Positions 1-61,978 of a DNA stretch of 61,978 nucleotides are shown here, in pieces (within the stretch, counting starts at the first letter, position 1; each line of letters starts with the position of its first letter). Position numbers and translations under genes: made by a program. The notes below the pieces were generated by a model that was not told the origin of the DNA, made no database searches, and saw only the letters and a program-made list of their open reading frames with translations. This DNA comes from a virus (taxonomy: Duplodnaviria; Caudoviricetes). The DNA lies in the IMG/VR virus record IMGVR_UViG_3300033153_003306, positions 1 through 61,978 of that record. One strand, 5' to 3'.

Positions 1-197
1 GCCCTTGCACCCCATTTGTTTTTTTGGTATGCAAACCATTTTTCTTGGAAAGGGAACATAACAGGAACTTTTTCATACTTCCATTCTTCGCCTTCATGTT
101 CACCAGAATACCTTATAACATAAAGGTCTGTAAATAAATCACAAAATGCTAAAATATATCTTCTTGTTAATGAATATTGTGCGTCACTACTTCTCAT
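1..197 (-). CDS. Tail sheath stabiliser/terminator, T4 gp15-like (5' part; runs off the window edge)
   Basis: Not in the ORF track. ATG at 197 after AGGA; translates MRSSDAQYSLTRRYILAFCDLFTDLYVIRY...KVPVMFPFQEKW, resembling the gp15 N-terminus (RRY....DLF...I.R....VPI.Y..KE); lies downstream of the gp14-like gene. Confidence 0.7.
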   Translation of the reverse strand, partial: MRSSDAQYSLTRRYILAFCDLFTDLYVIRYSGEHEGEEWKYEKVPVMFPFQEKWFAYQKNKWGAR

Positions 198-205
198 TTA
201 TATCC

Positions 206-1951
206 TTAGTGCATGTGTGGGTATTGATTATTAAAAGGTGAATTTAATTCTCCATCATCTATAAAATCTCTACGGGGGTTAGACATTCTACCTCTATTAG
301 TAATTCGTCTATTATTATTTCCCTTACCACCTTTTTTACTATTTTTATCTTTTTTAACTTTCTTAAAGATACCATATGCTGTGTGTTCGTTCCAAATACC
401 TCTATCATGATGTTTCCAATCTTCAAATCCAATTTCTTGGTATGCTTGTAATACGAATTCATCAACTATATCATCATCTTCAAATTTAGTAATATTTACC
501 ATATCATTATATTCTTTGTCCGTATATCTTACAGCACATACTTTCCAGTTGTTGAAATCTTGATATTTTTTCTTACCTTTTCCAACTCTGTCTAAGAATG
601 CTTTCATTTTCTTTAATATTTTTGGTGGTATTGGTTCTTTTTTCTCATCATCATCTAAACCTTTCATTATATTACCATCATCGTAATCTGAATCGCTATT
701 TGCTAAATCTATTTCTTCCCATCCATCGGCATCATCATCATCATATTCATCATCCCAATTATTATTTGCTGCACCACTTCTAGTACCAGCACCGTGATAT
801 CCACTACCATAACCACCATATTCTTCTTCATACCAATCATCGTAGCTTGAGCTATTAGCTCTACCACCATAACCACCTTGATATACTTTATTTTCAGGTT
901 TAAGGTCAAATCTTGGTAAATCACCAGCTAAGAATGTTCTAAGGAAATCTAATACTCTTTGCCATTCTTTAATAATAAGATGTTCTGCTGCTCTATGCTC
1001 ATTATAATAACCAACACTAAAGTTAACACCACATACAGTTTCGCACAATGTACAAATATCTGTAAATGATGACCTGTTTGGTTCACTAAAGAAAGTGTTT
1101 TTATTTATGAAGTTTCTAAATTCTGATGAACCAACATAATAACATTTATAATCAGTAGCACCTTGTCTATCTAACTGTATAAAGAAATTATGATTATCTT
1201 GTATATGTTTATGTAATTCTTTATCGCCATTCACTAATGCTTTTGCACCTATTCTACCAACTTCTTCATAATTAGTAATAAGAATTGAATGACCTGTTTC
1301 TTTAGCTATTAAATAAAGCATAGCAATACCTGCTCTATCATCAGCACCCAAACCACTATGTGGATTAGATGGGAATACTTTACCTTCCTTAATATGCGGA
1401 TTTGCGTATTCATACTTTGGACCGTTACCATCCCATACTGTATCAGCATGTGCAAGTAATAGAACTCTTTTTTCAGGTGGTAAACTACCTTCTATATAAT
1501 GATAGTTTCCATCAGTAGCACCAAATTTTTCAAATACTTCTGCTGTTCTATTCAATGGAAGTTTTAAGAAATCCATTAATACTTTTAAATCACCTGTAAC
1601 TGGTTGGTCACTTGTATATTGTGGTATTTTATAATGTGTATCATTCCACCAGTCAACAATACCAGTAACTTGTTTTTCGGCTTCTGAATAATTAGTTACA
1701 TCTTCTGGTTCAGCCCTATCAGTTAAAATATTATATATTTCTGTTAATGTTACTATTTCTTTTGGTGTTGCATCTTTACTTCTTATTATTTTAATATACT
1801 CTTTAGAAAAATGAGTCCAAAATGAACTATCAGTATATTCTATATCTAATAATTCTTCTAAAACTAAGATAAACTTATCTCTTGCAACATTAATAATTTT
1901 AACTTTATTCTTGTTTTTATTTTTCTTACTTTTTCTCTCTAATAAATCCAT
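206..1951 (-). CDS. Zn-dependent M20/M28-family peptidase-like protein with Gly/Tyr/Asp-rich low-complexity C-terminal region
   Basis: Metal-ligand motifs AHADTV, GADDRAG, EEVG, LDR and YYNEH. Confidence 0.75.
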   Translation of the reverse strand: MDLLERKSKKNKNKNKVKIINVARDKFILVLEELLDIEYTDSSFWTHFSKEYIKIIRSKDATPKEIVTLTEIYNILTDRAEPEDVTNYSEAEKQVTGIVDWWNDTHYKIPQYTSDQPVTGDLKVLMDFLKLPLNRTAEVFEKFGATDGNYHYIEGSLPPEKRVLLLAHADTVWDGNGPKYEYANPHIKEGKVFPSNPHSGLGADDRAGIAMLYLIAKETGHSILITNYEEVGRIGAKALVNGDKELHKHIQDNHNFFIQLDRQGATDYKCYYVGSSEFRNFINKNTFFSEPNRSSFTDICTLCETVCGVNFSVGYYNEHRAAEHLIIKEWQRVLDFLRTFLAGDLPRFDLKPENKVYQGGYGGRANSSSYDDWYEEEYGGYGSGYHGAGTRSGAANNNWDDEYDDDDADGWEEIDLANSDSDYDDGNIMKGLDDDEKKEPIPPKILKKMKAFLDRVGKGKKKYQDFNNWKVCAVRYTDKEYNDMVNITKFEDDDIVDEFVLQAYQEIGFEDWKHHDRGIWNEHTAYGIFKKVKKDKNSKKGGKGNNNRRITNRGRMSNPRRDFIDDGELNSPFNNQYPHMH

Positions 1952-1953
1952 AA

Positions 1954-2835
1954 TTATCTCTCAAGTTTGCTTGTTGGTTTAGTATATATTTTAAATTCAA
2001 AGTTATATCCATTATTTATACAACTTTGTTCTTTTAATAAATTGTTATGTAAATCTTTACTATAAGTCCACGTACTTTTAACTTCTATAATAGTATTTGT
2101 AGATTTGATATAAAAATCTGGAAAATATCTACTTTTTTTACCAATTTTAGTATACCAAATTTTACCTATGTTTTTTTGTGTTGGGTGTATAATTATATCA
2201 TTTTCTAAACCACCATTAGAAAAATATTCATCTAAAAAATTATTTTCATAACCCTGTATTTTAATATCTTTCCCCGATGGGAGTGTATAATTTTTATTAT
2301 GATAAGAACTTTTTTGTTGTTTATTAAAAACTTTCTCGTTTTGCATAGGATTTTCACAATCATATTTTTCAATACAGGTATTAATAGATTTTTCTTTAAA
2401 TTTGTTAGTACCCATATACCATTTAGATTTATATTTTGTTATACAAGTTTTAATATATTTTTCTTTAACGTCCTCATTTTGCATAGGATGTTCGCAATCA
2501 TATTTATCAAGACATGTATTTTTTCGTTTGTTTACTATTTCTTTAACATGTTCGGGTGTTCTATCGCTGTGAATTTTTTTTAATTTTTTTATAACATCTA
2601 AATTTTTTGACACATTAGAAACATTATACATACTAAGACATGTATTTTTTCTTTTTTCTTTAATGTTTTCATTTTGCATAGGATTTTCACAATCATATTT
2701 ATCAAGACATGTATTTTTTCGTTTTCCTTTTACTTTTTTGTAGTATGAATTTTTACAAGTATCACAACATAAAAATATTTTATTATTTTTAGCATTAAAA
2801 TTAACACTACATTCAGTACAAGTTTTTATAATCAT
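1954..2835 (-). CDS. Putative free-standing homing endonuclease: Zn ribbon + tandem KxTCLxKYxxxNPMQ repeats + C-terminal PD-(D/E)xK nuclease
   Basis: About 5 repeats of RKNTCLDKYDCENPMQNE; YFPDFYI...IIEVKS catalytic motif. Confidence 0.7.
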   Translation of the reverse strand: MIIKTCTECSVNFNAKNNKIFLCCDTCKNSYYKKVKGKRKNTCLDKYDCENPMQNENIKEKRKNTCLSMYNVSNVSKNLDVIKKLKKIHSDRTPEHVKEIVNKRKNTCLDKYDCEHPMQNEDVKEKYIKTCITKYKSKWYMGTNKFKEKSINTCIEKYDCENPMQNEKVFNKQQKSSYHNKNYTLPSGKDIKIQGYENNFLDEYFSNGGLENDIIIHPTQKNIGKIWYTKIGKKSRYFPDFYIKSTNTIIEVKSTWTYSKDLHNNLLKEQSCINNGYNFEFKIYTKPTSKLER

Positions 2836-2838
2836 ATT

Positions 2839-3888
2839 TTATCTCCCAAACCGACTCGATGGGCGAGTATTAGTATCTCTTGCATGGTCTTCCGTTTCAT
2901 CAAGAACATCACCATCTTCAAGAGCTTCTTCAATAATTTCATTTGTAACATCAAGTACAAGTTCATTAAGGTCTTCAAGGTCGGCAAGTTCAGGAATTTG
3001 GTCAGTAATATTATCACTAACATCAACATTACTATTATAATCATATAATGATACATTAAACACATAACTAAGGTTTCTATTAAACATTAAATGTGGTGGT
3101 GTATCGTTAACATATTCTATTTGATATAGTTGTTCTAACTTAGGTATCCATAATAAATCAGTTATCTTAGGTCTGATATCTACTATCTTTGTAATTGTAA
3201 TTGTAAAATCAGTAGGTACTAATTCTTCATCTATTATATCAACCCCATCGTTTGGTGTTAATGTAATTTCAGTTCTCCAAACAAATATTTGTTCTTCACC
3301 TACCCATGTTTCTATTTCGTTATAAGCAATAGCACTAACGATATAATCTGCATTATTAGTAGCTTCACCACAACCTGCTAATGTAACAGTATCACCAGTA
3401 TTTATATCTGTGTATAAATCTTCGGCTGTAAGGTCTTGATTATAGAAGTAAACAGTGTCATCTTGAATAAATGTACTGTGTTCCATAGTTTCAGCAATTT
3501 CAAATGTTCTTTCATGTTCAATATAAACAGTGTCGTGGTCTACCATATTTTGGAAATATGACATTGGTGCATAATATGTAAGTTCACCTTCGTTAATAAA
3601 TGAAAAACCATTACTAACAAAATTATGTGATATATTATCATCTACAACATCAGGATTCCACAGTAAAACTTCAAAAGCTCTATCAAGAACCTTTGTTCTA
3701 CTTTCACCAAAGAATTCATCTGTGTTGAAGTGGTCTACTGTAATATAATATGCTTTATCCCCATATAACCTAAGTATATCACGATATATAACATCCATCA
3801 AAAGAAAATCTTTTGAGTAGTTATCGGTATTCATGTCGTTGTTATAACGCCACGCATTTCCAGGTGTTGGGAAAGGACTATCTGCCAT
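2839..3888 (-). CDS. Neck/head-closure protein, T4 gp14-like, with an internal insertion
   Basis: LYGDKAYYI...D.FFGE N-terminal pattern and RP...DLLWIP....LYQIEYV C-terminal pattern; upstream of the gp15-like gene. Confidence 0.7.
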   Translation of the reverse strand: MADSPFPTPGNAWRYNNDMNTDNYSKDFLLMDVIYRDILRLYGDKAYYITVDHFNTDEFFGESRTKVLDRAFEVLLWNPDVVDDNISHNFVSNGFSFINEGELTYYAPMSYFQNMVDHDTVYIEHERTFEIAETMEHSTFIQDDTVYFYNQDLTAEDLYTDINTGDTVTLAGCGEATNNADYIVSAIAYNEIETWVGEEQIFVWRTEITLTPNDGVDIIDEELVPTDFTITITKIVDIRPKITDLLWIPKLEQLYQIEYVNDTPPHLMFNRNLSYVFNVSLYDYNSNVDVSDNITDQIPELADLEDLNELVLDVTNEIIEEALEDGDVLDETEDHARDTNTRPSSRFGR

Positions 3889-4450
3889 TATTTGCCTTTT
3901 TAATTTCTGCTTCTAAGTCATAAACATCTTTTATTTCGCCACTCATAACTTTATCCGATAATAAGTTTAAAAATTTATATATATCTTTTGTTAATGATTT
4001 ATCTAATTTTTTTTGAGCTTCTATCATTAAAGTGCCTATTATTTTGATTAGTTCGGATTTATTGTATATTTTTTTTCTTTTGCGTTTAAAATAGATGTTC
4101 ATTATTTGTCCAATAACATATGACGCAATAGCAATATTCATCATCGCATCTTCGTTCAATATATTTTCATATAATCTTAATACATTAGTCTTCATTACAT
4201 TCCCTACAGTATTTATTATTCCGTTATTCATCGGCATTACATCTGCACCAAACTCACCATCTTTAATTCTACCTTCATTTCTTTTATTATAACAATCTTT
4301 ACACATTACACGCATTTGTTGTCGTTTGACACAAAATTCACATAATCCTTTACCACAATCATCACAATTAGTAGTAGCCGTATCACCACATGTTGCACAA
4401 CCTTTGCCTTCTTTCAATAGTTCTTCATATAATCTATATAAATTATTCAT
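3878..4450 (-). CDS. Hypothetical protein with Cys-rich Zn finger and two leader-like segments (LYEELLKE, LYENILNE)
   Basis: ORF track; four CxxC pairs; translationally coupled to neighbours. Confidence 0.55.
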   Translation of the reverse strand: MNNLYRLYEELLKEGKGCATCGDTATTNCDDCGKGLCEFCVKRQQMRVMCKDCYNKRNEGRIKDGEFGADVMPMNNGIINTVGNVMKTNVLRLYENILNEDAMMNIAIASYVIGQIMNIYFKRKRKKIYNKSELIKIIGTLMIEAQKKLDKSLTKDIYKFLNLLSDKVMSGEIKDVYDLEAEIKKANNGR

Positions 4451-4694
4451 TATGTGCTCTCCACATTTTCATCAATTTTATTTTAGTCTTTAATGGTACA
4501 CCACTAAGACAGCTACAACCACCATTAGTTCTTTGCCCTGTTTTATTTTTAGCAAAATAACAACCATGATTACCGCAGTCACGTCCTGAAAGTTCTTTGA
4601 TGATTTCTTCTTTCTTATCGTTTTTTAATAAATTTTCAAAATCGACATTACTTTCGTTTAATACTTCTTCATATAGTTCTTGTAAGTTTGTCAT
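4443..4694 (-). CDS. Small hypothetical protein with LYEEVLNE leader and a Cys cluster (CGNHGC...GGCSC)
   Basis: ORF track; ATGAATAA overlap with the next gene. Confidence 0.55.
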   Translation of the reverse strand: MTNLQELYEEVLNESNVDFENLLKNDKKEEIIKELSGRDCGNHGCYFAKNKTGQRTNGGCSCLSGVPLKTKIKLMKMWRAHNE

Positions 4695-5883
4695 ATTGTT
4701 CCTTTAAGCTTTCTTCTATAGTAGAGTTAACTTCTCGTATCTTATCATCTATAGCTTTTATATTATTTATATTTATATTGTTGTCTAAAACCCAATCTAA
4801 CACATTTTTTCTTATTATTCCTAATCTTTTTCCTGGTCCAATACCAAGTACATCCATTATATGCTTACCATTAACAACTGTTTTAATAACATCTAATGCG
4901 TTTTTATCTTTAAATCTATCTTTCATTTTATCTACAAAGTCTGTTACACGTTTCCATCTTACAGGGTTAAATGCGTGTAGTCTTGATTTAGTATCTGCTT
5001 CTGAAACTTTATACAGAACATCCCAATAAGGACTATCCATAATATTCATAACCTTAGAACCTTTCATTTTCCATAAATCATGAACTTTCATATGATGTTC
5101 TGACACATACTTCAAACAGTTCTTAGTATTGTTGTCAAGTTTTAATCTTTTAGCTATTTTATTAATTCTTTCCATACCTGCTGCTTCATGACCGTGATAG
5201 TGCCAACCTGTTTCATCACTTGATTGTGTATCAAGTTTACCTACATCATGGAATAATATTCCTAAATTAACCATAGGGTCTGAACTATCAGCAACTCTTA
5301 ATGCTTGTAAGCTATGTTTAAACACATTCCCTTCTGGGTGATGTTTTTCAGTTTGTGGTAAGTCATCTAATTCAACTATTTCGGGTAATATATGTTGTAA
5401 TAATCCTGTTTCTTTTAATATAATAATAGCATTAGCAAACTGTTTACCATTACCTGCCATTTTCATTAGTTCTTTAACAATTCGTTCAACTGCTTGACCT
5501 TTTATATTAGATGAGTTAGACTTAATAGCATCCATTGTCTCTGGGTCTATTTTAAAGCCCATTCTCGAAGCAAATCGCACAGCCCTTAACATTCTTAGGT
5601 AATCCTCTTGGAATCGCTTATTTGGGTCTCCTACGGTTCTTAAAACCTTATTCTTTATATCACCATGACCATCAAAATGGTCTATAACATTACCATCCTT
5701 ATCAACAGCCATAGCATTTATAGTAAAATCTCTTCTTTGAGCATCTTGTTTGTAATCCATAACAATTTTTACACTTGATGGATATCTTCCACTGTGTACT
5801 GTTTCCCATTCAACAACTTCATATTTAGATGGGTCTAAATGGTCAGGATTATTAGAATTATATTTTTCTATTTTATTTGTCAT
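4669..5883 (-). CDS. cca: CCA-adding tRNA nucleotidyltransferase, C-terminal part (motifs B-E + HD domain)
   Basis: RRDFTINAMA, EDYLRMLRAVRF, ERIVKEL, HHPEG.VFKH, LFHDVGK. Confidence 0.9.
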   Translation of the reverse strand: MTNKIEKYNSNNPDHLDPSKYEVVEWETVHSGRYPSSVKIVMDYKQDAQRRDFTINAMAVDKDGNVIDHFDGHGDIKNKVLRTVGDPNKRFQEDYLRMLRAVRFASRMGFKIDPETMDAIKSNSSNIKGQAVERIVKELMKMAGNGKQFANAIIILKETGLLQHILPEIVELDDLPQTEKHHPEGNVFKHSLQALRVADSSDPMVNLGILFHDVGKLDTQSSDETGWHYHGHEAAGMERINKIAKRLKLDNNTKNCLKYVSEHHMKVHDLWKMKGSKVMNIMDSPYWDVLYKVSEADTKSRLHAFNPVRWKRVTDFVDKMKDRFKDKNALDVIKTVVNGKHIMDVLGIGPGKRLGIIRKNVLDWVLDNNININNIKAIDDKIREVNSTIEESLKEQYDKLTRTI

Positions 5884-6712
5884 TTCTATTTTTTCTTATA
5901 AATTTATAACCTTTTAGTTTTCCACTGTTTATTGTTCTATTATATTTACCCGATGCTTCTATTGTAGATATGGATACCTTATTTTTTTTAGCCCAATCTT
6001 TTATAAAAATTATGTTATCATCTATTATTATGTTATCTTTTATAATAGTATATGTATATTTAATTAATTTATTTCTCATATTATAAACTGCTTCTTTTGT
6101 ATGTTTTTTACCGTACATGCCATTATTAGAACCTTTCATTGAACCATTTTCTATTATATGTTTTTTTCTCTTTTCATTAATTTCTTTTGAAGTCATTAAT
6201 TTTACAAAATTATTTTTATATGTTGGATTATCACATCTTTTTTTAGCAGACTTACTCATTTTTTCTTTTGTTATTTTGTTTCGTTTTTGACCTATTCGTT
6301 TATCTGTGTATTTTTTAACTCTTTTATCATCAATAGTTAAATCTTTATTCCAAGGTATCTTACCTTTTTGGGAATCACTAATTTTTTTATAAATTTTATC
6401 TTTTTCAGGATGAAATTCTAATATATATCCACCTCTACCACCAATTACCATATTATAAGTTTCTTTATCAGTTATAAAATTTTCATTTACAATCCATTGT
6501 TCAACATCATAGGCTGTTTGTTTATCTATAAAATCAAAAATAATTTCTTTTTTAAAGTTTTCTATTCCATACTTTTTCTGTGCTCTTTTAAGATGTTTAC
6601 CACTACCCATATAATCATCATTTAAATTATCTGTAGAATGAACCCCGATATAAATTTTATTATTCTTAAGATTTATTATACTATATATAGTATTATGTTT
6701 ATGTTCTTTCAT
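5873..6712 (-). mobile_element. GIY-YIG (Seg-like) homing endonuclease with NUMOD3-like motifs, inserted between the two cca halves
   Basis: [20 protein letters not shown]...YMGSG; GKKHTKE motif; own TATAAATA promoter. Confidence 0.85.
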
Positions 6713-6776
6713 TTTAATCCTTTTATTATTTTATATCTTTATTTATAAAATAATTTCGACAAGATGGTAAATATTT

Positions 6777-7172
6777 TTAAACTTTTCTTACATATTTTGG
6801 TGTTTTATAATTATCGTGACGAAAATTTGCAATTTCGTAAGTAAAACCACCTTCATTAATAACCATAATCCCGAAGTCTTTATTTTTTCCTATATTGAAA
6901 GTTTTAAAGTATTTTTCTAAAATATCAACATCTACATTTGTGGCTATATCTATATCATCAGGTTCTTTATCGCCTGTTATTATGTCTCTTATAGCCCCAC
7001 CGACTATGAAAGCCCTTGGATTTTTTATATTATGTTTTTTACCAATTTCTTCAATTTCTTTTAATAAATCAACACCAACCTTTAACATAGGAATTCTATC
7101 AATGTAACCTTGCCAATCATTAATAGTTGTTTCTAATAAGTTTATATATTTTTCTGTTATTAGTTTATTCAT
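6777..7172 (-). CDS. cca: CCA-adding enzyme, N-terminal catalytic part (motif A) with MNKL..KY..LLE leader
   Basis: FIVGGAIRD...DDIDIATN and EIANFR; start placed at MNKL (7172) by analogy with the neighbouring genes. Confidence 0.88.
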   Translation of the reverse strand: MNKLITEKYINLLETTINDWQGYIDRIPMLKVGVDLLKEIEEIGKKHNIKNPRAFIVGGAIRDIITGDKEPDDIDIATNVDVDILEKYFKTFNIGKNKDFGIMVINEGGFTYEIANFRHDNYKTPKYVRKV

Positions 7173-7620
7173 TCCAATTACCTGCATTATTCATCCTAAG
7201 TTGTGCATCATGTTTATAGTTGTTAAACACTATACGAAAATTATGAAGATTATATTCACCACCTTCAACCGCACTACCAAGTATACTACTACTTCGATTA
7301 AAAGCTTCACCATTAAAAGGTCTTGTAAGGAAATCAACGACTATATTTTGTCTATCAGGAAAAACACGACTATCTACAACACTTAACATAGTTTCAATAT
7401 AATAATTAACACCAGTCCTACTCCATAACAACCCATTATCGGTTAATTCATCACGTACTGTCCACCCTTCCATATTAAAAGTGTGTATTATTTTAGATAG
7501 TTTTGAAAGTGCATCTGAATCATTTTCAGGTGTGATTTTTTCTTCATCATCTAACTTACCCGAATCAATATCTTCCCAACCTTCAAGTAAATCTACATAT
7601 TTAGTCATTAGTTTATTCAT
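7165..7620 (-). CDS. Tag-domain protein (1 unit): leader + GWEDIDSGKLDDEE + ~125-aa variable domain
   Basis: Shares the leader and tag with neighbouring genes. Confidence 0.75.
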   Translation of the reverse strand: MNKLMTKYVDLLEGWEDIDSGKLDDEEKITPENDSDALSKLSKIIHTFNMEGWTVRDELTDNGLLWSRTGVNYYIETMLSVVDSRVFPDRQNIVVDFLTRPFNGEAFNRSSSILGSAVEGGEYNLHNFRIVFNNYKHDAQLRMNNAGNWNE

Positions 7621-8448
7621 TGTCTACTCATTTCTCTTGTTGTGTATTTAAAATATTCTTTAAACCATCTAACAAAACCTTCAACATTTTCTCCCAATGT
7701 TCTGTCAAGTCTTCCAAATATAAGTCTTAAATCATTAATAGCGTCGCCATCATGTGGTATTGTGGTGTAATGTGATTCCATAGTAATATTATTATGTTGG
7801 TCAATATACATACTAACTTTAATATCATAATCATGGTAATCAGAAGACCATAATAACTCTTGGTCTGTTAACCTATCACTAACATACCAACCATCAATGG
7901 TTATATCGTATATAGCATCAATTAAATCAACGAATAATACTTCTGAGGATACATTTTCTTCATCATCTAACTTATCTGAATCAATATCTTCCCAACCTTC
8001 ATCTAACTTATTATAATATTCTAATGCCATTGATTCCCATAGTTTATACTTACATTTATGATATTCGTCTAAGGTATTATCAATATTATTATTCCAAGGA
8101 CTTTCTTTCGCTATAACAAACATATCAGTATTATCCAGTAACCAACAAGTGTGTGTTCCTGTTGTATAGTTAAAATACTGATGATTAATAATATCACCTT
8201 TATCATTATTAAGTTTTATATGTAACAGATGCCCACCACCATTATCCCGATAAGTTGCTGTTATATGGTGATGTCTACCTTTAATAGTAAAATCACCATA
8301 ATCATCGAATAAAGTACAAATTTCTTCTATCTTATTTTTTAGTTGGTCACCACCGCTAAATTCTTTTTCTTCATCATCTAACTTACCCGAATCAATATCT
8401 TCCCAACCTTCAAGTAAATCTACATATTTAGTCATTAGTTTATTCATT
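7537..8448. repeat. 85-bp identical direct repeat (7537-7621 and 8364-8448) encoding leader + tag
   Basis: Read directly from the sequence. Confidence 0.85.
7617..8447 (-). CDS. Tag-domain polyprotein (2 units)
   Basis: True start is likely MNKLMTKY at 8447 (85-bp identity to the start of 7165..7620); tags after LLE and LDE. Confidence 0.75.
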   Translation of the reverse strand: MNKLMTKYVDLLEGWEDIDSGKLDDEEKEFSGGDQLKNKIEEICTLFDDYGDFTIKGRHHHITATYRDNGGGHLLHIKLNNDKGDIINHQYFNYTTGTHTCWLLDNTDMFVIAKESPWNNNIDNTLDEYHKCKYKLWESMALEYYNKLDEGWEDIDSDKLDDEENVSSEVLFVDLIDAIYDITIDGWYVSDRLTDQELLWSSDYHDYDIKVSMYIDQHNNITMESHYTTIPHDGDAINDLRLIFGRLDRTLGENVEGFVRWFKEYFKYTTREMSRQ

Positions 8449-9276
8449 ATTATTTGCCAAATATCTATGTAATTGTCTATCAAAAATTTGTAATGCTTCC
8501 AACGTGTTTGAATGTGAATTATTAGCAATTTGATAATATATAACATGTCTGTGTTTTGAATCGTCATATCGTGATACTAATGTGTTACCATTTAGTCTAA
8601 AGTTTATTTTTAATGTTGCCCCATCACCACTTTTGATAAATCTTATAAAATCAATACCAATAGAAAATCCCCTCCAACCATGAATAAATACATCCCTATA
8701 AATAGCTGATACATCTTGCATAAATTCATCAAGAGTAAAACTATCGTTAACTTCTCCACTATCTTCGTTTTCTTCATCATCTAAGGCATCACTATCGATA
8801 TCATCCCAACCTTCTTTTAATTTCGTAACATCTTTCTTTTTATTATAATAGTTCTGTACCATCATATTCCATATATGATACCTACAATTTTGATATTCTG
8901 TAGTTACATCATCAAAAGTTTTATTCCAATCATTAGTTACGGCATTCACCCACAACGCATGTGCATCCTTGCGTAACCAACAACTATGTTGTCCTATTGT
9001 ATAATTAAAAAATTGGTGATTAATCAATTCACCATCATTAAATAGTTTTATGTGCATATTATCAAAACCACCTTGATTCACGTATTCTGCTGATAAAGTA
9101 AGGTGATTACCTCTAATATTAAAATCGTCACCATCTTTTTCGAATAACTCACAAAGTTTTATAATATTAGATTCTATGGTATTAACTCCAACTTGTTCTT
9201 CCTTATCTAATGAATCACTATCAATATCTTCCCAACCTTCAAGTAAATCTATATATTTTGTAAATAGTTTATTCAT
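8440..9276 (-). CDS. Tag-domain polyprotein (2 units); first domain paralogous to that of 7617..8447
   Basis: LINHQFFNYTIGQHSCWL vs IINHQYFNYTTGTHTCWL; two tags. Confidence 0.75.
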   Translation of the reverse strand: MNKLFTKYIDLLEGWEDIDSDSLDKEEQVGVNTIESNIIKLCELFEKDGDDFNIRGNHLTLSAEYVNQGGFDNMHIKLFNDGELINHQFFNYTIGQHSCWLRKDAHALWVNAVTNDWNKTFDDVTTEYQNCRYHIWNMMVQNYYNKKKDVTKLKEGWDDIDSDALDDEENEDSGEVNDSFTLDEFMQDVSAIYRDVFIHGWRGFSIGIDFIRFIKSGDGATLKINFRLNGNTLVSRYDDSKHRHVIYYQIANNSHSNTLEALQIFDRQLHRYLANNNE

Positions 9277-10331
9277 TAGAATCCTGGTCCACCTGCCGCA
9301 CCACCATCAGCACCTAAAGTAACACTACTATCACTTGGTGGGTTAACTAAACCTTTTACATCACTTGTACCACTTGGTACTATAACAGATTGTTTTCTTA
9401 CCTTATTCTTTTGGTCTTTTTCTAATGCTTTCTGTTTCTTAGTTTCTGTGTTATAATGATTAGCAACCATATTATCTAATCTTGATTCTTTTATATATTT
9501 TAAATTATGTTCTTGTACCCAATGTTCAACACCTTTATATAATATTTTTACTGTTGGAAAGTTGAGTTTATCATTTCTACCAATAACGTCGACAATCGCA
9601 CCTTTTGGTACTATTGTTTCTACATCAGCATCAGCAAATTTACCTATATCGTAATAATCTCTTTTTTCTACAGGCTCTTTTAATACCGCTTTCTTAGAAC
9701 TACTTTCTTCTAATACATCACTACAGTAAGGGCAACTAAAATCTTCTGTTAATCCAAAGTGATAACTTACACCACCACAATTAGGACACATTAATTGATT
9801 ATCATCATCACAATCTTCATCCATAAATGGTTCAATACTTTCTTTATTAATAGTAACAAAGTTGTTCATAAAGGTATCATTATCAATTACAAAGTCATGC
9901 TTCTTATTAGTTCTTTTCTTAATAGCAGAAGAAACATAAGAATTATACTCATCTTTGTTAAGTAAATAGAAATACTCACCTCTGTAAATAGTACTTGGTT
10001 TGTTGTTAGTATCAAATGCATCAACATCAACCTTACTTGCAAACAAGTTACTACTTTCACTAATACTATCAGCGTCAGGTCTATCAGCATTTATAATATC
10101 ACCAATAATCTTTGAATATTCTTTAGGATTACTAATACCAATCTTATTAGTTGCATTAACAGGTAATGAGTCAGCATTCGTATCAGTATTATCCATCCAA
10201 TCTTTTAATTTTAATAAACCTTCAACTCCATCAGTTTTTCTGATATCGTTAAGGTGTTCTTTCATTTTATCTGAAAGGTGTGTTAGTTTTTGTTCTAACA
10301 TACTTTTAATTTCTTCTTTTGTATATATCAT
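9276..10331 (-). CDS. Hypothetical multi-segment protein (Zn ribbon CPNC/CPYC, SH3-like segment), late-expressed
   Basis: TATAAATA at 10361-10368; ISE/LEE/IKE sites between segments. Confidence 0.55.
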   Translation of the reverse strand: MIYTKEEIKSMLEQKLTHLSDKMKEHLNDIRKTDGVEGLLKLKDWMDNTDTNADSLPVNATNKIGISNPKEYSKIIGDIINADRPDADSISESSNLFASKVDVDAFDTNNKPSTIYRGEYFYLLNKDEYNSYVSSAIKKRTNKKHDFVIDNDTFMNNFVTINKESIEPFMDEDCDDDNQLMCPNCGGVSYHFGLTEDFSCPYCSDVLEESSSKKAVLKEPVEKRDYYDIGKFADADVETIVPKGAIVDVIGRNDKLNFPTVKILYKGVEHWVQEHNLKYIKESRLDNMVANHYNTETKKQKALEKDQKNKVRKQSVIVPSGTSDVKGLVNPPSDSSVTLGADGGAAGGPGF

Positions 10332-10373
10332 ATTAATCCTCTTATTATCTTGTATATTATTATTTATAATTAA

Positions 10374-13064
10374 TTATTCAGCAATTCTGGACAATACCCG
10401 ATTATTTAACACATTTAGACACAATTCACTAATTCTTTCGTATTCTGTATTTACATTAAAACTACCAGTAAATAGTGCTGATAGTTCTTTACCAAGTTCA
10501 TTAAATGTTGTTAGTAAAAAATCGAACACGGTATCATCATCTACCCCACGACTACCACCAGAATTATCAGTATCCCATAAATTTATAGTTATAGTATTTT
10601 TATCATTTGATAGGGTTATATTATTATCATTAATAGTAATATTCCAATTGTCTGCATGTTGTTGTCTGATATCATTTAGTACACGGTTCGTTATATCTGT
10701 TGTAAACTCCCTAATTGTTATACCATTTTCTACACGCTTTACATTTTCTTCATCATCTAACATACCTGAATCAATATCTTCCCAACCTTCTTGTAGTCCT
10801 ATATCAGTATATTCTTCAACAATTCTACGTACATCGTTATCTAACATTCTTATCAAACTATCACCAATAACATGATAATTATTACCGAAATCAAGATTAT
10901 CACCAACATAACTATCATATTCGTCATCGCTATCAATATAAACTTGTGCTAAAAAGTTAAAATTTCCATCAACAAAAGCCAATTCGTCAAGGGGTGATAA
11001 ACTCAATGGTCGTATTTTTACAACAACTTCATGGTTTGATAACTCTATATAATGCAAATTATTTACTTCTAAAAAGTTTCTATTCCAATCCTTAAAAAAT
11101 TCAGAACGTTCTAAATAATGACGAATCATTCTACTAGTGATTTGGTTTAGCATTTGTTTATTTGTGGTATGTGTTAGTGTTCTTCTTGGTTGTCCTTTTG
11201 GTATAATTTGTTCTTCATCATCTAATGCGTCACTATCAATATCTTCCCACGCTTCGCTAAGTTCAAACAATTTTCTCATCACTTTTAAATAAAATCTACG
11301 ATATATACCAAATATACTATCTAATGGTGAGTCAGAAGACCAATGTTCATTACCATTAACAAACGTAACTCTATTATTAATTTTTATTCTTCCAAAAAAT
11401 TGGTAAACCCCTTCTGATGCTAAACTATCATCGTGTAAATTTAAATCATCTGTTACCCAAGGTTCGATAATTATTTTATCTTTACCATTAATAAATGTAA
11501 CAATATGTGGGTTCGCACTTTGAAGTCTTTCTTCTCTTGTTAAATGTTTCCAACCACTAGGAATTTTTGTTAGTATATTAAGTGGTTCACCTAAACCATC
11601 AACATAATTCTCTAATGTTTGTTGTCCTGGTGTTGTAATATTTTCTTCATCATCTAACTTAGCTGAATCAATATCTTCCCAACCTTCACTTATTTGTTTT
11701 TTAGCATTATTTAGTACTCTGGTTAATAACTGGCTAAATATTTTGTGATTTTCACCAACTGCACCACCAGTATTACATCTTTTACTAAACAATCCATTAC
11801 CATAATGCACATCATCTTTTAATAAAGCTGAATAGAAATGATAATCCATAACCCCTGTATATTCAGCACTTAAAGGATTAACAGTTTGATTAATAGGTAA
11901 TGCGGAGAAGAATATTTCCCATCCATCCTTACGTAAATATAAAAATCTTCTACTGCTTGTATTATAAGTGGGGGTATTCCAATTATATTCTACTTCCCAA
12001 CCATTCATACTTGGCGCATCTATCCAACTTCTATTAATAGCACCATTGATGTTACGCATTATTAGACCTAACATATCGTCATTAGTGAATACTTTTTCAG
12101 GTTTTTTGTTTGATTTATCTTCTTCATCATCTAACTTAGCTGAATCAATATCATCCCAACCTTCATATACACTCCCTGTAATATGTGTTTTATTAAACAT
12201 TTTCCCTAAGTGATGTACACCCATATCACTTTCCATTTTTTCTATAAACTCGTCAACAGTGCGACAAGACATATATGCCCCGAAAAAAGTAGCGCTATTG
12301 TCTTCATGTTTTTTATAAACCTTTGGTACTACACGATTTGCACTACTACCTTCATCTATAAATATTTGTATGTGTATTTTATATTTAGGGTGGCTCCACA
12401 CCATTTTGTTATCACCGATGTAATTAACAACCCATCCATCAATAGCCCATTTACCACTAACAGATTTAATATGCTTTATTATGTTTTCACGCGTAATGTT
12501 TGGAAGTGTTTTACTTTCTTCATCATCTAACTTAGCTGAATCAATATCTTCCCACGCTTCATTTAATGGTATTTTATAACCATTATCAATAAAATTGAGG
12601 TATCTTCTAGTAACATTAGTCATAACTACTCTCATTAGGGATAAATATAGCTCTGATTGTGCCCTGGTATTATCATATTTTTGAAATGGTATTACTCGTT
12701 CACCATATATAGAGTCAACATATGCTTTATCATCTTCTACCCCCATTGTAGTTTTTGCTTTTATTAACATTTTTTCTTCACTACCATAAAAAGGTATTGT
12801 TTCAAATATTAAATTTTTATCCCAATCCCACCAAGTAATATATAATTTTTTGGACGTATCTAAATTGGTAATTTGAAAATCTATGTTTTTAAATAGGGGG
12901 TCTTTTTTTCTATCTATAGCGACAGTGGTTGCAAACTTCTTTGCATAGTCGTATAATAGGTTGGGGTTCTGTTCTTCATCATCCAATGCAACTGAATCAA
13001 TATGATGAACATGCTCTTCTTCTAATATATATTCTTGATATATTTCATCTATTTGTTTTGTCAA
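10374..13064 (-). CDS. Tag-domain polyprotein (6 units, 896 aa)
   Basis: Five canonical and one degenerate WEDIDSxxLDDEE tags spaced ~130-155 aa apart; GGAGG RBS before a TTG start. Confidence 0.8.
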   Translation of the reverse strand: MTKQIDEIYQEYILEEEHVHHIDSVALDDEEQNPNLLYDYAKKFATTVAIDRKKDPLFKNIDFQITNLDTSKKLYITWWDWDKNLIFETIPFYGSEEKMLIKAKTTMGVEDDKAYVDSIYGERVIPFQKYDNTRAQSELYLSLMRVVMTNVTRRYLNFIDNGYKIPLNEAWEDIDSAKLDDEESKTLPNITRENIIKHIKSVSGKWAIDGWVVNYIGDNKMVWSHPKYKIHIQIFIDEGSSANRVVPKVYKKHEDNSATFFGAYMSCRTVDEFIEKMESDMGVHHLGKMFNKTHITGSVYEGWDDIDSAKLDDEEDKSNKKPEKVFTNDDMLGLIMRNINGAINRSWIDAPSMNGWEVEYNWNTPTYNTSSRRFLYLRKDGWEIFFSALPINQTVNPLSAEYTGVMDYHFYSALLKDDVHYGNGLFSKRCNTGGAVGENHKIFSQLLTRVLNNAKKQISEGWEDIDSAKLDDEENITTPGQQTLENYVDGLGEPLNILTKIPSGWKHLTREERLQSANPHIVTFINGKDKIIIEPWVTDDLNLHDDSLASEGVYQFFGRIKINNRVTFVNGNEHWSSDSPLDSIFGIYRRFYLKVMRKLFELSEAWEDIDSDALDDEEQIIPKGQPRRTLTHTTNKQMLNQITSRMIRHYLERSEFFKDWNRNFLEVNNLHYIELSNHEVVVKIRPLSLSPLDELAFVDGNFNFLAQVYIDSDDEYDSYVGDNLDFGNNYHVIGDSLIRMLDNDVRRIVEEYTDIGLQEGWEDIDSGMLDDEENVKRVENGITIREFTTDITNRVLNDIRQQHADNWNITINDNNITLSNDKNTITINLWDTDNSGGSRGVDDDTVFDFLLTTFNELGKELSALFTGSFNVNTEYERISELCLNVLNNRVLSRIAE

Positions 13065-13077
13065 TCGACAATCCTCC

Positions 13078-14025
13078 TTAATCTAGTGAATCATCGTCTT
13101 CTAATATTGGAGTAAGTCCTTCTTGCACACAACTAATAAAATAATTCACATCTAAATCTTTTGGTTTTTTTGGGTCGAAATCTGGTTCGTATGGTATGAT
13201 TCTTTCTTCTAATATTTGTTTTCTATCTCTACGAGTTTTCACAACTCTTATATTTAAAGCACCTTCATAGAATATTGTAATTTTATATTTCCAATTACTA
13301 ACTCTTGAACCTCTTCTGCCTTCTTCATCACTAATTCTCCAAAGTGCTAAACTTGGATACATATTACTTCCATATCCTGAACGAATTTGCTTATATGTAA
13401 ATCTTTGTTTTACACCCTTAACAACATAGTAAGCATTACGACTCATTACTTTATTAGAGATTGTTGCTCTCATTTGTTCTTTATCTGCGAATGTATATAG
13501 TTTATGTCCTAATTCTTTGCTTTCTTCTTTATCTATATCACTATGGTCTAATTTATCCCAACTTCTTTCTTCGTTGATAGTAGGGTTATTAAGTGGGTCA
13601 AATTCTTTTAGTTTCTGACGAATACTACCCAATGATAGTTCATGTATTATTGTTCCTATTAGTCGTTCATAGTCTGCATCAGCATCCCACGTTGCATCAA
13701 ATGGTATAGTGTATTCGTCTAAAAGGTCACCACCACGTGCAATAGCACATACAATACCATGTGCTCCTTCCCAAAAAGGTGTAGTATATATTAATATCTC
13801 TGATTTAGGGTTTGACCATTCCCAAGCACCCGCAAAACTTAATTCTAAACTCCATCCATTAATTTCGTGATTTCTTAGTCTATCGTTTAGTTCCCAACCA
13901 TATCTGTATAATTCTTTTGGTCCATCTGTTTCTACATTTTCTTCATCATCTAATGCACTACCATCGATATCATCCCAAGCTTCATTAACTATATCATTAT
14001 ATTCATCTGTTATAAAAAATTTCAT
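13078..14025 (-). CDS. Tag-domain polyprotein (2 units)
   Basis: VNEAWDDIDGSALDDEE and degenerate INEERSWDKLDHSDIDKEE. Confidence 0.75.
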   Translation of the reverse strand: MKFFITDEYNDIVNEAWDDIDGSALDDEENVETDGPKELYRYGWELNDRLRNHEINGWSLELSFAGAWEWSNPKSEILIYTTPFWEGAHGIVCAIARGGDLLDEYTIPFDATWDADADYERLIGTIIHELSLGSIRQKLKEFDPLNNPTINEERSWDKLDHSDIDKEESKELGHKLYTFADKEQMRATISNKVMSRNAYYVVKGVKQRFTYKQIRSGYGSNMYPSLALWRISDEEGRRGSRVSNWKYKITIFYEGALNIRVVKTRRDRKQILEERIIPYEPDFDPKKPKDLDVNYFISCVQEGLTPILEDDDSLD

Positions 14026-14037
14026 TTTATATTCATC

Positions 14038-14562
14038 CTATGTTTTAGGTGTAAATTTATCATACTTCGACCTTAGTTGTTCGAGCTTACGTGTTATATC
14101 TTTAATATAATCGTCTATAGCTTCATCTTCTGTTACGTGCATAGCGAAATTAGACATGTTAAAATCACCAAGTTCTGTGTGTATCACATTACCATCAATA
14201 GTACAATCGTATTTAAACTTCCAATCTAATATCTTCTCGTATTTGTCACCAGGTTGTGGGTATATTAATTCTGTATTCATTTTAATAATTGCCACATGGT
14301 TTGTGTGTCTAATAGGTACATTAACATATAATGTTCTTTTTGAATTAGTAATTATGCCTTGCATCTCAGGCATGTAATGTATCTCACACCATGTAGGCAC
14401 TTTATTATTTTCGTGTATTCGTGTGTGTATTGCATGTACTATATTTTCTAATTGTACTTCACAAGATGGACTGTTAAAACTATCTTCTTCTTCGACACTC
14501 CAATCAACAACCCCATCGGCTTCTGATAATAATTGTTTATAAATATCATTTATTTTGCTCAT
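14038..14562 (-). CDS. Hypothetical protein with IYKQLLSE leader and acidic Trp-containing segment (possible distant tag-family member)
   Basis: LLSEADGVVDWSVEEEDS. Confidence 0.55.
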   Translation of the reverse strand: MSKINDIYKQLLSEADGVVDWSVEEEDSFNSPSCEVQLENIVHAIHTRIHENNKVPTWCEIHYMPEMQGIITNSKRTLYVNVPIRHTNHVAIIKMNTELIYPQPGDKYEKILDWKFKYDCTIDGNVIHTELGDFNMSNFAMHVTEDEAIDDYIKDITRKLEQLRSKYDKFTPKT

Positions 14563-14571
14563 GTTTTATCC

Positions 14572-15246
14572 TTATATTTTAAACGCCATATCATTAAAGT
14601 CGTTCTTTACATAACAGTTAGTTCCTGACATGTGTTGAAACTCTAATACATATTGAAGTTCTTTACTTCTTAATGAATGTTTGTATCTGTCACCTTTTGA
14701 AATGTTTTGAATAATATTAACACTTTCAGGGTTATGGCATTCAACAATGTAATGGTTCTTCATAGGGTTAAACACTATTTCGTTTTCATATACTTTACCT
14801 GTTTTGTCGTGATTAACTAATAAGAACTCATTTTTCTTTTGTTCTATAATGAATGTCTTATATTCTCTTCTACCCATAGCATAATGTTCTTTAATAGCAC
14901 CTTGGTCTTTGGCTTCTATCTTTGGAAATATACTAAAGAATTCAGTAGACTTTTGACTATCTACAATTCCTGTCTGATTAAAGATTTCATCAGCATCTTT
15001 CATACTTCTAACATATTCAGCACCACTATCTCTTCTAGTGAAGTTTTGTTCGTGGTCATACTCTTCTACATCGTCTGTATATCTTTTCTTCGTCTTTTTC
15101 ACTACTGCTTTACCAGGAATATTCTTAACATCATCATAAGCATTAGGTGATACAGTTGCTTCTTCTTTTTCTTTCTTCTTCTTATCACATTCTAATAGAC
15201 CTTCTGGGTATTTGTCTTTAATGTGAAGTATATCTTTCATTTTCAT
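14572..15246 (-). CDS. Hypothetical late protein
   Basis: ORF track; AAGGA RBS; TATAAATA at 15282-15289. Confidence 0.55.
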   Translation of the reverse strand: MKMKDILHIKDKYPEGLLECDKKKKEKEEATVSPNAYDDVKNIPGKAVVKKTKKRYTDDVEEYDHEQNFTRRDSGAEYVRSMKDADEIFNQTGIVDSQKSTEFFSIFPKIEAKDQGAIKEHYAMGRREYKTFIIEQKKNEFLLVNHDKTGKVYENEIVFNPMKNHYIVECHNPESVNIIQNISKGDRYKHSLRSKELQYVLEFQHMSGTNCYVKNDFNDMAFKI

Positions 15247-15294
15247 GTTATATCCTTATTATTTTTATTTAATTATATAGTTATTTATAAAAAG

Positions 15295-16443
15295 TTACTT
15301 CCCTTTTTCACTACTATTAATAACTTCTTTGGTATCATTATTAGTTTTTAACCACTCATAAGTATTATTATACATATTGTAAGTCATACTTGCTAATTCA
15401 CTTAGTGAAAGGTCGTGATTAGAATTATCAAAAGATTCTTCTTCTAATCCTTGGAATGTGAACATGACTGCTCTACTCAGGAAGTCGCCTTGTTTATTAT
15501 CAAGTGAATAGTTCTGCATTGAATCTAACTGTACATTATAGAATGTTTTAGTGTTTATCTTAAATTCGTTATAAGTAGATGGAACATGGTTGTTTAATAC
15601 TGGGTTATCATTATTACCTAGGTGATGCATTGACTTATACGATGTAATTCTAATTTGAAATTTGTTTTCTCTTGTATTATTAAAATATTTTGAATATTCT
15701 GCCATGTAATGTAAGAACCTATCAATATTACCTCTCATATCATATGTAAAGTTAATTGTAAGATGTGGGTCATAATGTTGGTTATTAATAAATGTTAAAT
15801 CTTGACCAAATCTACTAATGGTTGCTTTCTTTGATGTAAAGTTAGGAAACTGAACACTATCAACCATATAGTTTAATAGTATCTGATAGTTTTTAGGTTC
15901 TGTTATATCTGTATTATTAGTATAAGTGCCTCGTGCAGTCTCATTAGATGATTTTACAAAATTTACATCTCTACGAGATAACACATTATAATCTCTTGGT
16001 GTTAAATTTTCAGCAGGTACTTCGTTTCTTAAATTTACAGAATTATTAGTAGAATCAGAACCTTTTTTAGTTCTTATAAATTCCACGTAAAACCTATTGT
16101 TATTAACAAACTCATTATGGAATGTATTAATAAATATTTCTTTAGACATCATTGGAGTCATATGTGATAAGTCATCAGCATCATCAACATCAGGGTGATA
16201 ATTTGCTGATACACCGCCTCTCAAAAATAATCCATACGTAAAGTCTAAAGCATATTGAACCGCCGCACCAACAAGACCAGGTTGATATAGATTATTACTA
16301 TTCATTAAAGCTTTTCGTATTTCACTATCACCATAACCATATAAATAACCTTTAGTTTTTTCAGCTAAAGCTCTTGTCCAACTATGATGTGTTCTATCAT
16401 AATCATATCCAAATTGTGTTTTATCACTATTAAAAAATGCCAT
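15295..16443 (-). CDS. Baseplate tail-tube initiator, gp54/gp19-fold
   Basis: NRFYVEF...VDSVQFPN...LTINFTYD pattern; baseplate gene context. Confidence 0.55.
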   Translation of the reverse strand: MAFFNSDKTQFGYDYDRTHHSWTRALAEKTKGYLYGYGDSEIRKALMNSNNLYQPGLVGAAVQYALDFTYGLFLRGGVSANYHPDVDDADDLSHMTPMMSKEIFINTFHNEFVNNNRFYVEFIRTKKGSDSTNNSVNLRNEVPAENLTPRDYNVLSRRDVNFVKSSNETARGTYTNNTDITEPKNYQILLNYMVDSVQFPNFTSKKATISRFGQDLTFINNQHYDPHLTINFTYDMRGNIDRFLHYMAEYSKYFNNTRENKFQIRITSYKSMHHLGNNDNPVLNNHVPSTYNEFKINTKTFYNVQLDSMQNYSLDNKQGDFLSRAVMFTFQGLEEESFDNSNHDLSLSELASMTYNMYNNTYEWLKTNNDTKEVINSSEKGK

Positions 16444-16447
16444 ATTT

Positions 16448-16771
16448 TTATCCTATATTATTTTTAAGAACACAACCTAACCAAATACCTGCATTTGGAT
16501 TGATTCCGTCACTGTTATCGTTTAAGAACTGTACCCATACTTCATCATCAACATCAGGTATATCGCCTGTTCTATATAGTGAAGGAGCACAATGGTCTAC
16601 CCATATACCAAAGTCTTTCTTTTTAAACTTATCTTCTATATCATGTACACCAATAACTCTAACATACAATCTTTCTCTGGCTAAAGGGTCTTGGTTGTTT
16701 AATACTTTACCTATAAATATTCCATTTAAGGAAACATCAGTATATTCTATATCACTTTTCATTATTTCCAC
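16448..16771 (-). CDS. Baseplate hub gp5-like N-terminal OB-fold domain (stand-alone)
   Basis: FIGKVLNNQDPLARERLYVRVIGVHD...P.VDDEVWVQF. Confidence 0.75.
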   Translation of the reverse strand: MEIMKSDIEYTDVSLNGIFIGKVLNNQDPLARERLYVRVIGVHDIEDKFKKKDFGIWVDHCAPSLYRTGDIPDVDDEVWVQFLNDNSDGINPNAGIWLGCVLKNNIG

Positions 16772-18057
16772 TTAATTAAATTATTACTACTATACATATC
16801 ACTATTTATACCATCAGTTACAGCCATTATTTCTTGTAAGTAGGTTTTTGATGTAAACACGTGTTTAATACCACTAATCAAGAATTTTCCTGTATATACA
16901 TCATCGGGTACATGATATTCTTCGTTTTCAGTATTAACTGTTAATTGACTAGGTATGTCAATACTTATAATTTGACCAATTTTTCTATCAATATATCCTT
17001 CTACACTTATTCTAATTTCATACATATCAAGTAACATTCTATTCAATTTGGTATCCATATATCCTTGAAGGTACTCTTTACAATTACCACAAGGGCTAAT
17101 ATCTGTTGTGTTAGTTTCGTAATTACCCAACATTTCTTTATTTACACATAAGTATTCAGATAGTTTAGTACCCAAGTTCTTAGTATCAGTAATATTCTTT
17201 TCGTGTGTATCTACGGTATTACTTTCTAAATCAATATAACTATATGTAGACTTAAAGAAACCTTTATTAGCCATCTTCATATAATTAGGAACTTTCATAA
17301 ATTGCATTGTTATTACTTTGTTGAAGTTTCTATTAGATGAAAATAAACTATGATTTTCTTTTACTGTCTTATCTACAGGGGGTGGTATATATGTTTCCAT
17401 ATTATCGTATATGCCCAAAGCACCTTCAAATAAACTAGGTATTGTTACAAAGTTTAATGTTCCGTCTAAATTCTGAAAGAATAATACACCAGCTCTGTTA
17501 CCTTCTGCAACAACATAATCACTCATATCAGTTAAACTTTTCAATGGTGTCCATTTTGGTGTTGTGTAAGTAATTTTTTTAACATACTTTTCATAAAACT
17601 TTGGCTCTACACCAACTGTATTACATAAATCATTAGCAATTTGTTTAAATGTCTTATCGTGAAATGCCTTACTCACAGGGGTTGTATACGCGTTTAACAT
17701 ATTCCCAGCGGTAAAGTATACACAAACGTCACGATATGGCTTCTTTGATAGGTCTATCGGCATTTGAACGCTTTTATATACATCGAATGTATAATCATTA
17801 TAAAATGGTTGTATTGTATCATATAATTCATCAGCAGTCTTAGGTAACACAGGCTTTTCTATTGTTATTTCTAACTTATCACCCATCATAGGCATAACAT
17901 TCTGCCAAAAATCTCTATCTGTTATAGTAAGTTCCCCTATTATATGTGGTGTAAATATATTTTGTGATATAATCAGTTCACCAACTTCTATAATATCCAA
18001 TGGGTGTTCTGTACCATCACTTTTAATATATGTAACTTTTGTTAATACGTTAGACAT
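16762..18057 (-). CDS. Baseplate hub protein, gp27-like
   Basis: Size, position between gp53 and gp5-OB, and G....IGQII.I.IP...D..YTGKFLISGIKHVF C-terminus. Confidence 0.65.
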   Translation of the reverse strand: MSNVLTKVTYIKSDGTEHPLDIIEVGELIISQNIFTPHIIGELTITDRDFWQNVMPMMGDKLEITIEKPVLPKTADELYDTIQPFYNDYTFDVYKSVQMPIDLSKKPYRDVCVYFTAGNMLNAYTTPVSKAFHDKTFKQIANDLCNTVGVEPKFYEKYVKKITYTTPKWTPLKSLTDMSDYVVAEGNRAGVLFFQNLDGTLNFVTIPSLFEGALGIYDNMETYIPPPVDKTVKENHSLFSSNRNFNKVITMQFMKVPNYMKMANKGFFKSTYSYIDLESNTVDTHEKNITDTKNLGTKLSEYLCVNKEMLGNYETNTTDISPCGNCKEYLQGYMDTKLNRMLLDMYEIRISVEGYIDRKIGQIISIDIPSQLTVNTENEEYHVPDDVYTGKFLISGIKHVFTSKTYLQEIMAVTDGINSDMYSSNNLIKWK

Positions 18058-18544
18058 TGTTTGCTTTATCCTTTAATGCTTTAATATAGTTAGTAATGTA
18101 ATCAGGGTTTATTATTTTAATTTGTCTTTTCCTATTGTAATGTTCAAATAATAAGTCTTGGTATGTTCTTAGGTTATAGTAACCTTGACCATCACCATTA
18201 TCATCGGGTACATCATTGTTATATAATTCATCTGCTAATTCTAATATATCATTATCGTTTAATATCCAATCGAAAGGATTGTTTATTTCATTAACTAATA
18301 ATATAATCCACCAATAATTAGGGTTATTATATAAGTCAAGTGCTATTCTATCTAATCTGCTATCTCTTGGTACTACATAATCATCTAACCATTCTTCTTC
18401 TATTACAGTATTCCATCGTCTTACGTTACTTAACTCTGGCATTGTAATTTTATTAGTCTGATAGTAGTCGAATTTGATATCTTCATCATCTAAGTAATCA
18501 GTAAAGTTTATTTCATATGTTTTTAATAAATCAAAAAAGTGCAT
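18050..18544 (-). CDS. Baseplate wedge protein, gp53-like (LysM-like)
   Basis: RLDRIALDLYNNPNYWWIILLVNEINNPFDW. Confidence 0.8.
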   Translation of the reverse strand: MHFFDLLKTYEINFTDYLDDEDIKFDYYQTNKITMPELSNVRRWNTVIEEEWLDDYVVPRDSRLDRIALDLYNNPNYWWIILLVNEINNPFDWILNDNDILELADELYNNDVPDDNGDGQGYYNLRTYQDLLFEHYNRKRQIKIINPDYITNYIKALKDKANNV

Positions 18545-19503
18545 TATTTTCCCTTTATTTTATTGATTACAGTTGTTTGTTTGACTTCATTATGGTCAAT
18601 AACATCTAATATCTTTAAAGCTGCTTCAATTGTGCCATCATCATTTTCACCAACACCCGATACTGTAGGTTTAATAAGTGGGTGCATACTAGAAAATGAT
18701 AAACTTAAATCATAACCAATAGTATTACCATCTATATAGAATGGTATATCTTCCCTGCCATCGTGAACAATTGGTTTAATTTTAACACTTTTTAAATTAA
18801 GGTAGTAGTATTCATAAGTTAATGAAAGTGTCTTAGTTTTATTATTAGGTCTTGGTGTAACAATAGTTACATCGAAATTCATAGGTGATTTTAAATAAGG
18901 TACTATCTCACCAATCAAACTATTGGTTATTCTACCAGGCATCGCAGCATATTTAAATAATGTTGTAATCATTTTAATTTTCTTTGCTTCGTCAATATTA
19001 TTAGCTAATAATTTAAAATCAAAATCTTGTGTTATGAATGATGGTGATTGAAATACATCAACTAGTCTTGGGTCTTGCCAAAAACCAGAACCAATACCAA
19101 GTTGTTCTTTTCCAGTACCATAAATTTTTCCTAAACCTATAGCTTCAGTCAAACCATCAAGATATGTCCCCCCTACTGTATCTGCAATACCCAAAACAGC
19201 TTCAACAACCATTTTACTAGCTGCTGTAGTATCCCCTGTTACTGCTGTAGTTACCGCTAATGATTTTTTATTCGCATAAGTAGGTGAGTTACTATATGAT
19301 AATGATTTAGGAACATATGTTATAAAATGAAATTTATATTCTTTTGCTACATTTTTATTGTTATTAGCATCCCCAGATTTTTGTAATTTAAATTTGTATG
19401 GGTATGCGCTTATAATCATATACGGTGTATCTGGTGATGTTGTACTATTACCATCTCCATATATATCACTTGGGTATGTATAAATATTTGCATTCAATGC
19501 CAT
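18544..19503 (-). CDS. Baseplate tail-tube cap, gp48-like
   Basis: YTYPSD start, DP....F.SP.F....FDFKL...N.DEA..I..I...FK motif; follows the tape measure gene. Confidence 0.65.
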   Translation of the reverse strand: MALNANIYTYPSDIYGDGNSTTSPDTPYMIISAYPYKFKLQKSGDANNNKNVAKEYKFHFITYVPKSLSYSNSPTYANKKSLAVTTAVTGDTTAASKMVVEAVLGIADTVGGTYLDGLTEAIGLGKIYGTGKEQLGIGSGFWQDPRLVDVFQSPSFITQDFDFKLLANNIDEAKKIKMITTLFKYAAMPGRITNSLIGEIVPYLKSPMNFDVTIVTPRPNNKTKTLSLTYEYYYLNLKSVKIKPIVHDGREDIPFYIDGNTIGYDLSLSFSSMHPLIKPTVSGVGENDDGTIEAALKILDVIDHNEVKQTTVINKIKGK

Positions 19504-19514
19504 TTAATTCTCCT

Positions 19515-22004
19515 TTAATACCTTACGAAGTCAACTTCTACAGGTTTTATTACTTCTTTTATAGTTTCTTTATTTTCGCTTGGCGGTGTTATTATAGTAT
19601 TTTGGTTCAATGCCACAGCTTTTTCTTGTTTATTTTCCGCTATCTTTTTCTGAATAGGTTCTACTATTTTTTCAAACCATAATAACGAATCTTCTTTAGC
19701 ATTTGATGGGTTAAATGTTCCTTGTATGCTATCCGTAGTAGATTTAAAAGCTTCTTTTATAGCATCTACTAATTCATTCATATTATCACCCTTTTTACTA
19801 ACCATTATAGCATCACCTTCATCAATTGGCGTTACCTGACCAGCTTTACTAATATAACCATCATTTATTTTTGGATTTATTTGCATAGATTTTCCATCAT
19901 CAACTTCAACATCCCCACCTCCAAAACTAAATGAATCCATCATAGACTTCCAGCTATTTCTTACAGCGGTATCAAATTTAACAATAGAACCGACATCCAT
20001 ATCTAATTCTGGCTTACTTGCTTCTGCATCATATAAAGAACCATCGTCATTAGTTAATTCGAATTTACTTTTAACACCCTCTTTATTACGTACTTTGAAC
20101 TCGTTGAATACATCACCCTTGTCAGATGATGATATCATAGAGTATATTAAATTAGCAACATCAGGGTCATCATCTTTTAACACCATATAATAACCTAAAA
20201 AATCTCTGATATTATTGGCGGTTGGTGATGCAATCACCATATTTGCTTTTTTCATAGCAAATAAAGCAGTTCGTTGATTCTTCCATTTCATAGTAGTAAA
20301 ACCTTTATTAATCAAATCACGTTTTTCGTAACCTAAAGATTCTGCTTCATTTATTAAATGTTTATTTTCACTTTTTGCGAATTCATTAGTTTTATCAACA
20401 GTCATATATGCAGCCATAGCCACGGCAGCACCAGTACCCACAATTCCAATAGCTTCTATTACAGCAGTCGCTTGTGCACCGACCTTTGTGATTTCTTTAC
20501 CATATTGTATCGTTTTTATTGTTAGTTGTTTAATACTTTCCCATGTACCTTTCTTAACAACTTCCTGACCTATTTTTTGTGCACCCTTTTCTGCTAATTT
20601 TCTGGCGGCTCTTTCTGCTAATTTCTTCCTTACCCAATCGAGACCCATTTTAGCCATCCAACCTTCCGTCATACCAGGTGAATAACCGTCGCCTTTTTCA
20701 CCTTCTACACCTTCTGCACCTTCACCATCAATACCCATTCCACCACTACCACTAGCACCAGCAGAATGCATCCACATGTCTTTAGGGTCTATATTTTTTG
20801 CTGTTGCTTCGGATTTGAAATCTTTATCTTCATCTTTTTCTGAACTGTCGGTATTCTTAGCAATTTTAGCTAATATTTTAGTTTGTTTCTTTTCTTCTTT
20901 TAATGATGCTTTAGCTTGTTTCTTATCTTCTTTAGTTTGTTTCTTTTCTTCATCTTTTACAGTATCTTCATTAACACCACCAATACCCATTTTCTTTTCA
21001 GTAAATTGTCGTATTGATTTTAAATCGGATTTAGCCATGTAGCCATCTTTACCAACTGATTTCTTAACTTGACCACGAACATCTTTTTCAAAACCTGTAA
21101 GTTGTTCTTTTTCCTGTTCTTTTGTTAAATCGTCACTCATACTTTCTTGGAAGTTAGCAACCATTTGTGATATTAAATCTTCATGTCTATCTTCAAGTTT
21201 ACTACCACCAAACATTTGTTTAATCATCTTTCCATGCTTTGCACCTGCTCTACCAGCAACATTCTTAGCATCGAACATTCCTTTACCCTGGAATACTTTA
21301 TCTTTCTTTAAATCTTCTCTTTGGTTTCTTAAGTATTGGTCTAAAGCATTTTTAAGTTGACCTATATGTTCTTGCCCTGGTGTATATCCTTTAATACCAG
21401 TAGCTTTTTCAAGCTTTACATCATTTTTCTTAATTTCTTTTAAGACTTTTTCTATTTCTTTTACTGTACTATCAGTTTTAGTTGTTACAATTGGTACATC
21501 ACGAATATCTTTAATTAATTTTTCAAAACTATCAGTATCATCCTGAACTTTCTTTATGAATGCTTTTCCTAATTTCTTTTCTTCATCTGATAGTTTACTT
21601 TCTTTTCTATCGTGTTCTTGTTTTAATCTTTCTTCTTGTTTTAATCTAACATTTAATATTTTTTCATAATCAGCAATCTTTTTGAACAATTCTTTATTGA
21701 ATTTTTCAGATACTTGTTCTTTTGTTGTTTCTATTATATGGACTGCATCCGCAATAAATATGTCAAGTTCTCTTGTTGTTTTTCGTTTACTTCTTGGGGC
21801 TGTTGTAGACCAAAAGGCGTAAATTTCGCCTATAATACCGCCAACTGCTTTCTTAACAGCTTCTTCGGGGTCGCCTATCCATTTTCTTTCCCATGATTCA
21901 ACAACACTTATACTTGTAGCATTTTTTAGTATATCTCGTTTAGCTTCGGTTTGAAGCCTTTTTAATGTACTATCTATTGTTGTTTTTGCTGTTATTGTTG
22001 CCAT
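19515..22004 (-). CDS. Probable tape measure protein (gp29-like)
   Basis: 829-aa helical/coiled-coil protein with Ala/Gly hydrophobic stretch, between the gp26/51 chaperone and gp48. Confidence 0.6.
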   Translation of the reverse strand: MATITAKTTIDSTLKRLQTEAKRDILKNATSISVVESWERKWIGDPEEAVKKAVGGIIGEIYAFWSTTAPRSKRKTTRELDIFIADAVHIIETTKEQVSEKFNKELFKKIADYEKILNVRLKQEERLKQEHDRKESKLSDEEKKLGKAFIKKVQDDTDSFEKLIKDIRDVPIVTTKTDSTVKEIEKVLKEIKKNDVKLEKATGIKGYTPGQEHIGQLKNALDQYLRNQREDLKKDKVFQGKGMFDAKNVAGRAGAKHGKMIKQMFGGSKLEDRHEDLISQMVANFQESMSDDLTKEQEKEQLTGFEKDVRGQVKKSVGKDGYMAKSDLKSIRQFTEKKMGIGGVNEDTVKDEEKKQTKEDKKQAKASLKEEKKQTKILAKIAKNTDSSEKDEDKDFKSEATAKNIDPKDMWMHSAGASGSGGMGIDGEGAEGVEGEKGDGYSPGMTEGWMAKMGLDWVRKKLAERAARKLAEKGAQKIGQEVVKKGTWESIKQLTIKTIQYGKEITKVGAQATAVIEAIGIVGTGAAVAMAAYMTVDKTNEFAKSENKHLINEAESLGYEKRDLINKGFTTMKWKNQRTALFAMKKANMVIASPTANNIRDFLGYYMVLKDDDPDVANLIYSMISSSDKGDVFNEFKVRNKEGVKSKFELTNDDGSLYDAEASKPELDMDVGSIVKFDTAVRNSWKSMMDSFSFGGGDVEVDDGKSMQINPKINDGYISKAGQVTPIDEGDAIMVSKKGDNMNELVDAIKEAFKSTTDSIQGTFNPSNAKEDSLLWFEKIVEPIQKKIAENKQEKAVALNQNTIITPPSENKETIKEVIKPVEVDFVRY

Positions 22005-22010
22005 TTATTT

Positions 22011-22181
22011 TTACCTGTTTTCATTTCCGATTGTTTTTATTGTCATCCAATATTCAACGTCAAATTCATAAGGATACATGCCATCGATTTCATCGTGACT
22101 GTAACCAATTACTCGCTTCATTAGGAATCTTCTACTAATAAAATCCTCTAGCGATAAATCAGTTACACTTGTACGAAAAAA
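22011..22181 (-). CDS. gp51-like tail/baseplate chaperone C-terminal segment, probably reached by -1 frameshift (alternative ATG at 22121)
   Basis: Open -1 frame FFRTSVTDLSLEDFISRRFLMKRVIGYSHDEIDGMYPYEFDVEYWMTIKTIGNENR*; slippery T TTT TTC at 22175-22181. Confidence 0.65.
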   Translation of the reverse strand, partial: FFRTSVTDLSLEDFISRRFLMKRVIGYSHDEIDGMYPYEFDVEYWMTIKTIGNENR

Positions 22182-22909
22182 TGAGGTTCATCTACCACTA
22201 CTTTATAATCCTTTTTACAATTTGGACAAACTTTATCATCTTGTAACCAAAAGTTTATTTTCTTTGATGCTAAAAATTCTAACACCTTAGAATAATCATT
22301 TGGTGTTATGTTATTATCTACAAATTGTTTAATATCTTCTAAATCCACATCTTCATATGCTACATCATCAATAATTAACTTATCGATACTGTTTATTAGT
22401 ATGTTATGTGCGGCGCTGAAATATTCACCTTCTTTAGTATCTCTTATAATTTCAAGTTCTTTCATATAAGGTAATACGTTGAATGTAACAATTGTACCAT
22501 TTTCCAAATTGTAACTAAATTCTGTTTCAATTACTTCTGGTTCTGTTTTAATGTGGTCTATTACTGAAATAGTATAACCATCAATCCACCAACTACAATG
22601 TGGGCAAGAATGTGGTCTTGCTATTGTAGGGTCATAACTAATACTTCTTAAATATGATAAAGCGAATAGAAAATCTGCTTTACCTAAACTATCAACTGTT
22701 TCATAATCATCAGGATGCACACAAGCCTTAAATAATTTAAAGGTTTCGTAATTCCATACATTATCATCATTAACTGTTGATGTTGCATTTAAGAATGTTC
22801 TAATCTCTTTTGTCAAATACTTACGAATTTTAATCGTTTTCTTTGAAAATTTTAATTCTAAATTCTGATAACTTTGTTCATAGTTTAGAATTCCTTCTGG
22901 TAACTTCAT
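22163..22909 (-). CDS. Baseplate hub assembly/tail chaperone, gp26-like
   Basis: MKLP..., IRKYLTKE, LRSIS, two CxxC pairs, ends HFF. Confidence 0.75.
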   Translation of the reverse strand: MKLPEGILNYEQSYQNLELKFSKKTIKIRKYLTKEIRTFLNATSTVNDDNVWNYETFKLFKACVHPDDYETVDSLGKADFLFALSYLRSISYDPTIARPHSCPHCSWWIDGYTISVIDHIKTEPEVIETEFSYNLENGTIVTFNVLPYMKELEIIRDTKEGEYFSAAHNILINSIDKLIIDDVAYEDVDLEDIKQFVDNNITPNDYSKVLEFLASKKINFWLQDDKVCPNCKKDYKVVVDEPHFFVQV

Positions 22910-22924
22910 TTTTTAACTCCTTGT

Positions 22925-23341
22925 TTATATTGTTATTTCTTTTGGTGTTATATTTAAGGCTATTTTTGAAAATGAATTATTAGGTTTGCCCATAGCCCAA
23001 CCTTCATTACCAAATATAACATCCATGTTTTCTATTTTTATCTTGAAACTATATAATAGTTCTCCTTGGTGATTTGACATTTCCAATTCTATAGTTCCCT
23101 TATCTTTCATTGCTATGGCTTTTATTATTTTTTCAGCTAAATCATATGTATTCAAGAAAGTGAAATTTATATCTTGCCATACACCATCTTTAAAAAATGG
23201 TGGACTTGCTTCTTCACATAGAAACCTTGTATCAATATCCCAAGATTTTGGGAATTTCACATTGAATCTGTTTGTGAATATACCAACTTTAAATATCTCT
23301 TTAAAGTCCTGTAATGTTGTAAATTCGGTTGGTTCTATCAT
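22925..23341 (-). CDS. Small tail-tube-fold protein (gp19/gp54-like)
   Basis: NRFNVKFP...FLCEEASPP...W.DINFTF. Confidence 0.5.
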   Translation of the reverse strand: MIEPTEFTTLQDFKEIFKVGIFTNRFNVKFPKSWDIDTRFLCEEASPPFFKDGVWQDINFTFLNTYDLAEKIIKAIAMKDKGTIELEMSNHQGELLYSFKIKIENMDVIFGNEGWAMGKPNNSFSKIALNITPKEITI

Positions 23342-23628
23342 TTTTTAACTCCTATTTTTTTAAGTATCTGATTGACTTTACTGTCAATTGTTCCATATTC
23401 ATATGTGTATAAGTTTGATTCTTCCTCTTCATTTATTAGATGAAACATATATCTACCATCACCATCACGATAGTATTCGAAATAAGTATTCTCTTTAATG
23501 AAAGCAATTCTATCCTCATCTTTATGAGTAGTAGTAAAACCTTCATTCAAGAATGTTTTTTCGATTTGGTGTATCTTATCTTTATCCAAGATAACACACT
23601 CCATATATAGTTCCATTATGTTATCCAT
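23338..23628 (-). CDS. Hypothetical protein
   Basis: ORF track; coupled to neighbours. Confidence 0.5.
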   Translation of the reverse strand: MDNIMELYMECVILDKDKIHQIEKTFLNEGFTTTHKDEDRIAFIKENTYFEYYRDGDGRYMFHLINEEEESNLYTYEYGTIDSKVNQILKKIGVKK

Positions 23629-24170
23629 TAGTTCTTATAGTTAATTATAAATTCATCAAACAATCCCATTATTAAGTTATCATTCAACTTAACATAGATA
23701 CTGTATAATTCTTCGTTAACCACCCCTTTATTGTGTATAACAAATGATTGTGTACGATTTGCCTTAAATACTGCTAAAGGTTCTAATTCTGCACGTATGG
23801 CGTTGGGAACTGTTTGTTCGTGCCATATCTTGTAAAGCTTTTTAATCTTTCCTTTGAATATACTATTAATTCCAAGGTCTAAGTCCTTATGGTCTTTACA
23901 TTCTATACTGAATGGGAAGAACTCTTTTGCTATTCCTAATTCAATATCACCGTTAGCACTTGTGAATACACCACTAGAAGAATCTCTCTTTGGGTGTACA
24001 TTGTCATTATTTACTGCTTCCACTAACAACTTATACTTGGAATTAAATTCCATTAAGTGCTTGTGAATCTGTTTGGCAATTTTTGTTTCAAACTTCTTGC
24101 CTTTCTCTTTTGCATAACTACTCATCCTATTTCCTCTTTGTTTAATTCGTTTCTTTACATGTCTTCCCAA
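23628..24170 (-). CDS. Hjc-like PD-(D/E)xK nuclease / Holliday junction resolvase (start may be at MSSYAKEKG)
   Basis: KGKKFE.KIA, GDI, SIECK. Confidence 0.65.
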   Translation of the reverse strand: MGRHVKKRIKQRGNRMSSYAKEKGKKFETKIAKQIHKHLMEFNSKYKLLVEAVNNDNVHPKRDSSSGVFTSANGDIELGIAKEFFPFSIECKDHKDLDLGINSIFKGKIKKLYKIWHEQTVPNAIRAELEPLAVFKANRTQSFVIHNKGVVNEELYSIYVKLNDNLIMGLFDEFIINYKN

Positions 24171-24445
24171 ACACCATCATAACCATCGACATCAAGTATT
24201 TTAACTTTGAAATCTTCCTCGTTCATTCCTAAGTTTTCAGCAATATCAATTTTTATATCTGTTATCGCTTGTCTAACTTGTTGGTAATTTTCATCATTTA
24301 TTCTGTCTTCATCATCACCAACTGGTGTTTTTTGTCTATATGCTACTGCTAATTTGTAAATTGTTATTTCATCTTTAATTTCGTGAAATTCATTCAATTT
24401 TTCTTCTTTTAATGTTTCTTCGTACAACGTTTCTAATTTTTCCAT
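24155..24445 (-). CDS. Hypothetical protein with LYEETLKE leader
   Basis: ORF track; AAGGA RBS. Confidence 0.5.
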   Translation of the reverse strand: MEKLETLYEETLKEEKLNEFHEIKDEITIYKLAVAYRQKTPVGDDEDRINDENYQQVRQAITDIKIDIAENLGMNEEDFKVKILDVDGYDGVWEDM

Positions 24446-24471
24446 ACTTTATCCTTGTTATTTGTTATTTG

Positions 24472-25203
24472 TTAGTTCGTTTCTTTAACGTACATCTTCT
24501 CAAAGTTTACATTAACATCTTTCATTACAATGCTTCCTTTAGAACCACTAATATCAAAATCCCAATCATTAAACCCTATGAACTGACAACCATCTAATAT
24601 AATAGCTGCTTTCTTAGTTGAGAATGTATATATACCACCCTTATCAGCATCATATATCAATGGAAACACATAAACATTAAACTTTAATGTATCAGGGTAA
24701 ATCCCCAATCTGTGTTTATCGGGACTATGGTTTAAATATAGAATGTGGTTAATAAACCTTGAAATGTGCATGTTATTACTTTCTATTACTTTAAACTTTG
24801 CCATATTCTTAGTACCAGTATCTAACCCAGTAGAATAACTTTTTATCTTATTCATAATGTTTTGACTTGTAAATGTTTGTGATTGCCCAGGTATAGAAAT
24901 ATCCAAGGTGTTTATTGTGAATAATTTACCTAAGTAAGCACCCCAATCATTACCTTTATAATCCATAGTCACATCTTTTAGTATTGATGTGGGAAAAGTT
25001 CCTTTAATATCATCGTTAATTCTATTAAAATCATAATGCACATATACCAATTCAGAATTAAATCTGTAATTAGCGTGACTATTATCTAAGAAGTACTGAT
25101 TATTTCGCCATTCTGTAAGAGCACTTGGTTCTACATCAGGTCTTCTATCAGGATACCCCATATCAATGTTTAATTTTGCCTTAATTGTTTCAAAGTCTGC
25201 CAT
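24472..25203 (-). CDS. Tail-tube-fold structural protein (gp3/gp19/gp54-like)
   Basis: ISIPGQ, F.VIE, LDGC...F...DF....VNFE pattern; follows gp13. Confidence 0.45.
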   Translation of the reverse strand: MADFETIKAKLNIDMGYPDRRPDVEPSALTEWRNNQYFLDNSHANYRFNSELVYVHYDFNRINDDIKGTFPTSILKDVTMDYKGNDWGAYLGKLFTINTLDISIPGQSQTFTSQNIMNKIKSYSTGLDTGTKNMAKFKVIESNNMHISRFINHILYLNHSPDKHRLGIYPDTLKFNVYVFPLIYDADKGGIYTFSTKKAAIILDGCQFIGFNDWDFDISGSKGSIVMKDVNVNFEKMYVKETN

Positions 25204-25207
25204 AATA

Positions 25208-25933
25208 TTATCCTACGTAAAAATCTGCTGGTTCGTTGTATACTAAGTATAGTTCTTCTTCTGACTTCTCTTGCATTTCTTGTCCCATGCTTAATGCGAA
25301 ATCTGCATCAAGTGTCATACCACTTGGTAAAGGAGTAGAACCATAAAGTTTAAGGTTTGTTGCAACTCTAATCCAACACAATGCTAAAGCATATTTTTTA
25401 ATCCAAGGATGTGTCCATACACCATTATCTTCTTCATCAGGGTCAAACAAATAAGCATAACCGTGAATAATAACATTTGTATCAAATCTTGGAGGTGCAT
25501 CAAGTTTTACTGTATTATCAGTTTCAGAAAAATTGAAACTTCTTTCTTTCTGTAACATTTTTCTTGCTGATTGTATCCATGCTCTTGTCATGTAAATATC
25601 TAAAAGATTATAACCTGCTGTGTTTCTATAAGCACTATTGAAAATACTGTTATCAATAATGTGTCTTTCAACACTAAAAATATCAAGCGGGTTACTTGTT
25701 GCAATTATATCAACAACACTTCTAGTTCTAAAAGGCATATCATAATCTGTTTCATCGCCTTCTAATGCTAACAACATATAGAATTCTTGTGATGCCATAC
25801 TTGCATGTTGTTCAAAGAATTCAATGGATTGTATAATCAACTGTTCCATCTGTTTTCTTGTTATGTATATTTCCCTAATTTCCAAACCTAATTGGGTTTC
25901 AAGATAATCTATTAAATCTGATTGTAGACTCAT
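25208..25933 (-). CDS. Neck/head-tail adaptor, T4 gp13-like
   Basis: LIDYL..QLG...EI.IT..Q....I..SIEFF; WIKKYALAL...NL.LY....LPSG.TLD; ends P.DFYVG. Confidence 0.85.
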   Translation of the reverse strand: MSLQSDLIDYLETQLGLEIREIYITRKQMEQLIIQSIEFFEQHASMASQEFYMLLALEGDETDYDMPFRTRSVVDIIATSNPLDIFSVERHIIDNSIFNSAYRNTAGYNLLDIYMTRAWIQSARKMLQKERSFNFSETDNTVKLDAPPRFDTNVIIHGYAYLFDPDEEDNGVWTHPWIKKYALALCWIRVATNLKLYGSTPLPSGMTLDADFALSMGQEMQEKSEEELYLVYNEPADFYVG

Positions 25934-25993
25934 TTATTTAAATCTCCATTTATTCATTATATATTTATTTATATAATCGAGTATGTTATTTAT

Positions 25994-26548
25994 TCATGTA
26001 TTACTTTGTCTGAACCAATTTGCACGACTTTTCCAACCTTTTAGGAAAACTGAGTTCTTTGGTTTAGCAGTTACTAAATTTTCATAATACTTAATTCGTT
26101 CATCAACTAAGGTATTACTAAATATGTTATTGTTTATTTGTTGTAAATGTGTGAGTGTTTCATTACCAAATATACCATCAACAGCAATATCAACATCCCC
26201 ATCATTGTTATGTGTATTTATAGCTTTTTGTAATATTTTTATAGACCTTTTAACACCCATATTAACTGCCATATCAAAAACTTGATGTATTATAATATCA
26301 ATAATATCAGCATCTTCCAACCTATAACAACTTGCCTGTTGGTAGTAATCAGCATCATAAACTATACGAGCTATTTCTATTGCGTGAAATAATTTACTCT
26401 TATCGTAGAACCTTTTTACCAATTTAAAAGCATGTTCATCATGTTTGATGGTAATACCATATATAGTTTCACCACCACTATCATTAGGATGGTTACTATA
26501 ATTTCCTTCAAACGTCATTAATTGATTAAAAAAATTTTGTGGTAACAT
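25994..26548 (-). CDS. Endolysin, glycoside hydrolase family 108 + peptidoglycan-binding domain
   Basis: EGNYSNHPNDSGGETIYGIT; FDMAVNMG; VDGIFGNET; FLKGW..R. Confidence 0.9.
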   Translation of the reverse strand: MLPQNFFNQLMTFEGNYSNHPNDSGGETIYGITIKHDEHAFKLVKRFYDKSKLFHAIEIARIVYDADYYQQASCYRLEDADIIDIIIHQVFDMAVNMGVKRSIKILQKAINTHNNDGDVDIAVDGIFGNETLTHLQQINNNIFSNTLVDERIKYYENLVTAKPKNSVFLKGWKSRANWFRQSNT

Positions 26549-26591
26549 AATCTATCTCTCCAATTTATTATTATTTATAAAAAGGGGAAAT

Positions 26592-26619
26592 AAAAAAGGG
26601 GCTTTTTATAGCCCCTTGT
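26592..26619 (-). terminator. Intrinsic terminator
   Basis: AAGGGGCT-ATAAAA-AGCCCCTT followed by a T run on the minus strand. Confidence 0.75.
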
Positions 26620-26634
26620 AAATAATAAAAATCT

Positions 26635-27012
26635 TTACTTTTCTTTTAAGATTTTTTCTAAATCTTTTTTCTTCATACCGTGAGTATTAATTCCCAGTTC
26701 TGAAACTTTAGATTTCATTTCAAGATAAGTTAATTCATCTTTATCTTTTTTAACAGGTTTAGATTTTTTAGGTTTTACGTCAACCTTTTCAACCTTTTCA
26801 ACCTTTTCAACCTTTTCTTTTTTAACAACAGGTTCATCGGGTACTAATTCAAAATATTGTCCATATTCTCTGACAACCTTCCAAGGCATTTCTCTAACAC
26901 TACCAGGTGTCATTTTATATAGTCTACCAAAAGCATTTAAGAAAAATGGTCCTTGTTTACCCTTTTTACTCTGTTTCATTTTTACTTTTACAAGTTTGTT
27001 GTTTGCAGCCAT
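26635..27012 (-). CDS. Basic protein with C-terminal HeH/Rho-N-like helical motif and KVE microrepeat
   Basis: LTYLEMKSKVSELGI...GMKKKDL; 9-bp unit x4 at 26781-26817. Confidence 0.5.
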   Translation of the reverse strand: MAANNKLVKVKMKQSKKGKQGPFFLNAFGRLYKMTPGSVREMPWKVVREYGQYFELVPDEPVVKKEKVEKVEKVEKVDVKPKKSKPVKKDKDELTYLEMKSKVSELGINTHGMKKKDLEKILKEK

Positions 27013-27014
27013 GT

Positions 27015-27227
27015 TTAGCTCCTTTCTTTAGTTTTAACAGAATAGTATGCTTCAAAAGGCACTAAACTTTTCATAGGTTTACCACTTCTTGAATCGACAC
27101 ACACAATAATAAAATTTTCAGTATCCCATAATTCTATCTTCCCTCTTAACGTAACTCCGTTTTTTAGGAATACTTCAAGTACCTTTCCTTTATTTTCTTG
27201 GAAAAAAGTGTTTCGTGTAGCACTCAT
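27015..27227 (-). CDS. hfq: Hfq/Sm-like RNA-binding protein
   Basis: NTFF....GKVLEVFLKNGVTLRGKIELWD.ENFII matches the Sm1 motif of Hfq (IYLVNGIKLQGQIESFD); degenerate Sm2. Confidence 0.65.
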   Translation of the reverse strand: MSATRNTFFQENKGKVLEVFLKNGVTLRGKIELWDTENFIIVCVDSRSGKPMKSLVPFEAYYSVKTKERS

Positions 27228-27247
27228 TTTATTCTCCTTTATTTATA

Positions 27248-27577
27248 TTATTTGATTGTAGCACGAATATTCAATGTTTCTATTGATTTGTATAAATCGT
27301 GCTCTAGATTTTCTATTAAGGCACTATCTTCATAAAAAATAAAATGCCCATCAGTTGTTTCTTGTGCTATGTATGATGAGTCTTCTAGCCATTCACAAAA
27401 AGTATAATAATCGTCACCATCATCGGGTTTAACTATAACCACACTTGTCTTTTCAGTTTCGAATAACTTTTTATCAATTACACCATCATATAAATTTGTT
27501 TCATAATCTATTAACTCATTGTGTTCTTCACAATCAGCGATTGATTTTTCATAATTTTGGTTATAAGTATTGTGCAT
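27248..27577 (-). CDS. Hypothetical acidic protein
   Basis: ORF track; GGAG RBS. Confidence 0.5.
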   Translation of the reverse strand: MHNTYNQNYEKSIADCEEHNELIDYETNLYDGVIDKKLFETEKTSVVIVKPDDGDDYYTFCEWLEDSSYIAQETTDGHFIFYEDSALIENLEHDLYKSIETLNIRATIK

Positions 27578-27587
27578 CTTTCACTCC

Positions 27588-29027
27588 TTACATAGTGGAA
27601 ACGAACCAATCTTGTTCTTTATCCGCTACTTCTTTTGCTTTTTTATTTATATCTGCTTGGGTCTTCTCTTGGTTATTTATAACTTGAATATCCACATTTC
27701 CGAAGTTTATATCGTATAATCTTTGTTTATGCTTAGAAACCCCAATCATTGTTCTTGTCCCAGTTTCTACATGACTACGGGATTTAATAAGTTTCCATAA
27801 ATAAACAGAGTTTATATCGTTTGTAAGATATTGCTGTATATTGTTTTTAATTTCAATTTGTGAAATAAAAGTATCAAGGTTTTGTGGAATAGCATAACTA
27901 TCACCAACATCCTCATTTCCGATATCAGCATCAACACCTTTTGCTTTTACTTTGTGTTCTGTCTTTCTATTTGATTGAACAGCAGAAATAATAGGCAAAT
28001 TCATATCAATACCAATCTTCTGTCTTACTTCTCTACTAATTTCTTTCATAGTAACATATGTATTACTTCTATCTCTAACATTTAAAGCAGTCATAATACC
28101 GATATAATCTATAATAAGAATATCAGGAGTAAAACTTTTTACAGAGTAAAGTTCTCTTAACCACATTTTACAGTCAATTACACTTGCATCTGAAAACTGA
28201 TGAATTTCAATTTGTCCCATATTAGGATTTTTTTCATCAAACACTTCAAATTCTTTCATTACAATATTTTCGCCAGCTACTTGCATATCGTAAGTACCCA
28301 AATTTAGAAGATTTGCATCGATTCTTGCTAAATATTCTTCACACGATATTTCAAGTGTTGCTATGGCGACATTCAAGCCTTGTCTAGCAAAACAAGCGGC
28401 AAGAAATGCCATTGATAAGGTTTTACCCATATTTGTCGGTGCTAAGAAACAAGTTAATGTTTTTGTTTTAATACCCCCTGTCAAATCATCAAATGGTTTG
28501 AAACCTGACATAATAGTATTTTCCATTTTCAATGCTCTTACTCTTTTCAGTCTATCTTCATTAGCATTCCAAGTCATCGAATAGTCGTCTTCTTCAAACT
28601 TTATATTCAATGCTTCTTCTATAATACCTTGTGCTTGTCTATAAGAATCAGGCGATTGATTGCTTTTTTTAATCATTTCAAGACTTACATTTAGACCATT
28701 CCTGAAAGAATTCATTTTAGCCCATTTTTCAGTTTCTTGTATAAGTATCGGAGTTGCTATATTCATATTTTGAGCATTTAGCATATCAATATATTTTAGT
28801 AATTCATCTGCCCCTTCTCTTTTATTAAGTTTGTAATCACCGTGTATCATAAGCTTCAAGGTATCAAAACTAACTGGACTATCATCGTTAACGCACTTAT
28901 CTATATAATAAAATAAGCTTTGTGCTTCGTAATGCTCAAAATAGTCGGATTTTATTTTAGTTATGGTTTTTCCCATGAAGTCGGGATTACTGACAAGATT
29001 GTGTACTATATAATCTTCTTTATTCAT
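27588..29027 (-). CDS. Replicative helicase, T4 gp41/DnaB-like
   Basis: APTNMGKT, TLE, IIDYIGIM, SAVQSNR, KSR. Confidence 0.92.
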   Translation of the reverse strand: MNKEDYIVHNLVSNPDFMGKTITKIKSDYFEHYEAQSLFYYIDKCVNDDSPVSFDTLKLMIHGDYKLNKREGADELLKYIDMLNAQNMNIATPILIQETEKWAKMNSFRNGLNVSLEMIKKSNQSPDSYRQAQGIIEEALNIKFEEDDYSMTWNANEDRLKRVRALKMENTIMSGFKPFDDLTGGIKTKTLTCFLAPTNMGKTLSMAFLAACFARQGLNVAIATLEISCEEYLARIDANLLNLGTYDMQVAGENIVMKEFEVFDEKNPNMGQIEIHQFSDASVIDCKMWLRELYSVKSFTPDILIIDYIGIMTALNVRDRSNTYVTMKEISREVRQKIGIDMNLPIISAVQSNRKTEHKVKAKGVDADIGNEDVGDSYAIPQNLDTFISQIEIKNNIQQYLTNDINSVYLWKLIKSRSHVETGTRTMIGVSKHKQRLYDINFGNVDIQVINNQEKTQADINKKAKEVADKEQDWFVSTM

Positions 29028-29262
29028 CTATTTCCTCTTTTTTTAATCTTGTTTTTCTTGAATATTCATCTAAATTATACATTGATATACACCACAAAAC
29101 TAAATTCATAACAAAATAGTAATACATTCCACCTTTTAGCGAGTATCCCATCCACATAACACATGCTGATATATAGAATAATGGTGCGTAATAACTCTGT
29201 TTATTGTATAAGAATATACCAATAATAGTTGTAATGGAAGCTAAAAATTCCAAAACTTGCAT
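29020..29262 (-). CDS. Small 3-TM membrane protein (PnuC/SemiSWEET-like half transporter?)
   Basis: Three hydrophobic helices; LEFLAS...IIGIFL pattern. Confidence 0.4.
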   Translation of the reverse strand: MQVLEFLASITTIIGIFLYNKQSYYAPLFYISACVMWMGYSLKGGMYYYFVMNLVLWCISMYNLDEYSRKTRLKKEEIDE

Positions 29263-29280
29263 ATTTCCTCCGTGTGAATC

Positions 29281-30246
29281 TTACAGATTCACTGTTCTGT
29301 TTAAAACTTGATAGATGTCTTTGATAACATCAAATAAATCTTCTTCTTCGTTTGTAAGTTCATCTTCTTTAAATTTTAAATAATGATAGAACTTTGTAAA
29401 AAATTTAACTGTATTTTTAAAATTTTGCAGTTTTGAGTTTCTATCATAGTCGGTGTTTATAGTGTCCACCATATCATAATACTTTTCTTCTATTTCAGAA
29501 CCTTCTAAATCTTCGAGTACGTCATATTGTTTTATAAACATTTTATCAAGTAGGGCTGCTTTTCTACTACCATACTGTTGTTTCAAATACATATTAAATT
29601 CTGTACCGATGTATGATTCAAATTCGTACTTTTCATAATCACCGCCAACCTTAAATTGTACATCTTGTAACTGTGTTTTAGGCGGATTGAAAGTATCTTG
29701 TCCTTCGATTAGTCTTGGTATTGGTCTTCGTTTAGGTTCTTCTGATTCTTCTATAAAATCATCAAATTGTTCAACTAAATCATTAGGGTCTTGATTATCC
29801 ATAAATCCTACATATTGTGCCATTCTATTAGCAGTAAGAGTTTTTGGTCTTAATGCTTCCATATCAGAAGGAGTTTCTTCTTGTGCTTCTGCCATTTGTG
29901 CTTCTGCTAATTGTTCTATATAGTCTTGGGTAACAGTATTATCAGATTCGTGTCTTATAACTTCTACAGTTGGTGAATGTTCAGATACAACCCCACCACT
30001 ACCAACATCCACATAATCTTCAATTAAACTACTTCTTGATTCTAATTCTTCTTGTGATGCTTCTGATGTTAAAGAAGGTTTTGTTCTTTGTGGTATAATA
30101 GGATTACTAACTTCTTGAATTGCTTTAATTGTAGCTTTTTCTTGGTTAGATGGTGTTGTAACCATCCCCATATAATCACTCATTCTATCATTTGAAAGAA
30201 CTTTTTCTTTTAATGGTGCTTCATTTTGAACTAATTCATCACTCAT
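29281..30246 (-). CDS. Hypothetical acidic protein
   Basis: ORF track; repeated NDRMSDYMG/NRMAQYVG motif. Confidence 0.55.
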   Translation of the reverse strand: MSDELVQNEAPLKEKVLSNDRMSDYMGMVTTPSNQEKATIKAIQEVSNPIIPQRTKPSLTSEASQEELESRSSLIEDYVDVGSGGVVSEHSPTVEVIRHESDNTVTQDYIEQLAEAQMAEAQEETPSDMEALRPKTLTANRMAQYVGFMDNQDPNDLVEQFDDFIEESEEPKRRPIPRLIEGQDTFNPPKTQLQDVQFKVGGDYEKYEFESYIGTEFNMYLKQQYGSRKAALLDKMFIKQYDVLEDLEGSEIEEKYYDMVDTINTDYDRNSKLQNFKNTVKFFTKFYHYLKFKEDELTNEEEDLFDVIKDIYQVLNRTVNL

Positions 30247-30248
30247 TT

Positions 30249-31334
30249 TTATTCCTTAATTTCTTCTATAATTTCTTCTTCAAGTTCGGGTTCGTCTTTC
30301 TTCTGTTGATATTTATATATCTGACCCAGTTTTTCGTTTAAATTGTGTTTTTGTATAATTTCTTCCCACATTTTATCTGTAAGGTCTTTAATACGGTATT
30401 CATCTTCTCCAACTACCATATGAGCACCCAAACTACCACGGTTCTTTTTAGTAGCTATGTTATTATCTACAAGAGCTTCGTATAAACCTGAATATCTTAA
30501 TAAACCTCTATCATAATCTATTACGAATTTTACTTTAAACCCTTCTTTTGCAAAACGATTTTTCTTATTTGTTGCTGTAACTTCGATACCTTGAATTTTA
30601 TCACCATCTTTTATAGTCTTCTTCCAAAATTCTATAATAAAAGATGCTGCAAATTGACTACCTTTACCACCACCAACAATTCGTTGTGCAAACAAGCCTT
30701 GTGAATCATATTGATGATTAATCAAAAGCATAGGTATTCTTTTTCTAAATGCTCTGTTAAGAATCATTCTAAAGAAACCTTTAAGGTCTTTAGCTCTTGT
30801 CATATCTTGCTTAATATCACCATTTAATGTATCTTTAACTTCTTTTTCACTCGCAAGATTACCAATAGAATCAATAACAATCATAAGTTTAGAATTTTTA
30901 TCCGCAACTTCTATAATATTTAATAGTTTGTGGTTAAGAGCTTTTGTTGAGTGTATATCTTCTACGATAATAATTTTTGATGTATCCAAACCTGCTCTTT
31001 CGTATTCGGATATTTCAACATCACCTTCGGTGTCAATATAAATTATTTTCCACCCTTGTGAGATTGCACTTTTCATCGCTTGTTTTGTTATGTATGACTT
31101 TGATGAACTTGGGTCGCCAACAGCCTGAAATGCTCTATTATCAGGTATTCCTTTATAGAAATCACCAGTAATAAGCATGTTTAACATAACACTTCCTGTG
31201 TCAAAATACTCTAAGATTTTGTAATCATCTTTAGTATCACTAAGCCTTCTACTTTGCTTCAATACATCAGCGATTAAATTATCGAGAATGTCTTTAGATT
31301 TAGTAGGGGCATCACCTTTTTTAGGTCTTGCCAT
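30249..31334 (-). CDS. uvsX: RecA-like recombinase UvsX
   Basis: DTGS..LN, GDPSSSKS, DTE, IDSIGNLAS.KE, DMTRAK, GGG. Confidence 0.92.
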   Translation of the reverse strand: MARPKKGDAPTKSKDILDNLIADVLKQSRRLSDTKDDYKILEYFDTGSVMLNMLITGDFYKGIPDNRAFQAVGDPSSSKSYITKQAMKSAISQGWKIIYIDTEGDVEISEYERAGLDTSKIIIVEDIHSTKALNHKLLNIIEVADKNSKLMIVIDSIGNLASEKEVKDTLNGDIKQDMTRAKDLKGFFRMILNRAFRKRIPMLLINHQYDSQGLFAQRIVGGGKGSQFAASFIIEFWKKTIKDGDKIQGIEVTATNKKNRFAKEGFKVKFVIDYDRGLLRYSGLYEALVDNNIATKKNRGSLGAHMVVGEDEYRIKDLTDKMWEEIIQKHNLNEKLGQIYKYQQKKDEPELEEEIIEEIKE

Positions 31335-31356
31335 ATGTATTTCCTCAAATTATTGT

Positions 31357-31839
31357 TTATATATTTTTCAAATTGTAACCAATATCTCCGCCTTTAGGCT
31401 TCAAATTGATTTTATAAAATTGGTACATTCCGCGTTCATCTTTGACTTCAAAATTAACGAAATATTCCTCTGTTCCTACATCACTAGTTGTTTGTATGTG
31501 ACCACCTGAAAAATCTATGGCTTTCCCTTTCTTAAAAATTAGAGAGAAACAATATCCTACGGGTTCGTAGTTATCAGGGTGATTTTCTGAGTTTTGTGCG
31601 AACATCATTGCTTTTTTAAACATGGCTTTTACATCATCTTTTAGCCTGTCATAGTCAATTTTTTCGCCACCAGGAACTTTAACTTTTTCCTTCTTCTCAT
31701 CTTTTTCTTGTGCTTGTTGTTGTACGCTTAATGGTTCATCATCATTCATTTGTTGTAAAACATCATTATTGATGTGGTCTTCAATATCTTCTGCGAGTTT
31801 TTTGCATTTTGCATTATACAATGATTTTAATGTCGGCAT
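31357..31839 (-). CDS. Hypothetical late protein with leader-like N-terminus
   Basis: TATAAATA at 31863-31870; LKSLYN...LAE. Confidence 0.5.
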   Translation of the reverse strand: MPTLKSLYNAKCKKLAEDIEDHINNDVLQQMNDDEPLSVQQQAQEKDEKKEKVKVPGGEKIDYDRLKDDVKAMFKKAMMFAQNSENHPDNYEPVGYCFSLIFKKGKAIDFSGGHIQTTSDVGTEEYFVNFEVKDERGMYQFYKINLKPKGGDIGYNLKNI

Positions 31840-31882
31840 ATTTTATACTCCATTTTTACTATTATTTATAAAAATGGATTCC

Positions 31883-32194
31883 TTATTTACTTTCAAATTC
31901 TTCTACAGTTATACTATTAATAGTTCTTAGATTTTCTTTTGTAAAACTTCTCCATCCACCAGCTTCAATATCGAAAACAGGTATAACTAAATCACTCACT
32001 TTTCTTTCTTTCTTTTCTAATGGTGTGCCATCTTCGTTAAGTCTTTTTACTTGAAATTCTTTTGGTATTAACATCGCATTTGTGGTAGCTTTCATTTTTC
32101 TTTGGCTACCGTCTTTCTTTAAAAACATAATTTCTACAGGTGTTTCTGATTCGTGTAGTAATTTTCTTAATTTTTTTTCTAATTTTTCGTTCAT
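31883..32194 (-). CDS. WYL_2/Sm-like SH3-fold protein
   Basis: FLKKDGSQRKMKAT...VFDIEAGGWRSF. Confidence 0.7.
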   Translation of the reverse strand: MNEKLEKKLRKLLHESETPVEIMFLKKDGSQRKMKATTNAMLIPKEFQVKRLNEDGTPLEKKERKVSDLVIPVFDIEAGGWRSFTKENLRTINSITVEEFESK

Positions 32195-32219
32195 GTGTTT
32201 GTCCTTTGTTGATTACTCT

Positions 32220-32248
32220 AATATACATAATAAATATGCGTTTGTCAA
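32220..32248 (-). promoter_or_regulatory. Sigma70-type early promoter TTGACA-N17-TATATT
   Basis: Exact boxes; 6 further copies in the window. Confidence 0.75.
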
Positions 32249-32268
32249 GTCTTATTTAAACTTTCTTT

Positions 32269-32577
32269 TTAATATAAACCTTTTAATATTTTATTAATTT
32301 TATCTTCTGATATTAATTCTTTTTTTAATTTTTTTCTTGTTTTTTGATATACAATACTTCTATATGGTAATTTATGTTTAACCCTGAATGTTATAGTTAG
32401 TATACCAACCATACAATCACCATTAAAATCATTACCATGTAATTTCCATAACATATTATTAATTTCTGAATATTTACCGTCTATTATTAAATCATCAATC
32501 GTATTAAATATGACATCTAATTGGTCATCAATATGTTTATTTTTGGTATGCTTCTTTAAATCATTTAATAAACTCAT
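32269..32577 (-). CDS. Hypothetical protein
   Basis: ORF track; GGAGG RBS. Confidence 0.55.
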   Translation of the reverse strand: MSLLNDLKKHTKNKHIDDQLDVIFNTIDDLIIDGKYSEINNMLWKLHGNDFNGDCMVGILTITFRVKHKLPYRSIVYQKTRKKLKKELISEDKINKILKGLY

Positions 32578-32584
32578 AACCCTC

Positions 32585-33685
32585 CTATAATTTTACCAAT
32601 TTGTTTGCGTCATTACTGGTGTAGAAATTGTCAAAACCTCCAGCATACATAATTCTATCTAAGAAAACACCTGTTGGCATATTACCGAATAAAGTACCAC
32701 CAGCATATAAACTATAACAATCTTCTTTAATATCCATACAATTAACAACTACATATTTTTTACCCGCCCTATAATCGTGACTATTCTTCATCATGGCATA
32801 TTTTATAAGGTCTAAATCTAATACACCTGTTTTAAAATCACCTTGCCATTCATTAAATTTGTTTTGTTCATGTTCATTTATATATTCTGCTTCGTTCATT
32901 AATATATCATTACCATTTCCATGCTTTGTAAGGTATGACCTTGTGACATAGTAAACAGCATCTAAATTATTACGCATTTTAAAAATGTTTGTTACCCCTA
33001 CATTAGACCTTGTTACATGTGGAAATAATCCATTATGTTGGTCTAACAATAGTCCTTGACTGCCTTCATATATTATAACATCATACAACATTGTGATTTC
33101 TCTGTAATCTCTGACATGTTCATTATTTACTATATAATAACATTTGTTTAAGAAATCATCTAAAACTTCTTTATCAAGTGTTATACCATAATGATTACCA
33201 ATATTTTTCATTTTTTGTTCAAGTACTTTCGGGTAATATAAATCTTCAAAGAGAAGAGAAAACCAATCCTCTTCTCTCTGAAAAGTCTTACCAATACCAT
33301 GACCACAAGTACCATCGCTGATATTTGTTTTACATTCACGGTTGGCGAGAATCTCATACGGTGTGGTAATTGGGCACTTTGGATGTATGTATATTAAAGG
33401 TCTTATCTTTTTTAATATAAGGTCACGGTATTCATCCATAAATGAAAGTGGGTTAAACGTACAATATTCACTCCAGTATGTTGGTACCCCTTGCAGAACA
33501 CCCCCACCAAAGTTAGATACTATATGTTCTTTGCCGTCATAAATTACTTTATGACTTGCTTGTGAACCCCCACTGTATCTTACTACGATACAATTCTTAT
33601 CTTTATGTTTTTCACAAAGAGAGGATACAACCTTTCCTTTACCTTCGTCTCCAAACCCCAAGCCAATCACCGCATACGAAATCAT
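32585..33685 (-). CDS. Divergent adenylosuccinate-synthetase-like ligase
   Basis: GDEGKGK, RYSGG.Q..H, GTCG.GIG, EGSQGLLLD, HVTRS; lacks the canonical TTGRxR loop. Confidence 0.8.
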   Translation of the reverse strand: MISYAVIGLGFGDEGKGKVVSSLCEKHKDKNCIVVRYSGGSQASHKVIYDGKEHIVSNFGGGVLQGVPTYWSEYCTFNPLSFMDEYRDLILKKIRPLIYIHPKCPITTPYEILANRECKTNISDGTCGHGIGKTFQREEDWFSLLFEDLYYPKVLEQKMKNIGNHYGITLDKEVLDDFLNKCYYIVNNEHVRDYREITMLYDVIIYEGSQGLLLDQHNGLFPHVTRSNVGVTNIFKMRNNLDAVYYVTRSYLTKHGNGNDILMNEAEYINEHEQNKFNEWQGDFKTGVLDLDLIKYAMMKNSHDYRAGKKYVVVNCMDIKEDCYSLYAGGTLFGNMPTGVFLDRIMYAGGFDNFYTSNDANKLVKL

Positions 33686-34545
33686 AATCCAATCACCTCC
33701 GTTGGAGTGTTAGTTTTAGTTTCTGTTAAGATTGGAGCTTTGGACACTCCATCTGTATGTTTAATTACCAATTCTGCTATAGTCATGGCAACATCTTCTT
33801 GATTTGCTACAAATTTAACATTATCACCAAGCATTGCTTTCCAACCATCTTGAGTTTCCTTAAAAGAACCGACTCTTGTACAAGTCATGTGCAAATGATA
33901 CACATTGTACTTTTCTTTGGCTTTTTCGAGTAGTTCGTCTGCGGTGCAATCTCCTTCTGCTTCACCCATGATGCTTACAAGAGATTCGTGTGATATGTTT
34001 TGGTGTGTGGGTTCGTCACCAATAGTAATTAGTAATCCTTTTTCGCCCCTTTTTTCCAACGCATCGTGCATTGTATGGTTTGCTGCGAAATACCAAGCTA
34101 AAAGATAACTTTCGCCATTGTTGTTCCCACCCCTACCTTCAAGGTATGTGTCTGTCAACCACTTATCAAGTAGTTCGTCATTACTTTCAAACTGCCCGAT
34201 TTGAAGCGGTGCACTGTCGTTGAAATGGTCACCTATCGCTAAGAATAGGATTTGGGGGTCTGGAACCCCCGCTTCCATAATCTTTTCCATAATCTTTGGC
34301 AGTCCTTCTTTTACCAAAAAGTGTGGAACTGTAAGCATTGAACCTGTTACATCCAAACCAAGTATAATTGGTACACTATTAGGGTGTTCTTCTGAGTCAC
34401 GAGATTCCCTTAATTGTACACCTGTTGGTATCATGGATTCACACAGCTTTCTGCTTTTAAAGATTTCTGCTTTGGATTTAGTGGCATACCCCATACTCGC
34501 TGAACGAAGTGCTCGGTCTGAAACCGAATAGCTACCGAATCCCAT
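33682..34545 (-). CDS. vWA-domain protein
   Basis: LDVTGSM MIDAS motif, GG.N.GESY, IGDE. Confidence 0.8.
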   Translation of the reverse strand: MGFGSYSVSDRALRSASMGYATKSKAEIFKSRKLCESMIPTGVQLRESRDSEEHPNSVPIILGLDVTGSMLTVPHFLVKEGLPKIMEKIMEAGVPDPQILFLAIGDHFNDSAPLQIGQFESNDELLDKWLTDTYLEGRGGNNNGESYLLAWYFAANHTMHDALEKRGEKGLLITIGDEPTHQNISHESLVSIMGEAEGDCTADELLEKAKEKYNVYHLHMTCTRVGSFKETQDGWKAMLGDNVKFVANQEDVAMTIAELVIKHTDGVSKAPILTETKTNTPTEVIGL

Positions 34546-34895
34546 TACACCACCCCACCGAATAATGCTTTATATCTTTCTTGCCCTAGTTCAATCTGAA
34601 TACTAAGTAGTCTGATTTGAACGGCAATTTCGATATCTTTGTCTGCAAATTTTCTTCCATCAAAGTTCTTTGCGAGAACTAATGAAATTGCAGATTCTGG
34701 AGACATGTCGAGCATTTCTTCTCTTTCCATCTCAAGAGTTTTTCTTGTTTGAATTAGGTCTTCGACCATTCTTCTGTAAGACATTTCCGCATTATCTGTA
34801 ATTGCGGTTGCTCTTACTTGTTTGATGTCTTTAACACTCCTCTTTAGAGCTTCTTGAAAAAGACCATCTTGTTTTTTCTTGTCGTTGTCAGCCAT
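34545..34895 (-). CDS. Helical hypothetical protein in the vWA/PurA-like module
   Basis: GGAG RBS; coupled to the vWA gene. Confidence 0.6.
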   Translation of the reverse strand: MADNDKKKQDGLFQEALKRSVKDIKQVRATAITDNAEMSYRRMVEDLIQTRKTLEMEREEMLDMSPESAISLVLAKNFDGRKFADKDIEIAVQIRLLSIQIELGQERYKALFGGVV

Positions 34896-34915
34896 GGCTA
34901 GACTCCTTTTTTTGT

Positions 34916-36799
34916 TTAACTACTGATTAATAGTTCTAAATCTGTTTCTGTAAGTATTGGAATTTCAAGGTCGTTTGCTTTAGTCAACTTGCTACCAGCG
35001 TTGTCACCTGCTAATAAGAAATCAAGTTTACTACTTACACTACTTCTAACTTTCCCACCATTCTTTTCAATCATTTCTTTGAACTCATCTCTACTAAGAC
35101 TTAAAGTTCCTGTTATACAGAACGATTTACCTTTCAATATATCTGAATCTATTGATTTTTCTTTTAATTTAACTACTTGTGCCATTTCTTTATAGAATGA
35201 ACAGAACTCTTGTTTCTTTTGTAGTAACAATGTAGCTGTTTCGTCACCAATCCCTGATATTTTTTCAAGGTCGTGGTAATTCATAATATCACACATGTTA
35301 GGCACTGATTTATAAACATCAATTAGTTCTACTGATACTGATTTTCCAATGTTTCTTACATTAGCACCTCTTATAATCATATCTTGTGTAACATTTTTAG
35401 ATGCTTTTTTAATAGCATTTATAATTTTTTCTGCTGATGATTTTCCAAAACCATTAAGTATTTCGATATCTTCAACTTTCATAGTATATAAATCACTTGT
35501 TGTTTGAATTATATTAGCATCATATAATGATTCTATAGTAGCATCACTCACACCTTTAACATCAAGAACTTTAACCCACTTAGAAATTTTACCAACTTTC
35601 CGTGCTTTACAATCTGAATTTTCACACATTAAAAATGCACCATCTTTATGTAAAATAGACCCACACACAGGACAATTAGTAGGAGGCACATATGTCCCGT
35701 TAGGAATATATGTAGTCATGTGTGTAGGTATAATATCGCCACTTCTTGCTATACCTATAGTGGCACCAATGTTTATGTTGTGTTTTTCAATATAATCAAA
35801 ATTGTGAAATGTTACTCTTCTAATAGTTGCCTCGTTAAGTTCAATAGGGTCAACGATTCCAACAGGACACACAATACCATGACCTGAAACTTCTAATTCG
35901 ATATCTCTATTAATAGTAGAAACAATTTCGTTTGCTAATTTGTATGCAACTTTATGTTTAGGGTTCTTATCTGTCATTTCGTGATGCTCTGTATTGTTTA
36001 ATGTTATAACCAAACCATCAGAAAGATAAGGTTTTTCATCTTTTATATCTTTGTACATATCGATAAAATCTTTAATGTTAGCTTGACGTTCCAATAGACC
36101 AAATACTGGCGTTTCAAAACCTAAAGAACTAATATAATTAAATTTTTCTTGTTCGGTTTCAAAAAGATAATCACCGAGTATATCATAAGCCACAAAATGA
36201 ACATATTTTGATAAATCGAAATCTGCTTTTCTTGCAGAACTTATTAGTCCTGGAATTATATTTCTTCGGGATTTTGCTTGTTTTAAACCTCTAGCTTTTA
36301 AGGTTTCGTTCAATTTTTTAAAATTTTCTTTAGATATTACTAACTCACCTCTAACTTCTATTTCACCAATATCTAGTATTTGGTGTGGAAAATTTGCGAA
36401 TGTTAATGCTCTTGTTATATCTTGACCAAACAAACCATTACCTCTTGTTGCCCCACTTATGAAATTTTTATTATTATACTTTATGGCTGATGCACAACCA
36501 TCTAACTTGTAAGTTAGTAATGCTTGTCTATTATTTAACCATTGAATTAATTTAAGAATGTCTCTATACTTATCTAATGACATCATTGGAACTTTATGTT
36601 TAACTTTTACACCACTTTCCATACCAACAATATTAAAAACCTTACTTGTAGGATATAAATGTTTGCCCATATCTTCAAACGCATCAAATTCATCATCTGT
36701 AATTAAAGTATTACCATTATCGTATGCTTCTTTATACGTTTTATGTTGGTTTTCAAAATCTTGCATTGTTGTGGTTGTATCAGGCATTATTTTCTCCAT
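34916..36799 (-). CDS. ligA: NAD-dependent DNA ligase
   Basis: KLDG, TRGNG, EVRGE, C4 Zn finger, HhH and BRCT domains. Confidence 0.95.
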   Translation of the reverse strand: MEKIMPDTTTTMQDFENQHKTYKEAYDNGNTLITDDEFDAFEDMGKHLYPTSKVFNIVGMESGVKVKHKVPMMSLDKYRDILKLIQWLNNRQALLTYKLDGCASAIKYNNKNFISGATRGNGLFGQDITRALTFANFPHQILDIGEIEVRGELVISKENFKKLNETLKARGLKQAKSRRNIIPGLISSARKADFDLSKYVHFVAYDILGDYLFETEQEKFNYISSLGFETPVFGLLERQANIKDFIDMYKDIKDEKPYLSDGLVITLNNTEHHEMTDKNPKHKVAYKLANEIVSTINRDIELEVSGHGIVCPVGIVDPIELNEATIRRVTFHNFDYIEKHNINIGATIGIARSGDIIPTHMTTYIPNGTYVPPTNCPVCGSILHKDGAFLMCENSDCKARKVGKISKWVKVLDVKGVSDATIESLYDANIIQTTSDLYTMKVEDIEILNGFGKSSAEKIINAIKKASKNVTQDMIIRGANVRNIGKSVSVELIDVYKSVPNMCDIMNYHDLEKISGIGDETATLLLQKKQEFCSFYKEMAQVVKLKEKSIDSDILKGKSFCITGTLSLSRDEFKEMIEKNGGKVRSSVSSKLDFLLAGDNAGSKLTKANDLEIPILTETDLELLISS

Positions 36800-36816
36800 T
36801 AGTTTTAGTTATACAC

Positions 36817-36845
36817 AATATACGAAAATTAAATCATAATGTCAA
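36817..36845 (-). promoter_or_regulatory. Early promoter TTGACA-N17-TATATT
   Basis: Exact boxes upstream of ligA. Confidence 0.75.
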
Positions 36846-36853
36846 GCTTTATT

Positions 36854-37117
36854 TTAATTATTTTCATCAACTATTTTTATAGCTTGTACAAAACCACTTC
36901 TATAATGATAACTTGGTTCTTCACCTGCAAAATGTCCACTATGTGCTCGACTATCATAATCTTCTAACAATTCTTTAACTTTTTCTTTTTTAAGATTCTT
37001 ATCGGCATTATACAAATAGTTATCAAGTCTGTTAAGAGCAAACCCTACCAACAGTCTATCATCTTTATCGTAAGCATACCTTAAATCTCTTCGTATTCTT
37101 TTTAAGTCTTCTAACAT
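36854..37117 (-). CDS. Hypothetical protein
   Basis: ORF track. Confidence 0.5.
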   Translation of the reverse strand: MLEDLKRIRRDLRYAYDKDDRLLVGFALNRLDNYLYNADKNLKKEKVKELLEDYDSRAHSGHFAGEEPSYHYRSGFVQAIKIVDENN

Positions 37118-37231
37118 TTAACCCCCCCATATTAAATTTAATGTAAAATCTACTCCACCAAATAACAAATAAAATATAAACAAATATATTACAATATTAA
37201 AAGCTATTTCAACCTTAGTCCTTTTTTTCAT
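37118..37231 (-). CDS. 37-aa single-TM microprotein (MKKRTKVEIAFNIVIYLFIFYLLFGGVDFTLNLIWGG)
   Basis: Not in the ORF track; AAGGA RBS; fills the gap. Confidence 0.5.
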   Translation of the reverse strand: MKKRTKVEIAFNIVIYLFIFYLLFGGVDFTLNLIWGG

Positions 37232-37388
37232 CTTTATCCTTTAATGGTATATAATCTTGACAATCTACAATACTTAAAAATGTTTTCATGTAACAATGGC
37301 ACTTAAAGTTAGGGTCGTAATCCCAACATTTAGTATTACCACATGGTATCAATTTCTTTACCGATTTAATTCTTTCATTTTTAGTCAT
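37215..37388 (-). CDS. 57-aa Cys-rich microprotein
   Basis: Not in the ORF track; GAGG RBS; CGNTKC...CHC...C. Confidence 0.5.
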   Translation of the reverse strand: MTKNERIKSVKKLIPCGNTKCWDYDPNFKCHCYMKTFLSIVDCQDYIPLKDKDEKKD

Positions 37389-37409
37389 TTTAGCCTCTTT
37401 TTTATTTTA

Positions 37410-37640
37410 TTAGCAATCATCAACTTTGTAAGCAATATAACTACCTATAGCACCACACACACCAGCAATTATAATTATTATAGCTATGAATTTTCCCATA
37501 CAATCCAAAGAGTTAAAAGATTTTTTGTTAATATTTTTTAAAAAAATCCTATACCCTATATAACCACAATAAAACCATATAAACATAAAACCTGTAGCAT
37601 TTATTATCATTATGAATCCTCCCTTGCAATAGATATCCAC
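37410..37640 (-). CDS. Small 2-TM membrane protein
   Basis: Hydrophobic segments. Confidence 0.5.
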   Translation of the reverse strand: MDIYCKGGFIMIINATGFMFIWFYCGYIGYRIFLKNINKKSFNSLDCMGKFIAIIIIIAGVCGAIGSYIAYKVDDC

Positions 37641-37867
37641 TCATTAATACCCTCTACAAAGAATTCAGCCATTTCATCTTGAAATTCTGCGGCTTTATCT
37701 GTATCTATACCACCACCTTTCTTTTTGAACAAGTTTTGAATAGCCCCCCAACCTCTTACTTCTAATAATAGTTGATGACCGCCATCTTCTTGAATACCCC
37801 AAATTTGTGTACCCATATCATCATATGAAACTTCTGTTCCAATAAAATCTAACAATTTTTTATTCAT
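37610..37867 (-). CDS. Hypothetical protein
   Basis: ORF track; GGAGG RBS. Confidence 0.55.
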   Translation of the reverse strand: MNKKLLDFIGTEVSYDDMGTQIWGIQEDGGHQLLLEVRGWGAIQNLFKKKGGGIDTDKAAEFQDEMAEFFVEGINEWISIAREDS

Positions 37868-38154
37868 TATCCTACCCTCCAGTTTGGTATTAGTTTTTTA
37901 ATTAATTCTATAATATCATCAGCTTTTTCATCCCACCAATCATCGTGACATTCGCCAACTACCCCGCACCAACTAAGATAAATAAACCCGACTATCATAA
38001 CAGCAAATACTCGTGAACCAATAGCGGTTTCGTCAGAAGTAGTAAACATATAAGTTAGTGGTTCTGTAAACGATACAAACATGATAATTAGGTAAATCGT
38101 TATTATAATACTAAGAAAATATAATATAAATCCTTTCATCACTATACCTCCCAC
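37867..38154 (-). CDS. Small 2-TM membrane protein
   Basis: Hydrophobic segments. Confidence 0.5.
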   Translation of the reverse strand: MGGIVMKGFILYFLSIIITIYLIIMFVSFTEPLTYMFTTSDETAIGSRVFAVMIVGFIYLSWCGVVGECHDDWWDEKADDIIELIKKLIPNWRVG

Positions 38155-38525
38155 GGTCTTTTATTTCTTTTCTTATAGGTCTTATGTTTTTCATTAAATA
38201 TACTAACTAATACTTTGTGTAACATTGTAAATCTTAATACCCTACCATGACCGCTGAATTTGAATCTTGTTAGAAATGGTATTTCGGATTTTTCCACTTT
38301 TGGTAATTTACCACCAAATGTAAGTTCATCCCAACATCCATCATAAGAAATATCAAAATCATCAACATTATGTTTTAAAATCTTTAATATTTTTGTCATT
38401 TCAGAATTGCTCAGAATTTTTATATCTACAAACCACATAATCACTTCTACAATCACACCAGTCAATACACATATAATACTTATAAAAATCATAACTTCAA
38501 AAAATGCACCCATTATTCCCTCCAT
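38142..38525 (-). CDS. Membrane-anchored hypothetical protein
   Basis: N-terminal TM segment. Confidence 0.5.
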   Translation of the reverse strand: MEGIMGAFFEVMIFISIICVLTGVIVEVIMWFVDIKILSNSEMTKILKILKHNVDDFDISYDGCWDELTFGGKLPKVEKSEIPFLTRFKFSGHGRVLRFTMLHKVLVSIFNEKHKTYKKRNKRPWEV

Positions 38526-38878
38526 AAAAATTTAAATTTCTTATTTTCATCGTCAGTTATTTTAATACCATTGACGATGTATTTTTCCCCTTCTTCTATT
38601 TGTTGATAAGATACAATTATAATCTTATCCCCAACTTCCCCCAATCTAGCCAAAGCACCGTTTAAACACACTTTGCCACTGTTTGCTTCCCCTTCTATGA
38701 TATAAGTGGTTGCTCGTTGTCCATTGTTTATATTCAACACGTCTACCTGCTCAAAAGGAAACATCCCACAAGCAACTAATAATTTTGGGTCAACAGTAAC
38801 ACTACCATCATAATTGATATTTGCTTCTGTTACCGTAGCATTGTGTATTTTAGACTTTAAAAAGTTAAAAAACTTCAT
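38513..38878 (-). CDS. panD: Aspartate 1-decarboxylase (pyruvoyl enzyme)
   Basis: KSKIH.ATVT.AN..YDG|SVTVD, NNGQR.TTY, CLNGA.AR. Confidence 0.93.
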   Translation of the reverse strand: MKFFNFLKSKIHNATVTEANINYDGSVTVDPKLLVACGMFPFEQVDVLNINNGQRATTYIIEGEANSGKVCLNGALARLGEVGDKIIIVSYQQIEEGEKYIVNGIKITDDENKKFKFLWRE

Positions 38879-39218
38879 TTTTCTCCTCCATTTTGTAATT
38901 TTTAGGTAGCATTAATATAAAACTTCTATCCATTACCAAATCCTTATCTTTATATCGTTCTGCTACCTTGTCGGTAATATACAACTTTGGTATATTAATA
39001 TCAACAACTTCTTTCTCTATTGTTAATTTTTCGTGTTTACTTGTTATCTTTCCTGTTCTATTATCTCTAAATACACGATAATATATAATTACATCACCTT
39101 TCTTTGTGAATATTTTACCAATAGATGTGGAATAAGTTGTAGTGTAAACATTTAAATATTTCGGACTACAACTTATAAGCACAAACAATAGATATATAGA
39201 TATAAATTTATGCATCAT
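38865..39218 (-). CDS. Putative lipoprotein
   Basis: Signal peptide with LISC lipobox. Confidence 0.45.
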   Translation of the reverse strand: MMHKFISIYLLFVLISCSPKYLNVYTTTYSTSIGKIFTKKGDVIIYYRVFRDNRTGKITSKHEKLTIEKEVVDINIPKLYITDKVAERYKDKDLVMDRSFILMLPKNYKMEEKNEVF

Positions 39219-39702
39219 CTACTTTTGTTAATTTAAGTTTCTTTCTCCACTTTTCGTAAAATTTCAAAGCTTCTTTATTAGTTTCAAATTCTTGGTGATT
39301 GTAAAGTTTATTCTCCATATACATTATAACATTTGGTTTTGTTACAGAATATATTACCTTATCGACTATTCTCTGATTAGATAGTTTAAACAAATAAGAT
39401 TTTTTAAACCATTCTACTAGTTGTTCGTCAGTTTCACACTTGAACCATTTATATCTATTACCATAGTGTGTGTATCCTTCTTCATACCAACCCAAAGGTT
39501 TAAGTTCACTACCCCACCATCTTTTTACGACAACTGGTTCATTTACCCATTTGAAATCATTTCTTTCACTAAGTCTTTCTTCTGCCATTGTAATTTTTAT
39601 AACAGCACTTTCTTTAATTGCTACCATGTATGCACTCCTCTTGTTTGTTATTAAAAACTGCTTGTGCTGAAAACACAAACTTATCTTGTACTGAGTAACC
39701 AT
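39208..39702 (-). CDS. Hypothetical protein (start probably near 39627)
   Basis: ORF track; GGAG upstream of MVAIKE. Confidence 0.5.
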   Translation of the reverse strand: MVTQYKISLCFQHKQFLITNKRSAYMVAIKESAVIKITMAEERLSERNDFKWVNEPVVVKRWWGSELKPLGWYEEGYTHYGNRYKWFKCETDEQLVEWFKKSYLFKLSNQRIVDKVIYSVTKPNVIMYMENKLYNHQEFETNKEALKFYEKWRKKLKLTKVDDA

Positions 39703-39988
39703 TCATAGATGGTTCTGTATATGTTACACATACATATCGTGGCTCGTAGTCTTGCGATATAACCATGTATGTGTTACTTGTAATCCCGATAATTATTTGA
39801 TTTGTACTACTGATAAAACTTATAGGTGATTTTAAAACCATTTTTTTAAGTTTTATTAAATCCCCATAGTACCCAATACTCAAACCAAGTCTATCGTATA
39901 TTTTTTCTTTTGAATGGTGTGTAAATACTAAAGAACCGCATATGTTCATCAGTTCTATTTTATTCAATTTATGAAGCTTTTTAAACAT
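39614..39988 (-). CDS. Hypothetical protein
   Basis: GGAGG RBS. Confidence 0.5.
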   Translation of the reverse strand: MFKKLHKLNKIELMNICGSLVFTHHSKEKIYDRLGLSIGYYGDLIKLKKMVLKSPISFISSTNQIIIGITSNTYMVISQDYEPRYVCVTYTEPSMNGYSVQDKFVFSAQAVFNNKQEECIHGSN

Positions 39989-40005
39989 AATTCCTCCTTT
40001 TAAAT

Positions 40006-40188
40006 TTAAGCCTGTTCTTTTAGTTTTTGTTCTATAAGTCTCGCGTGTTCTCTATATATTGCAATTTCACGTATACTCATAGTTTTACCACTTTTAATTG
40101 TTGTTGCAATTTTAGAAATTATTCGTTCTGTAATAGTTCCATTATAAACAAATATATCCCAAGTTTTATTATCTATTCTTTTAAACAT
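40006..40188 (-). CDS. Hypothetical protein
   Basis: ORF track. Confidence 0.45.
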   Translation of the reverse strand: MFKRIDNKTWDIFVYNGTITERIISKIATTIKSGKTMSIREIAIYREHARLIEQKLKEQA

Positions 40189-40634
40189 TAAGCCACCTCC
40201 ACAACTACAGGTTCAGGTGCTTCTATTGGTCCACCATCATCAAAATCTAAAGCAAAATCTTCATCTTGAGCACCATCTAAACTCTTTTTATTTTTTTTGT
40301 CATAGTATGAGTTCTTCATTACAATGTAATACCAAGTAACATAAGATAGTTTAAGTGCCCAATGACTATTAGTTTTTGTATTAGAGTAATCTAATATTAC
40401 ATCTTCTTCTTTTTCTTGGACATCAATCATCTCACCATCTTTTCCAACGGTGTTGTCTGCGAGTTCCCCTCTTTCTTCAAAATATTGACGACATAGATTT
40501 AAAAGTTCATCCCAAAGTTTACGACTTTGGATTATACCTTTTCTTCTCTTTCCTTTATCAAAAATTATTCCATTGTTGCCATACGAAAAGTGTATGTTTA
40601 TATTCTCGGAATTTTGCCACCTATCTATATACAT
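40188..40634 (-). CDS. Hypothetical early protein
   Basis: GGAGG RBS directly after an early promoter. Confidence 0.55.
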   Translation of the reverse strand: MYIDRWQNSENINIHFSYGNNGIIFDKGKRRKGIIQSRKLWDELLNLCRQYFEERGELADNTVGKDGEMIDVQEKEEDVILDYSNTKTNSHWALKLSYVTWYYIVMKNSYYDKKNKKSLDGAQDEDFALDFDDGGPIEAPEPVVVEVA

Positions 40635-40663
40635 TTTAACCTCCTTTTGTTAAACTTATACAC

Positions 40664-40703
40664 AATATAAACAAAAAAAGAGCCAATGTCAAGCTCTTTC
40701 TTT
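40664..40703 (-). promoter_or_regulatory. Early promoter TTGACA-N17-TATATT with the -35 box in the loop of a terminator-like hairpin
   Basis: AAAGAGC-ttgacattg-GCTCTTT + T run. Confidence 0.75.
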
Positions 40704-40720
40704 TTTATGTTTCAATATTT

Positions 40721-40951
40721 TTATTCTTCTAATAGTTTTTTAAGGTCATACAATAGCATATTATATACTGACATTCTCCCTAATTTTATACCTTCGTTTA
40801 GTACATCATCCATATCCTCATAATCTACTTCAAGTATTTTTAAGGAATCCCAACCCTTTTCTTTACAATTGGTATATTTTTCAATTATATTGTTTAGTTT
40901 TTCTTTATCCACACTTAGTCCAACCACAATGTTTACACACTGCACAACCAC
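40721..40951 (-). CDS. Hypothetical protein (start uncertain)
   Basis: ORF track. Confidence 0.4.
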   Translation of the reverse strand: MVVQCVNIVVGLSVDKEKLNNIIEKYTNCKEKGWDSLKILEVDYEDMDDVLNEGIKLGRMSVYNMLLYDLKKLLEE

Positions 40952-43900
40952 CTTCGAATATTAACATCGAATCACAATCATCAGCACCACATTTTTCTCC
41001 TGTAAGTGTGTCGTTAGGTAAATAAGCACCAAGTATTTTCTTTATCTGAAATATAAAAGAATATACAGGTGGTTCAATTTTGTCAATAGTTTTAATTATA
41101 TCAACAATAGGAACTCTGTGTCGTAACAACATTCCCAAAACTCTTGCAATTTTCACAACATTTGTTTGATTGTGTGCGTTATTCATAAGTTTTTCTAAAT
41201 GTCCATTCTTAATATGTTTTTTGGCTAATATTTGTAAATGCCCTAGTACGTCTTCTGTTAAAATGTTTGTTTCTGTACTATTCGTAGTTACTAATAAACC
41301 ATTAGGAAGATTTGTTTCCACATCAATAGGTATTGTAACGAGCCATTTTCTACCTTCACTTTTAATTATTTTAAGTTTTGCATCACTTTCTGTTGGAAAT
41401 TTATAGTTTTCGAGTATTTGCCATTTCTTCTTATCTTTTTCACTTGCATTTAAAACACCTTCTCTGCAACCATCTCTATATATAGTAACGCCTTTTAGTT
41501 TAAAATGATGCGCATACTTATATATTTCACTTATTGTTTCCATACTTGTTTCTTTCGGTAAGTTGATAGTAGAACTAATAGATGCTGAGATGTGCATTTG
41601 TATAATTGATTGTAGATGTATTCTATCTTTCCAATCAACCTCAGCAGAAGTTATAAAGTTTTCATTCTTTAAGTGTGCATCTTCGCCATAAATATTATTA
41701 TATTCTTCTACAAGTGGATGATAAACAGTATATGTTTCTTTCTTTCCATCTTTACCCGCTTGATGAACTGTTCTATCATAACCCATCATAAAAATAGGTT
41801 CAATTCCAGAACTCGTTCTTGCTATAATAGAAATAGAACCTGATGGGGCACATGTCGTAAACCCAATATTTCGTGTACCATACTTTTCTAAATCAGGTGA
41901 TAAATTAGGGAAATCTTTTTTAAATAAATTAAAATACTTATGATTTAACCAATTATCCCAATAATTAGAAACTGTATCTTCATCATCTTTAGGCATATAC
42001 TTTTGAAGAATACCACAAGCTCCTCGTTCTTTAGCCAATTCAATAGATTCAAAGATTGTGTTCGTATATAAACAATATCCAATCTTTGATAATTGTTCTA
42101 ATGATTTATGACTACCATACTTCATATTCATTCTGATAAACATATCAGCAAGTCCTGTAAACCCTAAACCAATTTTATTACTTAGTTCTGTGGCTTTACG
42201 ATTTATTTCTAATGGTTCTCTATCGGTATTTAATATATTGATATTGTCTAAAAATCTTGATGCAACTCTAACAGTACTATTAAATTTTTCATAATCAAAT
42301 TCTGCTTTATCTGTAAATGAGTTCTTAACAAATTTATTAAGGTCTAAACTACCAAGACAACAACTCGCACCATTTTCTAATGGTAACTCACCACAATTAT
42401 GAACCAATACACCTGATGAATTTAAATATTTATCATCATCCCATTTGGTAAGTATATAAAAATTATGATTATCCTCAACAGTTAAATCATATACATCTAC
42501 ACATTCAGAGTCAAAAGAATCAGTTATACTTTCAACATATACGGAATCATCTAAATACACATTGTTAGAATTTTTTTCTTTGTATAATTCTAAAAGTCTA
42601 TCCCCATTTTCATCATCCCATTCTTCTAATTTTTTATTTATTTTTTCTTCTGACCAATTATATCTCGCACCATTACCTAATATATTTGACCTTGAAGAAT
42701 ATAATGATAAATATTCTGTTCCTTTTAATTTTTGTATAGGATTATTTATACCACATCTTTTTGTTTTACTTTTATGTTCTTCTACAGTAATCAATTCTAA
42801 ATTATCGATATAATCAGTTGTAGAATTTCCATCTATGTGGTCGATGTTATGTGTAGTTCCATCATACTTAGAATTATAATGTTCATACATCATTCTATAT
42901 TGTTTATTATATCCACATGTTTTACTGTTAATAGTTCTGTAAGACTTTTCTGTATTTTTATCCGAGAAACTATAAAACTTTGATATTTCTTGGTTATATG
43001 ACTTTCCAGCTTCTATGTATGTTTTTCCATCTGGTAGTGCTAATAAATGGTCTGGTGTGCATTTAAAACTACTTCCGTCACTTAAATTTACCATTATTAT
43101 TTTTTTCTTTCCCGATTTAAAAGCTTTTGCTTTTTTTATTTCGACTTTCCATTGATTACGAGAACCATTTTTACGAGCAGAATACACAGGAAATTCTTCG
43201 TTTTTTTCTGTTAATTCTTTAATTGTTACACCATTTCTACCATCAGCAACAGCAACAATAGTATCACCGACAAAACAAGGATTTGTGCTAATAGCTCTTG
43301 TTTCTGGGAATACCCCAGCAGGTTCATCATTCACAATATTATCCCAAAACATAATTCCTGGTTCAGCACCACGCCAATTGGATTCAACAAATAAATCCCA
43401 AATTATTGTTGCTTTTTCAGTTCTTTTGAATTCTGTACCATCTTTTAATGTATACGACATTTCCCAATCAGCATCTTCGTTAACAGCTTTCATAAATTCA
43501 TCTGAAATTCTTATTGAAATATTTGCAAATTGTACTTTACTTTTGTCTGAACCACCTTTAACCCTTATAAATTCTATAACATCAGGGTGTGATATGTCCA
43601 TAGTAAGCATTAAAGCCCCTCTCCTGCCATATTGACCAATAATACCCGTTACCATAGAATATAAATCCATGAAGGATACAGCACCGCTTGTGGTCTTCGC
43701 AGAGTTGTTTACGGGTGCACCCGCAGGTCTTAGAGTAGATAAGTCAAATCCTACACCACCACCTTTACTAAATAATATTGCTTGTCTTTTGGCAGTTTCA
43801 AATATACTACCTATATCATCATTATCAATTTGAACAACATAACAATTTTTTAATGTTGCCGTTACATCGTTAGGGTTTCCGAGAGCATAAAGTATTCTAC

Positions 43901-44132
43901 CCGCAGGTATAAAATAGTTTAAACATTCCCTAAATTCTCCTTCCCAATATTCTCGTTTATCAGGTTCTTCCACTTCTACTATCGCTTTCGCTAATCTATC
44001 ACGCATGTCGTCTAAGGATGTTTCAAGTATTTCACCACTTTCAGCATCTATGATTGCATATTTCTTCATAAATACATCAGCAGCCAAACTATCACCGCCA
44101 AAATTCCTTAGAATCCTTGTAGTAGTATTCAT
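40905..44132 (-). CDS. nrdJ: Class II (B12-dependent) ribonucleotide reductase containing an intein
   Basis: PAGRIL, NCYV, GGGVG, RRGA, TNP|C...HN|CGE, APSGSIS, C-terminal Zn ribbon. Confidence 0.92.
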   Translation of the reverse strand: MNTTTRILRNFGGDSLAADVFMKKYAIIDAESGEILETSLDDMRDRLAKAIVEVEEPDKREYWEGEFRECLNYFIPAGRILYALGNPNDVTATLKNCYVVQIDNDDIGSIFETAKRQAILFSKGGGVGFDLSTLRPAGAPVNNSAKTTSGAVSFMDLYSMVTGIIGQYGRRGALMLTMDISHPDVIEFIRVKGGSDKSKVQFANISIRISDEFMKAVNEDADWEMSYTLKDGTEFKRTEKATIIWDLFVESNWRGAEPGIMFWDNIVNDEPAGVFPETRAISTNPCFVGDTIVAVADGRNGVTIKELTEKNEEFPVYSARKNGSRNQWKVEIKKAKAFKSGKKKIIMVNLSDGSSFKCTPDHLLALPDGKTYIEAGKSYNQEISKFYSFSDKNTEKSYRTINSKTCGYNKQYRMMYEHYNSKYDGTTHNIDHIDGNSTTDYIDNLELITVEEHKSKTKRCGINNPIQKLKGTEYLSLYSSRSNILGNGARYNWSEEKINKKLEEWDDENGDRLLELYKEKNSNNVYLDDSVYVESITDSFDSECVDVYDLTVEDNHNFYILTKWDDDKYLNSSGVLVHNCGELPLENGASCCLGSLDLNKFVKNSFTDKAEFDYEKFNSTVRVASRFLDNINILNTDREPLEINRKATELSNKIGLGFTGLADMFIRMNMKYGSHKSLEQLSKIGYCLYTNTIFESIELAKERGACGILQKYMPKDDEDTVSNYWDNWLNHKYFNLFKKDFPNLSPDLEKYGTRNIGFTTCAPSGSISIIARTSSGIEPIFMMGYDRTVHQAGKDGKKETYTVYHPLVEEYNNIYGEDAHLKNENFITSAEVDWKDRIHLQSIIQMHISASISSTINLPKETSMETISEIYKYAHHFKLKGVTIYRDGCREGVLNASEKDKKKWQILENYKFPTESDAKLKIIKSEGRKWLVTIPIDVETNLPNGLLVTTNSTETNILTEDVLGHLQILAKKHIKNGHLEKLMNNAHNQTNVVKIARVLGMLLRHRVPIVDIIKTIDKIEPPVYSFIFQIKKILGAYLPNDTLTGEKCGADDCDSMLIFEGGCAVCKHCGWTKCG
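42396..43277 (-). mobile_element. 294-aa intein with HNH endonuclease, inserted at the active-site NPC/GE cysteine
   Basis: Starts CFVGDT; block B CTPDH; DHIDGN....N HNH; ends VYDLTVEDNHNF...VLVHN followed by Cys. Confidence 0.92.
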
Positions 44133-44171
44133 TAATTCTCCATATTTTTATTTAATTATTAGTAAATGAAC

Positions 44172-45185
44172 TTATTTTTTAGGTACTAATTCACCACTTT
44201 TTATTCGTGGGTCATCTTTTAAAACATATAATCGTTTGCCTGTGACTATATCTATCATCCTCTTCTTTCCTTTAGTTGTTCCTACCAATTCACCACTTTT
44301 TATTCGTGGGTCATCTTTTAAAACACACTCGTATTTATTAGTATATATGTTTCTCATCGTAGATTTTCCTTTAGTCGTTCCTACCAATTCACCGCTTAAA
44401 TATCTTGGGTCATCTTTTAAAACTCTTAAATTATTTCCATCTTTATCTTTAACAGATATTAAACCAGTAGCAACACCGACCAATTCACCGCTTAAATATC
44501 TTGGGTCATCTACCGAAATGCTTAATATAGTTCCTTCTTTATCTTTTACAACAACAACACCACAATTTAAATGAACTAATTCACCGCTTAAATATCTTGG
44601 GTCATCTACCGAAATGCTTAATATAGTTCCTTCTTTATCTTTTACAACTGCCATTCCTTTTGTTACAGGTACCAATTCACCGCTTAAATATCTTGGGTCA
44701 TCTACCGAGACCCTCAAATTATTCCCTTCTTTATCTTTTACAGGTACTGTTCCTTTAGTAACCCCAACTAATTCACCGCTTAAATATCTTGGGTCTGACA
44801 CATTCACTAAAAAATTATTCCCTTCTTTATCTTTTACACATACATTTCTATAAGTGTTAAAACCGCCACCGAGTATTAGGTTATAATTATCTTTTCTTTT
44901 AATAAACTTTTCGTTTACTAATTCTGCTTCTTTAGATATCATATCTTCTTTATTATCAAAATTAAAAAGAATTTCTTTTTTAAAATTTTCAATACCGTGC
45001 TTTTTCTGTGCTCGTTTTAAATATCTCCCACTACCCATATAACCATCTATTAGATTATTGGTAGAATGAATGCCTATATATATTTTATTATTTTTGGTGT
45101 TTGTTATTTTATAAACTATAAAATTTAAATTTTCATTTTTAATATATAAATTCCTCAAACTTTTTATAAGATAGTCCCATAGCAT
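44172..45185 (-). mobile_element. GIY-YIG homing endonuclease with ~7 tandem [11 protein letters not shown] repeats
   Basis: IVYKITN..N.KIYIG.H.T...YMGSG; ~90-bp tandem repeats; start uncertain. Confidence 0.85.
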
Positions 45186-45837
45186 CCATTAATATAATAA
45201 TTTCAAGAAGACATTGATTCTCACCACCCCCGACAATAGTAGCCCCATTATATTTCTTTAATATTTCAAAATCAAAATTCGGAACAGATATTACATGTTT
45301 TTCATTTTTTAGTAATTCCTTTAATTTACCAGTTATTTCTAATTTATCTATTTCTTCGTCTGATGCTTCGTCTGATGCCCAATATTGATTTTTTGTTAAA
45401 AAGTTAAAAACTGTTTTAACTTCTTCATGTGAAAATCCATCATCTATAGAATCTCTAAAAAAGCCATAGCCTTTTTCAATCCAAGTTACATCTCTTAACC
45501 TATTTCTAAGTTTATCTGAATAATCATTTAATGATGCCATATACCAATAAACAATATCCAAACCTTTATCTAACCCCATACCAACACCGTTATAAAAATA
45601 TAGAACTTCACCTTTAAAATTCTTTAAACTTTTGGCGAACTGTTCTATGGTAAATGGCATACCTTTGTTGTATATAGGTTGTATATCCACAATTATAAGT
45701 TTATCACCAGGAATTTTAATAGATTCGTGGTTATGTAAGGTTTCCCTATCTTTACTAAATCTTATTATATCTAAATATTTTTCACCGTTATCACTCATCG
45801 TACCCTCTTGGTCTTGTAATTTGACCACCGAAACCAT
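45139..45837 (-). CDS. Cysteine-hydrolase (isochorismatase/nicotinamidase)-like protein
   Basis: [16 protein letters not shown]...QCL match the Asp/Lys/Cys catalytic layout; start probably MSDNG. Confidence 0.45.
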
Positions 45838-46147
45838 CTACGGATTTCTGCCCCCCTTTAGGTATTATACTATATCCATCCCAATCAAAATCTTTTTCTA
45901 TAATTTCAGGTAAATATCCAAAATTTTTCTGATAATTAGGAATACCGTAACCAGTAACATAAAATAAATTACCAGTTTTTACATTAAGCATAAACTTACC
46001 AGAATAATCAACCATAACTTTATAGTATTTTTTACCAGGTAATACCGCTACTTTTGTTTCGGTACCACCTGATATGTCTGAATTGTGCGAATTTATTTTA
46101 GTTTGTAACATTAATGAAAATTCGTTTATATCTTTTTCGTAAATCAT
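45791..46147 (-). CDS. Hypothetical protein
   Basis: ORF track. Confidence 0.5.
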   Translation of the reverse strand: MIYEKDINEFSLMLQTKINSHNSDISGGTETKVAVLPGKKYYKVMVDYSGKFMLNVKTGNLFYVTGYGIPNYQKNFGYLPEIIEKDFDWDGYSIIPKGGQKSVDGFGGQITRPRGYDE

Positions 46148-46356
46148 TTCTCTGTTCCATTAACTATATAGTCTAAATTTTCTTCCAAATATTTAACATA
46201 TTCATCAGAAATTGCATCAACATGTTCAGGTAAATACCATAAAAGATAATAAGGAATTGCAATTACATCAAAATTTGCACATGCACTTGAATTTTTAATC
46301 TTAATGGTTTTAGATTTTTTGGCTTTTACTTTTTGTGGTTTAATAGTCTTCATCAC
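46144..46356 (-). CDS. Hypothetical protein
   Basis: ORF track. Confidence 0.4.
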   Translation of the reverse strand: MMKTIKPQKVKAKKSKTIKIKNSSACANFDVIAIPYYLLWYLPEHVDAISDEYVKYLEENLDYIVNGTEK

Positions 46357-46362
46357 TATTAT

Positions 46363-47337
46363 TTATATATTCTCTTTAAATTTTATCTGTTGTATTAGCG
46401 CCGCAAGACAACTTTTTAAATTTATTAATTTATCCGTGGTGTAACCATTTTTAAAAGAATAATCTCCTAGTATCAATGTAGCCCTAATAATATTATCATA
46501 ATCGTTTTCGATTATATTGTACATGTTCATATCAAATTCCCTAAAAAAACTTGAAGAGTCTATATCTATTGCTAACACTCTTAAAGCCTTTACATCTTTG
46601 TTTATAAGGGCTTTTAGTAGTTCATCTGATAAACCTTTACCAATTTCTAATATTGAGTCATCTATTACACCTTCACCATTTAAAATTTTGTATTGTTGTA
46701 AAATACCAACAATTTTTCTAAAATCTGGAAAATGTCTTATAACAAGTTCTGCTAATAGCTGACCATCAGCTTCCATATTTTCATTTTTAAGTATAGCTTT
46801 AATTCTTTTTATAAAATTGATAGTTAATGATTGTCTGTCTTCTCTTTTTGAAGGAATTAGGTTAAATGTTCCTTGTGAAAATCTTCCTTGTAGCGGTTCT
46901 ATTATCTTAGAAAGGTTGTTTGTGTTGAAAATAAACCTTGCATTACTTTCCATTTCTTCAATATAAACTTTTAAAGCTTCTTGAAAGGCTGGGGATATTT
47001 TCTCACATTCATCGATAAATACGATTTTATATGGTAGTTCACTATCATCCATACCATATGTTGTTATAAAACTTGTAATATCGTTTCTAAGTATTTCAAT
47101 ACTATTATATAAAGAACCATTAATCTCTAAATAATCTGCTTTTAATTCATTTGTAAGTACGTTAACAAATGACGTTTTTCCTGTTCCTGTATTACCATGA
47201 AGTAATATGTTAGGAATATCCTTTTCTCTGATACAATATTCTAAAAACTTTCTTAGTCTATCAGTAAGAACAATTTCATTCATTTGAGTCGGTCTGTAAC
47301 GTTCCCACCAAAGCGAACTTTGTTTATTATTTTTCAT
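46363..47337 (-). CDS. Sliding-clamp loader ATPase subunit, T4 gp44/RFC-like
   Basis: LWWERYRP, GNTGTGKT, FIDECE, FPDFR. Confidence 0.92.
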   Translation of the reverse strand: MKNNKQSSLWWERYRPTQMNEIVLTDRLRKFLEYCIREKDIPNILLHGNTGTGKTSFVNVLTNELKADYLEINGSLYNSIEILRNDITSFITTYGMDDSELPYKIVFIDECEKISPAFQEALKVYIEEMESNARFIFNTNNLSKIIEPLQGRFSQGTFNLIPSKREDRQSLTINFIKRIKAILKNENMEADGQLLAELVIRHFPDFRKIVGILQQYKILNGEGVIDDSILEIGKGLSDELLKALINKDVKALRVLAIDIDSSSFFREFDMNMYNIIENDYDNIIRATLILGDYSFKNGYTTDKLINLKSCLAALIQQIKFKENI

Positions 47338-48348
47338 TTTCTTTATCCTTTTTTATTTTTAATTTTTCTCTCATTTTCTTTTTGGTTTTTTCTGTATGCT
47401 TTATACCTTTTCTAATACCAACTAATTCACCGCTTAGATATCTTGGGTCATCTTTAGATACTCTAAATCTTTTACCATCTTTATTCCTGTTTGTAAATGA
47501 ACTAATTCACCGCTTAGATATCTTGGGTCATCTTTAGATACTCTAAATCTTTTACCATCTTTATCTTTGACATTTACGTTTCCTGTTTGTAAATGAACTA
47601 ATTCACCGCTTAGATATCTTGGGTCATCTATTAAGACTTGTGATATGTTTCCTTCTTTATCTTTAACGGTTATAGTTCCTGTTAAATGATGCACCAATTC
47701 ACCGCTTAGATATCTTGGGTCATCTATTAAGACTTGTGATATGTTTCCTTCTTTATCTTTAACGTGCACAACACCATCTAAATTAGTTTTATAATCACCA
47801 CTTAAATATCTCGGGTCATCTTTTGTAACTTGGTGCGTCTTTCCTTCTTTATCTTTAATATAAAACATATCAGTATTAACATGAACTAATTCACCGCTTA
47901 AATATCTCGGGTCATCTTTTGTAACTTGGTATGTCTTTCCTTCTTTATCTTTTACTGTTACAACACCGTGCAAATTATGAACTAGGTCACCACTTAAATA
48001 TCTTTTATCGGTTTTATTAACTTTTAAATACTTTCCTTCTTTATCTTTAACAGTTACAGTCCCCGCACTATTAAAACCACCCCCGAGAATTATATTATAA
48101 GTATCATTTCTTTGTATAAATTCTTCATTAACTAACAGAGCTTCCATTTCTAACATCTCATCCTTGGATTCAAAATCAAATAAAATTTCTTTTGTAAAAT
48201 TTTTAATTCCATGTTTTTTCTGCGAGTTGATAAGATAAGTGCCTGACCCCATGTAGCAATCACACAAATTATCGGTTGAATGAACACCTATATATATTTT
48301 ATTGTTGATTTTGTTGGTTAATTTATAAACCAAATAATGTTTTTTCAT
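47326..48348 (-). mobile_element. GIY-YIG homing endonuclease with [11 protein letters not shown] repeats, frameshifted in its last repeat
   Basis: ORF 47434..48348; 16-bp deletion near 47484; the shifted frame continues [31 protein letters not shown]. Confidence 0.8.
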
Positions 48349-48381
48349 TTGAACTCCTATAATTAAGTCTTATGTACTTAT

Positions 48382-48441
48382 TTATAAAAGTTGTTTTTCC
48401 CACCAAAAACTTAACGAATTATCCCAATTACTGCGTTTCAT
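48382..48441 (-). pseudogene. 19-aa mini-ORF MKRSNWDNSLSFWWEKQLL; probable orphaned original 5' end of the clamp-loader gene
   Basis: AAGGAG RBS; FWWEK matches LWWER of gp44 on the far side of the endonuclease. Confidence 0.55.
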
Positions 48442-48456
48442 ATAAACTCCTTTAAT

Positions 48457-48486
48457 AAAACCAGTAGCGGTTTTACCCACTACTGG
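48457..48486 (-). terminator. Hairpin CCAGTAG...CTACTGG + T tract
   Basis: Inverted repeat in an intergenic region. Confidence 0.55.
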
Positions 48487-48496
48487 AAATAAAATT

Positions 48497-48829
48497 TTAT
48501 CGGATTAAACCCATTTCTTTAAAAAGATTTTCAATTATTTTTATTTCTTTTGAAAGTCCTTTAATCATATCACGTGACTCCAGTTTACGCACATGCTTAT
48601 GTTTGCATTTTTTAGGTTTAACAATCTTTTTTTGCTTTGGTACATCCCTTAAATCAAGTTGTATTTTTCTAGTACTACCATCAATAAAGGTTACATTAAC
48701 AAAATACTTAATGTATTTGTTAACGATGATTTCATCTTTTTCTACTTTTACAACATAATCAAGCTGTTCAATTTCGCTGATTCTTTTAGTTGCTAGTAGT
48801 AGTTTGCTTCTCAGTCTTTTGACTTTCAT
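48497..48829 (-). CDS. Basic hypothetical protein
   Basis: AAGGAG RBS. Confidence 0.5.
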   Translation of the reverse strand: MKVKRLRSKLLLATKRISEIEQLDYVVKVEKDEIIVNKYIKYFVNVTFIDGSTRKIQLDLRDVPKQKKIVKPKKCKHKHVRKLESRDMIKGLSKEIKIIENLFKEMGLIR

Positions 48830-48854
48830 TTTTACTCCTTTGGTTGTTTATAAA

Positions 48855-49484
48855 TTATGAGTTATCCTCATTGTTTAATATTATATCAATAGATAACCTT
48901 ATACCTGCACACAGCACTTTAAATGCTGTCGCAAATTTGTAATATACATTTGCTATTTTTTCTTTACAATTACAACCTGTATCTTCATCAGTACAAAGTT
49001 GACCTTCTTCAATTAAACACGCATATGTATCAACTGTTGGTATATTAGGATTTTTTATATTATCATTGTTCTCTTTCCACATATCAACAAAACTATTTTT
49101 CTTAAAGTTTAAATCTCGCATAATACTTCTGTGTTCAGGTACGTGTCTTTCTCTTTCAATTAATTTTTTGTATTTCTTTCTAAAATCATTACCAGCTTTT
49201 ACAATTTCAAGTTCATATTTATCCATTATAACGTTGTAATTTTTTAGAGTTTTATGTAACCAAAATTCACAAGTTTTACTTTTATATAATTGGTCTGTTA
49301 TTGGGTCCATTCTATCGATTTTTGTATTGTCTGTATTTAAACATTTACTCATTTTACCATAATACATACAAGAATAACAATTTTTTAATTCGGGTCTATT
49401 AACACATCTTTTTTCATGTTTAAACATCTCTATTGGGTTTACTCTTGTAATACCACACCATTTACAAACATATTTTAAATTCAT
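48855..49484 (-). CDS. Cys-rich hypothetical protein
   Basis: ORF track. Confidence 0.5.
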   Translation of the reverse strand: MNLKYVCKWCGITRVNPIEMFKHEKRCVNRPELKNCYSCMYYGKMSKCLNTDNTKIDRMDPITDQLYKSKTCEFWLHKTLKNYNVIMDKYELEIVKAGNDFRKKYKKLIERERHVPEHRSIMRDLNFKKNSFVDMWKENNDNIKNPNIPTVDTYACLIEEGQLCTDEDTGCNCKEKIANVYYKFATAFKVLCAGIRLSIDIILNNEDNS

Positions 49485-49696
49485 TTTTTATCCTTTAGTT
49501 TTTTTAAATCTCTGCGAATTTCCATATATACTTCTCTTTTACCCACCCAAAATTCATAAATTTCTAAGTCTCCAAGGTCGTGAAAATGTTTACAATTTTT
49601 ATCAGCTTCTAACAAATTACGCCTATTAACAGCTATTAAATTATTCACATTGGTAATTAATATATCATTCATTAAAAGTCCTCCCCATTTACCCAT
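49481..49696 (-). CDS. Hypothetical protein
   Basis: ORF track. Confidence 0.45.
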   Translation of the reverse strand: MGKWGGLLMNDILITNVNNLIAVNRRNLLEADKNCKHFHDLGDLEIYEFWVGKREVYMEIRRDLKKLKDKK

Positions 49697-50118
49697 CTCA
49701 TGTAGGCAAATTTTTCTTTTATATCATATCGTTGATTATCTAATAGATTTTGTATTTTCTTAATAAATTCTATTATTAATTCGACAGCTTCTAAAATATT
49801 TTTATAGGATATAAGTATTTCGTCATTATCTAATTTGGTGTTAATTTCTTTTTCAGCCATATTATATATATTGCTTTCTCTGTGTATAAAGTATCTTATA
49901 CTACGAATTCTTTTAAATTCAGAAGTTAATGCTTTTAATCGTTTATTCCATTTATTGTAATGTTTTGCCCAATTATAAATTTTATTGACATTGTTAAAAT
50001 TCTTCTCCATGTCTTTATCTATTACTAAATCTACAACTGCTTCTTGTTCTAATAGTTCTAATTCTTTATATGCGTTTTCTATACTTTCGCTTGGTATAGG
50101 TTGAAAATCTTTACTCAT
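49672..50118 (-). CDS. uvsY: Recombination mediator UvsY-like
   Basis: Helical ~148 aa; KW.K, R.....IK....YMRWVNG C-terminus; near uvsW. Confidence 0.6.
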   Translation of the reverse strand: MSKDFQPIPSESIENAYKELELLEQEAVVDLVIDKDMEKNFNNVNKIYNWAKHYNKWNKRLKALTSEFKRIRSIRYFIHRESNIYNMAEKEINTKLDNDEILISYKNILEAVELIIEFIKKIQNLLDNQRYDIKEKFAYMRWVNGEDF

Positions 50119-50338
50119 CTGTACCCCAAAATCTTTCTCTTAATCCTTTGTATTTGCCCATATAATAAGCAAATTCTAATAATGTATAATGTCTGTGTGG
50201 GTTTGGGTGACAAAATGCTCTACCCATATTCACACTCCACCCCTTGTCATATATCTCAGCATGTTTATTTTCACCATTTATAGTAGCTTTTGGTAATTTT
50301 TTATATTCTTCATATGCTTCTATAATTTTATTATCCAT
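50111..50338 (-). CDS. Hypothetical early protein
   Basis: Follows an early promoter. Confidence 0.5.
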   Translation of the reverse strand: MDNKIIEAYEEYKKLPKATINGENKHAEIYDKGWSVNMGRAFCHPNPHRHYTLLEFAYYMGKYKGLRERFWGTDE

Positions 50339-50364
50339 TTTAACCTTTTTGGTTGATTACATAT

Positions 50365-50400
50365 AATATAAACAAAAAAAGAGCTCTTGTCAAGCTCTTT
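50365..50400 (-). promoter_or_regulatory. Early promoter with -35 box in a hairpin loop
   Basis: AAAGAGC-ttgacaaga-GCTCTTT; TATATT at 17-bp spacing. Confidence 0.75.
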
Positions 50401-50407
50401 CTTCACT

Positions 50408-51592
50408 TTATCCTTTAATTACCGCAATAGGTCTCAATCTTGTAACAATTTCTATAAGGTCTTTTTGGTTTTCCATTACAACATCAATGTCTTTGTAAGC
50501 ACCTGGTGCTTCATCTAAGTCACCTAAATTTCTTATAGAATGTATAATACCTTGGTCATCAAGTCTTTTTTGTTCTGTTGCTAAATCTAATTCTTTCTTA
50601 GCTTTTGACCTTGAAAGAACTCTACCCGCACCATGTGAACATGAAGTAAATGATTCTTCGTTACCAAGACCTTTCACTATATACGATGCTGTACCTTGTG
50701 AACCTGGTATAATTCCTAATTCGCCTTTTCTTGCCGATGTAGCACCTTTTCTATGAACATATACATTAGAACCAAAGTGATTTTCTAAATTTGCATAGTT
50801 ATGTGCTATGTTTATCATACCATCAAGGTCTATTTTCTTATGTCTTATAGTGTCATTGAAAGCAAATGCTATTCTTTCCATCATAAGCTTTCTATTTGCA
50901 AACGCAAAATCAACAGCATAATTCATTTCTTCTAAATAACTTTTACCATCTTCTGTATCTAATGGTAAGAATGCTAATTTATGTGCTGTTGGTACACCAG
51001 CATGCCATTTCTTGTTATGGTATTCTGCTCTTTTATTGTAATAATCAGCAATTTGTTTACCAAGATTTCTCGAACCTGAATGTATCATTATCCATACATT
51101 ATCTTCATCATCTTTTTGTATTTCTATGAAGTGGTTTCCACCGCCTAATGTACCTAACGATTGTAATGCGTTGAAATAATGCTTGTTAACCATAGGCATT
51201 TCGTTTTTAAAGTTTCTATACTTTATAATATCAGGCATTAAAGATTTATCTTGTGCTACTTTATGTTTAGCGAAACCAACAGGTACTTCTGCTCTTATCA
51301 TACCCATTATTTTATGTATATATGGTTCGATTTCTTTAATGTTCCAAGGTGTTTTAACTGCACACATACCACATCCTATATCAACACCAACAGCATTAGG
51401 TATAATAACTCCTTTTGTTGCGAATACTGAACCTATAGATACCCCCATGCCTTGATGGGCATCAGGCATTAAAGCAACATGTCTAAATGTAAATGGTAAG
51501 TTGGCAACATTTTTAGCTTGTTCTAAAGCACCTTCTTCTATATCTTTCAACCACATTTTTATTGGTATTCTTGTTTCTGATAATACTTTCAT
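50408..51592 (-). CDS. rtcB: RNA-splicing/repair ligase RtcB
   Basis: MPDAH.G, VGVDIGCG, GTLGGGNHF, HSGSR, HRKGAT, HGAGR, DEAP.AYK. Confidence 0.95.
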   Translation of the reverse strand: MKVLSETRIPIKMWLKDIEEGALEQAKNVANLPFTFRHVALMPDAHQGMGVSIGSVFATKGVIIPNAVGVDIGCGMCAVKTPWNIKEIEPYIHKIMGMIRAEVPVGFAKHKVAQDKSLMPDIIKYRNFKNEMPMVNKHYFNALQSLGTLGGGNHFIEIQKDDEDNVWIMIHSGSRNLGKQIADYYNKRAEYHNKKWHAGVPTAHKLAFLPLDTEDGKSYLEEMNYAVDFAFANRKLMMERIAFAFNDTIRHKKIDLDGMINIAHNYANLENHFGSNVYVHRKGATSARKGELGIIPGSQGTASYIVKGLGNEESFTSCSHGAGRVLSRSKAKKELDLATEQKRLDDQGIIHSIRNLGDLDEAPGAYKDIDVVMENQKDLIEIVTRLRPIAVIKG

Positions 51593-51620
51593 TTATTCCT
51601 CCTTTTGTTAAACACACAGT

Positions 51621-51658
51621 AATATAATAAAAAAACCCCTCAATGTCAAGGGGTTTTT
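51621..51658 (-). promoter_or_regulatory. Early promoter with -35 box in a hairpin loop, upstream of rtcB
   Basis: AAAAACCCCT-tgacattg-AGGGGTTTTT; TATATT at 17-bp spacing. Confidence 0.78.
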
Positions 51659-51666
51659 AATTTTCT

Positions 51667-51990
51667 TTAAGAATTTATTTCTTCTGCCTTTGGTTTAGTA
51701 GCTTTCCATAGGTAATCCCCCTTATCATTACTCATATGTACGAAATAATCTAACTTATCATCTCCATTATATCTATCAACATGGTCAAGAACATATGCTA
51801 ACAACCCTTCTTTAGAATCTCCGTCTTTACAATCAAATTCCCTAAAAAGTTGCTCTACATTATTATAACCAAAAAATAACGAACACATTTTTAGTTTAGC
51901 ATCTACTTCATCTTTACATTCAAACTTATAAGTTTTTTCACGTTTTTCATCACGTCTTTCATACGGGTCATACAATACTTCAAACTTCAT
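51667..51990 (-). CDS. Hypothetical protein
   Basis: GGAG RBS. Confidence 0.5.
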   Translation of the reverse strand: MKFEVLYDPYERRDEKREKTYKFECKDEVDAKLKMCSLFFGYNNVEQLFREFDCKDGDSKEGLLAYVLDHVDRYNGDDKLDYFVHMSNDKGDYLWKATKPKAEEINS

Positions 51991-52000
51991 AAGAAACTCC

Positions 52001-53470
52001 TTATATATTTACATCACTTTTTTCTACTGGAAAGTTTTCACCTTCGTATAGCTTCATTCTTTCTTTATAATGTTCTAACAAATAATTTTCATAATGACTT
52101 GATGGATATGAAAGATTATCTACTAAATCATATACATATAATATATCTTTATTTTTATGTAACCTTAATCCCCTACCTATACTCTGTGCGGTTCTAATAA
52201 AACTCTTTGTACTACTAGCAAATATAATGTTGTGTATGTTTGGTGCATTTATACCAACACTAAAAGTACCATAACTAGCTAATATGATAACATTGTCGTT
52301 TTCTTCGATTATTTTTCTTGCTCGTTCCCTTTCTTCTTTAGGAACACCACCATCAATATAAACTATTTTCCTATCAGGAAATCTTTGTTTAAATAATTCT
52401 TCTAACACTTTACCATGTTTTTCAATATATTGAAACAACACCAATGTATTCTTTTCGCATTTTTCTTTTACTAACTTTATAATATAATTATTTCGTATAT
52501 CACTACCACATATAAAATCTACTTCTGCATGATAATCTTTGTGAAAATTAACACTTGCCATTTGTCTTAAATGTTCAGGGTAGTTTAAATATTGAATATT
52601 AACTTGAATTGGTGATAGAATATCTTGTTCCCTTAATTCTACATAAGTTCTGTAAAGTTTAGGAACACCTAACTGCCCAACAACTGTGAAATAATCAGCA
52701 GTTGTATCTTTTACAATAGTTCCTGTTGTACCAATTCTGTATTCAGCTTTTTTAAGTTTTCCTAAAATAGTTGAAATTGATTTACCATCTGCTTCATGGG
52801 CTTCATCACAAATAACACAATCAAACACATCTATATCTTTTTGTTTCATTTTGTAAATACTTTGCCATGTAGATATAATTAGTTGTTCGGGGAATTCCTT
52901 TTTAACACCAGCATAAACCCGTCTTACATTATCTCGCATATCTTCTAAACCATATTCTTCAAGGTCTGAATACATCTGTTCGATTAGTCCTAATTTTGAA
53001 ACCAACAGTAAAACTTTTTTATTTATTTTTTTCATAAATTGTACTAATAGATATATAATGAAAGATTTACCTGTACCAGTTTTACTGATAATAACAGTAT
53101 TTCTTTTTGCTAATGCATCAAAAAAACCTTCTACTTGAAAATCACGTGGTTCGAATGGTTTTGGTAACTCTTCGATAAATTCTAATAACTTATCTTCGTC
53201 AAGTTCTCGTTCTAATTCAAAATTCATTTTAACTGTATATTTACCATCCCTTGCATATTCCAATATTCTTGGAACAAAACCTATAGGGCATAGTCCTCTT
53301 TTGTAAAACGAAATTTTACCATCCCAAATACCATTTCTGTATTTTGGTGAGAACCAATATTTATCTTTGTAAAAACTTAGATAGTTATGTAAATCATCAT
53401 AAAGTAAGGTGTCTGTACACCTGAGTCTAACTTCTGCGTGATTTACTTTTTCAATTGTAATATCATACAT
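52001..53470 (-). CDS. uvsW: SF2 DNA helicase UvsW
   Basis: WDGKI, TGTGKS, STWQS, DEAH, QSIGRGLR. Confidence 0.93.
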   Translation of the reverse strand: MYDITIEKVNHAEVRLRCTDTLLYDDLHNYLSFYKDKYWFSPKYRNGIWDGKISFYKRGLCPIGFVPRILEYARDGKYTVKMNFELERELDEDKLLEFIEELPKPFEPRDFQVEGFFDALAKRNTVIISKTGTGKSFIIYLLVQFMKKINKKVLLLVSKLGLIEQMYSDLEEYGLEDMRDNVRRVYAGVKKEFPEQLIISTWQSIYKMKQKDIDVFDCVICDEAHEADGKSISTILGKLKKAEYRIGTTGTIVKDTTADYFTVVGQLGVPKLYRTYVELREQDILSPIQVNIQYLNYPEHLRQMASVNFHKDYHAEVDFICGSDIRNNYIIKLVKEKCEKNTLVLFQYIEKHGKVLEELFKQRFPDRKIVYIDGGVPKEERERARKIIEENDNVIILASYGTFSVGINAPNIHNIIFASSTKSFIRTAQSIGRGLRLHKNKDILYVYDLVDNLSYPSSHYENYLLEHYKERMKLYEGENFPVEKSDVNI

Positions 53471-53493
53471 TGTTTTATTATTTCCTAAATTGT

Positions 53494-54030
53494 TTAGCGA
53501 TTATCTACAACTGGTATATTTTGTGCAAATCCTTTAATTGTTGTAATATCTTGTTGTGTTAACGGCTTACTCTGTGGGTTATTGATTAGTTCTATTTTTT
53601 CGATATAATCAATTGGTATGCCTTTTTGGGTAATTACCCGTTCCTCTGCTTGATTCATTGGTATTTCTTTATTAGTAAGTTTCTTATTACCCCAACCTCT
53701 ATAATTAACACCTTGTACATTGTACCTCATGTTAAACCAATGAAGTGGTATAATTTTAAACCGATTTTTTAATTTTCGTTTATCTAATACAATGCGAACA
53801 TTTGTACCAGTCCAATGTAAATTTTTATCCCTTGTGGTCGAAATACCTTCTGATGGATAACCATGTTGTTTAAATATTCTTGAACCTGAAACCTTTGGGT
53901 CAGTATTACCTTTGATTTTTTTATCTATAAGAATACTTTTTAGTTTATCCATTGTTGTGAAATGATATAAATTATAGTTAAAATCTTCTTCAAGAATACT
54001 TTCGTATAATTTAAATAAAACACCTTTCAT
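53494..54030 (-). CDS. Possible ADP-ribosyltransferase-fold protein with LYESILEE leader
   Basis: LYHFT...ISTTR...AEERVI resembles the H/S-x-T/E layout of ART folds. Confidence 0.4.
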   Translation of the reverse strand: MKGVLFKLYESILEEDFNYNLYHFTTMDKLKSILIDKKIKGNTDPKVSGSRIFKQHGYPSEGISTTRDKNLHWTGTNVRIVLDKRKLKNRFKIIPLHWFNMRYNVQGVNYRGWGNKKLTNKEIPMNQAEERVITQKGIPIDYIEKIELINNPQSKPLTQQDITTIKGFAQNIPVVDNR

Positions 54031-54242
54031 TATTCCTTAATCCTCATAAGGATTTCTCTACCTTTTTTAATGCTACTAAGAATATCCTCATCTTTAACTT
54101 GTTGCCAATATTGAGCATATCCGCTATCACCAAATAAAGGTTCGGTGACTTTGTCCCATGCGACCATTGCCACCGAATTAGTTTTTGCCCAAATAGCAGA
54201 TTCTATTTGACCAACATCTTTAATTAACTTATGTCTATCCAT
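54030..54242 (-). CDS. Hypothetical protein
   Basis: ORF track. Confidence 0.45.
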   Translation of the reverse strand: MDRHKLIKDVGQIESAIWAKTNSVAMVAWDKVTEPLFGDSGYAQYWQQVKDEDILSSIKKGREILMRIKE

Positions 54243-55078
54243 TATTCACCGTACTTATCTTTACCAAATCTAACTATACCACCTTGTGTATCACCTATTA
54301 CTAAAACACCTTTTGTAAGTCTTGCTTTTTTAATAGTTCTACCTGGAAGTCTTTCTCTTAGTTTATCAAGATTAACATCTGGCATACCTTTTACTGTAAA
54401 CGATACGTCATCACATGTAATAGTACAAGTACCATCACCGCAAGAAAACCTAGTAACTTCTTTACCAATTAAATCTTTAGGGTTTTTAGTAGATGTTTCG
54501 TTAATTCTACCATTTCTTCTTGATGTTCTTTCTTGTTTATCAGATTCTAACAAACTTTCAATTTCATCAATCTTTCTATCGATTTTTCTTGTGTCGATAT
54601 TTTCAGAAATTGGACTTTTAGTTCGTGGGTTTCTTCTGCTTCTCTGTTTTTTAGTCCAACTTTCAGCCATTGGATTTCTTTCATCAGCATCACCATCATT
54701 AATTCCCATCCATCTTTTAAGTCTGTCACCAGCCTTAAATTCGTCAAGGTCACCTTCTTCTTTCAACTTCTTAGGTTTTTGTGTTGAATTATCACCTTTA
54801 CCAGGTGTTGATGGTTTTTCATTGGTTGCAAGTTTAAGGTCTTTTGGTGTAACATCCTTAGCTTTCATTTCTTCCCATAGTTCTTCACATTCTTTAAAGA
54901 ATCTACCTCTTTGTGGTAAATCCATTTCAGAAATAGATTTGATATGGTTCTTTCTCATTTGTTCTTGTACAAAAGCTTGATATTCAAAAATTTCTTTATC
55001 CTTATTATTTGCATATTCTTGTATTTGGATTCCATCAAGTTCATCTAAAACTTCTTGGTATTCATTTAATATACTCAT
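54242..55078 (-). CDS. Charged hypothetical protein rich in [ILV]xE sites (prohead core-like?)
   Basis: LNE, IQE, ISE, LKE, LDE, LLE, INE. Confidence 0.45.
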   Translation of the reverse strand: MSILNEYQEVLDELDGIQIQEYANNKDKEIFEYQAFVQEQMRKNHIKSISEMDLPQRGRFFKECEELWEEMKAKDVTPKDLKLATNEKPSTPGKGDNSTQKPKKLKEEGDLDEFKAGDRLKRWMGINDGDADERNPMAESWTKKQRSRRNPRTKSPISENIDTRKIDRKIDEIESLLESDKQERTSRRNGRINETSTKNPKDLIGKEVTRFSCGDGTCTITCDDVSFTVKGMPDVNLDKLRERLPGRTIKKARLTKGVLVIGDTQGGIVRFGKDKYGE

Positions 55079-55098
55079 TTTATTCTCCGAATTATTAT

Positions 55099-55135
55099 AA
55101 TATAATAACTTTTAGGGGCTTTGTCAACCCCTAAA
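55099..55135 (-). promoter_or_regulatory. Early promoter with -35 box in a hairpin loop
   Basis: TTTAGGGG-ttgacaaag-CCCCTAAA; TATATT at 17-bp spacing. Confidence 0.72.
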
Positions 55136-55139
55136 TTAA

Positions 55140-56627
55140 TTATTTTCTATTTTTAACTTTTTTTAATTGTTCTTGTAATTTTTTAATTTGTTGTTGTTGT
55201 AAGTTAATCTGTCTTTTATCACTTTCGTTTGTAAAAGAAGGATATACATCAGCACCAACACTTAAAGTACTACAACTGTTGTTACACCCAGGTACGCCAC
55301 AAGCACACGTTTCTGTAGTTGAAAGGTCACCTACAGAAGAACTGTCAACTCCTGAGTCGGAAGAAAGTTCTACTCTAATTGCTTCGGCTGGTAGAAAAGG
55401 GTCGTCTGCCTCTCCTACTAAATTTTTTCTAAGTTCATCTTTAGCTTTATCAATATCTCTTTCATCAGCACCAGATGTTAATTCTATGGCTGCAATTGCT
55501 GCTGCTTTTTCTTTTTCATCATTTTCTTTAATATCATTACAATATTCTTCTAATCTGATTAAATTCTTTGCAGTAGCGTCCCAGAAGTTTCTTCTAAGAA
55601 TAGCTTCTCTAACATCTTCCATAGCGATTTCAGGTTTTTTCTTACCCTTCTTCTTTCCACCGCCCATTTCCATACCAGCTAATGCATCAGCACCAAGTTC
55701 ATTTTTAAAGTTTTGTCCACCACCTTGTTCACCACCAGATTGGAAACCTTGTTCCCCTTGTAGTGACATAGCTTCTTCATCATCAAGTCCTTCAATACCT
55801 TGTGATTCTCCACCTTGTGGGTCAAATCCTTGTTCATCGCCAAAACCTTGTTCTTCACCATCATCACTTTCTTCGCCATCATCACCTTCATCATCAACAA
55901 TTTGTTGAAGTTTACTTTGTTGTTCTTCGGCATCTTTAAGTTCATCAGGTGTAATACTATCTGCGAAATCTTTTAGTTGGTTAATTTTTTGATTAAGAAG
56001 TTTTAGTTCTTGTACTAAATCTGTTTCTTCATCACTTTCTTCATCATCACCTTCTTCTTCACCATCAGCATCAATATCTACATCAAAACCGAAATCATCA
56101 TCATCATCTTTACCTTGGAATGGTGATTGGTTATCATTATAAATTTCGTCAGCTTCATAAATGTAATGACTTGCTAATGTATCCCAAGCATCTCTTCTTT
56201 TAATACATTCTAACAAATCAGGGTCGAAACCTTCATAAGCTTTGGTTTCTTTATATTTACCAAGTTTAGTAGGTGATGCATCTTTAGCTTTCATTTTCTT
56301 GTCAAGCATAACTTTACCAGGTTGACCACCTGAATGTTTACCAACAGCTTTGTTAGTAACATCTTCGGCACTTGTCTTCTTGTCCATCATTACTTTACCA
56401 GGTTTCCCCTTCATACCATCTTTAGATTGAAGAACAGTTCCGTTCTTTTTCATTCTTGCAATTTTTGATTGAAGTCTTATTTGGTTTCTTTGAAGATTTT
56501 TCAATCTATCTGAAACGCTAGAATTTTCATCAAGTTTATTACCAGAACCTTTATCTAACCCATCTCTTTTTTCTTTAAGAGATTTAAGCTGTTGAGTTAG
56601 CTTTTGTTTTTCTTGTAAGGTTAACAT
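55140..56627 (-). CDS. Low-complexity acidic/coiled-coil protein (prohead core/scaffold-like?)
   Basis: Acidic tracts; internal repeats GKPGKVMMDKK/GQPGKVMLDKK and RRDAWD/RRNFWD. Confidence 0.5.
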   Translation of the reverse strand: MLTLQEKQKLTQQLKSLKEKRDGLDKGSGNKLDENSSVSDRLKNLQRNQIRLQSKIARMKKNGTVLQSKDGMKGKPGKVMMDKKTSAEDVTNKAVGKHSGGQPGKVMLDKKMKAKDASPTKLGKYKETKAYEGFDPDLLECIKRRDAWDTLASHYIYEADEIYNDNQSPFQGKDDDDDFGFDVDIDADGEEEGDDEESDEETDLVQELKLLNQKINQLKDFADSITPDELKDAEEQQSKLQQIVDDEGDDGEESDDGEEQGFGDEQGFDPQGGESQGIEGLDDEEAMSLQGEQGFQSGGEQGGGQNFKNELGADALAGMEMGGGKKKGKKKPEIAMEDVREAILRRNFWDATAKNLIRLEEYCNDIKENDEKEKAAAIAAIELTSGADERDIDKAKDELRKNLVGEADDPFLPAEAIRVELSSDSGVDSSSVGDLSTTETCACGVPGCNNSCSTLSVGADVYPSFTNESDKRQINLQQQQIKKLQEQLKKVKNRK

Positions 56628-56637
56628 AATTTATCCT

Positions 56638-57735
56638 TTATTTTAATTTATTAATTACTAATATATTATTATTTATAAAATTTAATTTCTTATATAGCTG
56701 TCCTAACATAATAAACTTATTATCTTCGAAAAATATTTTATCATATCCGCCTATATTGTCTATATTGTCTAATAAATCCTTCAAGTTGTTTAATACTTTA
56801 TAGCTATCTTTAGATTTATCCTTTATGATTGTGTCTATGTTATTTATAATTTTAGCATCAAAGTTGTCAAATATAAATTTTAAGCTTCTTGCAAATTCTT
56901 TAATGGCATCAATTAACAGACCTCCAAGGTTGTCTATACAATGTATTTTAACCCAATTATCAATTGCTTTTTTCTTAGTTTCTATAAAATCTACGAATTT
57001 ATGTGCTTCTTCTGACATTGGTAATTTTTTAATGTCTGAATATGTAATCGTGTTGGTAGTAAATCTTGTTATTAATTTGTTTATTACAGTGCTCGGTACA
57101 TCATCGTGACCTTTTAATAATGTAATATATTCTTTAATACTTGATATTTTAAAATCTGTTAGTGTGCTTGTTTGTTCTAAATGGTAATCCCTCATAATTG
57201 TATTAAGGGATGTAGTAAACGATTTAGGATTTGTTTTTTCTAATATTGGTACGTTATATATAATATGTATTTGGTCATTTATATCTTCTATTTTTCGCTT
57301 TAACTTGTTTTCAAATGTTTTATTTTCTACTTCTATTCTATTAAACTTTAATGGATTTTTGTAATAAAAACCCCCATATATTTTTTTAGATATAAAATGT
57401 AAATACACAAAAACATTACCTTCATCAAAGTAATTTTTGTTTTCTTTAAAAAAATCTTCCAATTCATTAAATACGAATGTTAATACTTCATCCCTATCAT
57501 CATCGGGTAAATATAAATCTTCAAATACAATATCATCATCCATCCATGATATACCCATTTTAATTTTATCAATAGATAAAGTGGGTACTTCCTCATAATC
57601 AAAAGGTTTCAATGAACAGAAATCTAAAAATTCCATAATATTTGAAAATGTTATATTACTATGTGTATCTAATATTGTAGTGGAAGAATTTTCTATTAAT
57701 TTTTCGTATTCTATATAACTCATTATATTACTCAT
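56638..57735 (-). CDS. Hypothetical late protein
   Basis: TATAAATA at 57762-57769. Confidence 0.55.
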   Translation of the reverse strand: MSNIMSYIEYEKLIENSSTTILDTHSNITFSNIMEFLDFCSLKPFDYEEVPTLSIDKIKMGISWMDDDIVFEDLYLPDDDRDEVLTFVFNELEDFFKENKNYFDEGNVFVYLHFISKKIYGGFYYKNPLKFNRIEVENKTFENKLKRKIEDINDQIHIIYNVPILEKTNPKSFTTSLNTIMRDYHLEQTSTLTDFKISSIKEYITLLKGHDDVPSTVINKLITRFTTNTITYSDIKKLPMSEEAHKFVDFIETKKKAIDNWVKIHCIDNLGGLLIDAIKEFARSLKFIFDNFDAKIINNIDTIIKDKSKDSYKVLNNLKDLLDNIDNIGGYDKIFFEDNKFIMLGQLYKKLNFINNNILVINKLK

Positions 57736-57747
57736 TTAAAAATAAAA

Positions 57748-57791
57748 GCCCCTTTTTAATCTATTTATAAGATTGGGATAAAAAAGGGGCT
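57748..57791 (-). terminator. Nested hairpin downstream of gp32 enclosing a TATAAATA late promoter
   Basis: AGCCCCTTTTT...AAAAAGGGGCT outer stem; AATCT-tataaat-AGATT inner stem. Confidence 0.5.
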
Positions 57792-57815
57792 ATAAAAAGC
57801 TAAACTAAAGACTCA

Positions 57816-58802
57816 TTATATACGAGTCTTAATAAATTCCATTTCAGCATCGTTTAAATCATCAGTTGATGGTGTTTCTTCAACCACAACACTATGTTCC
57901 TTTACAGGCACTGGTGCTGTTGTACCATTAAATGCTGGTGCATCTGGTGCTACTGGTGGTATATAAACACTTTCAGTTTTTGCATCATTATCTGATGATG
58001 CTGAATCTTGATGTGCATACGCAGGGTCGCCAGGTTTTAAAATATAACCAATTTTACTATAGATGAAATCACTTTCAAGATATTGTAACTCATTAGTATA
58101 CTCTTGTAAGTCATATGTTTCGCCTAAAATTCTATTGATTTCGTCTGGTGTTTCACCGACTGGCTTTTGTTCCTTGTAATAGAACGTAGATGCTCTATAA
58201 CTTGGGTAGATGCTATCGTCTGAAACTTCTACGATAAGTTTAAAATCCGCACCTGTTGTAGGATTAAAAGGATTTAGTTCCCTGAAATCAGGGTCAGACT
58301 TTGATGCTTCTGTTGGCTCAATACAGTTAAAAATTTTCTTATAGATAGAAATACCGTATTTGTATTTAAACACTTTTCCATTATTTTCAGGACTATCAGG
58401 GTCTCTTACTACTAATATGTTTGATACCCATTCTTGTTTAGGTAGCCAACCTTGTTTAGCGCGGTCTTGGTTAGCTTTGACTTTAGTACCCCAAAGTCCC
58501 CAACCATAATCACATATAGGACAAACACCTTTACCTTTTTCTAAGGTAGTTTTACAATTACCGAAAAGGTACTTCTTCTCTCCACCAGGAAAGTGTGTTA
58601 AACTATGTCCGTTGATTTCTACGAAGTTTAGTTTGGTTCTTACATCAGGTAAAAATCTGATAATGTAAGTTTTAGCTTTTTTCTTGTTAGGCGCCCAGAA
58701 TGTTGGGTCGTCTTTTCTTTTCTTGCTTACATCTTCTTTTGCTTTACTATCCCAATCGTAATTAGCATAATCGATGTTGTTCAGTTCGTTAGCACTATTC
58801 AT
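57816..58802 (-). CDS. Single-stranded DNA-binding protein, T4 gp32-like
   Basis: D..FW.P, IRFLP, CPIC, NILVVRDP..PENNGKVF.Y.YG..I, GADFKL; acidic tail. Confidence 0.93.
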   Translation of the reverse strand: MNSANELNNIDYANYDWDSKAKEDVSKKRKDDPTFWAPNKKKAKTYIIRFLPDVRTKLNFVEINGHSLTHFPGGEKKYLFGNCKTTLEKGKGVCPICDYGWGLWGTKVKANQDRAKQGWLPKQEWVSNILVVRDPDSPENNGKVFKYKYGISIYKKIFNCIEPTEASKSDPDFRELNPFNPTTGADFKLIVEVSDDSIYPSYRASTFYYKEQKPVGETPDEINRILGETYDLQEYTNELQYLESDFIYSKIGYILKPGDPAYAHQDSASSDNDAKTESVYIPPVAPDAPAFNGTTAPVPVKEHSVVVEETPSTDDLNDAEMEFIKTRI

Positions 58803-58896
58803 TTAGTACTCCTATGTTATATTTGCCATTCTGTGTTAGTCCTGACACCTTGAACTTACTGTTCTTTCAGAGCTAGAATGACACTTTTATTTATAA

Positions 58897-59510
58897 TTAT
58901 TTTATTCCAAATCTACTGATAAACAGCTTATAAAGTTTAATTGTTGCTAAAACATCTGTTGTGGCATTATGCCAATTCATTTTTTCATTTGGAAAGAAGA
59001 ATTCGTAAATATCTGATAGTTTGTGTGCTCTAAATTGTTTTCCGATACTTTTTTCAATTAATGGTATTAAACACATAACATCTATTCTTCTGTTTTGAAA
59101 ATACTTGTAAAATTCTTTGTAGTATTTATCATACCCTGGAGATAAATCGTGTTTTGGGTTATACACTCTTGCGAAAAAGTTTACTAATTTATAAACATCA
59201 AAACAAGTATTGTAACCACCTAAAACTAATCGGTTGTAATAATCACTTTTATATTCATTTATAACACCTAAAAGTTTTCCCATAGCTACTTCTGGGGTAT
59301 CAAAATTCTTAATAGTTTCACGATTTAAATTATTTACTGCTAATGCTCGGTCTTGTATAATATCAAAATCGTAAGGTTGCATTTTTAAATCATACACATC
59401 TGTAAAGCCACCTTCCTCTTTTTCTATACAAAAAGAAAGTTGTATTATTTCGTGTTCGTGGTATAAACCTGTTGTTTCCGTCACGTATCGAACCAAAAAA
59501 CATCCGACAT
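58897..59510 (-). CDS. DEDDh 3'-5' exonuclease (DnaQ-like) interrupted by a 5-nt insertion/stop after codon 9
   Basis: GGAGG-ATG TCG GAT GTT TTT TGG TTC GAT ACG TGA CG GAA ACA ACA GGT; later GYN..FD and WHNATTDV motifs are intact. Confidence 0.75.
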
Positions 59511-59525
59511 AAGCACCTCCTTGTT

Positions 59526-59822
59526 TTATTTTTTAATTTTACTTTTTGCTATTTTATAATTTAATTCTTTTACAAACCATTCCACAGACTCCATAATTGT
59601 TTTGTTATCCTTAAAATATTCAAGAACACTTTTAACAAATTCAAATTCGACTATTTGATTTATTTCGTGTGTCATCACATCTTCATTTCCGTGAAAATGT
59701 TTAACATCCAAATCTGTAAACAATTCTTCATTAATTTTTACAAATTGTTTTTCTAAATTAAACTCAGGATGATTTTCAATCCATATTTTAAAGAATCCTT
59801 TATTTTCCATCTTTTTCTCCAT
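59526..59822 (-). CDS. Hypothetical protein
   Basis: ORF track. Confidence 0.5.
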   Translation of the reverse strand: MEKKMENKGFFKIWIENHPEFNLEKQFVKINEELFTDLDVKHFHGNEDVMTHEINQIVEFEFVKSVLEYFKDNKTIMESVEWFVKELNYKIAKSKIKK

Positions 59823-60088
59823 TATATTTCCTCCATTTTTTCAAAATTAATTTTAACTCTTTCTAATATTTCGTCTAAACTTGTAAACAAATCATAACTA
59901 CCATATCTATCACCATTTTTATTCTTATAAACTACCAATAACGGATTTGGCTCTTTGAATTGGTTTACAGAGTGTTCTATTTCTATATCTGTTATAAAAA
60001 ACTCTTCAATTTCCCCTTTTTTACCATCTTTAAACCTGTACACTGTGTCACCAGCGTTTGCAATAAATTTTGCGTTACTTTCCACCAT
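59822..60088 (-). CDS. Hypothetical protein
   Basis: GGAG RBS. Confidence 0.5.
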   Translation of the reverse strand: MVESNAKFIANAGDTVYRFKDGKKGEIEEFFITDIEIEHSVNQFKEPNPLLVVYKNKNGDRYGSYDLFTSLDEILERVKINFEKMEEI

Positions 60089-60089
60089 A

Positions 60090-61586
60090 TTACTTCTCCT
60101 TTAGTAAATTATCTATATTATAAATGTATTCATCTAACTTATCAGAATTATCTCTTGCAACTTTACGAACTTCAAACATTTGCTTAACAACCACAGGCAA
60201 TACACCTTTTATATCTTTTGTGTAGAACTCGCCATTTGGAGCCATAATTGCATTATTTTTAAGAAGTATACTTAATAGTCGATTACAGAACTCATTGTCG
60301 TGTAAAGCGATTAAATACTTTTTTAAGAATGCTTCTGTGTTTTCGTAACTTGCTGATTGATAACCTAGTGATTTTCGTAAGTCTAACATTTCTTCTGTAA
60401 GTTTTTCTTCTGTTATTAAAGTTTCGGGTGAAATATTCATTTGCATAATTTGGTGTGGGTAGCTACTAACAAGGTCAATTATAATTACATTATAATATCT
60501 TCCTGGACCATAAGGTAATGGTTTCGCAACATAACCACCAACAAAAGGTCTTTCAGTGTGTTTTTCAAATGGCAACATTCTTCCTTCTTTTCCCAAATAG
60601 TGATAAAGGTAACTATTCCATAATGCTTCACTGCTGTATATATCTTCGGGAAGTGCTTTCATAATGTTAGCCAATTCCATAGCTGTAATTAAAAGATGTT
60701 TCTTTTTATCAAGTCGCGCAAGTAATTCAACATCTTTTATGTTGTAATCTATAAAAGTTTCAAAATCGTCATCATACATTTTATAAAGTGGCACATCGTG
60801 TTCAATCTTACCTTCACTAAGTTCTTTCTGTGCACAATCTTCAAGTTTCATAAAACTTGTTTTAGTTTTTAAACCAGAGAAGAATATATACATCTCCATA
60901 TAATCTAAAACTTGAATAGTGTATAATTTACCAGTATAATTATTTACATTTTCTTCGTACCAATCTCTAATATAATGATTAATAGCTTTGTACTTAAATT
61001 TTATTCTATTAAGAATATATTGAACGTCGAAATTTTTAACATTCCACCCTGAAAGTATTTGAATTTGTTTGTTTGCGATTAATTTTAACATCATTTCGAT
61101 AAGATGTTCTTCGTTTACTGCTTGAAAATATTTTACATTTTTTTTCTTAGCTGTATATTCTTTTAAAGATAATGTATAATACACATCTTCTTGAACAGAA
61201 TATAATGTTACAGCATTTATTTTATATTCAGCTTTATCTGCTTCGGGAAATTTATCTTGTGTGTACACCTCAATATCTAAAAACCATGCATCAGGTGTTG
61301 AAATTACACTATCTTCACTAAATCGTTGTGCTATAAACTGATATGTAGGGTCAATAACACCACACAAATTATGTGGGAAATTCTTAACATGACTTCTATA
61401 ATCCCAAAGTTTGTTAAATACTAATTTCTCTACTTTATTTCCATATATATCTTTATAATTTCCATTGTGGGATAAAGTCCCAACCGTTGGTTTAAACCAA
61501 GTACTGCTTATTATAGTTTTACCTGTTTTTTCATCTTTGTAAGAAAAATAGATTTTACCTTTCTTCTGATAAACATTATAATACAA
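60090..61586 (-). CDS. Family B DNA polymerase, N-terminal subunit (gp43A-like: exonuclease + motif A; ends in the fingers)
   Basis: LDIEV, SGWN...FD, YNIKDV, DLVSSYP, NISPET; no motif B/C (KxxxNS.YG, YGDTDS). Confidence 0.88.
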   Translation of the reverse strand: MYYNVYQKKGKIYFSYKDEKTGKTIISSTWFKPTVGTLSHNGNYKDIYGNKVEKLVFNKLWDYRSHVKNFPHNLCGVIDPTYQFIAQRFSEDSVISTPDAWFLDIEVYTQDKFPEADKAEYKINAVTLYSVQEDVYYTLSLKEYTAKKKNVKYFQAVNEEHLIEMMLKLIANKQIQILSGWNVKNFDVQYILNRIKFKYKAINHYIRDWYEENVNNYTGKLYTIQVLDYMEMYIFFSGLKTKTSFMKLEDCAQKELSEGKIEHDVPLYKMYDDDFETFIDYNIKDVELLARLDKKKHLLITAMELANIMKALPEDIYSSEALWNSYLYHYLGKEGRMLPFEKHTERPFVGGYVAKPLPYGPGRYYNVIIIDLVSSYPHQIMQMNISPETLITEEKLTEEMLDLRKSLGYQSASYENTEAFLKKYLIALHDNEFCNRLLSILLKNNAIMAPNGEFYTKDIKGVLPVVVKQMFEVRKVARDNSDKLDEYIYNIDNLLKEK

Positions 61587-61611
61587 TATTTACTCCTAAA
61601 TTGTTTGTCGT

Positions 61612-61640
61612 AATATACTAAAAATTTGTTATCTTGTCAA
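61612..61640 (-). promoter_or_regulatory. Early promoter TTGACA-N17-TATATT upstream of the DNA polymerase subunit
   Basis: Exact boxes. Confidence 0.72.
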
Positions 61641-61967
61641 GTCTTTTTTTATAAGTTTCATATTTTTAGTTCCACATGTAACTTTATTTAAATCTAAATT
61701 GTTGAATTTGTCTAAAATGTGTGTACATACTTTATCAACTTTTCCACGGATAGGTTTCCAATTCATTAAAGTTGATATTTCGTGGGATTTCATTAAATTT
61801 ACGGATATATCTTTTAACATTTTATTCTCTTCATTAAACCCTTCTATTATAATAGCGATGTTTCCTGAGTCACAAATTACTGAATCAGGAAACCTTTTAT
61901 CCGCATTGTAAAACACTATGTTTAAATGTTTATATGGTTTTTCATAATAATCCACCCACATCGCCAA
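61629..61967 (-). CDS. Hypothetical protein (may extend beyond the window)
   Basis: ORF track. Confidence 0.4.
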   Translation of the reverse strand: MAMWVDYYEKPYKHLNIVFYNADKRFPDSVICDSGNIAIIIEGFNEENKMLKDISVNLMKSHEISTLMNWKPIRGKVDKVCTHILDKFNNLDLNKVTCGTKNMKLIKKDLTR

Positions 61968-61978
61968 TGCACCATACT

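Follow-up and report, generated by a model that had tools for sequence, protein, structure and literature searches.

The internal proteins of bacteriophage T4 are mutually unrelated, and their targeting leader, the CTS, lies before the cut site and is removed. In the T4 genome (NC_000866), IPII and IPIII both begin with M-K-T-Y-Q-E-F-I-A-E followed by A, and both proteins are basic, with pI values of 9.6-9.7. Processing is described as depending on residues 8 and 10 of the leader and targeting on residues 4 and 7 (PMC9026906), and small proteins that carry the same signal are described as otherwise unrelated or hypervariable (PMC3012670, PMC9026906). According to PMC5694885 and PMC9026906, the phiKZ-like giant phages (phiKZ, 201phi2-1 and SPN3US) contain many head-internal proteins that are cut after Glu at several sites each; the SPN3US paralogs gp53 and gp54 are presented as having identical N-termini at an overall identity of 34% (PMC5694885). 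Polyvalent proteins of phages and conjugative elements, as outlined in PMC5512222 (Iyer et al. 2017), comprise 2-15 domains and are predicted to enter the host along with the DNA and to be processed there into individual effectors against it, and zincin-type peptidases are proposed there for the processing.

Here, we analyzed a 61,978-nt stretch of viral DNA (IMG/VR record IMGVR_UViG_3300033153_003306 over positions 1 to 61,978; hereafter the window), in which a tag with the acidic 13-residue core W-E-D-I-D-S-x-x-L-D-D-E-E recurs. The tagged locus (7165-14025) consists of five minus-strand genes, gA to gE, and splitting these genes at the tags, a degenerate one at the N-terminus of the 896-aa ORF gB included, gives 13 units of 109-147 aa each, with a spacing of about 400-480 nt between tandem units. 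The tagged cluster sits on the same strand between baseplate and neck genes. In positions 16448-22909, T4_baseplate (54.4 bits), Phage_gp53 (28.3) and the Phage_base_V OB domain (24.3) exceed the curated Pfam cut-offs, and PHROG searches gave matches to a tail tube cap, a tail protein and head closure. The phage is a distant relative of T4 with T4-type baseplate genes. The features of the cluster are listed below (GW and type-2 units are described further on).

15282..15289, minus strand: TATAAATA, intergenic, 36 nt before the gU2 start; a T4-type late-promoter-like site
14572..15246, minus strand: gU2, 224 aa; leader-like Y-P-E-G-L-L-E; first gene past TATAAATA at 15282
14038..14562, minus strand: gU1, 174 aa; leader of the same kind ending in L-S-E-A, then an acidic stretch with W
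13078..14025, minus strand: gA, 315 aa; leader, tag, gA_1 (GW type, kin of gB_1), degenerate tag, gA_2
10374..13064, minus strand: gB, 896 aa, TTG start; leader, degenerate tag, six units with five canonical tags between them
10361..10368, minus strand: TATAAATA, intergenic, 30 nt before the gZ start
9276..10331, minus strand: gZ, 351 aa; leader-like N-terminus and zinc-ribbon-like CxxC...CxxC, without a canonical tag
10174-10211 (DNA): tag remnant of gZ
8440..9276, minus strand: gC, 278 aa; leader and two tagged units, the first of type 2 and the second of GW type
7617..8447, minus strand: gD, 276 aa; same layout as gC; start set at the MNKL methionine, the longer ORF to 8567 not being used
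7165..7620, minus strand: gE, 151 aa; leader, tag, single GW unit (the unit modelled)
7537..7621, no strand assigned: 85-nt repeat, 100% identical to 8364-8448, corresponding to the leader and tag of gE and gD
6777..7172, minus strand: N-terminal piece of a CCA-adding enzyme, with an MNKL...Y-I-N-L-L-E leader as in gC, gD and gE
3878..4450, minus strand: 190-aa protein; leader ending in L-L-K-E-G, followed by a stretch rich in Cys; the last gene in the cluster to bear a leader

The leader can be written as Y-x(2,3)-[LIVM][LIVM]-x(0,1)-E within the first 22 residues. This motif, which was chosen post hoc, is present in nine of the ten genes of the 3878-15246 cluster, as against 3 of the 58 remaining ORFs (Fisher P = 4e-8 for enrichment in the cluster). 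A total of 23 coding-strand copies of TATAAATA were found; ten are intergenic (8.8% of the DNA is intergenic) and nine lie 24-36 nt before a start codon. The overall count of this site is not enriched (29 versus 22.2 +/- 5). None of the five tagged proteins matched a Pfam family at its cut-off, a PHROG search of these proteins gave no match at E < 0.001, and Rfam and tRNA scans of the window were without matches. An HMM built from 14 units recovered only its own training sequences when run against all window ORFs, with gU1, gU2, gZ and the 190-aa protein unmatched.

A six-frame scan with W[DEK][DEK][IL]D returned 13 matches, every one of them on the minus strand; 12 lie in 7165-14025 and one at 721. 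Three proteins of other origin (P0005, P0006 and P0008) have the tag as well. Across the window and these three proteins, 17 of 18 canonical tags are preceded by the cut-like motif [LIVM]-x-E-[GA]. The tags of the five genes are the following.

13939..13989, minus strand: first tag of gA, preceded by V-N-E-A
13522..13572, minus strand: second tag of gA, degenerate (W-D-K-L-D...); the sole one of the 18 without the cut-like motif before it
12972..13028, minus strand: first tag of gB, degenerate, with no W and with I-D-S-x-x-L-D-D-E-E kept; degenerate likewise in P0005 and P0006
12516..12566, minus strand: second tag of gB, preceded by L-N-E-A
12120..12170, minus strand: third tag of gB, preceded by V-Y-E-G
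11643..11693, minus strand: fourth tag of gB, preceded by I-S-E-G
11211..11261, minus strand: fifth tag of gB, preceded by L-S-E-A
10746..10796, minus strand: sixth tag of gB, preceded by L-Q-E-G
9196..9246, minus strand: first tag of gC, preceded by L-L-E-G
8770..8820, minus strand: second tag of gC, preceded by L-K-E-G
8367..8417, minus strand: first tag of gD, preceded by L-L-E-G
7956..8006, minus strand: second tag of gD, preceded by L-D-E-G
7540..7590, minus strand: tag of gE, preceded by L-L-E-G

Within the unit bodies the cut-like motif is not avoided, neither in its strict form (2 observed versus 2.2 expected) nor as [LIVM]-x-E (28 observed versus 22.8 expected). In 11 tabulated canonical tags of the window, synonymous sites vary less than expected from codon bias: Leu is encoded by TTA in 11 of 11 cases (genome share 56%), Ile by ATA in 0 of 11 (50%) and Lys by AAG in 6 of 6 (21%). 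Ser is encoded by TCA/TCG or by AGT, and Gly alternates with Ala and Glu with Asp, with the peptide pattern remaining constant. On inspection by eye, the hydrophobic and glycine positions of the tag do not fit an EF-hand, and this reading was rejected.

The preliminary description of this DNA had reported a (G/D/N)W motif after most tags, a second domain type occurring twice, and near-invariant tags beside strongly divergent bodies, and all of these observations were reproduced. Its 11 quoted motif strings were all found in the translations, and (G/D/N)W follows the tag at a distance of 23-42 residues in 9 of the 13 units. When residues were shuffled within the same units, [GDN]W with its W 20-45 residues past the tag end occurred in 1.7 units on average (maximum 7), and 0 of 5000 shuffles reached the observed nine, which gives an optimistic P-value because the motif was defined after looking. 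The presence of any W in this interval is not significant alone (9 observed versus 6.0 expected, P = 0.08). The units without [GDN]W are gA_2, gB_1 and the two type-2 units (gC_1 and gD_1); in a MAFFT alignment, D-F or G-D-F occupies the GW place in gB_1 and both type-2 units. The latter share 43% identity over 118 residues (E = 1.5e-30). Columns that are invariant or at least 90% conserved occur in the tag only, and the identity of the bodies to the first unit is 15-36% in a forced alignment. Nine of the 13 bodies are net acidic, with the tag left out of the count.

It had also been suggested that the units are highly diverged members of one or two folds. All-vs-all comparison of the sequences gives only small clusters, and the support for this suggestion, short of proof, comes from the fold model. 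Pairwise and phmmer searches yielded three clusters and eight singletons, and the best hhalign probability between clusters was 13.6%. In a leave-cluster-out HMM analysis, 1 of 20 units reached E < 0.01 and 2 of 20 ranked first against decoys, with all 20 ranking within the better 53%. Sequence statistics do not establish one family for all units.

Using a 14-unit paralog alignment, AlphaFold2 modelled the gE unit with a pLDDT of 82.6 and a pTM of 0.72. The model contains a helix (22-34), a first strand (41-46) that starts at the GW tryptophan, four further hairpin-connected strands forming with it a five-strand beta-meander, and a C-terminal helix (109-134). The tag appears as an unstructured, low-confidence stretch (pLDDT about 57) ahead of the compact domain, and the fold model together with the alignment places the cut-like motif where the C-terminal helix of the unit before it ends. 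The order of helix, GW and beta-meander proposed earlier is seen in the model of gE, the one unit that was confidently modelled. Models made without this alignment were poor (pLDDT 33.8 for gB alone and 0.45 for gE in the ESM Atlas); the low-confidence gB model has a helix, 3-4 strands and one or more helices in this order in four of its six units. The assignment of the units to one or two folds is therefore supported but not proven by the models, and type-2 units may share the fold of GW units, judging from their alignment register. Foldseek searches of the PDB and BFVD with the gE model returned nothing at E <= 0.001. The nearest PDB matches, which were non-significant, were coat proteins of ssRNA phages; the resemblance to these and to actin capping protein was weak (TM <= 0.41). 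The 50 PDB matches listed include no T4 internal protein. An ESM Atlas look-alike of gE, a DndB-like fragment with a score of 0.94, fell within the range of shuffled proteins and was rejected, and ESM Atlas structure matches for gE (TM below 0.45) were not used.

Among the relatives, P0005 and P0006 were found by an exhaustive HMMER scan and missed by word-indexed protein searches, so word searches are lossy here; these returned the window's own proteins, once five of them together with P0008, and P0008 as a query returned itself alone. The tag peptide is kept in all three outside proteins, the bodies of which are only 34-42% identical or unrelated. Unit 3 of P0005 is nearest to gA_1 (E = 5e-12), and unit 2 of P0005 and unit 3 of P0006 cluster with gD_2. 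Units are reshuffled among relatives, and the three related polyproteins differ in the order and number of their units (6, 4 and 3-4). In all three, the first tag has lost E-G-W and has kept I-D/P-S-x-x-L-D/N-D/N-E-E. P0008 is a single-unit protein with the tag right behind the leader. Megablast of the region against phage records gave no match, nor did a related-locus search in viral contigs with gB, the neighbouring tail protein and an alignment as queries. Two degenerate tag DNA patterns had 0 and 1 match in viral contigs, the single match being an unrelated acidic C-terminus. A tag DNA pattern hit 24 stretches in metagenome contigs, with no real tag among them, and four in genome contigs, all from one unrelated acidic bacterial protein. 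With P0006 as the query, no match was obtained in genome contigs or phage records.

Our preferred reading, which we hold tentatively and which may quite possibly be right, is that the arrays are polyproteins of capsid-packaged, injected cargo domains that are cut apart by the head protease. The five genes would encode polyproteins of a single unit to six units, which would be loaded into the prohead and later injected. Each unit would comprise the disordered acidic tag and then an alpha / five-strand beta-meander / alpha domain, and the [LIVM]-x-E-[GA] before the tag would be a putative cut site of a gp21-type prohead protease. If it is read as such, the arrays would yield 13 proteins of about 15-18 kDa starting with G/A-W-E-D-I-D-S. 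The retained acidic 13-mer might dock these products to the scaffolding core or the capsid interior, or aid their exit through the tail, and divergent surfaces on one scaffold would bind a variety of targets in the host, for instance defence proteins. This arrangement would follow the logic of the T4 internal proteins, that is, a conserved address and cut signal on hypervariable bodies, with the signal here repeated inside ORFs. The preliminary description had also put forward diversifying selection in an arms race. The paralogs are too diverged for dN/dS, so such selection would be putative, and an arms race might be expected by analogy with the T4 internal proteins.

The T4-type setting, the cut-like motif, the leaders, the late-promoter-like sites, the tag kept in relatives and the fold model all support the cargo reading, as does, by analogy, the known precedent of a conserved address on a hypervariable body. 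Several observations count against it. The most conserved part, the 13-mer, sits after the putative cut, unlike the T4 CTS, and we know of no precedent for such a position. Genes for the prohead protease, capsid and scaffold are absent from the record, which is 28% complete; Peptidase_S77 was not found in the window, and a control search in this incomplete record was likewise without matches. The cut motif is not avoided in the bodies, and the bodies are mostly acidic, in contrast to the basic IPII and IPIII. No sequence or listed fold match to T4 internal proteins was obtained (best phmmer E = 0.079 for IPII and IPIII against 11 cluster and relative proteins), which is a weak criterion because T4 internal proteins are unrelated to each other. 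Moreover, TATAAATA is not enriched overall, and the same leader heads the CCA-adding enzyme, an unusual candidate for packaging.

A somewhat unlikely alternative is that the proteins stay uncut and that the tag is a short linear motif, with W, I and L set among acidic residues, for docking to one common partner, a host machine or a phage hub, with each variable domain bringing a different target to this partner or the reverse, so that the proteins would act as cytoplasmic multivalent adaptors or inhibitors. Docking would account for the conservation of 13 residues past the putative cut, which goes far beyond the need of a cut site, and it agrees with a tag that is predicted to be unstructured, with first tags that lose E-G-W and keep the remaining pattern in three polyproteins, and with a cut motif that is not avoided in bodies. 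However, it leaves unexplained why [LIVM]-x-E-[GA] stands before 17 of 18 tags, why untagged neighbours have a T4-CTS-like leader and why the genes lie among late structural genes, and the partner is hypothetical.

We consider it improbable that the arrays are structural virion parts (decoration, whisker or fibre), built as beads on a string with acidic linkers between repeats of one domain. The baseplate and neck genes do adjoin, the domains are tandem repeats of similar size, about 400-480 nt apart, and ssRNA-phage coat proteins are the nearest, non-significant PDB matches; however, gE and P0008 have a single unit and the tag directly behind the leader, so the tag is no linker there. Repeats of structural proteins are usually far less diverged than the 15-36% identity seen here, unit number and order vary among the three related polyproteins, and no structural match was found in Pfam or PHROG. 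The uniformity of Leu, Ile and Lys synonymous sites in the tags, the identical 85-nt stretch in gD and gE and the reshuffling of units among relatives could also be taken to mean that the tag is conserved mainly at the DNA level, as 40-50 nt repeats kept alike by gene conversion and serving as cassette-shuffling junctions, with little function of the peptide. This appears very improbable, since the Ser codon, Gly/Ala and Glu/Asp vary while the peptide pattern stays, and since the peptide is kept in the three outside proteins in spite of their divergent or unrelated bodies; besides, shuffling junctions and a protein function can coexist.

The cargo reading can be taken further, to a rather doubtful proposal, in which the phage would keep a diversified library of one alpha-beta-alpha binding scaffold in multiplexed polyproteins. 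A 'cut here, then acidic address' cassette would release the members inside the capsid via the head protease, and the near-identical cassette DNA would be the junction at which units are swapped, duplicated and reshuffled from gene to gene and from phage to phage, resulting in an injected, recombining repertoire of host-protein binders. To our knowledge, such an organisation of injected, recombining cargo has not been described for T4 or any other phage.

If the cargo reading is true, the T4 capsid-targeting principle would extend from N-terminal leaders to internal, repeated signals, one ORF would let the phage package many different small proteins as an array, and a second, retained acidic address element without a T4 counterpart would be suggested. 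The 13 one-scaffold units would then be candidate injected inhibitors of host defences that belong to no known family, and the tag-plus-cut cassette might be used as a tool to load T4-like heads with several foreign proteins simultaneously. If there is no cleavage, the tag remains an unexplained, strongly conserved short motif common to four independent sources.

Among the known systems, the CTS and internal proteins of T4 (IPI, IPII, IPIII and Alt, with the protease gp21) likewise belong to a T4-type phage, and they too have a short N-terminal leader, in which an aromatic residue stands a few positions ahead of hydrophobic-x-Glu, a cut motif in T4 and a cut-like one here, and a small residue comes next. 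Unlike in T4, the signal is also internal here, up to six times per ORF, and the 13-residue acidic block follows the putative cut and would remain on the product. IPII and IPIII are basic, whereas the bodies here are mostly acidic and seemingly of one fold. The phiKZ-type inner-body or ejection proteins, with a gp21-related protease, are similar in combining a conserved start with a divergent remainder. Their cut motifs are described as having a small residue at P3 (A-x-E or S-x-E; PMC5694885), whereas L, I, V or M is found at P3 in 17 of 18 tags here. Moreover, their propeptides are long (>100 aa) and removed, they lack regular arrays of equal-sized domains, and the baseplate genes of the present phage are T4-type. 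Polyvalent proteins, as characterised in PMC5512222, contain disparate and mostly recognisable enzymatic domains; the units here contain no Pfam domain, seemingly have one fold and, unlike polyvalent proteins, have a repeated tag at every junction.

We identified tags in five minus-strand genes (gA to gE): 12 fit the pattern W-[DE]-[DEK]-[IL]-D-x3-[LI]-D-[DK]-E-E, and one more, where gB starts, is degenerate.

Tagged genes and the untagged gene gZ
13078-14025, minus strand: gA, tagged
10374-13064, minus strand: gB, tagged
9276-10331, minus strand: gZ, untagged, between gB and gC
8440-9276, minus strand: gC, tagged
7617-8447, minus strand: gD, tagged
7165-7620, minus strand: gE, tagged

Cutting the five ORFs at the tags gave 13 units (a tag and the body following it; gB_4 is the fourth unit of gB), each of 109-147 aa. 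All motif strings quoted in the preliminary description were found in the translations. As it had stated, a (G/D/N)W motif lies behind most tags ([GDN]W 20-45 residues past the tag in nine of 13 units), and a second domain type occurs twice, as the pair gC_1 and gD_1 (43% identity, E = 1.5e-30; type 2). For this motif, defined post hoc, shuffled units gave a mean of 1.7 such placements, and nine or more were reached in 0 of 5000 shuffles. The tagged-unit pattern is genuine and far exceeds what chance would produce. A decayed tag was also seen about 40 residues into the zinc-ribbon protein gZ, where 10174-10211 (minus strand) matches the tag repeat DNA at 71% and encodes L-K-D-W-M-D-N-T-D-T-N-A.

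Sequence comparison by itself did not show that the units form one family. By BLASTP and phmmer, the units fell into three clusters, and eight remained singletons. The first cluster contains gD_2, gE_1 and gB_2, joined by P0005 unit 2 and P0006 unit 3 once outside proteins were added; the second contains gB_1 with its P0005 and P0006 orthologs, linked to gA_1 and P0005 unit 3; the third is the type-2 pair. In cluster-against-cluster hhalign comparisons the best probability was just 13.6%. A leave-cluster-out HMM test of 20 units, whose decoys were 208 ORF fragments from the window plus 100 shuffles of each unit, gave E < 0.01 for gB_4 only and the first rank for gB_4 and gB_5. All 20 units nevertheless lay within the better 53% of ranks, a weak collective signal.

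Structure prediction spoke for the proposed helix, GW and beta-meander anatomy in one unit, and it supports, short of proof, a fold shared across units. AlphaFold2 on gB alone reached a pLDDT of 33.8, with a helix, three to four strands and one or more helices in four of six units, and the ESM Atlas model of gE has a pLDDT of 0.45. With a MAFFT alignment of the 13 units and P0008 as input, AlphaFold2 modelled the gE unit at a mean pLDDT of 82.6 (pTM 0.72). In this model the tag (residues 1-20) has low confidence and is followed by a helix (22-34), five strands (41-46, 51-56, 61-71, 79-89 and 96-104) and a long helix (109-134); the GW tryptophan starts strand 1, and a second conserved W (L-L-W-S) lies within strand 2. 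In the MAFFT alignment the type-2 units fall into this register too and have G-D-(D)-F at the place of G-W. On the model, most GW units probably share one fold, while for type 2 membership and non-membership appear evenly balanced; we go no further because a single unit was modelled and the gain in pLDDT could be due solely to the two or three real homologs that the alignment contains. Foldseek of the gE model against PDB and BFVD returned no match at E <= 0.001, and the top matches listed comprised uncharacterised phage proteins alongside coat proteins of ssRNA phages and actin capping protein. The best BFVD matches listed for this model (md16df170212e) include four different small proteins from the uncultured siphovirus ctnPP24 (probability 0.80-0.99, TM 0.39-0.58, E 0.015-0.11), a hint that a second phage may have its own paralogous set of a similar alpha-beta-alpha domain.

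Within the tag, the columns E, W, D, I, D, L, D, E and E are invariant or nearly so. Directly before it stands [LIVM]-x-E-[GA] in 17 of the 18 canonical tags of the window and of three tagged relatives (P0005, P0006 and P0008, whose source contigs in ENA and NCBI measure 79 kb, 214 kb and 516 nt; each is the only member of its protein cluster), the sole exception being the degenerate second gA tag. The T4 prohead protease gp21 cleaves after hydrophobic-x-Glu. In bacterial and metagenome scans, just one natural sequence repeatedly came close to the tag pattern, that of an acidic helical protein from Lachnospiraceae and other Clostridia (L028-L031, L005, L013, L017, L024; E-D-W-D-D-I-D-x-x-E-L-[DN]-x-E-E); in L028 the stretch lies in one open frame, by eye directly after the end of a putative UDP-GlcNAc 2-epimerase-like gene. 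We set this protein aside as unrelated, judging the resemblance to be coincidence within an acidic region. A tag-like G-W-E-E-I-D also occurs near 721, in a long acidic linker of a 581-aa protein (206-1951, minus strand), without the cut-like motif or an L-D-D-E-E end; part of this protein resembles M28 peptidases (PHROG peptidase E = 5e-26; Pfam M28 20.7 bits, slightly below the 21.3 cut-off).

A leader motif chosen post hoc (a Y, two hydrophobic positions and an E, all in the N-terminal 22 residues) is present in nine of the ten genes of the contiguous cluster 3878-15246, namely gU2, gU1, gA to gE, the N-terminal ORF of a CCA-adding enzyme and a 190-aa protein; gZ lacks the leader Y. Outside the cluster it occurs in 3 of 58 ORFs. 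A leader motif of this kind is carried by three ORFs among the replication genes (53494-54030, 54242-55078 and 56638-57735, minus strand), which have no PHROG match and may either belong to the leader-bearing set or match by chance. Intergenic copies of the sequence TATAAATA lie upstream of gU2 (36 nt) and of gZ (30 nt), and nine coding-strand copies lie 24-36 nt ahead of start codons (e.g. 25966, 26572, 31863, 48379 and 57762, minus strand), the geometry of T4 late promoters; the motif shows no overall enrichment in the window. The CCA-adding enzyme is split into two ORFs (4669-7187, minus strand), and no Rfam intron was found at this locus. Its N-terminal piece begins with the MNKL leader seen in gC, gD and gE and overlaps the gE stop at its start.

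The split CCA-adding enzyme locus
6777-7187, minus strand: N-terminal ORF, with G-G-x-I-R-D and D-I-D
5873-6712, minus strand: GIY-YIG homing-endonuclease ORF between the two pieces, preceded by TATAAATA at 6740
4669-5883, minus strand: C-terminal ORF, with R-R-D-F-T-I-N

The window spans an entire linear IMG/VR record (61,978 bases, completeness rated at 28%), with a G+C content of 27-36% and nearly all long ORFs on the minus strand. Its protein matches mark it as a T4-type phage, though a distant one.

Pfam matches above the curated cut-offs
22163-22909: T4_baseplate
18050-18544: gp53
16448-16771: gp5-type OB domain

PHROG matches include tail tube cap, tail protein and head closure, as well as DnaB-like helicase, NAD ligase, RNR, RtcB, gp32-like SSB and DNA polymerase. 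A baseplate-region protein is only 20-23% identical to its best cultured relatives (24 records, all below 60%), which are Rhizobium, Methylophilales, Sinorhizobium, Delftia and Synechococcus phages. The RtcB-type tRNA ligase (50408-51592, PHROG E = 1e-126) shares the fragment with the CCA-adding enzyme, possibly to repair tRNAs attacked by host anticodon or CCA nucleases; a tRNA scan of the fragment found no tRNA genes. An HNH-endonuclease PHROG match inside the 1075-aa RNR large subunit (40905-44132, minus strand; residues 378-457) suggests an intein or inserted endonuclease. A homing endonuclease ORF (PHROG match) lies at 1954-2835, and the N-terminus of an endonuclease ORF at 47434-48348 resembles that of the GIY-YIG-type ORF at 5873.

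Packaged cargo arrays are the likeliest of the functions considered for the tagged genes, at slightly below even odds; the leaders, the TATAAATA sites and the T4 and giant-phage parallels described below point towards the head. We infer that the polyproteins would be made late in infection and then bind the scaffolding core, and that a head protease would cut after the Glu ahead of each tag to release 13 domains. Each domain would keep an N-terminal acidic 13-mer, remain in the head and be injected with the DNA, and its variable surfaces would bind host targets. This reading is weakened because the CCA-adding enzyme has the same leader, because no protease, capsid or scaffold gene was found in this 28%-complete record, and because the cut-like motif is not avoided within unit bodies (observed versus expected counts). 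An alternative in which the protein stays uncut and acts as a multivalent adaptor, docking through the tag, is unlikely but still deserves weight, and a structural beads-on-a-string protein is improbable. The tag DNA is more uniform than codon bias predicts (Leu TTA 11/11, Ile ATA 0/11, Lys AAG 6/6), and gD and gE have an identical 85-nt leader-plus-tag stretch in common. Tag conservation could thus reflect mainly DNA-level homogenisation of shuffling junctions, which is compatible with packaged cargo and which we rate slightly lower still; since the tag Ser codon alternates between TCA/TCG and AGT, the peptide itself is also under selection.

Among known systems, polyvalent proteins are defined in PMC5512222 by disparate recognisable domains, which the tagged arrays lack. 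The phiKZ-type cut motif, as described in PMC5694885, has a small residue at P3, which the arrays also lack; that source reports paralogous head proteins of giant phages with diverged bodies and identical N-termini. In the account of PMC3012670, T4 internal proteins (IPs) are diverse defence proteins whose sole common feature is the capsid targeting sequence (CTS). In the T4 record, IPII and IPIII have the common leader M-K-T-Y-Q-E-F-I-A-E, then A; PMC9026906 assigns targeting to leader residues 4 and 7, makes processing dependent on residues 8 and 10, and lists L-I-E as a fit to the gp21 cleavage logo. The packaged-cargo reading is weakened because the conserved block precedes the cut in the T4 CTS but follows the putative cut in the arrays, because the bodies are mostly acidic whereas IPII and IPIII are basic, and because no similarity to T4 IPs was found in sequence (phmmer) or among the PDB structure matches listed. 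At the level of motifs, the tagged arrays appear to have the features of the T4 CTS/internal-protein system, and it is this system that they would work most like.
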